Shown: positions 1 through 64,000, counted from the first letter of the stretch. The stretch is DNA of 64,000 bases from an uncultured Methanoregulaceae archaeon (GCA_963841015.1 CAWJAX010000003.1:576001-640000), one strand, 5' to 3'. The notes: generated from the letters alone by a model not told the origin. Numbers and translations: made by a program.

Positions 1-1161
1 GATAAGATCCCGGGGTCCTGCATTCCCATAGGAAATCCTCGCCGCAATTCTTTCAATATCGGCGCACCGGGTAAGCAGGGTCCTGAGTGCAAGTCGTTCA
101 GGAGTACAGGCAATGAAAAATTCAACCGCATCCAGCCGTTTATTGATTTCATCGATATCGCTAAACGGGCGGGAGAGATTACCCGTCAGCAGCCGGCTTC
201 CCATAGGTGTTTTTGTCAGGTCAAGACTGGATAAAAGGGTTGTCCCTTTTGTTTCGAGGCGGATACTTTCTTTCACTTCAAGGTTACGCAACGTGATGGC
301 GTCAAGCATAAGCCCCTGTGCAGGTGAACGCAAAAAAAGACTGCTTATGTGGGTGAGCGGTGAGTTCTGCGTCTCTTTAGCATAGGCAAGTGCTGCACCA
401 GCCGCCCCTATGGCTGCAGGAGACCCGTCGCATCCATACCCGGCAAGTGAAGCAACATGGAAGTGTTCCAGAAGGGTACGTCGTGCCTGTTGTTCGGAAA
501 AAACCTCGTCTTTATAGATTGTAACAACGACCCCCCGGTCCCGTACACGTTCCATCAGATCGGCCGGGATTGTTGAAGGCAGGATACATTCTGCCGGGCG
601 GTAGCGGGCGATCTCAGAAAGGATATTCTGGAAGCCGGAGTCGTTTTCCGCCATCGCAACAAAAAATTCCCCGGTCGATATATCGAGAATTGCCATTCCC
701 CAGAGATTTGTTTTCAGATCGGGGCAGAGTGCGAGCAGGCAGGAAGAAGCCAAGGAGGAAAGCATTGCAGAATCGATCACCGTACCAGGAGTTATCACCC
801 GTACCAGCTCGCGTTTTACGATTCCTTTTATGTTTTTTGTATCCCCGACCTGATCGACAATGGCTACTTTGTATCCCTTCCCGACAAGTTTGGTAATGTA
901 CCCGTCTGCAGCATGGTAGGGCACACCGGCAAGAGGGATCCGGTTATCACCGCTTTTTGAGCGCGAGGTAAGAACAATTTCCAGTTCCCGTGAAATGAGT
1001 TCCGCATCGCTTTCAAATGTCTCATAAAAGTCACCGATGCGGAAAAACAGGATGGTGTCCGGATACTTTTCCTTGATCTCCCGATACTGCCGCATCACCG
1101 GAGTGAGACGGGCACCATTTTCACTATCAGCGGGGTGATCTTTGGGAGACACGTGCTTCAT
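1..1161 (-). CDS. mutS: DNA mismatch repair protein MutS (5' part, runs off window start)
   Basis: Manual reverse translation from ATG at 1161: MKHVSPKDHPADSENGARLTPVMRQYREIKEKYPDTILFFRIGDFYETFE...LAGVPYHAADGY, the MutS-I N-terminal mismatch-binding signature (GDFYE). Absent from the ORF track because its stop lies outside the window. Confidence 0.95.
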   Translation of the reverse strand, partial: MKHVSPKDHPADSENGARLTPVMRQYREIKEKYPDTILFFRIGDFYETFESDAELISRELEIVLTSRSKSGDNRIPLAGVPYHAADGYITKLVGKGYKVAIVDQVGDTKNIKGIVKRELVRVITPGTVIDSAMLSSLASSCLLALCPDLKTNLWGMAILDISTGEFFVAMAENDSGFQNILSEIARYRPAECILPSTIPADLMERVRDRGVVVTIYKDEVFSEQQARRTLLEHFHVASLAGYGCDGSPAAIGAAGAALAYAKETQNSPLTHISSLFLRSPAQGLMLDAITLRNLEVKESIRLETKGTTLLSSLDLTKTPMGSRLLTGNLSRPFSDIDEINKRLDAVEFFIACTPERLALRTLLTRCADIERIAARISYGNAGPRDLI

Positions 1162-1223
1162 GTATGCAGAAAAATTGCCTCCGGATCAATTAATACCGAT
1201 CTTATGGCAATGCCCGAAATGCT

Positions 1224-1955
1224 TCATGAGCGCCTGAGAACATACCAGACCATCAGCGGAGATGAGATCACAAGCGCGATAATCTCAGACATGAGACCGA
1301 AAGCAAAACCAATCCCTATGAAACGGGAGATTTCCTCCAGCAGACTTACCGCCAGGGTAAGGTTACTCCAGAGGATCAGTATGCCGACAAGGGTAATCAT
1401 GCCGATCCCTATTGCCGCATTTTTCATATCCTGCGTACTCGGGGCAAGCGACAATACGAGCGTGAGCGTCAGGTAAAGGTAGAGAAGGAACCAGGGGTTG
1501 AACTGGATAATAAGGTTCCAGGTAAACATACCGAAGATTCCTATTAACAGTCCAAAAAGCGCATCCGTTGAATCAACACCCACCGGTAAGGGAGGGAAAA
1601 CGCAGCCAAGATACTGCGAAAATAACCACGTGCATCCCGCCAGCACAAGAGGAATACAGATGAGGGGTGCCGTACTGATTACAACATCACCAAGACAGGG
1701 AATTTTTGAAGAAGTATGGGTTACAGAACCCCCCGTTTCTGAAAAAAACACTACTTTTTTTACTTTTGCACCGGTGATAAGGCATCCGAAAATATGGCTG
1801 CATTCATGCACGATAACACCGGGAGCGCGGATAAAATAATAAAAAGATCGTAAGGGAATTACCCGGGCCCAGAGGACGTCTAGCGCCATAGAAATACCTA
1901 TCAGTCCTGTTCCTGTCAGAATAACCAAGAGAAACGGCGCTGCATGCATGTCCAT
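1224..1955 (-). CDS. Membrane-embedded HExxH metalloprotease (M50B-like)
   Basis: Multiple hydrophobic segments; PGVIVHECSHIFGC zinc motif followed by GGSV.H and AP motifs. Confidence 0.7.
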   Translation of the reverse strand: MDMHAAPFLLVILTGTGLIGISMALDVLWARVIPLRSFYYFIRAPGVIVHECSHIFGCLITGAKVKKVVFFSETGGSVTHTSSKIPCLGDVVISTAPLICIPLVLAGCTWLFSQYLGCVFPPLPVGVDSTDALFGLLIGIFGMFTWNLIIQFNPWFLLYLYLTLTLVLSLAPSTQDMKNAAIGIGMITLVGILILWSNLTLAVSLLEEISRFIGIGFAFGLMSEIIALVISSPLMVWYVLRRS

Positions 1956-2061
1956 TCAACAAGTACCTATGCTCTTTTTGAAGCAACTCCCACATAATTA
2001 CACCGCTATGTTCAGGCTGCCTGGTGAAAGTCTCATTATCTCTGACTGCCTATGAGCAGCT

Positions 2062-4215
2062 ATGACGCCGGAAGAACCGCTCCATCAGGCTCCCGCTGCA
2101 TCAGAAAAACACCATAACCGGCTCATCCACGAAAAGAGTCCGTACCTTCTCCAGCATGCACATAACCCGGTTGACTGGTATCCATGGGGAACCGAAGCGT
2201 TTACCCGTGCGGCGAGGGAAAATAAACCCGTCTTCCTTTCCATTGGTTATTCCACCTGTCACTGGTGCCATGTTATGGCGCATGAATCTTTTGAAGACAG
2301 CGGTGTTGCTGCCATACTGAATAAGGATTTCATCTGCATCAAGGTAGATCGTGAAGAACGCCCGGATATCGACAGCACCTATATGGCAGTCTGCCAGGTG
2401 ATGACCGGAAAAGGAGGATGGCCGCTCACCATTTTTTTGACCCCCGAAAAAAAACCGTTCTTTACCGGAACATACATTCCCAAAGAAAGCCGGTTTGGTA
2501 TGACCGGACTTACTGAACTGCTTCCGCGTATCTCCCGATCCTGGCAGGAGCGGCGCAACGATTTAGTTGCATCAGCAGAGGAAATAACCGCTACCCTTCG
2601 CCAGGAACAGGAATCGCACCACGAGGATATTCCGGATATTTCACTCCTCCATCAGGGTTATGAAGAACTGCTCCTGCGATTCGATGCAGAATACGGGGGG
2701 TTTGGTCGTGCACCCAAATTCCCTGCCCCGCATTCACTCCTTTTCCTGTTACGGTTCTGGAAGCGGAATGGTACTCCACGGGCGCTTACCATGGTGGAAA
2801 AGACCCTTGGTGCTCTGCGCAGCGGGGGTATCTTTGATCAGGTTGGCGGTGGATTTCACCGCTATTCAACGGATGCCCTGTGGCGGGTGCCGCACTTTGA
2901 AAAGATGTTGTACGACCAGGCACTCCTTGTGATGGCATATACCGAAGCGTATCAGGCAACACGCAATCCTGAATTCCGGAAAACTGCTGAAGAGGTGATA
3001 TCATATGTTATTCGTGACCTCGCCTCAACTGAAGGGGCCTTTTTCTCTGCAGAAGATGCAGACAGCATTGGGGGTGAAGGCGCTTTTTATCTCTGGACAA
3101 AAAGTGAGACCGGGAAGGTCCTGGGAAAGGAAGATGCAGTTGTTGCTGCCCAGATCTTTGGCATAACAGATGCCGGTAATTATCAGGATACGGGGATGGG
3201 CGGCGGACAGAATATTCTCTACCGTAAAAAAACCATCACAGAAGTAGCATCATCTTACGGCATTTCAGAAACGGATCTGGAAATACGGCTTGAATCCATC
3301 AGGACCAGACTGTTTACCGCACGGGAGCTGCGATCCCGCCCATCACTCGATGATAAAGTCCTGACCGACGGGAACGGCCTTTTTATTGCCGCGCTTGCAC
3401 GGGCAGCACGTACATTCGGCAATGAGAATTATCTCGCAGCTGCCCGGAGGGCAATGGAGTTTGTTTTAACCCGCATGCGTACTTCAGACGGTGGGCTCCT
3501 GCACCGGTATCGCGACGGTGAACCTGCGATCCCGGCATTTGGTGATGATTATGCGTTCATCATCAAAGCTTTACTTGAGTTGTACGAATCCACCTTTGAG
3601 TTATCGTACCTCATATCCGCATGTGAACTGAACACCTTTTTCCTCGCACATTTCTGGGACGAGGCCCGGGGGGGATTTTTCATGATATCGGACACTGCCG
3701 AAATCCTGCTGGGGCGTAAAAAGGAGATCTATGACGGGGCAATCCCGTCATGCAATTCAGTTGCACTTGAAAATCTGGTAAAACTCGCCCATCTCACGGG
3801 CGAAGTGTCAAATGAACAACGGGCGTCAGAACTTTCACGCTGTTTTGCTGCAGCCGTGCACCAGTCACCTTCAGCGCATGCATGGTTCCTGTGCGCTCTT
3901 GATAGTGCGATTGGACCCGTTCATGACGTTGTTATTGTTGGTGAGCGACATGCTGATGATACCCGGGCAATGATCAAAGTACTCTGGGATCACTATCTCC
4001 CCAGTGTAATGATAATCTGCAGACCAACTGGTGAAGATGATCTCCTGCTTACCAGCCTGGCGCCCTTCACTCACAATCTGAATGCAATCGGGGGGAATGC
4101 AACAGCGTATATCTGTACAGGAAATACCTGTGCCATGCCAATAACAGATCCACATAAGATGCTCGATTTGTTAAACAGGGTGAATGCAGATTCACAAATC
4201 AAAAAAAATACATAA
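2062..4215 (+). CDS. Thioredoxin domain-containing protein, YyaL/DUF255 (SSP411) family
   Basis: [47 protein letters not shown] motifs. Confidence 0.93.
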
Positions 4216-4421
4216 AATATCTCAGGAGAAGCGCAATTCAATCTATAACGTTCACACCGGAATCATAAAAATCGCCAGAACAGGATGGAACCCCACCTCA
4301 GGGCCTCTCCGAGGCACAGCTGGGCAAGGAAAGGTACGGTTTTGTCCGTCATTTTACCAGAGAATTGTATTTTATTAATTCGTAGGGGGAATTCCACAGA
4401 CCTTAAAAATAACAAAAAAAA

Positions 4422-4898
4422 TCAAAGGTTTTTCAGTGCAACGAGATCCTTGACCCCTACCAGTTTCCAGACCAGCGAACGCTCCTCTTCAGCGATCGCT
4501 GCCGGCGGGTCGAGGGGAGAGTGTCCTAGTGCTGCAAGGATGTTGCAGGAGAGATTCCTCTCAACAATTAAATCAACAAATTTTTCCCGTATAATCTTCT
4601 TCTCTATCGAGTCGTGGACTTCCTCGAGGTAACCCTGGAGAGTCACAAACATGTAGGACGAGAGGTCTTTTGTGTATTTCTCAATTTCAACAGAAACATA
4701 GGGACTTTTTCGGAAATGCTCGATCTTTTTCCCGTATTTTGTTGACAGGAAGTAGAGGAATGATCCATCGAAGACATAGAGGAATGGTGCGATATAAGGA
4801 TATTTCTCACCCTGGAATGCGATCCGACAGACATATCCCTTTTCAATAAGCCGATCGTATTCCTGTTTTTCCATTCTCGGAATTTTCAAGATATCCAT
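4422..4898 (-). CDS. Pyridoxamine 5'-phosphate oxidase-like FMN-binding protein (NimA family)
   Basis: CRIAF...PYIAPFLYVFD...YF....GKKIE.FRKSPYVSVEIE pattern. Confidence 0.8.
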   Translation of the reverse strand: MDILKIPRMEKQEYDRLIEKGYVCRIAFQGEKYPYIAPFLYVFDGSFLYFLSTKYGKKIEHFRKSPYVSVEIEKYTKDLSSYMFVTLQGYLEEVHDSIEKKIIREKFVDLIVERNLSCNILAALGHSPLDPPAAIAEEERSLVWKLVGVKDLVALKNL

Positions 4899-4974
4899 AA
4901 ACTTACACCATTGGAATTCCCAACGTGACCTGATAAACTTTATTAATTTTTTTTAAAAAAATAAAAAGAAGAAA

Positions 4975-6343
4975 TTATTTCTCTACCCGTAATCCTGCCT
5001 TTTTCCATGCGGTCATCCCTCCCAATACATTTGTCATGGTGTGGTACTGGTGAAGTGCAAGAATGCTTGCCGCAAGGCTCCCCTTATAGCCGGCATCGCA
5101 ATAGACTACTATGTGTTCATTTTTGGGGATTTGGTCAAGGTGATTTGGTAGTTCCCCGATATAGATATGGTGGGCGCCAGGGATATGGCCGACAGCGTTC
5201 CAGTTTTTTATGTCCCGCACATCAAGAATGAAGGGATGTTCTTTTTCGAGACGATCCTTTAATTGCTGGACTGAACAGGTTGGGACTGTTCCAATATCCT
5301 GTGCTGCTTTAGTCCATGCGGGAAATCCTCCGGAGAGTACCCCCGCAATAGTATCATAACCAAGCCGGATAAAATGTCGGATCACCGGATCCAGATCCAG
5401 ATTGAAGTCATCAACAATAACAATCGGTCTCTGGTAATCAAGGAACCAGCCCATAAAGGCGGGGAGACCTCCCCTCCAGATGGAGAGGCTGCCCGGGATA
5501 TGACCTGCCCCAAAACTGGCAGGTGACCGTATATCAAGGATCTGGCAACCGGATTTTCGGAGCTGGTTGACTTCGGGGATCGAGAGCGGGTGCAGGTCCG
5601 GTCAGCCGGTTCAGGATCGGTGCACCATCCCGATTGTAGGTTTCCATCTGCCGGAAATAAGGAGGGGTATAGGGTGATTCGGTTACCCGCCGCGAGATAA
5701 AACGTTCAAGTCCTGATGCAAGCTGGGGATTTGTCGTTTTTTCATAACCAATGGTAGTGAATGGGTGATCAGCAATCTCGCCACCGCAAACAGAACCGGC
5801 ACCATGGGCCGGACAGAGAATCACTCCGTCACCAAGCGGCAGGATTTTATGTGCAATGCTTTCATAGATTTTTTTTGCCATCTCCGCTTTTCGTTCCTGC
5901 CCAAAAAAGTCAGTCCGGGCAATATCACCGGCAAAGAGCGTATCGCCGGAAAATACCATATATGGCTGATCAGAAACCTCAGTGTCCTGCAGCACAAGAG
6001 AAATACTCTCCTCGGTATGCCCGGGGGTCTCAAGAACCGACAACACCAGCGACCCCAGCGTGAACCGGTCTCCCTCCTTTACCGGTTTTCCATAGGTAAA
6101 CGCCATTTTTGCACCATGAAAAATCTCCGCTCCGCACCGTTGTTTGAGTTCAAGCGATCCTATGGTGTAGTCCTCATTCCGGTGTGTCTCGAAGATATGG
6201 GTAATAACCAGTTCATTCCGGCGGGCAATCTCAAGGTAGATATCGCAGTCCCGCCGTGGATCAATTACCGCTGCCCTGCCACCGGATCCAATGAGATAGG
6301 AATTATGGGCTATACCATCAGAAACAATCCTTTCGAATAACAC
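4975..6343 (-). CDS. MBL-fold hydrolase fused to two rhodanese domains (persulfide dioxygenase/sulfurtransferase-like); one +1 frameshift near 5602
   Basis: ETHRNEDY, TPGHT, GDTLF, PAHGAGSVCG in 5534..6343. Removing one base restores RLPDLHPLS...ILDIRSPASFGAGHIPGS, joining the rhodanese ORF 4975..5454 (GHIPGA, YCDAGYKG, GGMTAW). Span 1369 nt = 3n+1. Confidence 0.85.
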
Positions 6344-6428
6344 GTTGTCTTCCCCTCTATCGTGGAATTACACACCCGGTCTGTATATAGGTTATGAACC
6401 GGACAAAACCAGTAAATGAAATGTTCCC

Positions 6429-7730
6429 TTATTCAATGCTGAAGGGATACTTCAGCAGAATCGGGGTCATGTCTCCACGGAACACACGCCCGCATATGAG
6501 CTCACAGATATCCTTCAGGCTCACCGGGATGTAACCGATCACTTCAGCACTCACGTTAATCCGCCGGTGCTCAAAATCGATGAACGGATAGTGGCGGAGG
6601 TCATTGTTATGGTGATGACCGTGGATCACCCAGCCATCAAATTCTGACCGGCAATCAGCAGGATCATGAACCAGCAGGAACCGGAAACCACCATAATCAA
6701 GCAGACATGATGGAACTGCATCCGGTACTCCATCATCATGATTCCCGGTAACAAAGGTAATGTTGCCTTTGAGTTTTTGCCGGTACTGTTGAGCGGGCAA
6801 CGCTTCTGTTCCATATCGCAAATCTCCCAGATAATACACGCGGTTTGCGGGAGAAATGGTATAATTCCAGTTTTTTATCAACACATGATCCATTTCCCGG
6901 ACATCGGAAAAGAGGAACGGACGTGAACAGTAGCGGATGATATTCGCATGGCCGAGATGCAGATCAGCAATCAGGTAAATATCCTCAGGGTGTGGGGGAG
7001 AGGGATCTAATCGTTCAAATCCCGATTGCTCCCGATAAAGTGCGAGTGTTTTTTGCCAGGATTTACTGGTATGACTGTGATCACCGGTGATCCACCGTTT
7101 CTCCAGAAGATCATATTCCGTGAGGATATTTTCCCCCTGCATCACGGTAATCCTGAGTCCCGCATCATCCAGGGTGAGTGGTCGGACTGCGTGCCCTTTT
7201 CCGGGGCTGATCAATCGTCGAAGCACATTTCTCAGCCTGAAAAGAATTCCCGTGGGGATTTCCTCCTGCTGCCGGCCGGTGAGTACAGAAAATACCGTCG
7301 ATGCCTGAAGGGGATCCATACGGTTTGCTACGGTAACATGAAACCATTTGCTGTCAGGCTGGGCATCCCATAAATTGTGGCTGTGAGTAAGAGGGGAAAG
7401 CATGTCGGCTATCGAAGAGGTGAGATTTTTTAAGGAATCTGAGGGTCTGACCGGGAAGGCAATAACGCTACCGTGAATTCCCTGACGCATTTCCCACCCG
7501 TCAATAGTGAATGTGAGGGGTTTATACCCTGCTGCCACCTGGCCGAGGATGTCAATAAGCTGCTGAGGGCTGACACCTTCATTCAGGGTAAAAGGTCCAA
7601 ACAGCGTGACATGAGGATGATGTTCGAGAAAACCTTCAATAGCGAATAACCGGCCAATATAAGAAATCGTTTCCCTGATCCGCCATTTTGTCATTGCGAG
7701 GCGGATCTCAATGAGGTAGATATCGTCCAT
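6429..7730 (-). CDS. Fusion: N-terminal 2H phosphoesterase (2'-5' RNA ligase/LigT-like) + C-terminal calcineurin-like metallophosphoesterase
   Basis: Two HxT motifs (HPHVTL, WFHVTVA); C-terminal DLHLGH, LGD, GNHD, VH, HGHHH metal-binding motifs. Confidence 0.8.
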   Translation of the reverse strand: MDDIYLIEIRLAMTKWRIRETISYIGRLFAIEGFLEHHPHVTLFGPFTLNEGVSPQQLIDILGQVAAGYKPLTFTIDGWEMRQGIHGSVIAFPVRPSDSLKNLTSSIADMLSPLTHSHNLWDAQPDSKWFHVTVANRMDPLQASTVFSVLTGRQQEEIPTGILFRLRNVLRRLISPGKGHAVRPLTLDDAGLRITVMQGENILTEYDLLEKRWITGDHSHTSKSWQKTLALYREQSGFERLDPSPPHPEDIYLIADLHLGHANIIRYCSRPFLFSDVREMDHVLIKNWNYTISPANRVYYLGDLRYGTEALPAQQYRQKLKGNITFVTGNHDDGVPDAVPSCLLDYGGFRFLLVHDPADCRSEFDGWVIHGHHHNNDLRHYPFIDFEHRRINVSAEVIGYIPVSLKDICELICGRVFRGDMTPILLKYPFSIE

Positions 7731-7937
7731 GAAAGACAGTCCGGAATTAATGTCTCTATAGGGTTTCTCTGGTTAAATCCTTGATATATTTATTTTTAAA
7801 ATTCCGGATCCTCCATGAGCTGTCAATTTCTTTGCAGGGTGGAAAATTAGGATAATGCAGTCCAGGGATTACGAACAGGTTTTCTTTTTTGCCCAGACAC
7901 AGGGTCTTTTATACTCCTGCACCAGTATAGAACGACC

Positions 7938-8489
7938 ATGAAACATGCTGCATATGTGCGATATCAGCAGCAGCACCTGCGGCAAAAATTATCAATCCTG
8001 TTCAGGTTCTGCAGGCATGAAGGAATTGAAGTGGTGGTCGTACCGGATCCCCACAAGTGGATCCTCAAGAGTGAAATCAGGAAAAAAAACGATAAAATCA
8101 AACGGAAAAATATGATACTGGGTTTTATCCCGCAATTTGAATCCCGGGATTATAAAAAAAATGCTCCTGAAAATATCGGGAGTAAAAACAGATCCGGGAA
8201 AAAGGGCAGGGGGCTTCCTGAAATGAGCCATCAGATCTTTGTAACCAGCAAAAGAAAAAAAATTGAATTTGTACTATCTCATGAAATCGGGCATTACCTT
8301 GCAAAAAAATTCTACAACCAGGAATGCCTTCACCAGAATGAAGATTTTGCAAATGGAATGGCGTGGTGCATCATGAACCAGTGCCTGTACCGGTTTGATA
8401 TCGATGACGATTGCGATGATTACACAAAAAAAGCACAGACCTGTTATACCTATTTTTTTGATACAGTGAATTCCGGAAAAGCACCCTGA
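7938..8489 (+). CDS. ImmA/IrrE-like HExxH metallopeptidase
   Basis: FVLSHEIGHY followed by NEDFANGMA (E..AN.[FM]A) third-ligand motif; basic, AT-rich ORF. Confidence 0.6.
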   Translation: MKHAAYVRYQQQHLRQKLSILFRFCRHEGIEVVVVPDPHKWILKSEIRKKNDKIKRKNMILGFIPQFESRDYKKNAPENIGSKNRSGKKGRGLPEMSHQIFVTSKRKKIEFVLSHEIGHYLAKKFYNQECLHQNEDFANGMAWCIMNQCLYRFDIDDDCDDYTKKAQTCYTYFFDTVNSGKAP

Positions 8490-8865
8490 ACGGTGGCAGG
8501 TCCTTGAGAGAAACAATCCAACATATACTGCTGCATGTCTATTGCCTGCAAAAACAGGGTACAGGTTCTTGTGCTATCGATTGAGGATAGCAAAAAAACC
8601 TGCCGACGATATCGAACTTCAGAATCATAGGCACACGGTCCTGGCACATCGTGCTACAACCCAGTCACCTCTTCTCATTTCAACAGGTATTTTTGTATTT
8701 TTTTGGGTATTAACCGATACACAAGAGATGCGGACACTTTCAAGGTCAAGACGCAGAATTCGTGGGAATGCCGAATCAGTACAGGTGAATATGAGGCAGG
8801 ATATGTCAAAAACCGGATTGTAACGTCAGAGAAGATTTTCCTGGAAAAAATGAGAATAGATCATC

Positions 8866-9387
8866 CTAGACCTTATCATACGACAGCTCGTTCAAGCCAG
8901 AGCCCCTGAGTAGCATCTTGTTATTGGTGATAGAGTAGGTCTTGGTGTTCTGGAGATTGGCAAGATATTTCGATTCCAGATCAGCGGTATCAGCGCAGTA
9001 CATTTTTGTTGATGCGATAGGCCCGATAGTAATGGTTTTTCCAAATTCCGTGGTCTGTCCGGTAAGATTGTAGCCGCCATTGTAATTGTTGCATCCACCA
9101 AAACCAGTGAAGGTTCCGTCATTGTTAAACTTCAGGGTAATCTGGACATTTGGGATAACGGGCATTGATCCCGCGATTGTTGCTCCTTTAAAATTCCAGT
9201 TCCCTGTCAGTACCGGATCGGTCGCGGGACCAGAAATTACTACAACAACTGATGTAGGTACGGGTGTTGGTACGGTAGCAACCGGGGTCGGTACAGGTGT
9301 CGGTACGGGTGCCGGTGTTGTTGTGCATCCCGCTGCGAGAATGCCCACAAACAACACTGCACAAACCAGAAACAGTAAGGATTTCAT
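8866..9387 (-). CDS. META (HslJ-like) domain lipoprotein with Pro/Thr linker
   Basis: Lipobox-like LAAGC, PT-rich linker, GFGGCNNYNGGY and GPIASTKMYC...E..YL motifs. Confidence 0.85.
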   Translation of the reverse strand: MKSLLFLVCAVLFVGILAAGCTTTPAPVPTPVPTPVATVPTPVPTSVVVVISGPATDPVLTGNWNFKGATIAGSMPVIPNVQITLKFNNDGTFTGFGGCNNYNGGYNLTGQTTEFGKTITIGPIASTKMYCADTADLESKYLANLQNTKTYSITNNKMLLRGSGLNELSYDKV

Positions 9388-9515
9388 ATCACAGAAATAT
9401 TAAGATCTTATATAAATACGTTTCTTTATGGTATCGCGACAGGTAAAAGGTCTGCATTTATAATGGTAATCATCGACATACTGATTAGAGAATCGGGATT
9501 AAAAACAGAGCAAGA

Positions 9516-10211
9516 ATGACAACAACGAACGTTCAAAAACCTGTCAAGTGCCTGCTATTTGATATGGACAACACCCTGTTTGACCTTGTAGGGGCCCAGA
9601 TTGCCGCATGCGAGGCAGTTGTACAACATCTCGGGCAGGATAAAGGGGAGGAATTATTTTCCTATTTTTTAACTCCTTCCCATGGATTTGAATCCCATGA
9701 AAATATCCGCCAGTATATGAACGAGAGATGCATCCCTGTTGATGGGTTGTTCAAAAAAGCATGCCATATATACGAAATGGTGAAACTTCAGCACATTCAC
9801 CCTTATGAGGGTGTTACCGGAACACTGCAATCACTTCAACTACTGGGGTATGATATGGGAATTGTGACTGACGCTCATTCCCGGGATGCAACACGTCGTC
9901 TGGAAAAAACCGGGTTGCTGCCTTTTTTCTGCTGTATGGTCACCTATGACATGGTAAAGGTGAAAAAACCTGCACCGGAGCCTTTCCTGTTTGCCCTTGA
10001 GATAATGAAAGCCGGCGCTGATGAGGCAATTTTGATCGGGGACAGTCCACGGAGGGATATCGAGCCCGGCCACATTCTGGGCATCCGGACCGTGTATGCC
10101 CGCTATGGCGACCGGTTCTCCGATGACCGTTCAGATATTCCGGCAGATTTTGTTATTGATGCAATTGCAGATCTGCCGGCAATAATTCACGGACTTGCGA
10201 TAAAAAAATGA
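9516..10211 (+). CDS. HAD-family hydrolase
   Basis: FDMDNTL, VTD, KKPAPEPF, IGDS..RDI motifs. Confidence 0.9.
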   Translation: MTTTNVQKPVKCLLFDMDNTLFDLVGAQIAACEAVVQHLGQDKGEELFSYFLTPSHGFESHENIRQYMNERCIPVDGLFKKACHIYEMVKLQHIHPYEGVTGTLQSLQLLGYDMGIVTDAHSRDATRRLEKTGLLPFFCCMVTYDMVKVKKPAPEPFLFALEIMKAGADEAILIGDSPRRDIEPGHILGIRTVYARYGDRFSDDRSDIPADFVIDAIADLPAIIHGLAIKK

Positions 10212-10554
10212 TAACAGCTCATTTTCCCTCTATAAAATTCTGTGCTGGTACCCACAAAAAATCATTCAGGTGTGGAAAGGTCAGGGCCAGTCCATTTTTA
10301 CAATTTTTATTGTACTGGATGAATTGACGCTTTTACCTCTGCTGGAATTATCATATTTCAGGGATACAGAGAAATACGGCGAAATCGCGTGAACATACAG
10401 ATTTATTGAGGAATTCTTCGGATCCCTTATATTGTTCATGGAAATCCCGGAAATTAAAAAAAATGGCGCGATACTACGTATCCTGTATTTATCCTGTGTA
10501 TTTACATCATTTTTGACCAAAACTTAAAGAAATAAAAAGATACAATAAAAAAAT

Positions 10555-11097
10555 ATGTATGTCCCGACCAGGATCTTTTTCACCAAGGGGGTTGGTGTGC
10601 ATAAAGACCGTCTTGCATCCTTTGAACTTGCATTGAGAAAAGCCGGGGTTGAAAGGTGCAACCTTGTATACGTTTCGAGCATCTTCCCTCCAAAATGTAA
10701 ACAAATATCAAAATCAGAAGGATTGAAATGTCTCCAGTCGGGGGGTATTACTTTTTGTGTCATGGCAAGAAATGAGACCAATGAACCGAACCGCCTGGTT
10801 TCAGCCGCAATTGGCCTTGCCCTACCCAGTGATTCCGAGGAATACGGGTACTTATCTGAGCACCACGCTTTTGGTGAAACACAGGAAAAGACCGGCGAAT
10901 ATGCCGAAGATCTTGCAGCTACCATGCTTGCAACAACCCTTGGTATTGAATTTGATGTAAATGCTGCATGGTCAGAGCGGGAGCAGACCTATAAAGCGAG
11001 CGGTAAGATTATCAAAACCCAGAATGTGTGTCAGTCTGCTGAGGGGGACAAGAACGGTCTCTGGACAACAACGATCGCCGTAGCAGTCTTTTTATAA
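10555..11097 (+). CDS. pdaD: Pyruvoyl-dependent arginine decarboxylase
   Basis: [10 protein letters not shown]...[11 protein letters not shown] self-cleavage Ser-Ser site, [20 protein letters not shown]. Confidence 0.92.
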
Positions 11098-11190
11098 CCT
11101 TTTTTTAACGAAAAAATGGTTAAAATACCTTTTCCCTGATAGTATTCCTGATAATTTTTTTAAAAGACAAACCATTGGAGCCTTAAAAAA

Positions 11191-11964
11191 TTATTCTGAT
11201 TTTTCTTGTCTTTCGTGCGCACGTTTTTGGATTATCTTAGCAAGATTCAGCACAGCAACACGGGCAGGACTGTCAAACGGGATCTGTGAAACCGGTGTGG
11301 CCGCAAGATCCGCGGTTTCGACGTGGGGATCATCAGGAATTATGGCTATAGGTTTTTCATTGCCAATATCAACCGGTGCAGTACCTGATTTGAAACGGTT
11401 GAAAACAATCTGAATTCGTTCCGGTTCAAGCCCAAGCTGCGTTGCGATATCCTTAATGCGGGCAATTGTACGCAATCCCCGTGCACCAGGATCACTCACA
11501 ATGAGCAGCATATCCGGTTTTCCGATCGTTCCCCTGCTGATATGCTCCATGCCAGCCTCTGTATCAATGATGATAAAACGGTAATCGCGCTCAAGCTGAA
11601 TCATACATTCTGAGAGCAGGTCATTGGCAAAACAATAACAACCGCTCCCCTCCGGTCGGCCCATTGCTACAAGATCAAAACCCTTCGCTTCGACAAGAGC
11701 CTGCCGAAACCGGAACCTGACATAGTCGTGGCGATTCATGCCCGGGGGAATATGACGGGTGAATGCTTCCTCCCGCATGCTCCCCAGGGTTTCGTGGACA
11801 GTAACACCCAGCGCTTCATGCAGGTTGGCATTCGGGTCCGCATCGACTGCAAGAACAGGAGTTTCTGCCAGATCAATAAGCGAATGGATCAGCAGTGAAC
11901 TGATTGTGGTCTTGCCGGTTCCTCCTTTTCCTGACAAGGCGATGGTAAAGGGATGTTTTAGCAT
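11191..11964 (-). CDS. cooC: CooC/AcsF-type nickel-insertion ATPase
   Basis: SGKGGTGKTT deviant Walker A, DADPNANL, MGRPEGSGCYC (CxC Ni site), DTEAGMEHISRGT. Confidence 0.9.
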   Translation of the reverse strand: MLKHPFTIALSGKGGTGKTTISSLLIHSLIDLAETPVLAVDADPNANLHEALGVTVHETLGSMREEAFTRHIPPGMNRHDYVRFRFRQALVEAKGFDLVAMGRPEGSGCYCFANDLLSECMIQLERDYRFIIIDTEAGMEHISRGTIGKPDMLLIVSDPGARGLRTIARIKDIATQLGLEPERIQIVFNRFKSGTAPVDIGNEKPIAIIPDDPHVETADLAATPVSQIPFDSPARVAVLNLAKIIQKRAHERQEKSE

Positions 11965-11993
11965 ACTATGTCCTGTTTGGTTCTGACGCAGGG

Positions 11994-13035
11994 TTATGCT
12001 CCGGTTTCTTTATCCCGTATTCGTCGGGATATCTCAGCTGCGGTTTTCATGATGGCAAGGGAACCATTCCGGTCAGCAAAACGTATCCCGCAGCTGGGTG
12101 TGATGAGAGACTGTGCGTCAAAAAGGTGTTCCGGCATGCATGAGCATAGACGGGTCCTGATAGCAAGATACTTCTGATAGAGGGTTTCGAGGTTCTCGGC
12201 AGCAAAGATTTTGTATTCTGCCGGGACAATCCCCCATGCCACAACCCCACCCTGCTCCATATCAGCTTACAATGGAATCAGCGTACAGCAAAAATTCCTT
12301 TGCTGTTGCGTAAGCATCGACAGATACAACTGAAGGATTGAGCCCCAGCACAAATTCCCAGTCCGTATTCGAGCAGCAGTGTATCCCAAGCCCACCTTCA
12401 ACCAGTGCAGCAATGTCTTCCCAGCCTGCTCGTACGGTTTCTTTATCGACTGGCACCACTGAAGATCCCAGTGATGCAAGATATGGCTCATTCAAAACAA
12501 CGAGTGTTTCTGTAACGCCGGTTCTTTTTCTCATCTCACTCTCACACCATCGTGCCTTGAGTGCAATCATTTTCGACAGCACATCAGCAAGCTGCGTATC
12601 ATAGTAAATCGGGCGTTTGTTGGCATCGACAACCTGCATGCCAAAGGTGACCGGCCCGGTGACCTGGCATTTCAGCACCTTCGCATGAGACAGGGAATGA
12701 GACATCATTTCGATAAAACCGGATGCATATTCCTTATGCAGTCCGTAGGGGATGTAATTGCCCTCAACATAATCCATGTATACCTGTTCCATCGCCTCTG
12801 TCTGATCCGTTGTACTGTCAAAAAGAAGCCGGTCATCCCTGATGATCCTTCCTGGCAACTGCTCGGAATCATTAAAGACAATACTTTCCAGCTGACCCCG
12901 ATCCGGAAGGGTAGGCACATACGGAAACTCGGCAAAGATCTCCAGAACATCACTGCATGCTGCCGCCGGATCCGTATGGGGAAGCGCACCTACGCCGGTT
13001 GCCAGAGAGTGGGGAGATGGGATCATCTTTGCCAT
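11994..13035 (-). CDS. Core (single-domain, folate-independent) methionine synthase, MesB-like; one +1 frameshift near 12262
   Basis: TGVGALPH, KCQVTGPVT, LNEPYL, IHCC (Zn ligands), WGIVP, ITPSCG (third Zn ligand) of the MetE catalytic barrel. ORFs 12262..13158 and 11994..12260 join after deleting one base (IVSYMEQGG). Start ATG at 13035 lies 4 nt after the upstream stop. Confidence 0.8.
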
Positions 13036-13039
13036 AAAT

Positions 13040-14941
13040 TTACTTCCTCCTGAGCCGACAGGATTCGAGGAGTTTCTGGACCCTGGGGAACATGGTGAGA
13101 TCCGTGTGAGGTAAAAATGTACTTGAAGTGTACTCATCCATAAATGATGCCTCCGCATTCAGTTCGATGTACGCAATTTTACCGGCGATCTCATCGAGGG
13201 TTTTTCTCTCTCTCCGGTTAATAAGCGCAAGATTTGCGCCCGTAACTGCCCCGTTGCCGATATTTTTAATCCGATCTGCGTCTATCTCCGGGATCAGGCC
13301 AATAATTGTCGCATTTTTCTTGTCCAGATAATTGCCAAATGCACCGGCTACATAGATAGTAGCGATTTCGTGTCGGGTCACCCCCGCCTGTTTCATCAGC
13401 GTTACACAGGCAGCATGAATCGAAGCCTTGCTCATGATCAGGTTTTTGATATCATTTTCAGTGATTACGATATCTTTTCCGATATCGGTCTCACTGGCCC
13501 AGACTACAACATACTCCGGGAAATGAGGACCTGTGCGGATTCTTTTGTTTTCCAAGCTGGAATTTATCCTTCCGGTCCGGTCAATGACGCACGCTGAAAA
13601 AAGTTCTGCAACCAGGTCGATTAATCCGGATCCGGTAATGCCCCGTGGTTTGATGTTGTTTATTGTGCTGAAATGAGGATCGAGGGTCACGGGGTTGACC
13701 TCAATCTTCTCTATTGCACCGGGATTTGCCCGCATACCAAAGAGCACTTCACCTCCTTCAAGTGCCGGTCCGGCAGCACCGGCACAGGAAAACATCCATT
13801 CTTTGTTACCGAGCACAATCTCGAAGTTGGTGCCGATATCGATTAAAAGCGAGACCTCTTCGCGTTCATGCATACCGCAGGAAAGGATGTCAGCGATAAT
13901 GTCCCCCCCGATAAAATCGCTGACAGCAGGAAAGGCAAAGAGCCCGCTATTCTGATTAATGGCAATGCCAATCCTTGCTGCCGCTACAGACAGAGCCCGC
14001 TGAACTACCGGAACATAGGGCTCCGCGATAATATACGCTGGATCTATCCCGAGAAGCATATGCGTCATTACCGTATTACCAGCAACCACCACTTCATAAA
14101 TATCCTCACGGTCGATACCCGCGGTATTTGCAGCAGAGGTAAGTGCTGCATTGATGCTCTCTACAGCGAGGGCCTGGAGTTTTGTAAGCCCGTTTTTCCG
14201 GGCAAAATTCACGCGTGCGAGGATATCTTCTCCACAGCTGATCTGCCGGTTATAGTTCGAGGCAACAGCAACTACCTTGCCATCCACCAGATCCCAAAGA
14301 TAAACAACTACCGTCGTAGACCCGAGATCTATCGCAGCACCATAAATATGTTTTGAGGTATCATTCTCCTGGAGATCAATAAGGCGGTAGCCGCCCGGGA
14401 CGAGGGCAATTGTCCCGGTAACTTTCCAGTCACTATGACGAAGGAGTGTCGGGATTTCACGCATTACTTCAAGAGGTACATAAATTTTCTCTGCAACAGG
14501 CCCGCCACTTTTCTGGATACCCCATAAAAGCCGGGTGAGATCCGGTGATGGATCGGTGAGTGTTGGTGGCTGGAGCTCGACATAATATTTTCTGACAGAT
14601 GGATGAATCTCTATGCCGGTATCCCGGCCTGCGATCAGAATTTTTTGTTCCTGGATCAGGGTACTCTCGGGAACCAGAACCTGCAAATCGCCTTGCACTA
14701 TAGTTGTACAAGCAAGACATGCCCCTTTTTTCAGTTCATCCTCGTTAAAAAACTGCGAATATTTCTGCCGGTCAAATTCCGTTTTTCCTGATTGTACATA
14801 GACAACACACTTGCCACATTTTCCCTGTCCGCCGCAGACAACATTTATGTTCAGTCCTGCTCTCTGGGCAGCATCAAGAATAGTGCTGCCACGTGCTACG
14901 TCAATTTTGCGATAACTCGGAAGAAAGGTTACCGTGCGCAT
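13040..14941 (-). CDS. ATP-dependent reductive activator of corrinoid proteins (RACo/AcsV; 2Fe-2S + ASKHA, DUF4445)
   Basis: N-terminal CGGQGKCGKC...LAC ferredoxin; AIDLGSTTV, IDIGTNFE, AGPALEG, GITGSG, AGAFG motifs. Confidence 0.92.
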   Translation of the reverse strand: MRTVTFLPSYRKIDVARGSTILDAAQRAGLNINVVCGGQGKCGKCVVYVQSGKTEFDRQKYSQFFNEDELKKGACLACTTIVQGDLQVLVPESTLIQEQKILIAGRDTGIEIHPSVRKYYVELQPPTLTDPSPDLTRLLWGIQKSGGPVAEKIYVPLEVMREIPTLLRHSDWKVTGTIALVPGGYRLIDLQENDTSKHIYGAAIDLGSTTVVVYLWDLVDGKVVAVASNYNRQISCGEDILARVNFARKNGLTKLQALAVESINAALTSAANTAGIDREDIYEVVVAGNTVMTHMLLGIDPAYIIAEPYVPVVQRALSVAAARIGIAINQNSGLFAFPAVSDFIGGDIIADILSCGMHEREEVSLLIDIGTNFEIVLGNKEWMFSCAGAAGPALEGGEVLFGMRANPGAIEKIEVNPVTLDPHFSTINNIKPRGITGSGLIDLVAELFSACVIDRTGRINSSLENKRIRTGPHFPEYVVVWASETDIGKDIVITENDIKNLIMSKASIHAACVTLMKQAGVTRHEIATIYVAGAFGNYLDKKNATIIGLIPEIDADRIKNIGNGAVTGANLALINRRERKTLDEIAGKIAYIELNAEASFMDEYTSSTFLPHTDLTMFPRVQKLLESCRLRRK

Positions 14942-15061
14942 GATGATCTGACCTTAACATTACCATTGGTAAGAGAGATAAGAAATATGCTACGGTGATT
15001 ACCCTGCCGTTTTTTAAAAATATAATGCAAATACCCGACAGAAATTTTTTACCCTGGGTTT

Positions 15062-16405
15062 TCAGGATTCAGGCTTCTTCCACTCCTCATGCAGATATTC
15101 TCCGATTTCTGCTGCATCGCGGGGTCCGACCATCACCTTCCAGCCGGTTGCTTCTTCAATCCTGCCTGACAGCGGTGCGGAATAGCCCGGGATAATCAGC
15201 GTTTTGTGAGACACTTCCTGCTCGACACTAAATTTCCTGATCGAATCACGCACCAGCGTTTCATTCAGTTTTCCTGCAGCTACCGCAGTCAGCACTGAGA
15301 GACCTTCTGTGTCGACAATCAGCATAAAACAGGGAATGCGGGTGGACTCCAGGTAACCCTGGAGAGTAAAAAATGTCAGAGAGAAATTCACCGTCAGGAG
15401 AACCGGGGCATCTTTTCCCGGGGTTCCTACACGGTACAGTCCGGGATTCATCTGGATCGGTTTCTGGGGATCCGTGTAAATGTTCTGGCGAAGCGTCAGG
15501 GCGGCTTTGGCGGATGCAGGGGAAAGCGGCTGTGTAATAATTACCGATGCATATTTAACGATGCCCAGTGCGATTTCAGCATCCTGAAGAGGAGGCTGTG
15601 TGGCATCCATAAACACGGGATACCCAAGATCCGGTACTGTACGCGTGATTGCCAGCTGCCGGACAGAGGTTGATGTAATAACAAAATCACCAAGGGATTG
15701 CGGGCAAAGATCCATGACCAGTTTCTTTACCCCTTCACCAACACAGTTTTTTACAAGACAGGTAAGGTTCTCCAGTCCATGAGCCTTAATGACAAGAGGA
15801 CAACTGTGTTTTTTGGCGAGAGCACATATTTCCCTGAAATTTTCATTCGTGGCTGCGTGAAGCAGGGGTTGATAGCTGCCGACCTGAATAAGAGCCTCAT
15901 TAAACGCTTCGATATTCCTTGATATCAGCACGAGAGGGAGATCTGCTGATTCCTCGACTATGGCAACAGCTCGTGCGAATACATCCGGTGAACCGCTGGT
16001 ATTTTCAATTGCAATACCATTAAACCGCAGATCGGTGCCAATACGGGTGAATGATTCGTCCCTGACCCTGACTGTTACCGAAGTGATCTCTTCAGGTGAC
16101 CAGGTATCTGATACCCTGAAGAGGATCCCCGGAGGATGATAGAAGGTCTTGTCATGGCGGTAAAGCACAAATTCCTCACCAACAGCAAACGACCGTTCTC
16201 CCACACCAACGTTAACCAGCTGTATGGGGGGCCGCGTGGTTGCACCCAGCACAGACTTTGCCTGTTCGTCAAGATACGGGCAGAGATCCACATCCGCTTT
16301 TCCGCTGGCGAGCTTCATCGCAAACGTAAGGCAGGTGGGATCGCCACATTCCTTGCAGTTCTTTTTCGGCAGAAGTTTGTAGACATCAAGTGCTTTGAGC
16401 GCCAT
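15062..16405 (-). CDS. acsC: Corrinoid iron-sulfur protein large subunit (AcsC/CdhE)
   Basis: LPKKNCKECGDPTCLTFA...CPY [4Fe-4S] motif; LRQNIYTDPQKP; NFSLTFF; GLSVLTA; VGPRDA. Confidence 0.93.
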   Translation of the reverse strand: MALKALDVYKLLPKKNCKECGDPTCLTFAMKLASGKADVDLCPYLDEQAKSVLGATTRPPIQLVNVGVGERSFAVGEEFVLYRHDKTFYHPPGILFRVSDTWSPEEITSVTVRVRDESFTRIGTDLRFNGIAIENTSGSPDVFARAVAIVEESADLPLVLISRNIEAFNEALIQVGSYQPLLHAATNENFREICALAKKHSCPLVIKAHGLENLTCLVKNCVGEGVKKLVMDLCPQSLGDFVITSTSVRQLAITRTVPDLGYPVFMDATQPPLQDAEIALGIVKYASVIITQPLSPASAKAALTLRQNIYTDPQKPIQMNPGLYRVGTPGKDAPVLLTVNFSLTFFTLQGYLESTRIPCFMLIVDTEGLSVLTAVAAGKLNETLVRDSIRKFSVEQEVSHKTLIIPGYSAPLSGRIEEATGWKVMVGPRDAAEIGEYLHEEWKKPES

Positions 16406-16407
16406 TG

Positions 16408-17364
16408 CTATTTCACCTCTGAAAAAGCCGCAACGCTTCTCATGTCAGTAAACGCTTTTTTTAGCAAACCGACCGTTTTTGGATGACGGACACAGATAAT
16501 CTCGGCACCGGCAACGGCAGCGGCAATCCCCGTATAAAATTCCCACTGGATGGCCATCTCATCCTGCAGGGCAGGCTCAGATTCCCTTACTTCTTTTATC
16601 GTAAGTGAATCGATAGCAGAACAGATTACCGGCATGGCAAGATCGGTGTCCCCTTTCAGTGCAGAAAACCTGATCCGCTCCATGGCTGAATAGGAATATT
16701 CAAACCCATAACCGAGTGCACCGGTATAGGGATCGATCATAATATGATCGTGTTGCACCCCAATCTCCCTCAGCAGGATATTGAGTTGCTTTGCGAGGTT
16801 GACATCAATGGGAGACTGGGCAATTAGTGAGTGGTTATAGGCAAGAGCTGCTGCTGCAATACTCCGGTACCTTCCTGCCTCGGCGGTTCCCAGGAGAAGT
16901 CTTTCTCCCTGGCCGGTCTCACCACACTTCAGAAAAACCTCGCTGTCGATTTTAGGTTCATTGCTCCCTTCAATGATGAGCGGGAGACCGGTCGCTGAAA
17001 GCACGGCTTCCACGGTTTTTCCGACAGTGGAAACATCAGCAAAATTCCGCTGTCGTGTACTGGTCAGGTAAAGGCGAACCAGATCCGCCTTGTAAACCGT
17101 TTCAGCAGCCTTCGCCCAGTCATGCACATTATTTACCAGATCGCCACAGTAATTTCTGATGATCGGCGACCAGTATTCCGGGTTATCGCAGATTTCTAAT
17201 GCTACAAGTGGTGATGTAGATGCTGGGTTTCCATCAAGGAACGGGAGGGTTGTTCCCCCACCTATGCGGTAAGAAATGGATCTTGTTCCCCCTTCTGCTC
17301 TGGTGGCTCCAAGAATTACCTGACCGATAGCGCCATTCCAACCAAAATTAAGATCATATCCCAT
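16408..17364 (-). CDS. acsD: Corrinoid iron-sulfur protein small subunit (AcsD/CdhD)
   Basis: GG.TLPF, SPIDVNLAKQLN, DPYTGALGYGFEYSYSAMERIR.SAL.GD..LAMP motifs. Confidence 0.93.
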   Translation of the reverse strand: MGYDLNFGWNGAIGQVILGATRAEGGTRSISYRIGGGTTLPFLDGNPASTSPLVALEICDNPEYWSPIIRNYCGDLVNNVHDWAKAAETVYKADLVRLYLTSTRQRNFADVSTVGKTVEAVLSATGLPLIIEGSNEPKIDSEVFLKCGETGQGERLLLGTAEAGRYRSIAAAALAYNHSLIAQSPIDVNLAKQLNILLREIGVQHDHIMIDPYTGALGYGFEYSYSAMERIRFSALKGDTDLAMPVICSAIDSLTIKEVRESEPALQDEMAIQWEFYTGIAAAVAGAEIICVRHPKTVGLLKKAFTDMRSVAAFSEVK

Positions 17365-17369
17365 ACTAT

Positions 17370-17375
17370 CTCCTC
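17370..17375 (-). promoter_or_regulatory. Shine-Dalgarno-like AGGAGA/GAGGAG upstream of acsD (GAGGTGA also precedes acsC at ~16413-16419)
   Basis: Purine-rich motifs 5-9 nt upstream of the ATGs; intergenic gaps of 2-9 nt support co-translation. Confidence 0.6.
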
Positions 17376-19404
17376 ACACGAGCGGTTTCATCTGGAGTGC
17401 CGGATGTTTTACCCGTTCAAGGTAGGAGATCAGGTCTTCAATAGAGGTCGCATTTGTCTCATCCGCGATCTTGTCAAAGAGATCCGGTTTATTCTTGATC
17501 CATAAGTTTTTTTACCAGCTGGTTTTTCAGCTCCTCTTTAGCTGGAAAGGCATCCAGACAAGGCGTTCGATGCCTCCGTCTCCCTGCAGGAACCGGTCGG
17601 AGAGAATATAGTTTTTTGAGATGCCGGCAAATCCCGGTGTCTGAGCCCCACCGCCAATAGTTCCGGCAAGCGTTGAGAACGTCATCCCCGAGGGGGTGAT
17701 ACCCTTAAATTCCCGGTTGACTATCATGATCCCGTTCACTTCGGGAAGCATCAGGGCGATACATTCAAAACAGCCACAGCACGTCATCGGGTATTCCATC
17801 ACACTATACAAAGAGCAGCGGTCAATCTCGCCGTGACTTGCCTTTTTAACAAATTTGTTGACTCCTTCAAATTCCCCGTTCTGGGTGTTTATGACCGCTC
17901 CCTTTTCGATCGGCTGATTGGCACCGGAGGGTGCTATCTCATAGGCAATTTTTCCATCCAGCCAGCTTATCGCCCCGCAGAGAGCGGGGTGTTCAGGAGT
18001 GATAACGCAGACATGGTTGGGGGCAAAGGTCTGGCAGAGCGTGCAGGAATAATAGGTGTTCACCTCTGCATCCCGCATTCCTTTGATGCGTGCATCCCGC
18101 TCTGCATATACCCTCTCTGCATCTTTTTTTGCTGCCAGCACCTTTGCTTCATCGGTAATAAGCGTAACAGATACTGCATCAAGAAGCTTGGGGAAATCCA
18201 TGCGGAACTTGCTTGCCAGCAGCTTACCGATATGCTCAATTTTTACCCCTTTTGCGACGACCTCTCTGGAGATTCTCACCCAGATGATATCCCGCTGGGC
18301 AACATGCCAGGATCCTTCCCCATAATTTACAAAATTATGGATCCGCCGCTCAAGAACCGGTTCGTAATCTTTTTTCATCGTCTTCCCGGCTACATCGATG
18401 ACTATTGCAAGCGGGTAGGCACCACCCTCCTTCATCATGTCAATCTCAGGACCGATAACGGTCACCTGACCGTCGGTTATCTCGTCTGCGGAACGCATGC
18501 GCAAAAGTTCAAAGGCAGGAGACCGTCCCCCGCCAAATTCGACATACATCTCCTCTTTCCGGATGCTCTTTCCCTCAAATGCAGGTGAGCACCCCATAGG
18601 GATGGGGATGGCAGTCACATTCACCTTTATTCCTTTTTGCTCCATCCCCTGACGCACAACCTCTTCAGGAGTTGCGGGTATCCAGTCGCCTCCCTGATAA
18701 TCCCCGAGTGACAGGATGGGAAAACCAAGGACTCTCATCCCATCAACCAATGCAATTTCCTGGTCAGAAAGCCCGGGAAATGCAATCACAATCGCTTTTG
18801 CCCGTTCCTTGGCGTACGCGAGAAGACGGGATAAATCACCCGGAGTAACACCCCCAAACATCATTGCAACCCGTGCAATGACATCGACAAAATGAATCCC
18901 GTATGCCGGTGTCGAACCAAGCGGGATAAGACGATATTCGAGTCCGAGCTTCACTCCGGCATGGGAAAGGGATTTGACAATATCGCCTGCAAGGAACGTA
19001 AGCATGTATTTTTCCTGCAGTTCCCGGCAAACAGCAGAAACGCTGTCTGCACCCGGGGGGGTGCCAACAACAAGGGCAAGCCCGAGGATACTGCCATCAA
19101 CAAGGGAGTACCCAAGTTTCCGGATTATGGTGTCATCGATAAAACCGGTATAAGGAGCAGGTTCCCTGCCTTCAGCTGCTGTTTTCTCCGCAAGAATGCA
19201 TTCCGATGCAACGAGGGGATTACCATCAGTCTTTCCAAACACGGCAAGTGCTGCTTTCTGGTCATGAACAGCTATTCCGGTAAGCGCAAACGAGATGGGC
19301 AGGTGATAGGCGGTTTCGTCATAAGAAAGTGAGTGTCTGATTGTGGTGAGCATCGTTTTAAGGTGAGTTTCACCGTTTTTTTTCGCTATTCCCAAATCTG
19401 TCAT
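17374..19404 (-). CDS. acsB: Acetyl-CoA synthase, bacterial-type AcsB (with N-terminal domain); two compensating indels near 17480-17540
   Basis: AFEGKSIRK, PVLERRIH, CTLCQTFAPNHVC...LCGA, PMTCCGCFE A-cluster ligands, GGGAQTPGF. The track ORF stops at 17527, but the conserved tail PDLFDKIADETNATSIEDLISYLERVKHPALQMKPLV* continues in the original frame to TGA at 17374. Confidence 0.92.
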
Positions 19405-19815
19405 AGAATTATTCCTTCTGATTATGGGTTGCCCGGTAGTATTGATATAGTTTCGTCAAAGGGTAAGCCAGTATTTTTTTCCTCCCAGACGACAATTCAC
19501 CAGCAATTTGGTGATAACAATAGGTATCATCTCTATGCTAGCCTGTTTAACAAGAGAGTTGATAGTGAATATTTTACACAAAAATATCTATTTTTCCTCT
19601 TATCATGGTCCTGGTATTGGTAGCTGTCATTCAACCGGTGCTCGTATTATCTACTGAACGCAGGAGACAATAAAAAAAATAAGTGCGTTTTTTCGTTTTT
19701 CAGGTAATTTCTCCGTTCATGTTTGAAAAAAAGAGATATCCTGAATAATTATGATTTCTACCGTAATGTATATCGGAACTCCCATCCAAAGTTAAGGCAC
19801 ATCCGGTGGACATCT

Positions 19816-21327
19816 TTGAAGAAATTCTCCTTTATCGCCCATATGCCAGATACTCCGGGATCCCTTCACCGGGCTGCTGAGATCATCAAAAAATATGAAG
19901 GTAATATTAATCGTATACAGTATGATCGGCGCATTGACCCCGCAACCGTGTTTTATGAAGTTACAGCTTCACAAGAAGCGTTCAGGGAAATTACCCGGGA
20001 TCTTGCACTGATCGGGTATCTTCAGACGTCATTAAAACCTCAGGACTTTTTAAAGTTCTGTGTTTATCTTCCGCACCAGCCCGGTGCTCTTTATGAATTC
20101 CTGAATATTACAACATCGGTGGGAGCAAACATAGCGTTTATTGATTTTGATGATAAGGGAAGACACCCCGATCGTCTCACCGTAAGCCTGAACCTTGAGC
20201 AGAGTTCGGTTGTCGACCACATTTTAAACAAGCTGAAATCATGCTACCGTCTCGAAATCCTTGAATATGACACAACCGGAAAACACCTGGATGATACGGT
20301 TTTTTATGTCAGGTATGCCCAGGCAATACGCGAACTTATCGGGGAGTCAGAAGAAAATTTTTTACTTTCATTCCTTGCTGATACAAATCACATCGTACAG
20401 GAGCTGATGGCACAGGGGAATGATCCACGGAAAGTTTTTGAGAGTGTTCTTATAACCGGCAAGACGATGTGGGCGACAACCCGGGACAGGTTCTATGCAG
20501 ATGTCCAGAAATTTCAGATTACTGAACAATGCACCCTTTTTTGTTTCCAGGTCCCCTGTGGAGGGAATATTTTTTTGATTGCTACAGCCGAAGAAAAAAT
20601 CCTGATCGATACCGGTTACGGCATATATCACCATGACGTTCTGTCAATGCTTTCGCGGTATGGTCTTGGAGATGAACGGCAGGTATCGCGGATCATTGTC
20701 ACTCACGCAGATGCGGATCATTGCGGAGCTGCAGGGTATTTCACAGCACCGATTTTCATGCATGAAGATACTCTTGCAATCATAAAAAAGAACAACCGTG
20801 CATTTGGCTCCCGGAGCGAACATTCTATCCTTGAAGAGTTTTATACCAAGATGATCAACCTTTTCTCAAAGTTCAATACCCCGGCCAACGTAGTATGCTT
20901 CTCCCAGCAACCGGTAACGATGCGGGGAATTTTTCCGGTAATTGGTCTGGTAAGAATCGGAGATCTTGAACTGGAAGTCCTGGAAGGTCTTGGAGGCCAT
21001 ACCTGTGGACAGATCTATCTTTATTCCCGAAAAAATGGGCTGCTGTTCGCTGCAGACAGTCTGATCAACTTTTCGAGTCTCACAAAAGAGCGTGCTGAGT
21101 ACAGCTCACTTGCTGCTTTTCTTGTAACCTCGGTAAACGTGGACAGCGAACTGGCAAAAAAAGAGCGAAGAGCACTGCTTGAAATTGCTTTTGAAACTGA
21201 TAAGGCCATGTCAGCCACGGGCAAACGATGCCTTATCTGCGGAGGTCATGGAGCTGTATCAGTTCTTGAAGAGAACAAGCTTTTTTCTTATGGAACTGTT
21301 GAGCGCTATCAGCCACATACCCCATGA
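19816..21327 (+). CDS. Tandem ACT-like domains fused to an MBL-fold hydrolase (start uncertain; ORF open from 19723)
   Basis: MPDTPGSLHRAAEII...GNI and LPHQPGALYEFL...GANI ACT-like motifs; LIDTGYG, THADADHCG, GGHTCG, AD, GGHG MBL motifs. Confidence 0.75.
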   Translation: MKKFSFIAHMPDTPGSLHRAAEIIKKYEGNINRIQYDRRIDPATVFYEVTASQEAFREITRDLALIGYLQTSLKPQDFLKFCVYLPHQPGALYEFLNITTSVGANIAFIDFDDKGRHPDRLTVSLNLEQSSVVDHILNKLKSCYRLEILEYDTTGKHLDDTVFYVRYAQAIRELIGESEENFLLSFLADTNHIVQELMAQGNDPRKVFESVLITGKTMWATTRDRFYADVQKFQITEQCTLFCFQVPCGGNIFLIATAEEKILIDTGYGIYHHDVLSMLSRYGLGDERQVSRIIVTHADADHCGAAGYFTAPIFMHEDTLAIIKKNNRAFGSRSEHSILEEFYTKMINLFSKFNTPANVVCFSQQPVTMRGIFPVIGLVRIGDLELEVLEGLGGHTCGQIYLYSRKNGLLFAADSLINFSSLTKERAEYSSLAAFLVTSVNVDSELAKKERRALLEIAFETDKAMSATGKRCLICGGHGAVSVLEENKLFSYGTVERYQPHTP

Positions 21328-21424
21328 AATTTGAAGGAGGGATAAAATAATCGCAATTCAGGTTTTTTTGTGTTGAAGACTTCCTTGTAGAGAGTCCTGA
21401 TTAGGACCCTGAAAATAATTATTT

Positions 21425-21835
21425 CCAATATTGCAGAGGTTCAATTTGATTTTAAATTCCTTATCCCGGGTTCTGAAGCTTCGGGCTTTGAGGGAATTTC
21501 AAACTTACTTCTGAGAACGGAGAATACGGTTTCGACTAAGTTTTTTCTCTTATGTCGTGTCCAATCGAATAGATGGGAGATTTTACGTCGCTATAATCCA
21601 AAGATCCGTTTTCGTGACGGCTATGGGTTCAGGTCATCTTGGATAAGTTTAGGAATATCTTCAGAGTTGTATCTTTTGCCGAAAACGAAGATCGGTTTTT
21701 CTGGTTCTGTGGCTTAAAAAGAGATGTTTTTCGGGATTGGGGGGTGTCATGAACTTGCTATTGAGAGATCACGAACTTGGCAATTATCTGATAATCCTTG
21801 TTCGTCGACTTGGAGGTTCAGGATATTTACTCTTG
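21425..21835 (-). mobile_element. Degenerate IS5/IS4-superfamily DDE transposase remnant
   Basis: Minus-strand fragments across shifted frames: QVHDT, FVFGKRYNSEDI (DKGYDSE-like), RRKISHLFD..RHKRKNLVETVFSVLR.KF, LKARSF...KEFKIKLNLCN; internal stops and frameshifts. Confidence 0.7.
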
Positions 21836-21887
21836 AGATAATTCGATTCAATGAAATTGGCCATTAAAAATTTTCCCCGTATTGTTT

Positions 21888-23030
21888 TTATTTATGTAAT
21901 TGTTTAGTTCTTATCAAGGATTGATAATAAGCTTCAATATTCGATGTGATACCATTCCAATCATATGAAACAACTGATTCTATACAGAAGCCTTTCATTT
22001 CTGCGTGGTGCTGGAGTGCATGACTGATCTTGTCGGCAAGATCCTGGGCAGAAAGAGAACAAAGGTATCCGTTATTTTCTGTAATTAAATCACGGACCGC
22101 ATTTGCCGGATGATCTACCGTTACAACCGGGAGCCCACATGCCAGGGCTTCAAGCGCGGTAATACCAAATCCCTCCCGTGTGGAGGGAAGCACGAAAACC
22201 TGAGAAGATTTTAATTGAGCAATGAGATCATCATGATTCTGAAAAAATCCATATAAATGAATGGTGTTTTTATCCTTTTTGTCATTAATAAGGTTGTGAA
22301 TTTTTCCATATTCCGGACCTTCCCCTATAATAACTCCACGAATATCCGGTTTTTCATGCTGGAGGAGTTTAACCGCATGTATTAGCAAATCTGCATGTTT
22401 TTCTTTGATGAGCCTTCCCACAAAAATAATATCCCATGATTCAGAAGATGACGAGACCGATCTTATTCTGGAGAGATCTATTCCGTTAGGGATAATTTTG
22501 ATTTTATGACGAACTCCCAGATTATTAAGGTTTTTCGCAGTAGTTTTCGACACAGCTACATTCTCTGAAGTGAACCGGGCAACCAGTCGCTCAGTCGCTT
22601 TCCCGACAAATCCTCTCCATCCAAGATATTCGTACCAGTAATCTCCCCATACTTCATGCCATGTAATGACAAGCGGGATTTTTTTTAATGTTGCAAAAAA
22701 TTTTGCAGAAAAGCAGGAGAAATAGGGAAACTGCTGGCAATCGATTACATCAAATCTTTCCTTTAATAAGGGAGCGATGAGGTGTATGCTGAAATAGAGA
22801 GCCTGCCATATGGTCCTCCTGCCCCCGAAATATAGTTTTTGAGCTGGACAGACTCCGTGCAGGAACACCCCTTCGCGGATAAGTATCTCCTCCCCATCCC
22901 AGAATTTCATTCCGAAAAGATGAACCTCATGCCCGCGACGGGTGAGCCGTGTTGCAAGTTCCCAAACGCGTTTTTCCACGCCACCTTTTACGTAAGGGTA
23001 GATAACATCGTAGACAAAGGCAATTTTCAT
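21888..23030 (-). CDS. Glycosyltransferase family 4
   Basis: GGVEKR, FVGRLIKEK, PSTREGFGITALEALACGLPVV. Confidence 0.92.
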   Translation of the reverse strand: MKIAFVYDVIYPYVKGGVEKRVWELATRLTRRGHEVHLFGMKFWDGEEILIREGVFLHGVCPAQKLYFGGRRTIWQALYFSIHLIAPLLKERFDVIDCQQFPYFSCFSAKFFATLKKIPLVITWHEVWGDYWYEYLGWRGFVGKATERLVARFTSENVAVSKTTAKNLNNLGVRHKIKIIPNGIDLSRIRSVSSSSESWDIIFVGRLIKEKHADLLIHAVKLLQHEKPDIRGVIIGEGPEYGKIHNLINDKKDKNTIHLYGFFQNHDDLIAQLKSSQVFVLPSTREGFGITALEALACGLPVVTVDHPANAVRDLITENNGYLCSLSAQDLADKISHALQHHAEMKGFCIESVVSYDWNGITSNIEAYYQSLIRTKQLHK

Positions 23031-23039
23031 CCTACAAAC

Positions 23040-24197
23040 CTATTCAGGATAATTGTTCTCATTGAGGAGCATCATACTTTGGAACACAGCGAAGAGAAAT
23101 ATCTGTATTCCGCTTACGATCAATACGAGGGAAAAAATTGCAGTAGAGATTTCAGAAAGAAATCCGAAATCAGTCAAGACCCAGTGGAGGAAGATATTGA
23201 AACCGAGTAGAATTCCTGTAAAGATTGAAAAAAATCCCACAACAAGAAGTATTTCCAGACTGTGGTATTTCATGAGGAATTCGATAAAACCCTGCTTCTT
23301 CTCATATCCATGGATTACTGAATAGGTCTTCATCAGAAAGCCAGAAAGGACAACCTGAATACCGCCTATTACCAGGATTGCACCAAGAATGAAAGTGTGA
23401 AGATGGGATGATTCGATATCCCCCTTAATTGAAAAAAATGTCATGAGTAAAATCCCAACAACAAAGAATAAAAATCCCGGTACAGCAATGAAGGGGAGGG
23501 GTTTCATTAGGAGGACAAACCGGATGTGGCGCCAGCCATCGGCAAAACTGTGTAATTTGGAAGGGGTCAGCCGCGGGTAGTAGGAGATAGGCACTTCTTC
23601 TATGCGCAGCCTTTCTTTTGATGCCATGACAAGCATTTCCGAAGCGAATTCCATTCCTCCTGTAGTAAGAGGCAGCCGGTCAAGTGCTTCACGGGTTATC
23701 GAGCGAAACCCGCTGTGAGTATCAGAATAATGGGTATGGAAAATGAAGTTAAGCATCCACGTCAGAACCGGATTTCCAATATACCGGTGAAGCCCATCCA
23801 TCGAACCCTTATGGATTGTCCCTTTGAACCGGGAACCGATTACAAAATCGGCACCGTTCTTAAGAGGAAACAGGAGTTTTGGTATTTCAAGAAAATCATA
23901 GGTATTATCTGCATCTCCCATGACAATATAACGGCCTCGAGCATGCTTGAATCCGGTAAGGTATGCATTCCCATACCCTTTTTTTTCTGCGTTTACGACA
24001 TTTGCTCCGAGGGAATAGGCAATTTCAGCGGTTTTGTCCGTTGATGAATCAACGACAATTATCTCGCCATCGATGGCATTTTCCCGGAGCACCTTTTGAA
24101 TTTTTGTTATACACTCACCAATGGTATGCGCTTCGTTAAGAGCTGGAAGAACGACTGAAACATCAACCTTATTTCCCTTATCTGATTCAGCATCCAT
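23040..24197 (-). CDS. Glycosyltransferase family 2 (Dol-P glycosyltransferase-like) with C-terminal membrane helices
   Basis: VSVVLPALNE, GYGNA, MGDAD.TY, GSRF, D.HSGFR, GMEFASEM, DGWRH. Confidence 0.9.
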   Translation of the reverse strand: MDAESDKGNKVDVSVVLPALNEAHTIGECITKIQKVLRENAIDGEIIVVDSSTDKTAEIAYSLGANVVNAEKKGYGNAYLTGFKHARGRYIVMGDADNTYDFLEIPKLLFPLKNGADFVIGSRFKGTIHKGSMDGLHRYIGNPVLTWMLNFIFHTHYSDTHSGFRSITREALDRLPLTTGGMEFASEMLVMASKERLRIEEVPISYYPRLTPSKLHSFADGWRHIRFVLLMKPLPFIAVPGFLFFVVGILLMTFFSIKGDIESSHLHTFILGAILVIGGIQVVLSGFLMKTYSVIHGYEKKQGFIEFLMKYHSLEILLVVGFFSIFTGILLGFNIFLHWVLTDFGFLSEISTAIFSLVLIVSGIQIFLFAVFQSMMLLNENNYPE

Positions 24198-24329
24198 TGT
24201 CTGTCCCTAAACAGTTTCGTGCGATTGTAAAAATACTCAATGTTTTGATTTCAGAAAAAGGTTGGGAAAACGTTCGGAATATAATTGTTACCATTTTTCA
24301 AAACAAGGCATGATCTCTATTAGGGTAAT

Positions 24330-24623
24330 TTGGATAACTTTGGTTTTTTGATACGCCTTAAGGGGTCTAAAGAAAAATGTGACCTCTTTGGACAATTTCT
24401 TTGCGTCCCTGGCATCTCTCGATGCCGCAACACTGCTTAATGCCTCGGGGGTATTCTTCGATATTCCACCCGAGATCTTTGAACGTTTTTCTTTCGGGTT
24501 CTGATACACCGAGGATATCTGTTGCCCAATGTTCAGCATCTCCATCCGAATGAACAACTCTGAAAACTTTGATGAAACCATATTGGCACAAGTGAACAAC
24601 TCTTCCTTCAGGAGGTATGTCAA
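24330..24623 (-). mobile_element. IS701-family transposase C-terminal remnant
   Basis: HWATD...WNIEEYPRGIKQCCGIERCQGRK..VQRGHI matches the IS701 W.IEEYHRG.KQ..G.E.CQ.R motif; truncated. Confidence 0.75.
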
Positions 24624-24886
24624 TCTCCGAGATTTGGCGATTATTCGTATGATCCGGATCTTATTTCATTAATTTCGTTATAATGTTGGCTAAAATTTCC
24701 GCTGTGCATATCAATCTCAATTTTACACCAAATCACATTTTGAAAAGCAGATCTCTGACATGAAAATAATTATAGTCGGAAATTCATAGCATAATCATCA
24801 AGTGTATCGTATACAAAATCTTGAAAAAAGAGTTATAAGTCATCTCTTGGTGTAGAAATGGAATTTATTCATATTGGTGCAATAAC

Positions 24887-25978
24887 GTGAAAATTGCGAT
24901 ATTTCATGATTACTTCGGTGCGATTGGCGGGGGAGAAAAAGTAGTTGTGGCTATGGCAAAGATCCTCAATGCCGACATCATTACCACTGACACCGATGCT
25001 TTGAAGAAACTGGATTCATCTGTCCATGTCATCAGCCTGGGAAATACGATTACATATCCGGGACTCAAGCAGATTTCTGCTGCATTGAAATTTTATTTCT
25101 GCAATTTTTCCAGAGATTATGAGGTTTTTATTTTCAGCGGCAACTGGGCGCACTATGCTGCGCACCAGCATCATCCTAACATTTGGTACTGTCATACACC
25201 GGTTAGAGTATTTTATGATAATTATGAAAATTTTCTCAGCACGTTACCCTTTTTCAAACGATTTTTTTTCCGTTTTTATGCATATCATTTCAGGTCTTTT
25301 GAGATTAAATCCCTTCCAAACATTGATCATATCATAACAAATTCATACAATATTCAAAAGAGGATTGATCGCTATTTCCAGAGAAAATCTGAGGTTATTT
25401 ACCCCCCAATAGAGACTTCAAAATTTTATTGTTCTGAATATGGAGCATTCTGGTTATCCGTGAACCGGCTGTATCCAGAGAAACAGATTGAACTGCAGAT
25501 TGAGAGTTTCCGTGCCATGCCGGAATTGGAACTTATTGTCGTCGGGGGTTTTGCAAGGGGGGATCATTCAGCACCATATGTTAAAAAAATTCAGTCAAAT
25601 ACTCCATCAAATGTGACTTTTTTTGGAGAATTACAAGAAACTGAATTACTTTATCTGTATGCGCATTGCCGGGGACTCATCTGCACTGCATTAGACGAAG
25701 ACTTTGGAATAACACCCATTGAAGCAATGGCAAGCGGTAAGCCGGTTGTTGCAGTTGATTCCGGAGGATTCCGGGAAACTGTGACACCGCACACCGGTAT
25801 ACTCGTAAAACCGGATGTGATGAGTATAGTAACTGCAATTCGGCAAATATCAAAAAATCCTGCCCAGTATCATGACTCGTGTATAGCCCGTTCAAAGGAG
25901 TTTAATTGTGAGGCGTTTGAGAAAAAGATACGGCAATGGGTACGCGACAACATTTCTCCTTTATCAGTCTCTCTGTAA
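24887..25978 (+). CDS. Glycosyltransferase family 4
   Basis: GGGEKV, WYCHTP.R, SVNRLYPEK, EDFGITPIEAMASGKPVV. Confidence 0.92.
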   Translation: MKIAIFHDYFGAIGGGEKVVVAMAKILNADIITTDTDALKKLDSSVHVISLGNTITYPGLKQISAALKFYFCNFSRDYEVFIFSGNWAHYAAHQHHPNIWYCHTPVRVFYDNYENFLSTLPFFKRFFFRFYAYHFRSFEIKSLPNIDHIITNSYNIQKRIDRYFQRKSEVIYPPIETSKFYCSEYGAFWLSVNRLYPEKQIELQIESFRAMPELELIVVGGFARGDHSAPYVKKIQSNTPSNVTFFGELQETELLYLYAHCRGLICTALDEDFGITPIEAMASGKPVVAVDSGGFRETVTPHTGILVKPDVMSIVTAIRQISKNPAQYHDSCIARSKEFNCEAFEKKIRQWVRDNISPLSVSL

Positions 25979-26039
25979 ATGGAGCGTTGTCCGATTTTTA
26001 TTCTTATCTTTTTTTATATTCCAGATGCCAAACAATGGT

Positions 26040-26516
26040 ATGGATAGATCCATTGAGGGGGTCAGAGTAAAAAACCTGCGAGTTATCCCGGATGAGCGCG
26101 GGTGGCTCATGGAAATATTGCGGTGCGATGATAATATTTTTGAAAAATTCGGACAGGTCTATCTCACTACTGCATATCCAGGTGTGGTGAAAGCCTGGCA
26201 TTATCACAAGAAACAAACTGATAATTTCACCTGCATTCACGGGATGATGAAAGTTGCGCTTTATGATGCGAGGAAGGATTCACCAACCTATCGGGGACTG
26301 ATGGAAATTTTTGTCGGAGAAAAGAATCCGGTTCTTATCAGCGTCCCACCCGGAGTCTACCATGGATTCAAAGGGATCGGTTCGGATACTGCATATTTCC
26401 TGAGCATCCCTACACTCCCGTACGATTACAAAGAACCGGATGAATATCGTATCCCACCAAATACACCGGAAATCCCTTATGACTGGGGACTCGCACCGGG
26501 ACTTAAACATGGCTAA
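26040..26516 (+). CDS. rfbC: dTDP-4-dehydrorhamnose 3,5-epimerase family protein
   Basis: DERGWLME, GVVKAWHYH, D.RKDSPTY, PPGVYHGF. Confidence 0.88.
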   Translation: MDRSIEGVRVKNLRVIPDERGWLMEILRCDDNIFEKFGQVYLTTAYPGVVKAWHYHKKQTDNFTCIHGMMKVALYDARKDSPTYRGLMEIFVGEKNPVLISVPPGVYHGFKGIGSDTAYFLSIPTLPYDYKEPDEYRIPPNTPEIPYDWGLAPGLKHG

Positions 26517-26540
26517 GTTCAGGGAGCGGGAGCAAAAATA

Positions 26541-27503
26541 ATGAAATTACTCATTACCGGGGGCGCGGGATTCATCGGGAGCAATTTTATTCTCTACATG
26601 ATGAACTCGCATCCAGATGTTGAGATAATCAATCTCGATGTCCTGACGTATGCAGGCAACCTTAATAATTTAAAAAGTGTTGATAAAAATCCGCGTTATA
26701 CTTTTATCAGGGGTGATATTTGCGACCAGAATATTGTCAATTCGATTCTTGACAGGTACAGAGTTGATACAATCGTCCATTTTGCTGCAGAAAGTCACGT
26801 CGATCGTTCTATTACAAAGTCTTCGGAATTTGTTCGGACAAATGTTCTTGGAACCCAAAACCTCCTGGAATGTGCACGGCATCACCTGATCGAGAAGTTC
26901 ATCCACATATCGACAGATGAAGTATATGGGAGCACCATAACGGGATCGTTTACAGAAAATAATATCCTTTCACCCTCCAGCCCCTATTCAGCAAGCAAGG
27001 CGGGATCAGACCTTCTCGCCCTTTCTTATTTTACGACATATAAACTGCCTGTCATCATCACACGGTGCACGAACAATTTCGGCCCCTGCCAGCATCCTGA
27101 GAAATTAATACCTCTCTTTGTAACCAATCTCCTTGAAGGCAGGAAAGTCCCCGTTTACGGGACAGGTAAAAATGTTCGCGACTGGATCCATGTAAGTGAT
27201 CATTGCCAGGCAGTTGAGTTCCTCCTAAAGAAGGGAAATTTCGGAGAAATTTATAATATCGGTGGCGGTAACGAGATGACGAATATCGAAATTACCGAAA
27301 AAATTTTAGCGTTCCTGAAAAAAGATGAATCATTAATTGAGTATGTAACTGATCGACCGGGACATGACTTCCGGTATTCTCTTGATTGTTCGAAGTTGAG
27401 GAATATGGGCTGGAGTCCCCGGTATTCATTTGAAGAAGGCCTGAAAGATACAGTTGAATGGTATATCAGGAACGAATGGTGGTGGAGACCATTAAAGAAA
27501 TAA
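26541..27503 (+). CDS. rfbB: dTDP-glucose 4,6-dehydratase
   Basis: TGGAGFIGSNF, HFAAESHVDRSI, STDEVYG, SPYSASK, RPGHD.RY. Confidence 0.96.
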   Translation: MKLLITGGAGFIGSNFILYMMNSHPDVEIINLDVLTYAGNLNNLKSVDKNPRYTFIRGDICDQNIVNSILDRYRVDTIVHFAAESHVDRSITKSSEFVRTNVLGTQNLLECARHHLIEKFIHISTDEVYGSTITGSFTENNILSPSSPYSASKAGSDLLALSYFTTYKLPVIITRCTNNFGPCQHPEKLIPLFVTNLLEGRKVPVYGTGKNVRDWIHVSDHCQAVEFLLKKGNFGEIYNIGGGNEMTNIEITEKILAFLKKDESLIEYVTDRPGHDFRYSLDCSKLRNMGWSPRYSFEEGLKDTVEWYIRNEWWWRPLKK

Positions 27504-28306
27504 ATCACCAGAAAACCATTCTTTTCGGTGCTTACGGAATGCTCGGGCATGCGTTGCAGGAGGTATTTCCTCATGCACTCTGTATTGGACATCACAATGT
27601 GGATATCACTGATGAAAATGCGATAATGAAACTAGTGAAACGGGAGCGTCCGGCTATTGTTATCAATGCAGCGGCATACACAAATGTTGACGGATGTGAG
27701 GATAACCGCGAATACGCATTTGCAGTGAATGGAAATGGGCCTGGATATATTGCAAAGGTTTGTGGTAATATTGATGCGATTCTTGTTCACTTTAGTACCG
27801 ATTATATTTTTGATGGGACCAAGACAGAATATCGGGAGGATGACCGTCCGAATCCGATCAATGCATATGGTGAATCAAAACTGCTTGGGGAGGTATCAGT
27901 TACAAAAAACCTGGAGAATTACCGGATTATCAGAACATCGTGGTTGTATGGGAGTCACGGAAAAAATTTTGTGGACACGATTCTTACCTTATCACGGCAG
28001 ATGCCGGTTGTTCGTGTAGTAAACGATCAGGTTGGAAAACCTACCTATACTGTTGACCTTGCAAATAAAGTACCGGAGATAATATCGTGTGATCCCGGGA
28101 TATATCATATCACCAACGATGGCCAATGCAGCTGGTATGAGTTTGCAAGTGCATTTATTCCAAACGCTACACCCTGTTCTACCGAAGAATTCCCAAGAAG
28201 AGCAAAGCGTCCCGCATATTCAGTTCTGGCAAATACAAAGACACTACCACTCCGACACTGGAAGGAAGCGGTACATGAGTATATTCGAATAAAGGAAAGG
28301 ACCTGA
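27476..28306 (+). CDS. rfbD: dTDP-4-dehydrorhamnose reductase (start uncertain)
   Basis: GAYGMLG, NAAAYTNVD.CE, STDYIFDG, YGESKL.GE, DQVG.PT, RPAYSVL. Confidence 0.93.
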   Translation: MVVETIKEINHQKTILFGAYGMLGHALQEVFPHALCIGHHNVDITDENAIMKLVKRERPAIVINAAAYTNVDGCEDNREYAFAVNGNGPGYIAKVCGNIDAILVHFSTDYIFDGTKTEYREDDRPNPINAYGESKLLGEVSVTKNLENYRIIRTSWLYGSHGKNFVDTILTLSRQMPVVRVVNDQVGKPTYTVDLANKVPEIISCDPGIYHITNDGQCSWYEFASAFIPNATPCSTEEFPRRAKRPAYSVLANTKTLPLRHWKEAVHEYIRIKERT

Positions 28307-28307
28307 A

Positions 28308-29039
28308 ATGAAAGGGATTATTCTTGCCGGAGGAACCGGCTCACGATTATTTCCGTTGACTAAAGTGACCAACAAACACCTGTTGCCCGTTTATGACAGG
28401 CCAATGATCTATTTTCCGCTTCACACGCTCGTCAATGCAGGAATAACCGAGATCATGATCGTATCAGGACGCGGACATGCGGGACATTTTCTTGAATTGC
28501 TCGGTTCTGGAATGGAATTCGGGATCAACCTTACATATGAGATCCAGGAAACTGCAGGAGGAATTGCACAGGCGCTGGGGCTTGCAGCAAACTGGGCAGA
28601 CGACGATGATGTTGCAGTAATCCTTGGGGACAATATTTTCCAGGATAATGTGAAAGCTGATGTTGCCTCATTCAAGGATGGTGCAAAGATATTCTTAAAA
28701 GAGGTTGAAGATGCCCAACGGTTTGGTGTTGCTGAGCTCAAAAAAGATGATGTCATTTCCATTGAGGAGAAACCCCAAAACCCTAAGTCAAACTATGCGG
28801 TGACGGGGTTGTATCTTTATGACAATGAGGTCTTCTCAATTATCAGGACGTTGAAACCATCACGTCGGGGGGAACTTGAGATCACGGATGTAAATAATGC
28901 CTATCTCCGGAAAAAGATGATGCAGTACGCAATATTAAAGGGATTCTGGAGCGATGCTGGGACATTTGATAGCTTGCTAAAGGCAAGTATTCTCGTGCAG
29001 CAACATAGTAAGAAAAAGCAATTTGATAGTCAGATATAA
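28308..29039 (+). CDS. rfbA: Glucose-1-phosphate thymidylyltransferase (short form)
   Basis: GIILAGGTGSRL.PLT...KHLLPVYD, EEKP, RGELEITD, WSDAGTFDSL. Confidence 0.93.
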   Translation: MKGIILAGGTGSRLFPLTKVTNKHLLPVYDRPMIYFPLHTLVNAGITEIMIVSGRGHAGHFLELLGSGMEFGINLTYEIQETAGGIAQALGLAANWADDDDVAVILGDNIFQDNVKADVASFKDGAKIFLKEVEDAQRFGVAELKKDDVISIEEKPQNPKSNYAVTGLYLYDNEVFSIIRTLKPSRRGELEITDVNNAYLRKKMMQYAILKGFWSDAGTFDSLLKASILVQQHSKKKQFDSQI

Positions 29040-29157
29040 AAAAAATGAGTTTTAGGGTAATCACCGGGTAATTTTCGGTAATAATAGGATAGAATCAATG
29101 ATATTATTTCAAATCTGATTGATTTACATAATAATTAAAAATTCACAAAGGAACCTT

Positions 29158-30127
29158 ATGCCCAATGAAGCTTCTCATCCTTTGATCAGCGTTATTGTTG
29201 TAAATTACAATGGGAAGAAATTCTTATCAGATTGTTTCAATTCCCTCCTTCACCAGACATACAGGCCGTTTGAAATGATAATGGTTGATAATGCTTCAAA
29301 CGATGGCAGCGTTGGATATGTTCAAAAGAACTTTCCTGATGTAAAAATATTCACTCAATCCACTAATCTGGGGTTTGCCGGGGGTACGAATGTCGGAATA
29401 CGGGTAGCAAAAGGCGAGTTAATTTTCACACTCAACAATGATACGATTGCAGACTCACACATGCTTGAAGAAATTGTTCGACCCATGCAATTGGATTTGT
29501 GTGTGGGGGTATGCGGTTCAAAGATGCTCCTGCCCGATGGGAGGATCAACTCGACCGCAATCTGCATCTCACGGAGTGGAGTGTGCATGGGACCGGGGCA
29601 TGGGTGAGCCGGATCGTGGTCAATACGATTTACCAGAAGAAGTGTTCGGAGCCTGTGCGGGAGCGGCGCTCTACCGGCGCTCAATGCTTGAAGAGATCGG
29701 GCTCTTTGACGAGGACTTTTTTCTCTTTATGGAAGATGTCGATCTTGCATTTCGTGCACAGCTGTCGGGGTGGAAGTGTATGTATGTACCTTCAGCACGG
29801 GTCGTTCATATTCATGGGGGAACATCAGGACCTGGATCAGATATGGCAGTATATTATGGGAACCGGAATTTATTTTGGAATGTAATCAAGAATTTTCCCT
29901 TAAAGACACTTCTTTTTTCAAGTCCTTGGATAATTGGAAGGAATTGCGCAGACATTCCGTATTATATCTTAAAAGGCAGGGGGCTTTCAATCTTTCGTGC
30001 TAAAATTGATATGATGAAAGGAGTGAAAATGATGATGAGAAAGCGTCAGAGTGTTAAAAAGAAGGTATCCGATGAGACAATTGAATTATCAATTAGTTTT
30101 TGGAGCAGGGGCCGTACAAAAAAATGA
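29158..30127 (+). CDS. Glycosyltransferase family 2 (rhamnosyltransferase-like); one +1 frameshift near 29583
   Basis: VIVVNYNG, VDNASNDGS, NLGFAGG.N, LNND in the first ORF; GACAGAALYR, FDEDFF.FMEDVDL in the second. Span 970 nt = 3n+1. Confidence 0.85.
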
Positions 30128-30228
30128 TTGTAAAAAATTTCAATACATTTTCCCGTTTTTCACTGCTATGAAACGGTAACATTTAATGAAAAAGTAAGTG
30201 TAATTAAACATCAACATTTGAGATTAAA

Positions 30229-31011
30229 ATGAAATCCATCTTTGAATATCGGGGACTTATCTGGAATTTTATAAAGCGGGATATCTCCTCGAAGTATGTG
30301 GGATCATTTCTGGGGTTATACTGGTCGTTGCTCAACCCGATCATCACCCTCATGGTCTACGTTATGGTCTTTGGCGTTCTTTTGAAAGTACGTCTTCCCG
30401 GGGATACAAGTATATGGGACTATACCTTGTATTTCGCATCCGGGTTTCTTCCCTGGCAGGCATTCCAGGATTCCGTTATGAGAGCATCGCGCTCGATCAT
30501 CGAAAATAAAAATTATATCAAAAAAGTGCCTTTCCCCAGTGAGATCTTTCCCATCTATACCACATTATCTGAATTTGTTAACCTGTTCATAGGGCTGGCA
30601 ATTTATTTTATACTGTTTTTTTCCTTAAAAGGGGCACCTACGGTGTATATCCTCCTCCTCCCGCTGGCTATTATCCTGCAGATGGTGTTTACCCTTTCGC
30701 TGGCTTTCTTCCTGTCAAGCGGTGCGGTTTACTTCCGGGATATCCCGACGATGCTGGGGCCTCTGTTCATGATTTGGTTCTGGGTTACACCGATTGCATA
30801 TACGGTCAATCTTATCCCTGAGAATTTCCAGTGGATTGTGAAACTTAATCCTGCTTATTATATGCTGGAGATTTATCGTGACACATTATTCTATGGGAAA
30901 TTTCCGGAACTCAACATCCTAATACCATTCTTTGTCTTTTCTTTTGTAATGTTGGCACTAGGTATCCTGTTCTTCCGGAAGACAAAACGCGGATTTGGGG
31001 AGCTCTTATGA
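30229..31011 (+). CDS. wzm: Polysaccharide ABC exporter permease Wzm
   Basis: KY.GS.LG.YW..LNP, KKVPFP, FRD, FW.TPI.Y, NP motifs; about six TM segments. Confidence 0.9.
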   Translation: MKSIFEYRGLIWNFIKRDISSKYVGSFLGLYWSLLNPIITLMVYVMVFGVLLKVRLPGDTSIWDYTLYFASGFLPWQAFQDSVMRASRSIIENKNYIKKVPFPSEIFPIYTTLSEFVNLFIGLAIYFILFFSLKGAPTVYILLLPLAIILQMVFTLSLAFFLSSGAVYFRDIPTMLGPLFMIWFWVTPIAYTVNLIPENFQWIVKLNPAYYMLEIYRDTLFYGKFPELNILIPFFVFSFVMLALGILFFRKTKRGFGELL

Positions 31012-32742
31012 TTGCAATTTCTGTGAATACCCTCGGGAAAAAGTTCAAATTATACAATTCGCCGATGGGACGCTTCTTAGAGTATCTGAGTCTGGGAAAG
31101 ATGACACGCCATACCGATTTCTGGGCGCTGCAGGATCTCTCCTTTGAGATTCCCAGCGGTACAACGCTGGGAATCCTCGGGCAGAACGGTTCAGGTAAAA
31201 GTACCCTGCCTGAGCATCCTTGCAGGTGTCCTTGAACCGAGTGCTGGATCCTTTACGATTAATGGGAAAGTCTCGGCGATTCTCGAGCTGGGGTCCGGGT
31301 TCCACCCGGAGTTTTCCGGACGGGACAATGTATACATGTACGGTTCCATCATGGGGCTCTCGAAAGAGGAGATCGATAAAAGGTTTGATGAAATAGTCCT
31401 GTTTTCAGAACTGGGAGATTTCATCGACCAGCCCCTCCGCACCTACTCATCCGGCATGATCGTTCGGCTCGCATTCTCAGTCGCGGTGAATGTGGATGCA
31501 GATATCCTCATTGTAGACGAGGCACTGGCTGTCGGAGATGCCATCTTCCAGCACAGGTGCTTCCGGAAGATCAGGGAGATGCAGGCCGCTGGAAAAACAA
31601 TTTTATATGTGGGACACGATACCGAAGCGGTGAGGAATCTCTGCACATCTGCGCTCCTTCTTGATGGCGGCCGGGTCATCGAACGAGGTGATCCAAATTA
31701 TGTGGTCAATAAGTATCATGCCTTGATTACTGAACGCGAACGAGCATATACAGAAGGGAACTTAATCGAACATGGGGAGATGCCGGGCGAGGGGTACGAA
31801 ATGGTATATAATCTTGTCCAAAACTTGAACGTGGCAAAGGTTGTCAGCGCGGAGGTTGCACCTGTCCAGGTCCAAACAATTGAGATCCAGTCGACATCCC
31901 GAAAAGTGATCTTTGCTCACCCCCCATCACAGATCATGTTCTCTGTTACGATTGAACCCGGGTCATCACTTGCATTTGCTATCGGGATTATGCCATATGT
32001 GTGGGATAAGATCCCGCAGGGTGTAAAATTTGACATTGAGGTTCTCTCTGATGGAGAAACGTATAATATCTTTTCACGAGTAATTCAGCCAAAGCGGAAT
32101 ATAGGGGATCGGGGCTGGCATAATTTTATGGTCCCTCTGGAACAGTTTTCAGGAAGGACAGTATCAATTATTTTTCGGACTTCCGGGTCAGGCGATGATC
32201 TGAGTTACGGGTGGAGTGCCTGGGGGTGGGGGAAGATTGTTATTAAACCTAATCAAGAAGTAAGACCCGAGGACGTAATTACGTCTATTCATCATCCGGA
32301 GTTGAGATATGGTTCTAATAAAGTTAAAATCCAAAAAGTCGAAATTTTCGATAAGGATTATCAAGAAATAAAAAATTTTAACTCTGGAGATTTTTCAATA
32401 ATTCGAATCAGAATTAAAATATTAAATGATAATTTAAATGGCGTTTTGTCTGTAGGTTATTATCTTAATAATAAATATGTAACACTTTATGCGATGGATA
32501 CCTGGAGGAAAAAAATTTTAAATTTAAATAGCGGTGTAAATAACTCCATTGTTGTCGATTTTAAACAGAAATTAATCCTTGGATCCGGGATTTATTCTAT
32601 TACTGCAAGTGTTTCAGACGTTAATTCACGTAATGAGTTTCAAATACTGGATAGGATCGTGGATTGTTTATTCTTTAAAGTTCAATCAGAAGAAGATTTT
32701 CAAGGAATTATAAATTTAAATTCTGAAATTGAAACGCATTGA
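31008..32742 (+). CDS. wzt: Polysaccharide ABC exporter ATPase Wzt with an extra beta-domain and C-terminal Wzt_C domain; one +1 frameshift near 31209
   Basis: FWALQDLSF, GQNGSGKSTL, LELGSGFHPE.SGRDN, YSSGM..RLAF, DEALAVGD. Span 1735 nt = 3n+1. Confidence 0.88.
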
Positions 32743-32754
32743 CGTGGGGGAAAC

Positions 32755-35259
32755 ATGAATCACGATAAGGAATCAATCGATTTTTATAAAGATATGAATA
32801 TTCACCCGGTAGGAATGCCAAAACAGGACATTCCAAAATCAGCACATCTTAATATGACCGATGCAGACCTTGTGGCATTTTATTCCGAACGATACGCAGA
32901 TTTTAATTTTGCTGAGTTTTTGGAGAACGAGGGAAAAGAGCGGCTCTTTGGCTTATGTAATATGGTAAAACCCGGGGAATCTTTCCTCGATATCGGTTGT
33001 GCTGATGGAGGCCTTATGAATGTTTTGTATAAGCGTGCCATTTACGGAATAGGTCTAGATCTTGCGGTAACCAACATCCTTCGCGGGAGAGAAAAATATC
33101 CTCATCTCAAATTTATTCATGGTTTTGCAGAAGAAATTCCCTTTATCGATAAATATTTTGATGTTATTCTTCTTGGAGATATCATTGAGCATTTTAGGAA
33201 TCCCACAATTGCATTAAATGAATGTCTAAGAGTTGTAAAGAAAGGATTGATCATTTCCGTACCGATCAAAGAAGAAGTGTCAGAAGAACATATTAATCCA
33301 TTTAGCGTTGAAAAAATTTTATCGTTATTAGATCAATTCACCCTCAAAATTACATTTTTCAATATTTATGGTATTTCCATATCGAAAGATGAGGCAATTG
33401 CCAAATTAAAGACATTTCCCTGGTTATTGATACGAGCGGAAAAAAACGAGAAAACTGATGAAATCTTGAATAGGTATGAACCTTTTTTGTTGGATTTTGA
33501 AAAAAAAACACAGGACGAATTGTTACGTAAAGACCAATGGGAAAAGGGAAATTTTCATCATCGTGATCAAACTGAAATTTCCCGATTTGATTTGGTTTCC
33601 CAGTTAATAGAAGGCAATGAAGTATTAGAAATCGGGTCTGGAAATGGTGATAGTACTATAGCATTATCAAAAACAAAATGCCATGTGATTGGAATTGATA
33701 TTAGTAAAACAGGAATTATCGAAGCTCAAACATTCGCGAAACAGATTAATTTAGACATCAATCCAACTTTCGCGTTTATGAGTGGTAGTTCCCTTGCATT
33801 TAAAGAAAATTCTTTTGATACGGTAATTTTACCTGAAATTATTGAACACCTGAAAAGTCCTCGCAGAATTATTCAAGAAGCGATTCGTGTCATTCGAAAT
33901 GGTGGGAGAATTATTATTTCCGTACCAGATGGACTCATGGTACCATGGGAGGGTCATCTTAGAATATTCTTCAAGGACACATTAACAACGGAACTTGATC
34001 AATATACAAAAGAAATAACCTGGTACGAATTACCCTTTAAAAAATGGATAATTTGTAGTTTTTTTGTCACGAAAAGCGAGTCTCAAATTACCTTGGGTCC
34101 TCAAATTGATATATTAATGCCAACGTACAATGGGAAAAAAACTATTGAGCGTGCAATAAAGAGTATCATTAACCAAACTTATGAAAATTGGAATTTGATA
34201 GTTATCAATGACGGAGGTGAGGATCTTCAGAATGTTATTGAAAATTTGAATGATCCCCGGATAAAATATCTTGTAACAGATCATCACGGAAAGTCTCATG
34301 CATTGAATGTTGGAATTAAGAATTCTCATGGAAAATATATTTCATATCTTGATGATGATGATCTTCTCTATCCAATACATCTTGAAGTATTAATAAAATC
34401 TGCTGAAAACGAAAGGAAAGAATTTGTTTATGTCGATTGGTATGAGGTTTCTGTTAATGAACATGGGAAAGAATTTCAGCGAATGGTGGAATTTAGAGAA
34501 GATGTAACTCCGGAGATGCTTATAACTCAAAATTATATAAATCATAAATGTATATTACATTCACGGGAACTATTGAACAAAACCGGCTTATATGATGAAA
34601 CACTTGATATTTTAATTGATTGGGACATTATCCGAAGATTGGCTTTCCATGAAAAGCCATTTCATATCTGGTCTTTCACCAGTGAGCGTATTTGCTATTA
34701 TAAAAATAATATATTGCAGAATCGGATTTCTGGATTAGGGAAAACTGATAAAGAAAAAGTTAGTGCGTCAATAAAAAAAATTATCCATAAAACTAAAGAA
34801 TTACATGCAAAAACCGATGAATTAAATGCAGCTTTAGAGAATTCGATGGTAAATTTTTCTTATTATCATAGGGTATTTTTAAGTGAATTAAATAGTAATT
34901 TACAAACAAAAGATAATCAAATTCTGGAAATTTCAAATCAGGTTACTAACCTCAATCAGACTCTTTCGATGAGAGATAAACAACTCCAGGAAGCCGCCAC
35001 GCTTGTCACTAACCTCAACCAAAGTATTGCTGAAAAAGATCAGGAAATCAGTAAGTTGGATCAGGAAAACAGTAAGTTATTTGAACAAATCTGCATTTTG
35101 AAAGATGAGATTTCTTCATTAAAGGGTAGTATATCCTATCTGTTATTAACAAAATTCCATAAAAACATTATTGAACGAGTTCTTCCTAAAACCACGCGAA
35201 GAAGAAAATTTTATGATTTGGCATTAAAACGGGCAAGAATTCTTATTAATAAGGGATGA
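32755..35259 (+). CDS. Multidomain protein: two SAM methyltransferase domains + GT2 + C-terminal coiled coil
   Basis: LDIGCADG...IIEH; LEIGSGNG...IIEH; ILMPTYN, NDGG, YLDDDD, DWD; heptad-rich tail. Confidence 0.82.
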   Translation: MNHDKESIDFYKDMNIHPVGMPKQDIPKSAHLNMTDADLVAFYSERYADFNFAEFLENEGKERLFGLCNMVKPGESFLDIGCADGGLMNVLYKRAIYGIGLDLAVTNILRGREKYPHLKFIHGFAEEIPFIDKYFDVILLGDIIEHFRNPTIALNECLRVVKKGLIISVPIKEEVSEEHINPFSVEKILSLLDQFTLKITFFNIYGISISKDEAIAKLKTFPWLLIRAEKNEKTDEILNRYEPFLLDFEKKTQDELLRKDQWEKGNFHHRDQTEISRFDLVSQLIEGNEVLEIGSGNGDSTIALSKTKCHVIGIDISKTGIIEAQTFAKQINLDINPTFAFMSGSSLAFKENSFDTVILPEIIEHLKSPRRIIQEAIRVIRNGGRIIISVPDGLMVPWEGHLRIFFKDTLTTELDQYTKEITWYELPFKKWIICSFFVTKSESQITLGPQIDILMPTYNGKKTIERAIKSIINQTYENWNLIVINDGGEDLQNVIENLNDPRIKYLVTDHHGKSHALNVGIKNSHGKYISYLDDDDLLYPIHLEVLIKSAENERKEFVYVDWYEVSVNEHGKEFQRMVEFREDVTPEMLITQNYINHKCILHSRELLNKTGLYDETLDILIDWDIIRRLAFHEKPFHIWSFTSERICYYKNNILQNRISGLGKTDKEKVSASIKKIIHKTKELHAKTDELNAALENSMVNFSYYHRVFLSELNSNLQTKDNQILEISNQVTNLNQTLSMRDKQLQEAATLVTNLNQSIAEKDQEISKLDQENSKLFEQICILKDEISSLKGSISYLLLTKFHKNIIERVLPKTTRRRKFYDLALKRARILINKG
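35038..35079 (+). repeat. 21-nt tandem duplication encoding two heptads (DQEISKL/DQENSKL)
   Basis: GATCAGGAAATCAGTAAGTTG followed by GATCAGGAAAACAGTAAGTTA. Confidence 0.85.
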
Positions 35260-35492
35260 ATTCGTTTCAGGCAATAATTCAATGAAAAAAGGTTACATGA
35301 ACGTATACTATAGAAAAAGAAAAGGATCGTCTTATGTGAGGTGTTCGAATCAAGATTTTCTCAAAATAGGAAAATTCAGTTTCTGAACCAAGTCCTTCTG
35401 CATGATTTGGTCTCTTTCCAAAAAAATATTGAAATTTTAATGGATTTCAAGATTATTGTTCGGAATAGAAAAATACTATTACTAGAAAATAT

Positions 35493-36272
35493 ATGAATAT
35501 GAAATTTATTGAACGTTTTTTTCCTAAGGATCATATTTCTTTACCGGATGAAAAATTGCAGATATCCGTAGGAGGGGGGTTTGATTCTGCCGGAAAAGAA
35601 TTTTTGAACCATTTTATTTCAATGGGTGAGTTGAAACCCTATGAAGCAATATTAGATGTTGGTTGTGGTTGTGGAAGGATGAGTCTTCCTCTTACCACAT
35701 ATCTTAATAACAAGGGTCGTTATGATGGGTTCGATATTGTCAAGGAAAGTGTAGCATGGTGTCAACAAAACATCTCCAAAAAATATCCCAATTTTAATTT
35801 TAAGCATTCGGATATATATAATAAAGAATATAATAAGAATGGTAAAATAAACTCCAGAGATTTTATTTTTCCTTACGATGATAATTCATTTGATTTCATT
35901 TTTTTAACTTCTGTTTTTACGCATATGCTTCCTGAGGATATGGAACACTATTTTTCGGAAATATCGAGGACATTAAAGAATGGGGGTAGATGCCTCATAT
36001 CATTTTTCCTCTTAAATGAAGAATCAAGATTATTGATGAAAGAAAAACCCCAGCAACTAAAATTTGAATTTGACCAGGAAATATTTCGGACAATCGATGC
36101 GGATATACCTGAAAAAGCAATCAGTTATGATGAAAAGTATATCAAACAAGTGTATTTGAAGAATAATATTCGTATTAAATACCCGATTCATTATGGTTTT
36201 TGGTGCTCCAGATCAACCCATTTAAGTTACCAGGATATAATTATTGGAATTAAAGACATTTCAAAATCATAA
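35493..36272 (+). CDS. Class I SAM-dependent methyltransferase
   Basis: ILDVGCGCGR, FDFIFLTSVFTHM, LK.GG. Confidence 0.88.
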   Translation: MNMKFIERFFPKDHISLPDEKLQISVGGGFDSAGKEFLNHFISMGELKPYEAILDVGCGCGRMSLPLTTYLNNKGRYDGFDIVKESVAWCQQNISKKYPNFNFKHSDIYNKEYNKNGKINSRDFIFPYDDNSFDFIFLTSVFTHMLPEDMEHYFSEISRTLKNGGRCLISFFLLNEESRLLMKEKPQQLKFEFDQEIFRTIDADIPEKAISYDEKYIKQVYLKNNIRIKYPIHYGFWCSRSTHLSYQDIIIGIKDISKS

Positions 36273-36491
36273 TCCAGATGCGCAAAAACCTTTTCTTTTA
36301 TTTAGTTTCATGACTTAAGACTGGTTCCAAATTGAAGATCATTTTTGGTCACTCGCTACAAAATTGACTGAAAGGATTCATATTAGTCGTTTCAGGGATT
36401 ACAAATTAAAATCGATTAGAGAGTTTCATGGGGATTTAATTTCTTTTTGTTTTTTTCGGTTTTTGCAAAATATTATGATATTTTTCCTTTG

Positions 36492-37415
36492 TTATGCTTG
36501 ATCTTTTTTACTTTTTTGATACATTAACTGACCCTTTTTATAATAATAATTCATGATAGTATCAACCTCTCGGAAACTTATCCAGTTTAAAAATCTGTCC
36601 GTAAATGAAAAAAGATATTTTAATACCAAAACCAACAGGGTTTTCCTGATTCCATCTGGTTTTAAGGTGTCAGTGATTTTGAGAAAATTTTTTAATTCTG
36701 GGTGCAATTCAGAAAAAATACCACTGGAATACCCACATTTAATTTGCCGTTCACAGAAGGATAGAATGTTGATATTGTGATCATGATACGCCAAAGCTTT
36801 TTCATTATATATTATTTTCAGACCTTTTTGAGCAAGGCGGTACCCCAATTCGGTGTCTTCCCATGCAGCAAAAGGGAACGTTTCATCAAATTTATTTCGC
36901 AATAAACAAGATGTGTTCAATGAAATATTCGACGTGTAAAAGAAGTTAAAAGGAACTATATCATTATGTTTGATTAAAGAATAACCAAATTGCAATCCAT
37001 ATTCCTGGATATAATTCATGAATGGTGTAATTTTTATATCTGAAATCCAGACTGTTTTTCCCAAAACTGCAATGTTTCGTGAATATTGATAGTTCTGATG
37101 AGTAAGGATGTGCTCTTTCAATAATGACTCAGAAGGAATAATATCATCGCCAGTTATTAAAACAAGGCGTGTTGTAACCTCATCAATTCCAACATTTCGA
37201 GCAACTCCAGGCCCTGAATTCGTCTTTTTACGGTATTTTAGTTTCATATCAGGGTGATTTAAAATAAAAACGTGAACCATTTCTTCTGTATTATCGGTAG
37301 AGCCATCATCTACAATAATTATTTCAAAGAAAAATTCCTTAAGTTTGTAATACGCACTTAACGTTTTATTGAGGGTAGATGACCGATTGTATGTTGGAAT
37401 TATTATACTAATCAT
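36492..37415 (-). CDS. Glycosyltransferase family 2
   Basis: ISIIIPTYNR, VDDGSTD, ARNVG, GDD, WEDTELGYRL. Confidence 0.9.
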   Translation of the reverse strand: MISIIIPTYNRSSTLNKTLSAYYKLKEFFFEIIIVDDGSTDNTEEMVHVFILNHPDMKLKYRKKTNSGPGVARNVGIDEVTTRLVLITGDDIIPSESLLKEHILTHQNYQYSRNIAVLGKTVWISDIKITPFMNYIQEYGLQFGYSLIKHNDIVPFNFFYTSNISLNTSCLLRNKFDETFPFAAWEDTELGYRLAQKGLKIIYNEKALAYHDHNINILSFCERQIKCGYSSGIFSELHPELKNFLKITDTLKPDGIRKTLLVLVLKYLFSFTDRFLNWISFREVDTIMNYYYKKGQLMYQKSKKDQA

Positions 37416-39138
37416 AGTTAAAATCGCAGATGTAACTAGATAATGATAAATTGATAGTATAAAAGGGGTCTTGTTTTATTAAAGCACCCCATTTGTTTAT
37501 CATGTATTGAGCTTCATCTGAACTAACACAATAACCTCTTGACGCAGATTCATGGTGGATGAGTTCAGCATATGGAGTAAAAACATTCCAATAATTCTTA
37601 CTTAAAAGTTTAAGGCAAAAATCGACATCATTATAACATACTGCAAGCGCAGGTTCAAACCCTCCTACTGAAAAAAATTTTTCTTTTGAGACCATCATGC
37701 AAGCACCAGTGATTGCAGAATAATTCCTTATTGTATTGATTAAATTGAAATACCCCGTGTTATCATAAGGAACTCCCTGAAACCAATGCCCGGCTATTCC
37801 TGTACTTTGATCGGGACTCATCCCGAGTATCACACCTGCATGTTGAATTTTCCTGTTGGGATAGAGTAATTTACAACCAACCGCCCCGACTTCAGGTCGC
37901 TGTGCATGTTCTAACAGGCATTCCATCCAGTCTCCGGATACAATTTCTGTATCATTATTCAGAAAAAGCAAGTATTCCCCGTTTGCGTGTTGAACGGCAA
38001 AATTATTAATTGCGGAAAAATTAAATAGACCAGAATAGGGTAAAACGCGATGTTGTGTTCGATTTAAAAAATCTATTGTATCAGATGATGATGATTCATG
38101 ATCAATAATGAGAATTTCAAAATTTTTATATGTTGATTTTACTTCGATCGATTCGATACATCGTTCAAGCAGTTGGCATTTATCTTTCGTAGGAATTATA
38201 ATTGAGATTTTCGGAGTACCCAGGATTTTTCTTTTTACCCTGTATGATGTTGGCCATAATCCATCGAGAACAATTCCTTCAATTCCCCGCCGGTTCAGAG
38301 CATCCTGTATTGCTTTTTTCGCAGCGATAATAATTTTTCCATCCTTAGCCATTGGATCATATGCAGAGGATCCTTCCGATATTCTCCAATGGTATAGAAC
38401 CTTTGGTATATGCCCAATTTCTGAATGATCAACGAATTCTAAAAACCTCAAGAGAAGATCATAATCTTGGCTATATTCACATTCATATCTGAATCCCCCA
38501 ATCTTATCCAAATAATATTTCCGGTAGACCGTGAGATGATTTATGTATCCACATGATAAAATTAGATCTGGAGACCATTCAGGTTTAAAAAAAGGTGATA
38601 CACGATATCCGTCAGGATCTATCTTATCTTCATCTGTGTATATCAAAGATAAATTTGGTTTTTGATTAAGTAGTGACGCGAGTTCAAACAATGCATGGGG
38701 GGCTAAAGTATCATCATGATCAAGCAATCCAATAAATTCTCCTGTTGCCAGTTTTAATGCACGATTTGAGTTTCCTGATATGCCATAATTTTTATCCGCC
38801 CAATCTATTTTTATTTTATTATTTTTATAACTATATTTTTTTAATATTTCCTTAATTTTAGGATTTATTGATGCTGCTTCACAGATACAAAGTTCGTAAT
38901 TTGGGTAAATTTGCCCTTCTACTGAGTCAAGCATCGCAATCAAAAAATCTGGATCCGTGTTCCAGACTGGGCATATTAAACTAATTATTGGTTTATTACG
39001 GAAATTTGCGGCATCATTTCGCATTTTTTCCAGGATCGATTTTGCGGGCTCTTTTGTTTTGATCCAATTATTATATGAATCAGGTTTTCCTACTTTATTT
39101 GTATCGAAATAGTGTTTGATCAACTTTGAAATCTTCAT
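37408..39138 (-). CDS. Glycosyltransferase family 2, tandem two-domain (putative rhamnan polymerase-type)
   Basis: LDHDD.L, YTDEDKI, PFFKPEWSPD, QDYDL, LYHWR; second domain IIIPTKD, FNFSAINN, LNNDTE, YNDVD.CL, HHES.SRG. Confidence 0.9.
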   Translation of the reverse strand: MKISKLIKHYFDTNKVGKPDSYNNWIKTKEPAKSILEKMRNDAANFRNKPIISLICPVWNTDPDFLIAMLDSVEGQIYPNYELCICEAASINPKIKEILKKYSYKNNKIKIDWADKNYGISGNSNRALKLATGEFIGLLDHDDTLAPHALFELASLLNQKPNLSLIYTDEDKIDPDGYRVSPFFKPEWSPDLILSCGYINHLTVYRKYYLDKIGGFRYECEYSQDYDLLLRFLEFVDHSEIGHIPKVLYHWRISEGSSAYDPMAKDGKIIIAAKKAIQDALNRRGIEGIVLDGLWPTSYRVKRKILGTPKISIIIPTKDKCQLLERCIESIEVKSTYKNFEILIIDHESSSSDTIDFLNRTQHRVLPYSGLFNFSAINNFAVQHANGEYLLFLNNDTEIVSGDWMECLLEHAQRPEVGAVGCKLLYPNRKIQHAGVILGMSPDQSTGIAGHWFQGVPYDNTGYFNLINTIRNYSAITGACMMVSKEKFFSVGGFEPALAVCYNDVDFCLKLLSKNYWNVFTPYAELIHHESASRGYCVSSDEAQYMINKWGALIKQDPFYTINLSLSSYICDFNYD

Positions 39139-39294
39139 ATCATCAATCCAAGAAATTCATCTGTATCTGAAAATGAAAAATATTACAAAATGCTATAGTA
39201 TACATATTTTCGTTTAGGCTGATATAATTTTTTTAGGTATTAATTGACTCCGTTGACATCCTTGTCAGGGCATATGATTTTTTCTTTTTTCAGG

Positions 39295-39720
39295 GATTTA
39301 TCAATAAATTATGCGATACATTTAAGTTTTTTTCCTGATCACCCAATTGGATTTTCTTATATCCCCCAAATCTTCCTTTAATCATAAAAAACACAGTTTC
39401 TAAATGATTGCATTTTCCCTTTATCAGTTCTTCACTAATTTACCTCACTAATATCATATATCAAACTTTTTTTCCACCGTAGAATTTTCTAACAATAATC
39501 CGGGTTCAAATAGAAGAAATAATTTCAGAGAGATTGTAGAGAATAATTTTTATCTTAAGTTCTTTAATCTGGAATCAATATTTTCTCGATTTGAGGAATT
39601 CACCAACCTTTTTTTCCTTATGGAGAATACCATTTCGACCAGATTCCTGTGATTATTCACGATTGATTCAATTTCATTCCGTGTTCTGAAGAGAATCCGG
39701 AATAAGATCCACCAGGCTCA
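39295..39720 (-). mobile_element. Two adjacent, highly decayed transposase C-terminal remnants (same family as 21425-21835)
   Basis: 39525-39660: HRNLVE/VFSI...GEFLKSRKY*FQIKELKIKIILYNL; 39300-39420: CNHLETVFFMIKGRFGG. Confidence 0.55.
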
Positions 39721-39901
39721 ATCAGTGACTAAGTTAAGGATTTTTTTTTCACAACTACCAAAGATCGATGTAATCGGACTAATATTTACCGGAAATCTAT
39801 TGGGGTTTTAACCATCCTGAAGATTCGAATATTATCCGAAGAGTTTTCATGTTTATTAACACACACATTGTAACGATTATGGGTTCCTTTAGGTGCACTC
39901 C

Positions 39902-41173
39902 ATGAAAGTTTCAGTTATTGGTGGGGGTTATGTTGGTCTTGTATCTGGGGCATGCTTTGCGGAGCTCGGGCATGAAGTAATAATAATCGATATTGATCCT
40001 GCAAAAGTACAGGCAATAAATGAAAAAAGATCGCCTATTAATGAAACCGGTCTTGAAGAACAGCTTAAGCAGCATGTCGGAAGCCGGCTCCGTGCAAGTG
40101 TTGAATATGATTCAGTTGCATCGGCCGATATCATTTTCATCTGCGTTGGTACACCCCAAAAATCTGACGGAAGTGCGAACCTTTCTTACATCGAATCTGC
40201 CAGTGCATTGATTGGGGCTGCACGGAAAGATATTCCTGCATATTGTGTCGTTGTCGTGAAGAGTACAGTACCCCCGGGAACTACGGAGAATATCGTTCGT
40301 CCTGGGATTTTACAGTCAGCACAGAAAACCGAGGGAGAAATCGGATTTGTAATGAATCCGGAGTTTCTTCGGGAAGGCCGGGCTATGGAAGACTTTATGC
40401 ACCCGGATCGCATTATCATCGGAAGCACCGATGACCAGGCTTTTGATTGTTTAGCTAAAGTATATTATAATCTCGATGCGCCCGTTATCCGAACCAGTAC
40501 TACTGCTGCGGAAATGATCAAGTATACCTCGAATGCTTTCCTTGCCACAAAGATCTCATTCGCAAACGAGATTGGTAATATCTGCAAAAAGCTTGGCATT
40601 GACGTATATGAAGTGATGAGCGGTGTCGGACTTGATCATAGGATTGGGCAGCAATTCCTGAATGCTGGTGTGGGGTTTGGAGGCAGCTGCTTTCCAAAAG
40701 ATGTCTCATCCCTTATCTCTCTGGCAAAAACTTTCGGTGAAGACCCGCACATCCTTAAAGCAGTTATGGATGTGAACGAGAAGCAGCCTAATCGGCTTAT
40801 CAAGCTGCTTTGTGCCCGTATCGGGAATTTTAGCGGTAAAAAAATTGCTGTGCTCGGCCTTGCATTCAAAGACAACACGGACGACATAAGGGACTCAAGG
40901 GCGATTCCGGTGATTCAGGAATTATTACAGAGGGGAGCACGGGTTGCAGCTTACGACCCCGTGGCTATTCCTAATATGCGCCGGATTTTTCCCTCAATTG
41001 AATACTTCGGTAGTGCAGCCGAAGCACTCAATGATGCGGATGCTTGTCTTGTGATGACCGAATGGCCGGAATTTGGAAAGATTGACAAGGAGTTTGAACA
41101 AATGAAAACCCGTGTTATCATTGAGGGTAGACGAATACTTACCTATGAAGATGTTGAAGGTATATGCTGGTAA
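39902..41173 (+). CDS. ugd: UDP-glucose 6-dehydrogenase
   Basis: GGGYVGL, VGTP, KSTVPPGT, NPEFLREG, GFGGSCFPKD, GLAFK..TDD.R.S. Confidence 0.94.
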   Translation: MKVSVIGGGYVGLVSGACFAELGHEVIIIDIDPAKVQAINEKRSPINETGLEEQLKQHVGSRLRASVEYDSVASADIIFICVGTPQKSDGSANLSYIESASALIGAARKDIPAYCVVVVKSTVPPGTTENIVRPGILQSAQKTEGEIGFVMNPEFLREGRAMEDFMHPDRIIIGSTDDQAFDCLAKVYYNLDAPVIRTSTTAAEMIKYTSNAFLATKISFANEIGNICKKLGIDVYEVMSGVGLDHRIGQQFLNAGVGFGGSCFPKDVSSLISLAKTFGEDPHILKAVMDVNEKQPNRLIKLLCARIGNFSGKKIAVLGLAFKDNTDDIRDSRAIPVIQELLQRGARVAAYDPVAIPNMRRIFPSIEYFGSAAEALNDADACLVMTEWPEFGKIDKEFEQMKTRVIIEGRRILTYEDVEGICW

Positions 41174-41209
41174 AGTAATAACATCCAATATCGTATTAAG
41201 GCAAGTTAC

Positions 41210-42091
41210 ATGAAAAAGAAGCATAGCGTACGGAAGGTTGTAATCCCCGCAGCTGGATTGGGAACCCGTTTCCTGCCCATCACAAAAGTTCAGCCTAAGG
41301 AGATGCTGCCGGTGGTGGATAAACCGGTAATCCAGTATGTCGTGGAGGAAGCTATCAGGTCGGGTGTGGATGATATCCTGATCATTACAGGGCGTAACAA
41401 ACGGGCGATTGAGGATCATTTTGACCGTTGCTTTGAACTTGAACAAAAATTAAAAAACCATGAAAACAACCCTTTCTCTGATGCATTAAATTCTCTATCG
41501 GATTTTCCGGATATTCATTTCATCCGGCAGCGGGAACAAAAAGGACTGGGGGATGCAATCCTTCTTGCTGAGCGACACTGTGCCAACGAGCCATTTGCAG
41601 TGCTTCTTGGGGATACGATCTGCATCTCACCGAAAAACATAGACACCTGCACCCTTCAGATGATGGATGCATTCGATCGTTATCATATCCCGATTATTGC
41701 GATAGAACCTGTTCCGATGCATAAGATCAAGGATTATGGGATTATCGAAGGGAGAGAGATCAATTCCGGGATCTATTTAATTAATGATATCATTGAAAAG
41801 CCGGCACCTGAGAATGCACCATCCAACCTCGGTGCGATCGGAAGGTATATCCTAACTCCGGAAATATTCCCGTTATTACGAAAAGTTCCCCAAGGGCATG
41901 GTGGAGAGATCCAGCTAACCGATGCGCTTCGGGGTCTTCCAGAGTCCCTCGGACTTGTTACCAACTGTCGGCGCTATGATATTGGTGACAAACTGGGCTG
42001 GATGAAATCCAGCATCGAACTCACTCTCGAACGCGAGGAATTTGCTGATGAGATGCGATCCTTTTTACAAGGACTTCTTAAAGGAGATTGA
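41210..42091 (+). CDS. galU: UTP-glucose-1-phosphate uridylyltransferase
   Basis: PAAGLGTRFLPITK.QPKEMLPVVDKP, GLGDA, EKP, GEIQLTDA. Confidence 0.95.
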   Translation: MKKKHSVRKVVIPAAGLGTRFLPITKVQPKEMLPVVDKPVIQYVVEEAIRSGVDDILIITGRNKRAIEDHFDRCFELEQKLKNHENNPFSDALNSLSDFPDIHFIRQREQKGLGDAILLAERHCANEPFAVLLGDTICISPKNIDTCTLQMMDAFDRYHIPIIAIEPVPMHKIKDYGIIEGREINSGIYLINDIIEKPAPENAPSNLGAIGRYILTPEIFPLLRKVPQGHGGEIQLTDALRGLPESLGLVTNCRRYDIGDKLGWMKSSIELTLEREEFADEMRSFLQGLLKGD

Positions 42092-43125
42092 TTATGAGGT
42101 TGAAACTCGAGGAAGAACGTAATCAGATTCGACAAAATCTAGGAACTGTCTCTTTTGAGGACAAGCGGGTGCTCGTAACCGGGGGTGCCGGGTTTCTTGG
42201 ATCATGGATGTGTGATACTCTCATCGACTCCGGGGCATTTGTTACCTGTATTGATAACTTTGTCAGCGGGAGGGAGCGTAATATTTCGCATCTGATGAAT
42301 AATGATAGATTTCAGTTCATCAATCATGATATCACAACCGCGCTGCCGGTTGATTCGCAGATTGATCTCGTCTTTCATATGGCAAGTCGTGCATCGCCGT
42401 TTGAGTTCGAGCACTATCCCATACAGATCCTGAAATCGAATACCCTGGGGGTACTTGTTGCTCTTGGGATTGCCAAAAAACATGATGCGGTGCTTGTCTA
42501 CACCTCAACGAGTGAAGTATATGGAAACCCAGATATCATCCCCACTCCGGAATCGTATTTTGGCAATGTGAATCCTATTGGGCCACGTGGATGTTACGAT
42601 GAAGCCAAGCGCTGCGGGGAAGCATACGTGGTGGCATTCCAAAGACAACATAATATGAATACAAGGATTGCCCGCATTTTCAATACGTATGGGCCTCGCA
42701 TAAGGATGGATGGTATTTATGGTCGGGTTGTTCCACGCTTTATTGACCAGGCACTTCATGGTGAATCCATCACCATATTTGGTGATGGAATGCAGACAAG
42801 GAGTTTCACATATGTAACCGACCAAATCGAGGGATTACTCCGGCTTGCTGCCCTCGATGAAGCCAGGGGTGAAGTGATTAATATCGGGAATATTAATGAG
42901 ATTACCATCCTTGATCTGGCAAGAAAGATTGTCGAACTGACCGGGTCGTCTTCGGATTTTGCCTTTACCCCGTTCCCACAGGATGATCCCCTTCGCAGAA
43001 AACCTGATATAACCAAGGCAAAGAGAATCCTGAACTGGGAGCCAAAGGTATCGCTTGAACAGGGATTACTAAAGACAATAAGCTGGGTGAAGGATATGCA
43101 GCAGCAATCCGCTCGGACAAGCTGA
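42088..43125 (+). CDS. UDP-glucuronate decarboxylase (UDP-xylose synthase) family SDR
   Basis: VTGGAGFLGS, ASP, TSTSEVYG, GNVNPIGPR.CYDEAKR, RIFNTYGP, DDP.RR.PDI. Confidence 0.88.
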   Translation: MIMRLKLEEERNQIRQNLGTVSFEDKRVLVTGGAGFLGSWMCDTLIDSGAFVTCIDNFVSGRERNISHLMNNDRFQFINHDITTALPVDSQIDLVFHMASRASPFEFEHYPIQILKSNTLGVLVALGIAKKHDAVLVYTSTSEVYGNPDIIPTPESYFGNVNPIGPRGCYDEAKRCGEAYVVAFQRQHNMNTRIARIFNTYGPRIRMDGIYGRVVPRFIDQALHGESITIFGDGMQTRSFTYVTDQIEGLLRLAALDEARGEVINIGNINEITILDLARKIVELTGSSSDFAFTPFPQDDPLRRKPDITKAKRILNWEPKVSLEQGLLKTISWVKDMQQQSARTS

Positions 43126-43164
43126 AAAATTGTGAAAATCTTCTTCCTCTAATAGTTACACCCA

Positions 43165-43480
43165 CGTTCCGATAGAGCAGAAGGTCCGAATACGGCAGAT
43201 GTTGAAACTTATTGCAGCAAAGATCATTATTGCATGCACCCTTTCAATTGTCGAATGGTATGGGCTGATTTGAAAACGGTCTTGATAACAACGTAAGGTC
43301 TCTTGCCATGAGAGGGTTTTCTTGAGATCCGTTTGTTTCTGAGTTTATCCCAGATGCCAATAGGGTGATTCCGTATGCCCCGTTTCATGGTTGCATCGAA
43401 TCCGAGAGGTTTAACACCGAAATATCCTTTGTCACGGTAACAACTCTGGCCAGAAGATAGGGGAGATACAATCACAGAAC
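43165..43480 (-). mobile_element. IS5-family transposase C-terminal remnant
   Basis: YRDKGYFG...ATMKRG.RNHP...DKLRNKRISR...G.RPY.VIK.VF...H; truncated and frameshifted. Confidence 0.75.
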
Positions 43481-43600
43481 TAAAAACTAAAAAAGAGTGT
43501 AGTAAAGCGACTATCTCATAGCTGGAACCCGAGGATTTTCATACGATGGGGATTATCCCCAAAAAAATAGTTTTAGGGATTTTCTCGCTGCATCTTTATT

Positions 43601-46287
43601 TTACGTTCCTGTCCAGTCGCCGATTAACGGTGTATCACCGTAAATGCCGTAATTAAAGCTAAGATCAGCAGGACCAGCTGTGTTGCTGTTCCTCAGGTAG
43701 AAGGCACCATTGCGGTAGATACCGACCGTGTCTATGCCATTTCCATCCCAGTCACCGACTAACGGTGTATCACCGTAAATACCGTAATTAAAGCTGAAGA
43801 TCAGCAGGACCAGCTGTGTTGCTGTTCCTCAGGTAGAAGGCACCATTGCGGTAGATACCGACCGTGTCTATGCCATTTCCATCCCAGTCACCGACTAACG
43901 GTGTATCACCGGGTATGCCATAATTAAAAGTCAGGTCAGCAGGACCGGCATTGTTGCTGTTCCTCAGGTAGAATGCACTATTGCGGTAGATACCGACCGT
44001 GTCTACAACGTTTCCGTCCCAGTCACTGACTAACGGTGTATCACCGGGTATACCATAATTAAAGGTCAGGTCAGCAGGACCGGCACTGTTGCTGTTCCTT
44101 AAATAGAAGGCACTGTTACGGTAGATACCGACCGTGTCTACGATGTTTCCGTCCCAGTCGCCGACTAACGGTGTATCACCGGGTATACCATAGTTAAAGG
44201 CCAGGTCAGCAGGACCGGCACTGTTGCTGTTCCTCAGGTAGAATGCACCATTGCGGTAGATACCGACCGTGTTTATACCGTTTGTTACATTGATATAACC
44301 AGCCCGAGTCAGGGAATCGGATCCTGCCTGATTCGTTACTTCCAATAAGATGGTGTAATTTCCACTCATATTAAAAGTGTGAACCGGGTTCTGCACAGTT
44401 GCATTAAAAATACTCCCATCGCCGAAGGTCCAGTTCCAGGAGGAGGGTGAATTTGTCGAAAGGTCAGTAAACTCTACGGTGAGAGGGGCTAGTCCGCTTC
44501 TTGGGGTACCGATAAAATCCGCAACTGGGGGTTCTGCAGCAGCTACCGCCTTATAAGCATTCAACCGACCGCCCGATGCAACTTTTCCTGACAGGGAGGT
44601 GTTCACATCAACGGATGAAAGAATGATGTTTTTTATTTGTACGGAAGTCAGGGATGGATTCTTTGCTTTTACGAGGGCTGCAACACCGGAAACATGGGGC
44701 GTTGCCATGGATGTACCCCACATAGGAGCATAGTTACCATTCAAATAGGTACTCAAGATATTTGTGCCTGGTGCAGCGAGATCCACAGAATTCGGGCCAA
44801 AATTTGAGAACGAGGCGAGGCGGTCATCCTGATCTGTAGCGGAAACCGAAATGATGTTTGTACTGTTATAACTTGCAGGATACAGGGGATCATCATCAAT
44901 GCTACTTGCATTATTTCCCGCAGCACAGACAACAACTGCTGGAGATGCATCAATTATATCTTTCAGGCCCTCATCATACACCCCCCCACCCCAGGAATTG
45001 CTGATTACAGTTGCACCATTTGCATTTGCATACTCGATAGTCTTGAATTGCATCAGATGTGATTCCGGCTCCCTCTTGATTGAAAGCCTTGAGGGGCATA
45101 ATCTTTACCTGCCAGTTTACCCCAGCCACGCCAAAATCATTGTCCCCTACGGCACCGATTATTCCTGAAACGTGGGTCCCATGATCCTTATCATCATTTG
45201 GATCATTGTCCCAATTGACAAAATCCCATCCACGAACATCGTCAATATAGCCATTAGCATCATCATCCTCACCGTTACCTGGAATTTCCCCTGTATTATT
45301 CCAGATATTTGCGGAGAGATCACTATGAGTATAAAGAACGCCTGTATCAATCACCGCAACTACAACACTGTTCGATCCCGTAGAGATGCCCCACGCATCC
45401 GGTGCATCGATATCAGCATCAATGGTTCCCCCTGTTTGTCCTGTGTTATCAAAACTCCATTGGTCCGAAAAAAATGCATCATTGGGTATGGAGAGGATTT
45501 TCGGGGGATGGATATCAGTAACAATCGGTCCCGTTTGAGCCGGTAGTATCGATAGAACATAATCCGGCTCTGCGTACAGGACATCAGGATTTGATTGGTA
45601 AGCTATAATTGCCGATTGCACATCAGTCCCGTTTGGTAATTGAACAAGCTGCAACCCTTCTATGCTGAAATCTTTCTCTACCCGAGCCCCGATATTTGCA
45701 TGAGCCGTGCGTATTTTAACCTGTGAAACGGATGATTCTGCATTCTTTTGGGATTTAAACCGGACAATAATCCGGTCTTTTACATATTTTTGACCAGTAC
45801 GGGAATCCGTAATAAAACTCTTTTCTCTTTCATTTACCTGCCCCAGTACGGGAGAGTCTTTGAGTGCAGGATTTGAGGAATTCGGTGATCCTGTATTTTT
45901 TGCCGAAACAGGATTTTGATTTGATATTGCCGTAGGGGGAATTATCGTAAGAACCGGGGGGATTTCAGCCGGTGCCGGACTTATTGCAGATGAGGTGGCT
46001 GGTGTTGGAGCTGTTGAAAATGGCGTTGTGGGTAGTGTCGTAATTTTTGGAGGAGTTCCCTCGGGAATGGCAGAAGTTTCCTGGACTAGAGGTTGCTCAA
46101 ATGAGGGAGGAGATGTTTCGATCCAATTCTGTGTCAGGGTAACACTGACGTTTTTTTGCGAATTTCCCGTCAGAATTGTTGAATTTATCGGATTTTCCAG
46201 CGCAAATACATTTACCGGTAGCACAATCAACAGACAGAGAATTATAATTTTGCTATAATACCCACTACGGATCGTCAGCTTAATCAT
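43601..46287 (-). CDS. Secreted subtilisin-like S8 protease + PKD domain + five 45-aa repeats; two +1 frameshifts (~45046, ~43796)
   Basis: Signal peptide; AVIDTG (Asp), HGTHVSG (His), GTSMATPHVSG (Ser); W.FGDG PKD motif. Reading through two extra bases ends ...PLIGDWTGT* at 43601. Span 2687 nt = 3n+2. Confidence 0.88.
43604..44270 (-). repeat. Five tandem 135-nt coding repeats (TVGIYRNxAFYLRNSNxAGPADLxFNYGIxGDTPLVGDWDGNxxD)
   Basis: GCGGTAGATACCGACCGTG recurs with a 135-nt period. Confidence 0.92.
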
Positions 46288-46536
46288 TACTTCATTATTG
46301 TATCAATCGTAAATTAATTTTGTCAAGATACTAAAAAGAAGAGGCAGGTGAATACTTAGGAGTTCGAGAAATCAAAAATCGATATATGATTAATACTCTT
46401 TCATTATATTTTCATTACAGACCAATGCTGAGCAGTCAGAGTGATTTAGCTTATTGCTGGAAAAAAGGGTAATCGTTAGGTTAGGAAAATACCAAATAAA
46501 ATTGTGACGGGGCTGTTTTCCCCACGTCTTCTAATT

Positions 46537-48216
46537 TTACAATCCGTCCCAGTTGCCGACTAACGGGATATCACCGGGTATGCCGTAATTAAAGGCGAGG
46601 TCTGCAGGACCGGCACTGTTGCTGTTCCTCAGGTAGAAGGCACTGTTGCGGTAGATACCGACATTGTCATCGCCATCTCCGTCCCAGTCGCCGACTAATT
46701 GTGTATCACCGGGTATGCCGTAATTAAAGGCGAGGTCTGCAGGACCGGCACTGTTGCTGTTCCTCAGGTAGAAGGCACTGTTGCGGTAGATACCGACATT
46801 GTCATCGCCGTCTCCGTCCCAGTCGCCGACTAACGGGGTATCACCGGGTATACCGTAATTAAAGGCCAGGTCTGCAGGACCGGCACTGTTGCTGTTCCTC
46901 AGGAAGAAGGCACTGTTGCGGTAGATACCGACATTGTCATCGCCGTCTCCGTCCCAGTCGCCGACTAACGGGGTATCACCGGGTATACCGTAATTAAAGG
47001 CGAGGTCTGCAGGACCGGCACTGTTGCTGTTCCTCAGGTAGAAGGCACTGTTGCGGTAGATACCTACCGTGTCTACGCCATCTCCGTCCCAGTCGCCGAC
47101 TAATTGTGTATCACCGGGTATACCGTAATTAAAGGCGAGGTCTGCAGGACCGGCACTGTTGCTGTTCCTCAGGAAGAAGGCACTGTTGCGGTAGATACCG
47201 ACCGTAGTCGTTCCATTGACAGCCGGAGAAGTGACGGTAATGGTTGTTCCCGGGTTCGTTGTGCTTTGACCACCTGCATTGGCAACTGTAAGCTGGGCTG
47301 TATACGATCCCGGATTGGTATAGGTATAGGTACCATTCCGAGCTCCGAACACTGTTGTGTTATACCAGTTCCCATCTCCAACAGACCAGTTCCATGATGT
47401 AGGGGAGTTGCTTGAGGTGTCATTGAACTGCACAGTAAGAGGGGCGGTACCGGACGTTGTGTTGGTCGTAAACGATGCAACCGGCGGGGTTACTGCGACG
47501 TCGTAATTGATCGTCATGTAGGGAGTGTATGCACCGGCAGAATAATTCATACCACGAATTTCAAACCCGGAAAATTCATTGTTTGCCCATGTCAGAGAAG
47601 ATGCATTATCAACATCTGCGCTATGAGTTAACATAAAAGATGTATACCCTGTTTTTGAGATATCATTAATTCCAGCAGAATTTAACGGGTAATCATTCCT
47701 CAAGAGGCCATAATTGTAATCATCATAGGTTATATCAGGAGCAACACGGGTGAAGGTGGTCCTGCTATAGTCTGCTCCGCTATATGCCAATGGATCAAGT
47801 GGATCTGCATCAATAATACAAGAGTCAAAGGTGCCAAGCCCATTAGCTCTGGTGTGACCATAAACGGAAACAGTGGCACTGGTAATTGTTGCATCATTGG
47901 GAATAGCAGAAGTGTCCCACGAAATTAATCCCCGATAATGTCTGTCATATAGATTTACAACAGCTGAACCATACATCGTTTCATTCATCGCCCTTGTTTC
48001 ACCAATGTTTATGGTATCAGCATTTACTCCTTCTAAGACAGTAATCTCTCCTGGATTATTTCTCTTTTCTTGCCAGGTTTGGTTATCGGTATTCGCCAAT
48101 AACCTGCCGTCATGACTTGCATTCACAACAAGCTGAGCTGCACTTGCCGCTGGCATCAGCATGATCAGAATTAGTGATACTGCACATACAGTAATCAACA
48201 TTGACTTGTTTCTCAT
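46537..48216 (-). CDS. Secreted/surface protein: N-terminal beta-rich (DNRLRE-like) domain + PKD + five 45-aa repeats
   Basis: Signal peptide from MRNKSMLITV (ATG 48216); RGLISWDTSAIP.DATITSAT.SVY; PPVASF...APLTVQFND...W.W..GDG PKD motif. Confidence 0.8.
   Translation of the reverse strand: MRNKSMLITVCAVSLILIMLMPAASAAQLVVNASHDGRLLANTDNQTWQEKRNNPGEITVLEGVNADTINIGETRAMNETMYGSAVVNLYDRHYRGLISWDTSAIPNDATITSATVSVYGHTRANGLGTFDSCIIDADPLDPLAYSGADYSRTTFTRVAPDITYDDYNYGLLRNDYPLNSAGINDISKTGYTSFMLTHSADVDNASSLTWANNEFSGFEIRGMNYSAGAYTPYMTINYDVAVTPPVASFTTNTTSGTAPLTVQFNDTSSNSPTSWNWSVGDGNWYNTTVFGARNGTYTYTNPGSYTAQLTVANAGGQSTTNPGTTITVTSPAVNGTTTVGIYRNSAFFLRNSNSAGPADLAFNYGIPGDTQLVGDWDGDGVDTVGIYRNSAFYLRNSNSAGPADLAFNYGIPGDTPLVGDWDGDGDDNVGIYRNSAFFLRNSNSAGPADLAFNYGIPGDTPLVGDWDGDGDDNVGIYRNSAFYLRNSNSAGPADLAFNYGIPGDTQLVGDWDGDGDDNVGIYRNSAFYLRNSNSAGPADLAFNYGIPGDIPLVGNWDGL
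46540..47205 (-). repeat. Five near-identical tandem 135-nt coding repeats with DWDGDGxD calcium-binding-like motif
   Basis: GTAGATACC recurs at 46651, 46786, 46921, 47056, 47191 (period 135). Confidence 0.95.
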
Positions 48217-48483
48217 AATACACCTTTTTATAAGAGATATATCCGTGCCAAGATTATTAAACTTGTTTGTCGGTTTAAATACTGGTAGTCTGTTAAGGCA
48301 ATCCCATTGAGCGATAAAGACATTAGAGAAATACAATTCCAAAAATCCAAATTTATTGTTATTAAAATTTGTATCGAAAAATATCTCAATAATTTTCATC
48401 GTTTTTTGTGTGTATAGTCATTCCCTGATACGCAATCTTCTTCTAGATAGAAATTGACCAGTGTTATGAGAGAGGTACGTCCA

Positions 48484-48906
48484 ATGCATCATTATTCGTT
48501 GTCCTGCAGCGCGGAAGCAGGCGATCTTGAGCCAATAGTCCTTGCAGTCCACGAATTAATCCACCGTCTGCCCGTTACGGCAAAATCAGTAGAAAAAGAT
48601 GGCATACGTGTTGAAGACGGGAGAGTTATCGATCGGCATTACGTAGGTCCGGTACTCCTCGAATCGATCGCAAAAAACATTCCGATAAAAACTACACCAT
48701 CGAGCGGAGCTTACAAGGGAGTGCCCGTAACGGTCAGTCCCATCAGAGACCAGGATGGAAACGCTATCGGTGCAATCGGGGTTGTTGATATCACGGGAAT
48801 TTTTGATCTTGCAACACTCATGGAACACCAGTCTGCGATACTCAAGCAGGTGTGCGGTAAAGATCCCTGTCCGCTTCCTTCTGAACAGAGCGGTTCAAGG
48901 AGGTGA
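48484..48906 (+). CDS. DUF2111 family methanogen protein
   Basis: VHELI.RLPVT.KS....GIRVE.G.VID..Y.GPVL, G.YKGVPV.V.PI, IGAIGVVD. Confidence 0.75.
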   Translation: MHHYSLSCSAEAGDLEPIVLAVHELIHRLPVTAKSVEKDGIRVEDGRVIDRHYVGPVLLESIAKNIPIKTTPSSGAYKGVPVTVSPIRDQDGNAIGAIGVVDITGIFDLATLMEHQSAILKQVCGKDPCPLPSEQSGSRR

Positions 48907-49892
48907 ATGATTTGCCGGATTCCGCATTCAAAGTTCTTGAGATCCTCGAACGAACAGAAACTCCTGTTTCCGGAGAAACGATCAGCAATGAACTGGGAAT
49001 TACCCGATCTGCGGTCTGGAAGCACATCCAGGAGCTGCGGGCAATGGGGTATGAAATCTTCTCATCCCAAAAAGAGGGGTACAAGCTGACCCGTACGAGT
49101 AATAAGCTCCTTCCCTATGAAATCCATAAAAAACTAAAAACCCAGTTCATCGGAAAAAAGATACGGTATCTCGAGAATACCCCCTCGACTATCTGGGTGG
49201 GCAAACAGATGTGCTCTGAAGGGGATGTCGGGAAAATGCACGGCATGGTAATCATTGCCGAAGAACAGACCGGGGGTATCGGAAGAATGGGGAGGGCATG
49301 GGTTTCACCGAGTGGGGGAATCTGGATTACGGTTGTCCTCAAACCCAATGTACCCATTGATCATATTTTTATGATCACGATGGCTGGATCCATCGCCATA
49401 GCCCGGGCAATCCGCAAGGAATTCGATCTCGGGGCACTGATCAAATGGCCGAATGATATTTTCATTGGCAACAAGAAAGTCGCCGGACTCCTTCTTGAGC
49501 TCTCAGCAGACGCAGATGCGGTTCACTATTGTCTGTTAAGTATAGGTATTGATGTGAATGTCCCGTTAAACCAGTTCTCTCCTGCATTGCAAAAAGACAT
49601 CACTTCTATCAGCGCTGAAGTCGGGCATGAAGTAGACCGTGCTTCGTTTCTCGCACGCATCCTCAAGGAATTTGAGAGCCGGTATCTCCTTATTGAGAGT
49701 GGCGAATATGAACCTATTATTAGAGAATGGAAGAGTCTTTCCTGTACGCTTGAAAACAGGGTGCAGATCAGGACGCTGAAGAACAGCTTTGAAGGGGAAG
49801 CAATCGATATCGATGAGTTTGGCGCTCTTATTATCAGGAAGGACAACGGCAAGCTCGAACGGGTTATCTCCGGTGACTGTTATCAGCAATAA
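48903..49892 (+). CDS. birA: Biotin-protein ligase with N-terminal HTH
   Basis: SGE.IS.ELGITRSAVWKHI, AEEQTGG.GRMGR.W.SP, IKWPND, KKVAGLL. Confidence 0.93.
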   Translation: MNDLPDSAFKVLEILERTETPVSGETISNELGITRSAVWKHIQELRAMGYEIFSSQKEGYKLTRTSNKLLPYEIHKKLKTQFIGKKIRYLENTPSTIWVGKQMCSEGDVGKMHGMVIIAEEQTGGIGRMGRAWVSPSGGIWITVVLKPNVPIDHIFMITMAGSIAIARAIRKEFDLGALIKWPNDIFIGNKKVAGLLLELSADADAVHYCLLSIGIDVNVPLNQFSPALQKDITSISAEVGHEVDRASFLARILKEFESRYLLIESGEYEPIIREWKSLSCTLENRVQIRTLKNSFEGEAIDIDEFGALIIRKDNGKLERVISGDCYQQ

Positions 49893-49934
49893 TTAAGAAG
49901 TACTTTTTATCGTCAACCGTTCAAATTTTTATGG

Positions 49935-50450
49935 TTGACGATGTTTGGAGACCTGCAGAAATCCAGAACTATTGCTTACTCTGCAGCATTTATTGGGCTT
50001 ATCAGCCTTGGAGCGTGGGTGTCAATCCCCTTCTTCCCTGTCCCGTTAACCCTTCAGACACTCTTTGTGTTACTCGCCGGCGCGGTTATGAAGCGATATG
50101 CGGTAATCCCGGTTTCGCTGTATGTACTTCTCGGCGCACTTGGACTTCCGGTATTTCATACAGGTGTTGCCGGGTTTGGCATCCTGCTCGGACCAACCAG
50201 CGGTTATCTCATAGGATTTATCTTCGCTGCACTTGTTGTTGGTCTTGCCTACGAACATGATGCTGCGATTATCCATATTACCGGGCTTCTGGCTGGAACC
50301 GCTATCATCTATATTTGTGGGATTACATGGCTGATGTATTCCCTTAATTTGGGATTCATCCCTGCGATATTAAGTGGCGTTCTTCCTTTTATCCCCGGGG
50401 ATGCGATAAAAATATTCGCCGCGTTTATGATTGCGAAACGATTACCATGA
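49935..50450 (+). CDS. bioY: Biotin ECF transporter S component
   Basis: PVPLTLQT, GALGLPVF, GPTSGYLIGF, PFIPGD.IK. Confidence 0.93.
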   Translation: MTMFGDLQKSRTIAYSAAFIGLISLGAWVSIPFFPVPLTLQTLFVLLAGAVMKRYAVIPVSLYVLLGALGLPVFHTGVAGFGILLGPTSGYLIGFIFAALVVGLAYEHDAAIIHITGLLAGTAIIYICGITWLMYSLNLGFIPAILSGVLPFIPGDAIKIFAAFMIAKRLP

Positions 50451-51112
50451 TCACCGCTGAATTCCTGTGTTACCGTAAACTTGCGATAGACGCACTCAGA
50501 ATAAAACCTGGCATTACCACAATCATTGGAGCAAACGGGAGCGGGAAAACCACATTTCTTAAGCTCTGTGCCGGAATTGCAGTGCCAGAAACCGGTATTC
50601 TCCTGATCGATGACGCACCACCACGAGAAACCGAGATTGGGTGGGTAAATGAATTTCCCGACCGCAATATTCTTTTTGTAAACGTGTTTGATGAGATTGC
50701 ATCCCCGCTTCGGTTCCGTCGCACTCCCTGTGAAGAAATTGATATAAATGTCCGTGAATTAGCGGAAACTTTGGATATCTCCTATCTCCTGCACAGAGCA
50801 GTGCGTGATTTGTCAGGTGGTGAAAAAGTGCTGGTTTCCCTTGCGGCAGCAATGGTTCACCGCCCTAAGGTGCTGGTCCTTGACGAATACGATTCACATC
50901 TTGATTCACATTATATGGCAAAGATTGAGCAGGGGATCAGGACATCGCGAGCCGATTATGTGATCCGTTGCACGCAGCAGATGGACACTGCCATCTGCAG
51001 TGATCATCTTCTCTTTTTTGATTCCGGCCGGATCACCCATGCTGGTCCACCTCATGATTTCTTTCCTTTCCTGAAAGGAACAGCTTATTATCCGTTGTTG
51101 TGGGGGTGCTGA
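50447..51112 (+). CDS. ECF transporter ATPase (A component)
   Basis: GANGSGKTT, LSGGE, LVLDE; follows bioY. Confidence 0.8.
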   Translation: MITAEFLCYRKLAIDALRIKPGITTIIGANGSGKTTFLKLCAGIAVPETGILLIDDAPPRETEIGWVNEFPDRNILFVNVFDEIASPLRFRRTPCEEIDINVRELAETLDISYLLHRAVRDLSGGEKVLVSLAAAMVHRPKVLVLDEYDSHLDSHYMAKIEQGIRTSRADYVIRCTQQMDTAICSDHLLFFDSGRITHAGPPHDFFPFLKGTAYYPLLWGC

Positions 51113-51813
51113 TGGTAAAAATCACCTTAAACCGGGTATCTGCAGTTCGTGACCCTTGGTCACTTTCTGCATCCGGCACATTCAATGAAGGTGTGCACCT
51201 TGTAAGCGGAGATGTGGGGAGCGGGAAATCAACGCTGGCACTCATGATGGCGGGGCTCCTTCCCTTGTCCGGTGGAGACATTGAGAAAGAGGAGATTACC
51301 ACAACCATGCTCTCACTCCAGTTCCCGGAACTCCATGTTACCGGCCTGACTGTTGCAGAAGAATGTGATTCCTGGGGAGTTGATCCGGATGAAATCCTTG
51401 ATGCTGTTCAATTGGGCGAAAAAAAAGAGGAATCACCCCTGTCTTTGAGCAGGGGTGAACTCAAACGGCTCCACCTAGCATGCGTGCTTGCAAAAAACTA
51501 TGACCTTCTCTTGCTTGATGAACCGTTCAGCTCACTTGACTGCGAGGAAAAGGTAAAAATCTGTGCACATATCGGTCAAAAGTCGCAGGGTATTACCGTT
51601 ATTTTCACCCATGAACAGAATATCCTTCCCAGAGTTAAGCAGATCTGGGAGATTGTTGATGGCATGCTTGTTAGTTGTGGCACGCCACCAGGTGCATTTA
51701 CGCACTGGCGCCATGTCCCGCAATTGATAGCGAGACTTACGGCTCTTGGATCCAAACCTGAAAATATCTCATTGGAGGACTTTAGGGAGGCGGTATGCAG
51801 GATCCAAGGATAA
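51112..51813 (+). CDS. ECF transporter ATPase (A' component)
   Basis: GDVGSGKST, QFPE, LSRGE, LDEPFSSLD, TH. Confidence 0.8.
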   Translation: MVKITLNRVSAVRDPWSLSASGTFNEGVHLVSGDVGSGKSTLALMMAGLLPLSGGDIEKEEITTTMLSLQFPELHVTGLTVAEECDSWGVDPDEILDAVQLGEKKEESPLSLSRGELKRLHLACVLAKNYDLLLLDEPFSSLDCEEKVKICAHIGQKSQGITVIFTHEQNILPRVKQIWEIVDGMLVSCGTPPGAFTHWRHVPQLIARLTALGSKPENISLEDFREAVCRIQG

Positions 51814-52448
51814 GAATTGCTGCTGCTGCAGTTCTCTCTCTGGCGGCGTTCGTGAGCCTCCACGGTGCTGCCGCTGTCTTTCTCTGGTGGCTGGTGTTTA
51901 CTCACCGACTGCAACTTGCAAAAAGGATCAGGCTGGTTTTTTCTTTAATCCTCATGATTGCACTTTTCAGCCTTGTCCTGGAACTATCCGGCGGAGATGG
52001 TATTTCTTATTTTGCCAGAATGACCGTTATCGTGTTTATTGGTATGTGGATATTCAGCGAACAGAAATCAGGAGAATTCCTTGCAATTGGGGTCTGGTTG
52101 TTTGGTGACAGGTTAGGATTTGAGCTCGGTATGGTCGCTGAGATGGGAATGCAATCATTAGTATCAGTCACAGCCGATCTGGACCGGATTCGTGTAGCAC
52201 AGAAGATCAAAGGTAGGCAATGGGATGTGAATAACCTTGTCCCTGCAGGTCTCGTACTTGTCCATGGTGCGCTTGTCAGGGCAGAGGATACAGCTGAACT
52301 CTTGGCAATCCGGGGATATCAGCACGGGGGGAGCCTGTGCCCAACATTTTTTACACGACCTCTTGACATAGTTGCGGGCATGTTTGCCGTTTGCATTTTA
52401 TTTTTCTCTTTGATTCCAGTTAGTGAATTTTTTATACTTTACCGATGA
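51795..52448 (+). CDS. ECF transporter T component
   Basis: DPRIR, TM helices, AQKIKG and LAIRGY coupling motifs. Confidence 0.75.
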   Translation: MQDPRIRIAAAAVLSLAAFVSLHGAAAVFLWWLVFTHRLQLAKRIRLVFSLILMIALFSLVLELSGGDGISYFARMTVIVFIGMWIFSEQKSGEFLAIGVWLFGDRLGFELGMVAEMGMQSLVSVTADLDRIRVAQKIKGRQWDVNNLVPAGLVLVHGALVRAEDTAELLAIRGYQHGGSLCPTFFTRPLDIVAGMFAVCILFFSLIPVSEFFILYR

Positions 52449-52474
52449 AGGTTTGAGAGGCTTAATATGATCCA

Positions 52475-54235
52475 ATGGAAGCCCTGAGGATCTTCATGCA
52501 CACCGCCTCTCAAAAAAAAGTTAACATCACGGACACCACGCTACGGGACGCCCACCAGTCACTCATCGCCACACGGCTCCGTACGGAAGACATGGTTCCC
52601 CTTGCAAGGGAGATCGACAACTGCGGTTTTTTTTCCGTTGAGGCATGGGGCGGCGCTACCTTCGATACCTGTATTCGTTTTTTAAACGACGACCCCTGGG
52701 ACCGTCTCCGGGCTTTAAAGGCTGAACTCAAGCACACCCCGGTCCAGATGCTCCTGCGGGGACAGAACCTTGTCGGCTATCGTCACTATCCTGATGATGT
52801 GGTTGACAAGTTCGTCACGGCAGCGCATAAAAACGGTGTGGACATCTTCCGGGTATTTGATGCATTAAACGATATCAGGAACATGAAACGGTCAATGGAC
52901 CAGGTAAAAAACGTGGGGGCTCACCTGCAAGGGGCTATCTCTTACACGACCAGCCCAGTTCACTCTACCAAAACATTCATTGAAATGGCAAAAGAGCTCT
53001 ATGCCCTTGATTGTGATTCGATCTGCATCAAGGATATGGCAGGGCTCATCATGCCTGAGGCGACCCGGGAGCTGATTATCGGCATCAAGGATGCAGTGGA
53101 TATAAAAGTTTGTCTACACAGCCATTCTACGAGTGGAATCGCACCGATGAGTTACCAGGCATCAATCGAAGCTGGTGTTGATATTCTCGATACGGCGATG
53201 TCGCCTTTCTCTATGGGAACTTCCCAACCCCCGACAGAAAGTATCATTGCAGCACTAAAAGGTACCCCCCGCGATACTGGCATCGATCTCATCAAACTCC
53301 GGGCCATTCGAAACATCTGCCTTCAGATACGGGAGAAATATTCTGGTCTGCTCGACCCGATTTCTGAAAGAGTGGACAGTGATGTGCTGATTTATCAGTT
53401 ACCCGGTGGGATGATCTCCAATACTGTTTCCCAGCTTAAGGAACAGGACGCACTCAACCGATGGGATGATGTACTGGCGGAGATCCCCAGGGTAAGAAAG
53501 GATCTCGGGTATCCTCCCCTTGTTACGCCGACAAGCCAGATCGTCGGCACCCAAGCCGTGCTCAATGTACTTGTCAACGGCGAACGATACCGCAATGTAA
53601 CTAAAGAAGTCAAGGATTATGTCCGCGGATTATACGGTAAGTCACCGGGTCCTGTTAGCGACGAAATCCGGAAACTGATCATTGGCGATGAAAAGGTAAT
53701 AACCGGACGCCCGGCGGATCTGCTGGAACCGGCTTATGAAAAAATGAAAGAGGAAGCAGAGAAAGCCGGGCTTGTCAAAAAGGATGAAGATGTCCTGACC
53801 TATATCCTCTATCCTGCCATTGCACCGTCATTCCTCAAAGGGGAACGGTTATTGGAAGAAATACCCAAAAAGCAGACGGTGACAAAACCTGAAACAGGGA
53901 TGCCCAGCCAGATGGAAGTGGAAGTGGACGGGGAAGTCTTTTCTGTCCGCATCGTCTCTGTCGGGGGAAGCAAAGTTGAGGTTGCAAATATTACTCCGCA
54001 AAAGATACCGAGGGGTGATATTGCCGGAGGCATAAAAAGCAATATGCAGGGAATGGTGCTTACGGTGCTCGTGAACCGTGGTGCTGAGGTCAAAAAGGGG
54101 GATACCCTTCTGGTGCTTGAGGCCATGAAGATGGAAAATCCCATCCATAGCCCGGTTGACGGAAAGGTCACCGAGATCTTTGTGGATACCGGCGATGTCG
54201 TCCAGAGCGGAGACGTCCTGCTGGTGGTGCAATGA
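52475..54235 (+). CDS. pycB: Pyruvate carboxylase subunit B (carboxyltransferase + biotin carrier)
   Basis: LRDAHQSL.ATR, WGGATFD, IKDMAG, H.H.T.G, VTPTSQIVG, EAMKMEN biotinylation site. Confidence 0.93.
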   Translation: MEALRIFMHTASQKKVNITDTTLRDAHQSLIATRLRTEDMVPLAREIDNCGFFSVEAWGGATFDTCIRFLNDDPWDRLRALKAELKHTPVQMLLRGQNLVGYRHYPDDVVDKFVTAAHKNGVDIFRVFDALNDIRNMKRSMDQVKNVGAHLQGAISYTTSPVHSTKTFIEMAKELYALDCDSICIKDMAGLIMPEATRELIIGIKDAVDIKVCLHSHSTSGIAPMSYQASIEAGVDILDTAMSPFSMGTSQPPTESIIAALKGTPRDTGIDLIKLRAIRNICLQIREKYSGLLDPISERVDSDVLIYQLPGGMISNTVSQLKEQDALNRWDDVLAEIPRVRKDLGYPPLVTPTSQIVGTQAVLNVLVNGERYRNVTKEVKDYVRGLYGKSPGPVSDEIRKLIIGDEKVITGRPADLLEPAYEKMKEEAEKAGLVKKDEDVLTYILYPAIAPSFLKGERLLEEIPKKQTVTKPETGMPSQMEVEVDGEVFSVRIVSVGGSKVEVANITPQKIPRGDIAGGIKSNMQGMVLTVLVNRGAEVKKGDTLLVLEAMKMENPIHSPVDGKVTEIFVDTGDVVQSGDVLLVVQ

Positions 54236-55707
54236 AATATTTTGAAAAACTCCTGATCGCAAACCGCGGAGAAATTGCCATCCGCGTTATGCGGGCATGC
54301 CGGGAACTGGGTATTGAGACGGTAGCGATCTACTCATCCGCTGATAATAACGCCCTTCATGTCAAATATGCAGATGAAGCGTTTCTGGTTGGGGAGGCCC
54401 ATCCTTCAAAAAGTTATCTCAACATTGATAGGATCGTTGATATTGCAAAAAAGAGTGGTGCAGAAGCGATACACCCCGGTTATGGATTTTTAGCGGAGAA
54501 TTACCGGTTTGCTAAGATTTGCAAGGATGAAAATGTCACCTTTGTCGGCCCGGGCTGGAAGACGATAAAAGCGATGGGATCGAAGATCGGCAGCAAACAG
54601 ATGATGAAAGCCGCGGGGGTTCCCGTAGTCCCTGGCACAGAGGGTGGCGTAAAAAGCATCGATGATGCAAAAAAGGTTGCTGCTGGAATTGGCTACCCGG
54701 TAATTATCAAGGCAAGCGCCGGTGGCGGAGGTATTGGCATGCAGATCGTCAATGATGAGCAGAGCCTGGAAGAGGCTATTGCTGCTGCCATGCGCATTGC
54801 AGAGTCTGCATTCGGTGACGCCACGATTTTAATTGAGAAATATCTGGTCAAGCCACGGCATATAGAGTTACAGGTACTAGCAGATGAGCACGGCAATGCA
54901 GTCCATCTGTATGACCGCGAATGTTCGATCCAGCGCCGTCACCAGAAACTCATCGAGGAGGCTCCCTCACCTGTTATGACACCGGATTTGCGTGACAGGA
55001 TGTCAGCATCAGCGCTGAAGGTTGCCGAAGTATCCGGTTATACAAATGCAGGAACAGTTGAGTTCCTGTATAGCAACGGAAACTATTATTTCATGGAAAT
55101 GAACACACGTCTGCAGGTCGAACATACGATAACTGAATTTATCACAGGTGTTGATATTGTAAGGCAACAGATCGCGATTGCTGCCGGTGAGTCACTACCC
55201 TTTGACCAGTCCGATCTCTCCATCCGAGGGCATGCAATCGAATGCAGAATTAATGCAGAAGACCCCATAAATAATTTTTCCGCCGATCCGGGAAAAATTA
55301 CCCGATACCGTTCACCTGGAGGACCTGGCATAAGGATTGACAGTGGCATCCATATGGGATACAGGATCCCCCCAAATTATGACTCAATGATCGCTAAGCT
55401 TTGTGCCTGGGACAGGACAAGAGGTGAAGCGATAGCAAGGATGCGTCGTGCAATTTCTGAATATATCATTCTTGGGATCAAAACTACGCTCCCCCTCCAC
55501 TATGCAATTATGAACAATCCGCAGTATATTGCAGGAAATACCCACACGCACTTTTTACAAGAGGAGCATATCCTCACTACGCTCGATCGGTATAAACGTG
55601 ATGAGGAGACACGGATGCAGACACTTGCTGGATCCTTTGGAGAAGGTAAAAAAGTTGCTGCGATAACTGCTGCAGTGAACATGTATCTTCAACCAAAAAA
55701 GGACTGA
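54232..55707 (+). CDS. pycA: Pyruvate carboxylase subunit A (biotin carboxylase)
   Basis: IANRGEIA.R, HPGYGFLAEN, GGGGIGM, RECSIQRRHQK, EMNTRLQVEH. Confidence 0.94.
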   Translation: MKYFEKLLIANRGEIAIRVMRACRELGIETVAIYSSADNNALHVKYADEAFLVGEAHPSKSYLNIDRIVDIAKKSGAEAIHPGYGFLAENYRFAKICKDENVTFVGPGWKTIKAMGSKIGSKQMMKAAGVPVVPGTEGGVKSIDDAKKVAAGIGYPVIIKASAGGGGIGMQIVNDEQSLEEAIAAAMRIAESAFGDATILIEKYLVKPRHIELQVLADEHGNAVHLYDRECSIQRRHQKLIEEAPSPVMTPDLRDRMSASALKVAEVSGYTNAGTVEFLYSNGNYYFMEMNTRLQVEHTITEFITGVDIVRQQIAIAAGESLPFDQSDLSIRGHAIECRINAEDPINNFSADPGKITRYRSPGGPGIRIDSGIHMGYRIPPNYDSMIAKLCAWDRTRGEAIARMRRAISEYIILGIKTTLPLHYAIMNNPQYIAGNTHTHFLQEEHILTTLDRYKRDEETRMQTLAGSFGEGKKVAAITAAVNMYLQPKKD

Positions 55708-55728
55708 TGCTCGATTAAAACCCCGCAT

Positions 55729-55743
55729 CAGAACCTTTAATAG
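55729..55743 (+). promoter_or_regulatory. Putative archaeal BRE/TATA promoter of tRNA-Met
   Basis: CAGAACC-TTTAATAG about 32-39 nt upstream of the mature tRNA 5' end. Confidence 0.5.
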
Positions 55744-55774
55744 TTTTTACGGCGTTCATACTATGCACTTTTGT

Positions 55775-55887
55775 GCTGCGGTGGCCTAGCTGGTTAGGGC
55801 GCCAGACTCATAGGGTTTAAGAATACAATCATGTATTCACAGCTTTGAGAGATCTGGAGATCGGGGGATCGTAACCCTCCCGCAGCA
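55775..55887 (+). tRNA. tRNA-Met (CAT, elongator type) with 39-nt intron 55813..55851 at position 37/38
   Basis: Acceptor GCTGCGG/CCGCAGC+A; anticodon stem CCAGA/TCTGG; CAT at 55809-11; bulge-helix-bulge (CTCA:TGAG helix, bulges TAG and AGA). G1-C72 argues against an initiator. Confidence 0.9.
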
Positions 55888-56050
55888 TAGTAAATAGTTC
55901 TTAAATTCACTCCTTTCACATGGTTTTTAAAATCTTCCCTCTCTCTACCAGGACAGAAAATCCTTAAAATTTAGTGATTTTATTATTTTCACCGGCGATA
56001 AATTTATTTACCGCATCACCCAACAAAGTTACGTACATTGATGTGAGACT

Positions 56051-56551
56051 ATGCTGTTAACAAACGTTGTTGTAGGATTAATCCAGTTAATTATTTCCAT
56101 TATTTTTGCCGTCCTGGCACTGTATATTGGTTTTGCAGTGCTCAGTAAAATCAACAAAAATATGGATGAAGAGAAAGAAATCGCACGAGGGAATGTTGCC
56201 GTAGGAATTATTGTTGCAGCAGTTTTTGTCGCAATTGCCCTTGTAGTACAGTCCGGGGTATCAGGGCTTTCCGTGGGGATTAACAAGGCAATAAACATAG
56301 GAGTTTTTTCTGTCGATGGACTCCTCGCTATTGGTACGGCATTCATCCAGCTTATACTCGGTATTGTTCTGGCTGTCGGGGCGATCTACCTTGCCCTTTA
56401 TGTTCTCTCCAAACTGACAAAAGGGGTTGACGAGTTTGCTGAGATCAAAAAAGGCAATATGGCAGTCGCTCTTATGATGGGGGGTGTAATTATTGCGGTT
56501 GCGGTAATTATCCAGTCCGGTGTGATTGGCATCACGGCAGCACTGATATAA
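56051..56551 (+). CDS. DUF350-type membrane protein (internal duplication)
   Basis: Two copies of (D)E..EI..GN.AV.. followed by TM helices. Confidence 0.75.
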   Translation: MLLTNVVVGLIQLIISIIFAVLALYIGFAVLSKINKNMDEEKEIARGNVAVGIIVAAVFVAIALVVQSGVSGLSVGINKAINIGVFSVDGLLAIGTAFIQLILGIVLAVGAIYLALYVLSKLTKGVDEFAEIKKGNMAVALMMGGVIIAVAVIIQSGVIGITAALI

Positions 56552-56807
56552 AATTCTCCTTTTTTTATCATAGAAATCGAAGAAAAAAAATGGTTCTGTA
56601 GAATTCCTTTTCTATGATTTGAAATATTAAACCCAGGTAAGAAGACAGAGGGGACAGTGCCTGTCCATTCATACGCCCCTGCGCTTATCACGATTATAAC
56701 GTAATACCTGTTCAGGAGTTATCTCATTCTGGGGGGAAAGCGATGGGGGTGATAACCCCGCGAGCGTTTAGCCTGTTATTGAGTATTTAAAAGAGCAAAA
56801 AAATCGT

Positions 56808-58034
56808 TTATTTCCCATACCGGTTTATCGTACGGATCAAGTCCGCAAATCCATCCATCTCCATCTCAAGAACCTGTTCACGGGTCATCCCCATACTCGT
56901 TTCAGCATCCGCAGTCAGCATTTCGGGACCGCGGATTAGCTGGCGATTGATACCATCTGAAGAGAGCACATCCTGTGCTTCTGCATCGTGAACAAAGGCC
57001 CGGCCAGGAATAATTACAACGGGTTCAAGACCAGAAAGGTCCAATTCATGGAAATCATTAATCGTTATAAGACACGCAATTTCCTTGTTTACAGGAGTAA
57101 CGGGAACTTTCGATCCACACGAAGCCAGAATTTTTTCAATATACGGTGCTGCAATACTCCCGCTGATCACTGATGCCCGGTGTTGAATGCGGGGGAGATT
57201 TTTTAATAAATCTGGTTCATGAAGGATTGCAAACGGTGAACCAATATCAGGATCCCACAGAGGGGTTCCGGAGATTTTGAGGGTAAACCTGCGATCCAGA
57301 CCGGAGATAAGATCCCGGAATGATTCAACCGTCTGGACTTGCTGATTGTTGATGATGGGACCATTACCAAGAACAAGCCCCTGTTCTACAGTATTGGCAA
57401 ACCTCATCAGGATTATACCTTTTGCTCCATGGTCCTGGAGCCATTCGCAGGTTTGTTCGAGCACAAGACCATCATTGATTCCCGGCAGGATAACGGCAGC
57501 TGCATATACATCAACATTATTGCACAATTTTTCGAGAATTGTAAGAGAAACTTCGGGAGTCGGATCGTGCATGTAGCGCTTTCTGAGAGCGGGATCTGTT
57601 GCAAAGACCGTGAAGGACAATTCAGAAAGACCATTGTCAATGAGCAGATCTGCAATGGCCGGATCATCCCATCCTTTACCGCTCGTGTATCCAATGTGGA
57701 GAGGAGCCTCCATGCTGCCGAGGAGTTCAATCAGTTCATTGAACCGGGGATAGCAGCTGGGATCCCCGCCACCGCTGATGGTGATCCGTTCAAGATCCCC
57801 GCTTTTTCCCTGCAAGTTTGCAAGCGTTTCGTCCGCGATTGTCTTGAGATCCTTAAACCCGCTGTACTCTTCCCTGATTCCACGGGTACAGTAATCACAG
57901 CCTTTTTTAAACGGCAGACAGTATCTGCACCCAAGTGGCTGGACACCACGGACTTTCTTAAAATAACAATATTCGCAGAATCCGCGGCAGTTGATACCGG
58001 GGCTCCCTCCAATATCCACGGTCAGGTGTGCCAT
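56808..58034 (-). CDS. mmp10: Methanogenesis marker protein 10, radical SAM/cobalamin MCR arginine methyltransferase
   Basis: DIGG.PG.NCRGFCEYCYF, GCRYC....GCDYC, GGGDPSCYP, LMRFAN..EQGL.LGN, PGRAFVHD, RGP..LT.D.E. Confidence 0.92.
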   Translation of the reverse strand: MAHLTVDIGGSPGINCRGFCEYCYFKKVRGVQPLGCRYCLPFKKGCDYCTRGIREEYSGFKDLKTIADETLANLQGKSGDLERITISGGGDPSCYPRFNELIELLGSMEAPLHIGYTSGKGWDDPAIADLLIDNGLSELSFTVFATDPALRKRYMHDPTPEVSLTILEKLCNNVDVYAAAVILPGINDGLVLEQTCEWLQDHGAKGIILMRFANTVEQGLVLGNGPIINNQQVQTVESFRDLISGLDRRFTLKISGTPLWDPDIGSPFAILHEPDLLKNLPRIQHRASVISGSIAAPYIEKILASCGSKVPVTPVNKEIACLITINDFHELDLSGLEPVVIIPGRAFVHDAEAQDVLSSDGINRQLIRGPEMLTADAETSMGMTREQVLEMEMDGFADLIRTINRYGK

Positions 58035-58189
58035 CAGTAGTAATTAGTCTGCTCTTGTTCCTAAATGTGTTTGGAAATTATACTGAAATCTGAGGTAATC
58101 ATAAAAAATAAAATGTACCGTTATTTAAAGGAAAGATAGAAGCACGGTAGCACCATCTTTTTTACTATCAAATGTCTAAATACTATGGC

Positions 58190-58262
58190 GCCTCAGTGGC
58201 TTAGTTGGCAGAGCGGCTGACTTGTAATCAGCAGGTCCCGTGTTCAAATCACGGCTGAGGCT
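58190..58262 (+). tRNA. tRNA-Thr (TGT)
   Basis: Acceptor GCCTCAG/CTGAGGC+T; anticodon stem GCTGA/TCAGC with loop CT-TGT-AA; T arm CCGTG-TTCAAAT-CACGG. Confidence 0.95.
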
Positions 58263-58842
58263 TGGGTTCAAATTAACGTTATTTTTTGATTTTGAACTAA
58301 ATTTGAGGATATTTTATAGATTTAGTGCTTTTTGAGATTTGAACACAAACTCCATTTTCTGAATATTCCCATATAAAGTAACAAGCAACAATGTGTAACA
58401 GAACCTGCACATTTGTCCGAAAGAAAGCGACGAACAGGATACGGAGTAGGATAGAGGAGAAGCGGGCCGGAACAACCGCTGACGCTGGAGTATCGCAAGA
58501 AATCAGAGATGTCATCATCCCAACAGGAAACTCCAGAAAGTAGTGAGGTGAGGTGAGCGGAACGGGTGCGAGCCCGTGGAAACGCACATGATCGAGCGTC
58601 TCCGGCATGTCATGGATACCTGCAGATGTATTTCGGCAAAAGGGAGAAGAGCAAAGACCGCGGTCACAAAGAGCAAGCCTGCCGGGAAATGTTCAAGGAG
58701 GATTTTCCTTTACCTCCTGTCATTCCGGAACTGAGCAGGACGCCATTCTCTCTGTCTCCGGTCATTGTCAGAAGGGGTGGGTATTCATTGGGCAGGCGCG
58801 AGAATTACCTGCCGGGACCGGAGCTGCCGCAGAAACGGACCG

Positions 58843-60348
58843 TCATTTCTCCATCAGATGTTCATTTTGCTCTGAACCTTTTTCATCCTCCCCGGTTCCG
58901 GTAATCCCCAGCACTGGAAACCTGAGCATGTACCGCAGCCCCCCGACCGTAGACAGGTTACGCATCTCGCGGCTGACCTGTGCAATCAGCTCCCGGACAA
59001 CAACCCGGTCCTCGACCTCCCCGGATTCCCTGACATACGCGAGCCGGTGGATCGAGTAGATCCCGATAAGAAACGCAAAGACAAAGAAAAAGTCCCAGTA
59101 CTGGAGGTCCAGCGTCTGGAGGGTAAAAGCAGTTCCCGGGCTTTTCCAGTTTAAAGTGAGCGAGAGTTCGGTTGCCTTAAACGAATCGACAAACATCCCT
59201 CCGATGACTGGTGCAATACCGGCTGCAAGGGAGTTGATAATGTTCATCGTGGCAAGGTACGCGGTTGCGCTGCCATGGGGCGCAAGCTTAAGCCCGATGT
59301 TTGCCGATGCGAGCGTGACCCCTGCTGTCGATACTCCCATCAGGATGTGCAGGGCGATGAGGAGCGGGATGGTCAGCGGGTGCCGGTTGGGCATGGTCGT
59401 AAACGTCCAGCCAAGGATGCAGATCATGAAGAGTGGTCCCGCGACCCGCAGGACGGACTTGTTGCTGAACCGATCGGCAATCCGGCCCCACATGCCATAG
59501 GAGAGCACACTGGAGAGCTGGCTGAGGATAGCAAATGCAATGACCACCGAGATATTGAAGTCGAGCATGACAAGCAGGTAGACCGTAAAAAAGGGAGCGG
59601 CAAGGTTGACCGCAAAGTTCCATGCTCCTAAAAAAGCGATCAACCGGGAGAAGTTTATATCGTGGAATGTAGATCGGACCTGGTCAAGAAGCGGGATTTT
59701 TGGAACTTCTGTCATCAACGGTTCAGGGATCTTTGACATATACCAGATTCCCATGAGACCGGCGACAAAACCCCCAAGGAAGATGACCGAGTAGGCAGTG
59801 CCCGGGGGATACGCCGGGTTCCTCTCAATGAAATCGATAATAAAGCTGGCGGCAAGAGACAGGACAATTCCCACGATAAGGGAGAGGGACATACGGCGGG
59901 AGAAGAAGCTGCCAAGGATCTCCTGGGGTACAAGATCGCGCATCCATGAATTCCAGCTGCAGTGGGAGATGGCAGAGATGCACCCATACAGGACAAGTGA
60001 CAGGATCAGGACGGGCACGGCCGCAGTGGGGCCAAAGAGGAACGGGATGAGGGCAATGACAACCCAGAAGAGCCGTGCGATAATCGAAGCGCCAATGCAG
60101 ATCAGTCGCCGGTTGCGGACCCTTTCCACAACCGAGATCGCGGGCATCTGAATCAGTTCGGCAATCGGAGGGATTGCTGCAAGTAGCCCGATGACCGTGT
60201 TGGACGCACCCAGCTCGAGACCGAATGCAACAAGAAAGATCCCGCTGGTCAGCGTGACCATGGCCTGCGTGGCGAGCCCATCCTTTATGATATACGAGAG
60301 CCCTTTTTTCAACTCGTCTTCGCTTATAGTCTCTTTCGGGTTCAGCAT
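58843..60348 (-). CDS. MFS transporter
   Basis: About 12 hydrophobic segments; WMRDLVP..ILG.FFSRR and WGRIADRFSNK loop motifs; GC-richer than its flanks. Confidence 0.88.
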   Translation of the reverse strand: MLNPKETISEDELKKGLSYIIKDGLATQAMVTLTSGIFLVAFGLELGASNTVIGLLAAIPPIAELIQMPAISVVERVRNRRLICIGASIIARLFWVVIALIPFLFGPTAAVPVLILSLVLYGCISAISHCSWNSWMRDLVPQEILGSFFSRRMSLSLIVGIVLSLAASFIIDFIERNPAYPPGTAYSVIFLGGFVAGLMGIWYMSKIPEPLMTEVPKIPLLDQVRSTFHDINFSRLIAFLGAWNFAVNLAAPFFTVYLLVMLDFNISVVIAFAILSQLSSVLSYGMWGRIADRFSNKSVLRVAGPLFMICILGWTFTTMPNRHPLTIPLLIALHILMGVSTAGVTLASANIGLKLAPHGSATAYLATMNIINSLAAGIAPVIGGMFVDSFKATELSLTLNWKSPGTAFTLQTLDLQYWDFFFVFAFLIGIYSIHRLAYVRESGEVEDRVVVRELIAQVSREMRNLSTVGGLRYMLRFPVLGITGTGEDEKGSEQNEHLMEK

Positions 60349-60647
60349 GGTTACCACACAGGAGCCTGCGGTCCGGATAGGAGTACCGATATTGTACAAA
60401 CCATTTTTCCTGACTTTCTGTTATTGATCGGCAGTTCGAAAAAGATGTCGCTCCTGCAGCCGCGATCTGGACTCCGTTGAGCATAACCCCAAAAAATCAA
60501 TTTTTTACGACGAAATTCTGCGCGTCACTTTTGAGTGCTTTACAAAAATAAGCAAATTTTTAAAGAGGAATATTCAATTATTTCTCAGCGAGAGCATAAT
60601 TCCAAAAATTTTATGAAAAGTTAGTAAAAAATTATTGAATCGAACAT

Positions 60648-60673
60648 CACGTCCCGGTGCTCGGCTGAGGCTT
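60648..60673 (+). repeat. Degenerate direct repeat of the tRNA-Thr 3' end (att-like)
   Basis: CGGCTGAGGCTT at 60662-60673 is identical to 58252-58263. It is preceded by CACGTCCCGGTG, versus CAGGTCCCGTG in the tRNA. Confidence 0.6.
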
Positions 60674-60770
60674 TTGAATTTTTTTACTAATCCAAACAAT
60701 TATTCTCTTTTAAAACAACACAATAGATTCAAATTTTAAACTGCGAATTATTACATATGCGTGATCGCCA

Positions 60771-61817
60771 GTGACAAAAAAAGCATTTATTACCGGTATA
60801 ACAGGTCAGGACGGATCATACCTTGCCGAATTGTTATTATCAAAAGGATACGAAGTCCATGGTCTCATACGAAGATCATCAACGTTCAACACCAGCCGTA
60901 TTGATACAATCTATCTTGATCCGCATGAGCCTCATGCCCGATTATTTTTGTATTACGGAGATCTCTCAGACTCCGAGCAAATTGCAAATGTGATGTACAA
61001 TATCCGACCGGATGAAGTATACCATCTCGGTGCGCAAAGCCATGTCCGGGTCAGTTTTGATACCCCGGAATATACCAGCAATATTACCGCGCTCGGGACT
61101 ACCCGGCTACTTGAAGCGATACGGCGATGTTCATACCCGATAAAATTCTACCAAGCTTCTTCCAGTGAGATGTTCGGGGCAGCACACCCACCCCAGAAAG
61201 AAGACACCCCCTTTCATCCCCGCAGCCCCTATGCCTGTGCCAAGGTATACTCCTACTGGATGACCCGGAATTACCGGGAGGGATACAACGTCTTCGCATC
61301 CAACGGTATTCTCTTTAACCATGAATCGCCACGAAGGGGGGAGACCTTTGTAACCCGCAAGATCACCAGAGCAATTGCAAGAATCCTTGCTGGAAAAGAA
61401 AAAATCCTGTATCTGGGGAACCTCGATGCAAAACGGGACTGGGGATATGCACCGGAGTACGTGGATTGTATGTGGCGGATCCTGCAGCAGGAAAAGCCAG
61501 ATGATTTTGTGATTGGTACCGGGGAGACCCATTCCGTCCGAGAATTTGTCCACGAAGCATTCGCATATGCCGGTCTTGATGTTGAGGAATATGTAAAAAT
61601 TGATCAGAAATATTTCCGTCCGACTGAAGTTGATGTACTTATCGCAAATCCAAAAAAATCTGAAAAAATACTTGGCTGGAAACCTTCAATTAAGTTTGGC
61701 GATCTGGTAAAAATCATGGTCGATGCTGATATGAAAGCAGCTGGACTGGAACCAATTGGTGATGCGGATAAAATAATCTCTTCAAAATTCCCGAATCGCT
61801 GGTGGAACGCTGATTGA
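60771..61817 (+). CDS. gmd: GDP-mannose 4,6-dehydratase
   Basis: [55 protein letters not shown]. Confidence 0.96.
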
Positions 61818-61938
61818 TTCATGGGGGATGAAGTGCTCCCAAATCCCATACATACATAAAACTGGAGCATCAATAATTCTGTAATAAAAAGAAAATATTT
61901 GTACTATTTAAACTTCAGTCAATGGTTGGGACACACCT

Positions 61939-62913
61939 ATGACATTCTGGTCCGATAAAAAAATACTCATCACTGGTGGTGCTGGTTTTTTTGGATCCCA
62001 AGTTGTCAATCAACTTCTTGAAAACGGGGTTCTGAAAGAAAATATTCTGATACCACGGAGTAAAGAGATTGATTTGCGGAAATGGGAAAACTGTGTGCGG
62101 GTAGTGAAAGAATGTGATATTGTTATTCATCTTGCCGCAAAAGTAGGGGGAATTGGATTCAACCTGAACTTCCCAGGACAACTTTTCTATGACAATGCTA
62201 TCATGGGAATCCAGATGATTGAAGCAGCACGGCAAGAGGGGGTAGGGAAGTGTGTAATCGTTGGTACGATCTGTGCCTATCCGAAATTTACCCCAGTCCC
62301 GTTCAATGAAAATAATCTCTGGAATGGATATCCGGAAGAAACAAACGCTCCCTACGGACTCGCAAAAAAGATGCTCCTTGTCCAGTCACAGGCATACCGG
62401 CAGGAATACGGATTTAATTCTATCTATCTTCTTCCTGTCAACCTGTATGGTCCGGGAGACAATTTTGATCCCGCGAGTTCTCATGTTATTCCTGCACTCA
62501 TCAAAAAATTCACCGAGGCCAAACGACAAAACAAATCCAGTGTGGATGTTTGGGGCACCGGCGCGGCATCAAGGGAGTTCTTGTATGTTGATGACGCAGC
62601 ACGGGGAATTATTCTTGCCACGGAACGATACAACAAACCTGACCCGGTAAACCTGGGAGCGGGCATGGAAATTACCATCCGGGATCTTGTGGCTCTTTTA
62701 AAGGAATTGACAGATTATACAGGCGAAATCCATTGGGATACTACAAAACCGGATGGCCAGCCGAAGCGCAGTCTGGATGTGAGCCGGGCACAAAAAGAGT
62801 TCGGATTTACGGCAAAGATGCCATTCAGGGAAGGATTGAAACGGACGTTTGATTGGTATAAAGCGCATTCGTCGAGGCCAGCTCAAGATGAGTGGTCAGC
62901 AGATTATTGTTAA
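61939..62913 (+). CDS. fcl: GDP-L-fucose synthase
   Basis: [50 protein letters not shown]. Confidence 0.92.
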
Positions 62914-63153
62914 ACCACAACAATCTCATAAGAAAAAGACAGATTCAAGAACAGAAGATATGGTAAGTTTCTTGATTTAGATTCAATTACAACAAAAGAG
63001 AACCCAATTATTCCATTGAATATAGTTTTCAGGTTTTCAGGAATGCCAATTTTTTTCAAAATTATTCTTTCTTTAGCCGCTTCACGAAATCATTAACAAT
63101 TTTCTCGACAATTTTACTATGTGCTATCAGATTTTTTTTTCATCTCTCGTCTA

Positions 63154-64000
63154 ATGAAAATCGGCTCAATCCAGCGACAGAGCGTAATATCACTTTCAAC
63201 AACCATTGCACTGACGGTTATTGGATTTCTCTCAACGATATATTTTGCCCACACCCTCGGACCGGAACCACTTGGTGCTTACTTCCTTTTCCTGGCGTAT
63301 TTTGGAATTCTGAATCTGGTAGGTGACGGTGGTTTTGGAGGGGCGGCAGTTAAAAGAATATCTGAGGGAAAAGAACGCGATAAATATTTTTCGGCATTTT
63401 CCTTAATAAGAATTATCCTTATTGCCTTATCGGTCTCATTTTTGTTGGTTGCAGAACCCTATTTTAAAGATCTCACTTCATCCGGAGTTTTTTTCTGGCT
63501 CATGTTAGCCCTTCTCGTATCCGTTTTTTCAAGCATTTCTGGAATTGGAGTATACGGATCTGGTAAAGTGGGTGTATATCAGATAAGTACATTTGCGGAC
63601 GCACTTGTGCGAACGATTTTACAAATTACCTCAGTGTTTCTCGGGTTTGGCGTAGCAGGGCTAGCCGGGGGTTTTGTTGGAGGGGTCATTGCCGGGGGGC
63701 TGTTGAATCTTCGGTACCTTGACCTCAAATTTGTCTGGTTCGGGTTATCGCATCTAAAAAATCTGTTCGGTTTTTCATTCTGGATATTCTTAACTGCAAG
63801 TGGTTCATTGGTGTTTTGCTATGCCGATACCATACTCATCGGATATTATATGAGTAATGCGGATGTCGGGATTTATCGCACTGCATTTCAGCTTACTTCT
63901 GTCGCCACATTTGCAACATTAGCGTTCCATACCGTTCTATATCCAAGAATCAGTAATTGGGGGACACAAGGAAAGATTGCAGAAATTGAGAATTCTCTCG
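63154..64000 (+). CDS. Wzx-type oligosaccharide flippase (partial, runs off window end)
   Basis: Manual translation MKIGSIQRQSVISLSTTIALTVIGFLSTIYFAHTLGPEPLGAYFLF...GFGGAAVKRISEG...YADTILIGY....DVGIYR.A; open to the window end. Confidence 0.85.
   Translation, partial: MKIGSIQRQSVISLSTTIALTVIGFLSTIYFAHTLGPEPLGAYFLFLAYFGILNLVGDGGFGGAAVKRISEGKERDKYFSAFSLIRIILIALSVSFLLVAEPYFKDLTSSGVFFWLMLALLVSVFSSISGIGVYGSGKVGVYQISTFADALVRTILQITSVFLGFGVAGLAGGFVGGVIAGGLLNLRYLDLKFVWFGLSHLKNLFGFSFWIFLTASGSLVFCYADTILIGYYMSNADVGIYRTAFQLTSVATFATLAFHTVLYPRISNWGTQGKIAEIENSL

What the first reader, a model, noticed from the sequence alone, without database searches (positions are those of the whole stretch)
11191..19404. 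Self-contained acsB-acsD-acsC-RACo-core methionine synthase-cooC operon without CODH or AcsE: candidate acetyl-CoA-to-methionine methyl shunt in a methanogen
Seen: six co-oriented genes, most separated by 2-30 nt (about 120 nt before RACo). They encode ACS, both CoFeSP subunits, the corrinoid reactivase, a single-domain methionine synthase and the Ni insertase. No CODH (acsA/cooS/cdhA/cdhB) and no acsE methyltransferase lie in or beside the operon. Established: ACS is reversible; core methionine synthases take their methyl group from a methyl-corrinoid protein rather than folate; Dehalococcoides mccartyi uses an incomplete Wood-Ljungdahl pathway to cleave acetyl-CoA for the methionine methyl and releases CO. 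Inference: this operon is a complete dedicated module (acetyl-CoA -> CH3-CoFeSP + CO + CoA; CH3-CoFeSP + homocysteine -> Met), so the archaeon would take its Met/SAM methyl from acetate rather than methyl-H4MPT and would emit CO. Automated annotation would probably mislabel it as autotrophic or acetoclastic ACDS. I cannot tell from the window whether this arrangement is already described in Methanomicrobiales.
Basis: partly seen in the sequence, partly recalled or inferred. Interest (0 to 1): 0.85.

Follow-up and report, generated by a model that had tools for sequence, protein, structure and literature searches.

The report
Methanogen ACS-corrinoid-MesB methyl-transfer operon
A Methanoregula-type methanogen carries a conserved six-gene operon joining a bacterial-type acetyl-CoA synthase, its corrinoid protein and a divergent core methionine synthase; the arrangement is real and was noted in print in 2021, but its function is still untested.

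Summary
Six co-oriented minus-strand genes (19404..11191) encode AcsB, AcsD, AcsC, RACo, a MesB-like zinc methyltransferase and a CooC-type ATPase. No CODH or AcsE lies nearby.

Corrections:
- The MesB-like gene is split by a 1-base insertion at 12263. All 4 public runs laid lack that base, so this is probably an assembly error.
- The genome has cooS plus a second cooC on another contig.
- It also has the standard methanogen methionine synthase MesA.

The operon is a conserved Methanomicrobiales module, found in 57 of 151 genomes. It coexists with a full archaeal ACDS in 25 of those 57, and 8 of the 57 show no CODH. It is therefore a separate system, not the autotrophic ACDS.

Price et al. 2021 already reported MesB with MesA in some Methanomicrobiales, and mesB in an operon with acsC/acsD.

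The acetyl-CoA-to-methionine reading is the most economical (about 0.5) but would be supplementary. New here: in most of the clade, including this protein, two homocysteine-binding residues are replaced (Ser to Ala, Asp to Asn), so another thiol acceptor stays possible.

Verdict: new member of a known kind, moderate interest.

The parts
17527..19404 (-). acsB: bacterial-type acetyl-CoA synthase with its N-terminal domain. The C-terminal end is probably cut short in this assembly.
   Evidence: NF040764 847 bits (cut-off 800); PF03598 and PF19436. Cys454/457/466/476 and C543-G-C545 are present (their role as A-cluster ligands is recalled). Indels at 17539 and 17495 against 4 of 4 runs. Relatives have open frames of 678-760 aa.
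16408..17364 (-). acsD: small subunit of the corrinoid iron-sulfur protein (short, bacterial-type, 318 aa).
   Evidence: NF003376 356 bits (cut-off 280); PF03599.
15062..16405 (-). acsC: large, corrinoid- and Fe-S-binding subunit of CoFeSP.
   Evidence: NF003195 539 bits (cut-off 306); PF03599 and PF04060.
13040..14941 (-). RACo: ATP-dependent reductive activase of the corrinoid protein.
   Evidence: PF14574, PF17651, PF17650 and PF00111 all above cut-off. NF040756 AcsV 570 bits, below its 800 cut-off.
11994..13035 (-). MesB-like zinc thiol methyltransferase (core methionine synthase superfamily). One gene, read here as two ORFs (13035..12262 and 12260..11994) because of one extra base at 12263.
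   Evidence: Relatives are 346 aa and intact, e.g. P0001 at 98% identity. 4 of 4 runs lack the base. AF2 model of P0001 has pLDDT 95.7; best Foldseek matches are MetE structures, E 9e-8. hhalign to the genome's own MesA gives probability 97-99%. H219, C221, D240 and C315 are conserved.
11191..11964 (-). CooC/AcsF-type P-loop ATPase, a putative nickel insertase for ACS.
   Evidence: PF01656 and PF13614. A C-x-C motif at residues 109-111 (its role as metal site is recalled). Conserved last gene of the operon. No specific NCBIfam model matched.
19405..19722 (.). Intergenic region between acsB and the divergent ACT+MBL-fold gene; presumed promoter region.
   Evidence: ORF map. No promoter test was run, because the scan tool does not cover archaeal promoters.

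Best explanation
This is one operon for a self-contained corrinoid methyl-transfer module. It was acquired once by Methanomicrobiales and is separate from the archaeal ACDS.

Proposed mechanism:
- AcsB, matured by the CooC/AcsF-like ATPase, interconverts acetyl-CoA with CH3-Co(III)-CoFeSP + CO + CoA.
- RACo re-reduces the CoFeSP (AcsC/AcsD) when it becomes oxidised.
- The MesB-like zinc enzyme moves the methyl group from CoFeSP to a thiol. By homology that thiol is most probably homocysteine, giving methionine.

This genome has no AcsE, no spare MtrH and no archaeal CdhD/E, so acetyl-CoA is the only evident methyl source for this CoFeSP. The net flow would be acetyl-CoA to the Met methyl, as proposed for Dehalococcoides. 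The CO could be oxidised by the distant CooS.

The route is supplementary, because MesA is always present.

Shown: gene identities, the conserved order, the fold, the zinc ligands, and the phyletic pattern.
Inferred: the direction of flux, the thiol acceptor, and the fate of CO.
For: - Gene identities above curated cut-offs.
- The A-cluster cysteine pattern is intact.
- All six genes lie in the same order in 32 of 39 Methanomicrobiales loci; the other 7 are cut by contig ends.
- The MesB-like gene is in 57 of 151 genomes of the order and 12 of 12 in the window's genus. Only G000 has a stop inside it.
- 25 of the 57 also have archaeal cdhA. Where cdhA and the operon co-occur there are two CdhC genes, one of about 470 aa beside cdhA and one of about 690 aa in this operon. 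The operon is therefore not the ACDS.
- 8 of the 57 have neither cooS nor cdhA. These include G004 (1 contig, 99% complete), G035, G076, G084 and G110.
- In G000 there is no AcsE, a single MtrH, no CdhB, and only the operon's own CdhD-family genes.
- The MesB-like protein has a MetE fold and aligns to MesA. It keeps the H-C-D-C zinc ligands.
- 30 of 54 family members match the MesA model NF002119. JGI names its bacterial relatives cobalamin-independent methionine synthase II.
- Price 2021 proposes CoFeSP as the methyl donor of MesB and cites acetate-C2 labelling of the Met methyl in D. mccartyi (PMC7857596, section 8).
- Contigs of an RNA library cover 29 of 30 bins of the operon.
Against: - MesA is present here and in 122 of 122 high-quality genomes. 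A hydrogenotroph has ample methyl-H4MPT, so an acetate-derived Met methyl has no evident need.
- The window's protein has Ala and Asn where MetE/MesA/MesB have the homocysteine-binding Ser433 and Asp599. In the 39 archaeal loci position 17 is A in 24, G in 6, S in 7 and unread in 2; position 182 is N in 31, S in 3, D in 4 and gapped in 1. The 41 bacterial loci have S in 37 and D in 40.
- The protein itself matches no methionine synthase model.
- The genome does have cooS-cooC, and AcsB keeps the N-terminal domain that docks on CODH in bacteria. A synthetic direction is therefore not excluded.
- No labelling, enzyme assay or transcript data exist for this module.
- The RNA-library contigs do not prove transcription.
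Confidence: 0.5

Rival explanations
1. Anabolic acetyl-CoA synthesis. The operon is the ACS/CoFeSP half of a bacterial-type CODH/ACS whose CODH (cooS-cooC) lies elsewhere. Methyl groups reach CoFeSP from the methanogenic C1 pool through an unrecognised methyltransferase, or through AcsD itself. The MesB-like enzyme only draws off some methyl for methionine.
For: - A cooS (TIGR01702) with an adjacent cooC-like gene lies on C4.
- 32 of the 57 operon-bearing genomes have cooS.
- In L023 cooS lies about 2 kb downstream of the operon.
- AcsB matches the bifunctional model from position 22 on, so it keeps the N-terminal domain.
- The M. formicica genome note assumes anabolic CO2 fixation by ACDS (PMC4155587, passage read).
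Against: - No AcsE, no second MtrH and no archaeal CdhD/E were found in G000.
- 25 of 57 genomes carry a complete archaeal cdhA-cdhC set as well, which makes a second synthase redundant.
- 8 of 57 have no CODH found.
- cooS is just as common without the operon (51 genomes), so the two are not linked.
Confidence: 0.2
2. In most Methanomicrobiales the MesB-like enzyme has changed substrate. It would link CH3-CoFeSP to a thiol other than homocysteine, with coenzyme M the obvious candidate. That would tie acetyl-CoA to methyl-CoM without Mtr. In one direction it is a cryptic acetate-to-methane shunt; in the other, methyl-CoM-dependent acetyl-CoA synthesis.
For: - Ser433-to-Ala/Gly and Asp599-to-Asn/Ser replacements occur in 30 and 34 of 39 archaeal loci, against 4 and 1 of 41 bacterial loci. 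The mapping is checked through MesA and 3RPD.
- The clade-wide WPQLP motif becomes xPTLP, and KGQ becomes KCQ.
- MesA already covers methionine in every high-quality genome.
- The zinc site is kept, so the substrate is still a thiol.
Against: - The earliest-branching archaeal sequences (Methanospirillaceae) keep Ser and Asp in the same operon, and one Methanoregula lineage (L018) has both back. The pocket therefore still tolerates the canonical pair.
- Asn can still hydrogen-bond an amino group.
- In M. hungatei JF-1, 13CH3-acetate gave no significant 13C in CH4 (PMC11494345, passages read). A small flux would be hidden in that experiment, and I did not verify that strain's operon.
- No CoM-binding feature was shown.
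Confidence: 0.2
3. The module is decaying in this organism: the frameshifted MesB-like gene and the split cooS are real pseudogenes.
For: - A stop lies inside the gene only in G000, among 57 genomes.
- cooS and mtrH are also split into two frames in this assembly.
Against: - 4 of 4 public runs with near-identical sequence lack the extra base at 12263. They also differ by single-base indels at 17495 and 17539, which is the pattern of long-read assembly error.
- mtrH is essential in a hydrogenotrophic methanogen, yet it is split too.
- Both halves of the gene are 98% identical to the intact P0001.
Confidence: 0.03

Closest known systems
MesB core methionine synthase with CoFeSP as proposed methyl donor (Deobald 2020 as cited in, and Price et al. 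2021, PMC7857596)
   Same: - Single-domain MetE-like barrel of about 345 aa with no folate-binding domain.
- H-C-D-C zinc ligands.
- Found only alongside AcsC/AcsD.
[quoted passage not shown]
   Different: - Only about 33-37% identical to Chloroflexota relatives.
- Forms its own archaeal clade (100/100 support).
- Not recognised by any Pfam or NCBIfam model.
- The Ser433 and Asp599 equivalents are Ala and Asn.
- The operon also holds acsB, RACo and cooC, which the passages I read do not mention.
Incomplete Wood-Ljungdahl pathway of Dehalococcoides mccartyi (acetyl-CoA cleaved for the Met methyl, CO released). Known to me through Price 2021, section 8; the original paper is recalled, not read.
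   Same: - ACS + CoFeSP + MesB, without AcsE.
- Acetyl-CoA is the only evident methyl source.
- 8 of 57 relatives also lack any CODH.
   Different: - This host is a methanogen with methyl-H4MPT, MesA and, in this genome, cooS.
- The genes form one operon here. In the 5 Dehalococcoidia genomes checked, acsB lies on a different contig from mesB or, in G151, about 900 kb away.
- 0 of 41 bacterial mesB loci had acs neighbours.
Archaeal acetyl-CoA decarbonylase/synthase (CdhABCDE)
   Same: It has homologous ACS and CoFeSP components, and annotation pipelines give these genes the cdhC/D/E names.
   Different: - No CdhA or CdhB in this genome.
- AcsB is the long bacterial type.
- AcsD is the short type.
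- RACo, the MesB-like gene and cooC are present.
- In 25 of 57 genomes the module coexists with a true archaeal ACDS.

Membership tests
MesB (core methionine synthase, Price 2021) | Close homology to the characterised D. mccartyi MesB (DET0516; the paper used 173 bits, or 130 bits for proteomes) | not tested
   I could not obtain the DET0516 sequence; no named D. mccartyi record was among the 80 loci. Proxies only: 33-38% identity to Dehalococcoidia and Anaerolineae homologues, and phmmer scores of about 150-220 bits to bacterial representatives.
MesB (core methionine synthase, Price 2021) | MetE C-terminal-type barrel with no folate-binding domain | tested here: met
   346 aa. AF2 pLDDT 95.7. 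The top Foldseek matches are MetE structures (E 9e-8 to 1e-5), then URO-D and MtaA-like proteins. hhalign to MesA gives probability 97.4 (local) and 98.7 (global).
MesB (core methionine synthase, Price 2021) | Zinc ligands H-C-(D/E)-C | tested here: met
   H219, C221 and D240 are invariant and C315 is at least 90% conserved in 54 sequences. HCC, D and C are read in all 39 archaeal loci.
MesB (core methionine synthase, Price 2021) | Homocysteine-binding Ser433 and Asp599 equivalents ('mostly conserved' in MesB) | tested here: not met
   The window protein has A17 (GVGALP) and N182 (NEPY). The D599 mapping runs through MesA and 3RPD. The S433 mapping comes from global hhalign to the GSYP motif of MesA. 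4 of 39 archaeal loci keep both S and D.
MesB (core methionine synthase, Price 2021) | Genome encodes AcsC and AcsD | tested here: met
   Both lie in the same operon.
Bacterial-type acetyl-CoA synthase AcsB | Scores above the curated cut-off of the bifunctional alpha/beta model, N-terminal domain included | tested here: met
   NF040764 847.4 bits (cut-off 800), model positions 13-652 of 705.
Bacterial-type acetyl-CoA synthase AcsB | A-cluster cysteines: four Cys plus a Cys-Gly-Cys motif (motif recalled) | tested here: met
   C454, C457, C466, C476 and C543-G-C545.
CoFeSP (AcsC/AcsD) | Both subunits score above curated cut-offs | tested here: met
   AcsC: NF003195 538.6 bits against 306. AcsD: NF003376 356.2 bits against 280.
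RACo / AcsV corrinoid activase | 2Fe-2S ferredoxin, linker, middle and ASKHA domains | tested here: met
   All four Pfam domains score above cut-off. The NCBIfam AcsV 'exception' model scores 570 bits, below its 800 cut-off.
CooC/AcsF nickel insertase | Specific family model, and a C-x-C metal site (recalled) | tested here: inconclusive
   Only generic P-loop families match (PF01656, PF13614; MinD-like NCBIfam hits all below cut-off). A C-x-C motif is present at residues 109-111. The operon position is conserved.
Dehalococcoides-type incomplete Wood-Ljungdahl pathway | No CODH anywhere in the genome | tested here: not met
   cooS (TIGR01702; two pieces of 362 and 278 bits) plus cooC on C4. The feature is met in 8 of 57 operon-bearing relatives.
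Dehalococcoides-type incomplete Wood-Ljungdahl pathway | No AcsE and no other methionine synthase | tested here: not met
   AcsE is absent, but MesA is present at 393 bits against a cut-off of 258.
Archaeal ACDS (CdhABCDE) | CdhA and CdhB subunits | tested here: not met
   No TIGR00314 match at E up to 1e-20 and no PF02552 match at E up to 0.001 in G000, which is 94% complete.

The most novel reading that the evidence does not exclude
In Methanoregula and most Methanomicrobiales the MesB-like enzyme may no longer be a methionine synthase. It would instead be a CH3-CoFeSP:coenzyme M (or other thiol) methyltransferase. The operon would then be an Mtr-independent bridge between acetyl-CoA and methyl-CoM. 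It could work as a cryptic acetoclastic shunt in 'strict hydrogenotrophs', or as a methyl-CoM-fed acetyl-CoA synthase that replaces AcsE chemistry in an archaeon using a bacterial ACS.
Probability: 0.17. Interest if true: 0.85.

Novelty: new member of a known kind. Interest (0 to 1): 0.48.

Why it matters
Methanoregula and its relatives are major methane producers in peat and freshwater sediment.

Annotation calls these operon genes cdhC/D/E. Published work has used them to infer a 'complete ACDS' (PMC4155587) and acetoclastic potential in Methanoregula (PMC12296737).

This survey shows the operon is a separate, bacterial-type module with its own methyltransferase. It often sits beside a true ACDS and is sometimes present with no CODH at all. 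Its presence therefore does not by itself show autotrophy or acetoclastic methanogenesis.

Finding its acceptor thiol and its direction would settle three things:
- whether these methanogens route acetate carbon into methionine/SAM, into methyl-CoM, or neither;
- whether they emit CO;
- whether Price et al.'s untested prediction that MesB draws methyl from CoFeSP holds. Cultured hosts such as Methanoregula and Methanospirillum would allow that test.

Tried and rejected
- Pfam and NCBIfam scans of the MesB-like protein and of three intact relatives gave no family, even at E up to 10.
- Sequence searches of the PDB found nothing meaningful. The single protein gave best E 1.3. The 54-sequence profile gave 3RPD at E 0.68.
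- The protein atlas gave only unnamed clusters, plus one cluster at rank 20 in which 26% of members carry PF01717. That is a lead only.
- I tried to fetch the characterised D. mccartyi MesB through a Dehalococcoidales homologue. None of the 80 loci kept was a named D. mccartyi record, so the direct bit-score test against DET0516 was not done.
- Adam et al. 2018 on CODH/ACS evolution is not held.
The frameshift verdict rests on near-identical strains.
- I found no paper describing this operon as a CODH-independent module in Methanomicrobiales in searches. Supplements were closed, so I could not see Price's S1 Table, which lists which methanogens carry MesA or MesB, or Fig. 3B.
- Pseudogene reading: rejected (see rivals).
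- I did not run complex prediction, because an enzyme paired with its carrier protein is rarely informative.

Full report
**What is there**

On the minus strand between 19404 and 11191 lie seven ORFs that make six genes.
- AcsB (625 aa) scores 847 bits on NCBIfam NF040764, the bacterial bifunctional ACS model (cut-off 800). It matches from the N-terminal domain onward.
- AcsB carries four cysteines and a Cys-Gly-Cys motif in the pattern I recall for the A-cluster.
- AcsD (318 aa, short type) and AcsC both pass curated cut-offs.
- RACo has all four of its Pfam domains.
- The last gene is a CbiA/ParA-type P-loop ATPase with a C-x-C motif. Reading it as a CooC/AcsF nickel insertase rests on context.
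The apparent 162-nt gap after acsB is discussed below.
- No CODH or AcsE lies in or beside the operon.

**The 'core methionine synthase'**

The fifth gene is read as 257 aa plus 88 aa in different frames. Relatives are single proteins of 346 aa, and P0001 is 98% identical to both halves.

Contigs of four public runs from four studies were laid on the operon. All four lack one base at 12263. All four also differ by single-base indels at 17495 and 17539, which would extend AcsB by about 50 residues. Relatives have AcsB open frames of 678 aa or more. In the same assembly cooS and mtrH are also split between frames.

I read these as assembly indels, not decay. The source reads themselves were not available; the best run held 0.59 of the sampled words.

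The protein matches no Pfam or NCBIfam model. It belongs to a large family: 1433 representatives at E up to 0.001.
- 30 of 54 sampled members weakly match the MesA model NF002119.
- JGI names the bacterial members cobalamin-independent methionine synthase II.
- An AlphaFold model (pLDDT 95.7) is most like MetE structures.
- Profile comparison with the genome's own MesA gives 97-99% probability.
- The zinc ligands H219, C221, D240 and C315 are kept.

It is a divergent MesB-type enzyme in the sense of Price et al. 2021. I could not compare it directly with the characterised DET0516.

**The rest of the genome**

G000 is 2.28 Mb in 5 contigs and 94% complete.
- A cooS with an adjacent second cooC-like gene lies on contig C4.
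- A MesA scores 393 bits against a cut-off of 258.
- The only pterin-binding protein is DHPS, so there is no AcsE.
- There is one MtrH.
- No CdhB and no archaeal CdhA were found.
- There are no AcsB or CdhD-family genes beyond the operon's own.

AcsB and the MesB-like enzyme are therefore the only evident partners of this CoFeSP.

**Distribution**

In 39 Methanomicrobiales loci (Methanoregula, Methanosphaerula, Methanolinea, Methanoculleus, Methanofollis, Methanospirillaceae), 32 hold all six genes in this order. The other 7 are cut by contig ends. None of 41 bacterial loci, mostly Chloroflexota, has acs neighbours.

In 151 genomes of the order:

| Feature | Genomes |
|---|---|
| MesB-like gene | 57 of 151 (12 of 12 in the window's genus) |
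| cooS | 83 of 151 |
| archaeal cdhA | 34 of 151 |
| CdhC | 66 of 151 |
| MesA | 146 of 151 (122 of 122 high-quality) |

Of the 57 operon-bearing genomes:
- 8 have cooS and cdhA;
- 24 have cooS only;
- 17 have cdhA only;
- 8 have neither, five of them at least 96% complete.

Genomes with both cdhA and the operon have two CdhC genes. The short archaeal one lies beside cdhA and the long one lies in this operon. The operon is thus a second system, independent of the ACDS and not tied to any CODH.

**Substrate question**

The hhalign alignment puts N182 of the Methanoregula protein opposite the Asp of the DEP motif of MesA. That Asp aligns to Asp188 of 3RPD, the Asp599 equivalent. A global alignment puts A17 opposite the Ser of the GSYP motif of MesA, the Ser433 equivalent. 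Price et al. name these two residues as the homocysteine carboxyl and amino binders (section 11).

| Loci | Ser433 position | Asp599 position |
|---|---|---|
| 39 archaeal | A 24, G 6, S 7, unread 2 | N 31, S 3, D 4, gap 1 |
| 41 bacterial | S 37 | D 40 |

A tree of 26 archaeal and 14 bacterial sequences gives one archaeal clade (100/100). Every third bacterial locus was taken, and archaeal rows covering fewer than 300 residues were dropped. The Ser/Asp-type Methanospirillaceae branch first. One Methanoregula lineage has regained both residues (the root is at the midpoint).

The change is real and clade-wide, but it is reversible within the same operon. I take it as a caution about homocysteine, not as proof of a new substrate.

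**Mechanism and rivals**

CooS may take the CO. Because MesA is universal, this would be a supplementary route, not the source of Met methyl.

Rivals:
- Anabolic acetyl-CoA synthesis with the distant CooS (0.2). It is weakened by the missing methyl-H4MPT link and by coexistence with a true ACDS.
- A different thiol acceptor such as CoM (0.2).
- Decay (0.03).

In M. hungatei JF-1, 13CH3-acetate gave no significant label in CH4 (PMC11494345, passages read). This argues against a large acetate-to-methane flux but would not detect a small one. I did not verify that strain's operon.

**Comparison with what is known**

Price et al. 2021 (PMC7857596; I read sections 8 and 11 and passages of sections 4, 7, 9, 14 and 17) state four relevant things:
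- MesB probably takes methyl from CoFeSP.
[quoted passage not shown] The core of the finding is therefore in print. My six searches did not find the following in print:
- the full six-gene composition;
- coexistence with archaeal ACDS;
- occurrence in genomes where no CODH was found;
- the replaced homocysteine ligands.

Supplements and figures were not visible. Meanwhile the genes are read as ACDS (PMC4155587) or as acetoclastic potential of Methanoregula (PMC12296737), which this analysis does not support by itself.

**Verdict**

This is a real, conserved and probably functional operon. It is a new member of a known kind (Dehalococcoides-style ACS-CoFeSP-MesB chemistry in a methanogen). Interest is moderate, because the function can be tested directly in cultured strains and it bears on how methanogen genomes are read.

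Noticed in passing
G000 C4:37959-39933 and C5:537574-538561 (outside the window); window 17495 and 17539: cooS and mtrH are each split between two reading frames. The acsB 3' end differs from all 4 runs laid by two single-base indels. The assembly seems to carry scattered 1-base indel errors, so other 'pseudogenes' in it deserve suspicion.
   Followed up: partly
window 32000-40000: A low-GC stretch (0.31-0.35, against about 0.47 elsewhere) encodes GT2 glycosyltransferases, SAM methyltransferases and a Wzt-C-domain protein, next to a UDP-glucose dehydrogenase. It is probably a surface-glycan island, possibly acquired.
   Followed up: partly
L023 13920-15830 (Methanoregulaceae UBA467): In this relative a cooS lies about 2 kb downstream of the operon's cooC. 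It is the only one of the 39 archaeal loci in which a CODH was found near the operon.
   Followed up: no
L006, L007, L043 (between acsC and RACo); L041 (between RACo and the MesB-like gene): Insertions of 1.4-3.4 kb interrupt the operon at the one long intergenic gap, or, in L041, before the MesB-like gene. Their content was not examined.
   Followed up: no
window 19723-21327 (+): A divergently transcribed gene for an ACT-domain plus metallo-beta-lactamase-fold protein lies upstream of acsB. It is conserved there in most Methanoregula loci. Its function is unknown, and it could be a regulator or an accessory protein.
   Followed up: no
P0289, P0292: In a Thermodesulfobacteriota MesB cluster, two proteins of 249-250 aa named 'CO dehydrogenase maturation factor' are filed with MesB sequences. 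This hints that mesB and cooC are adjacent or overlapping in some bacteria too.
   Followed up: no
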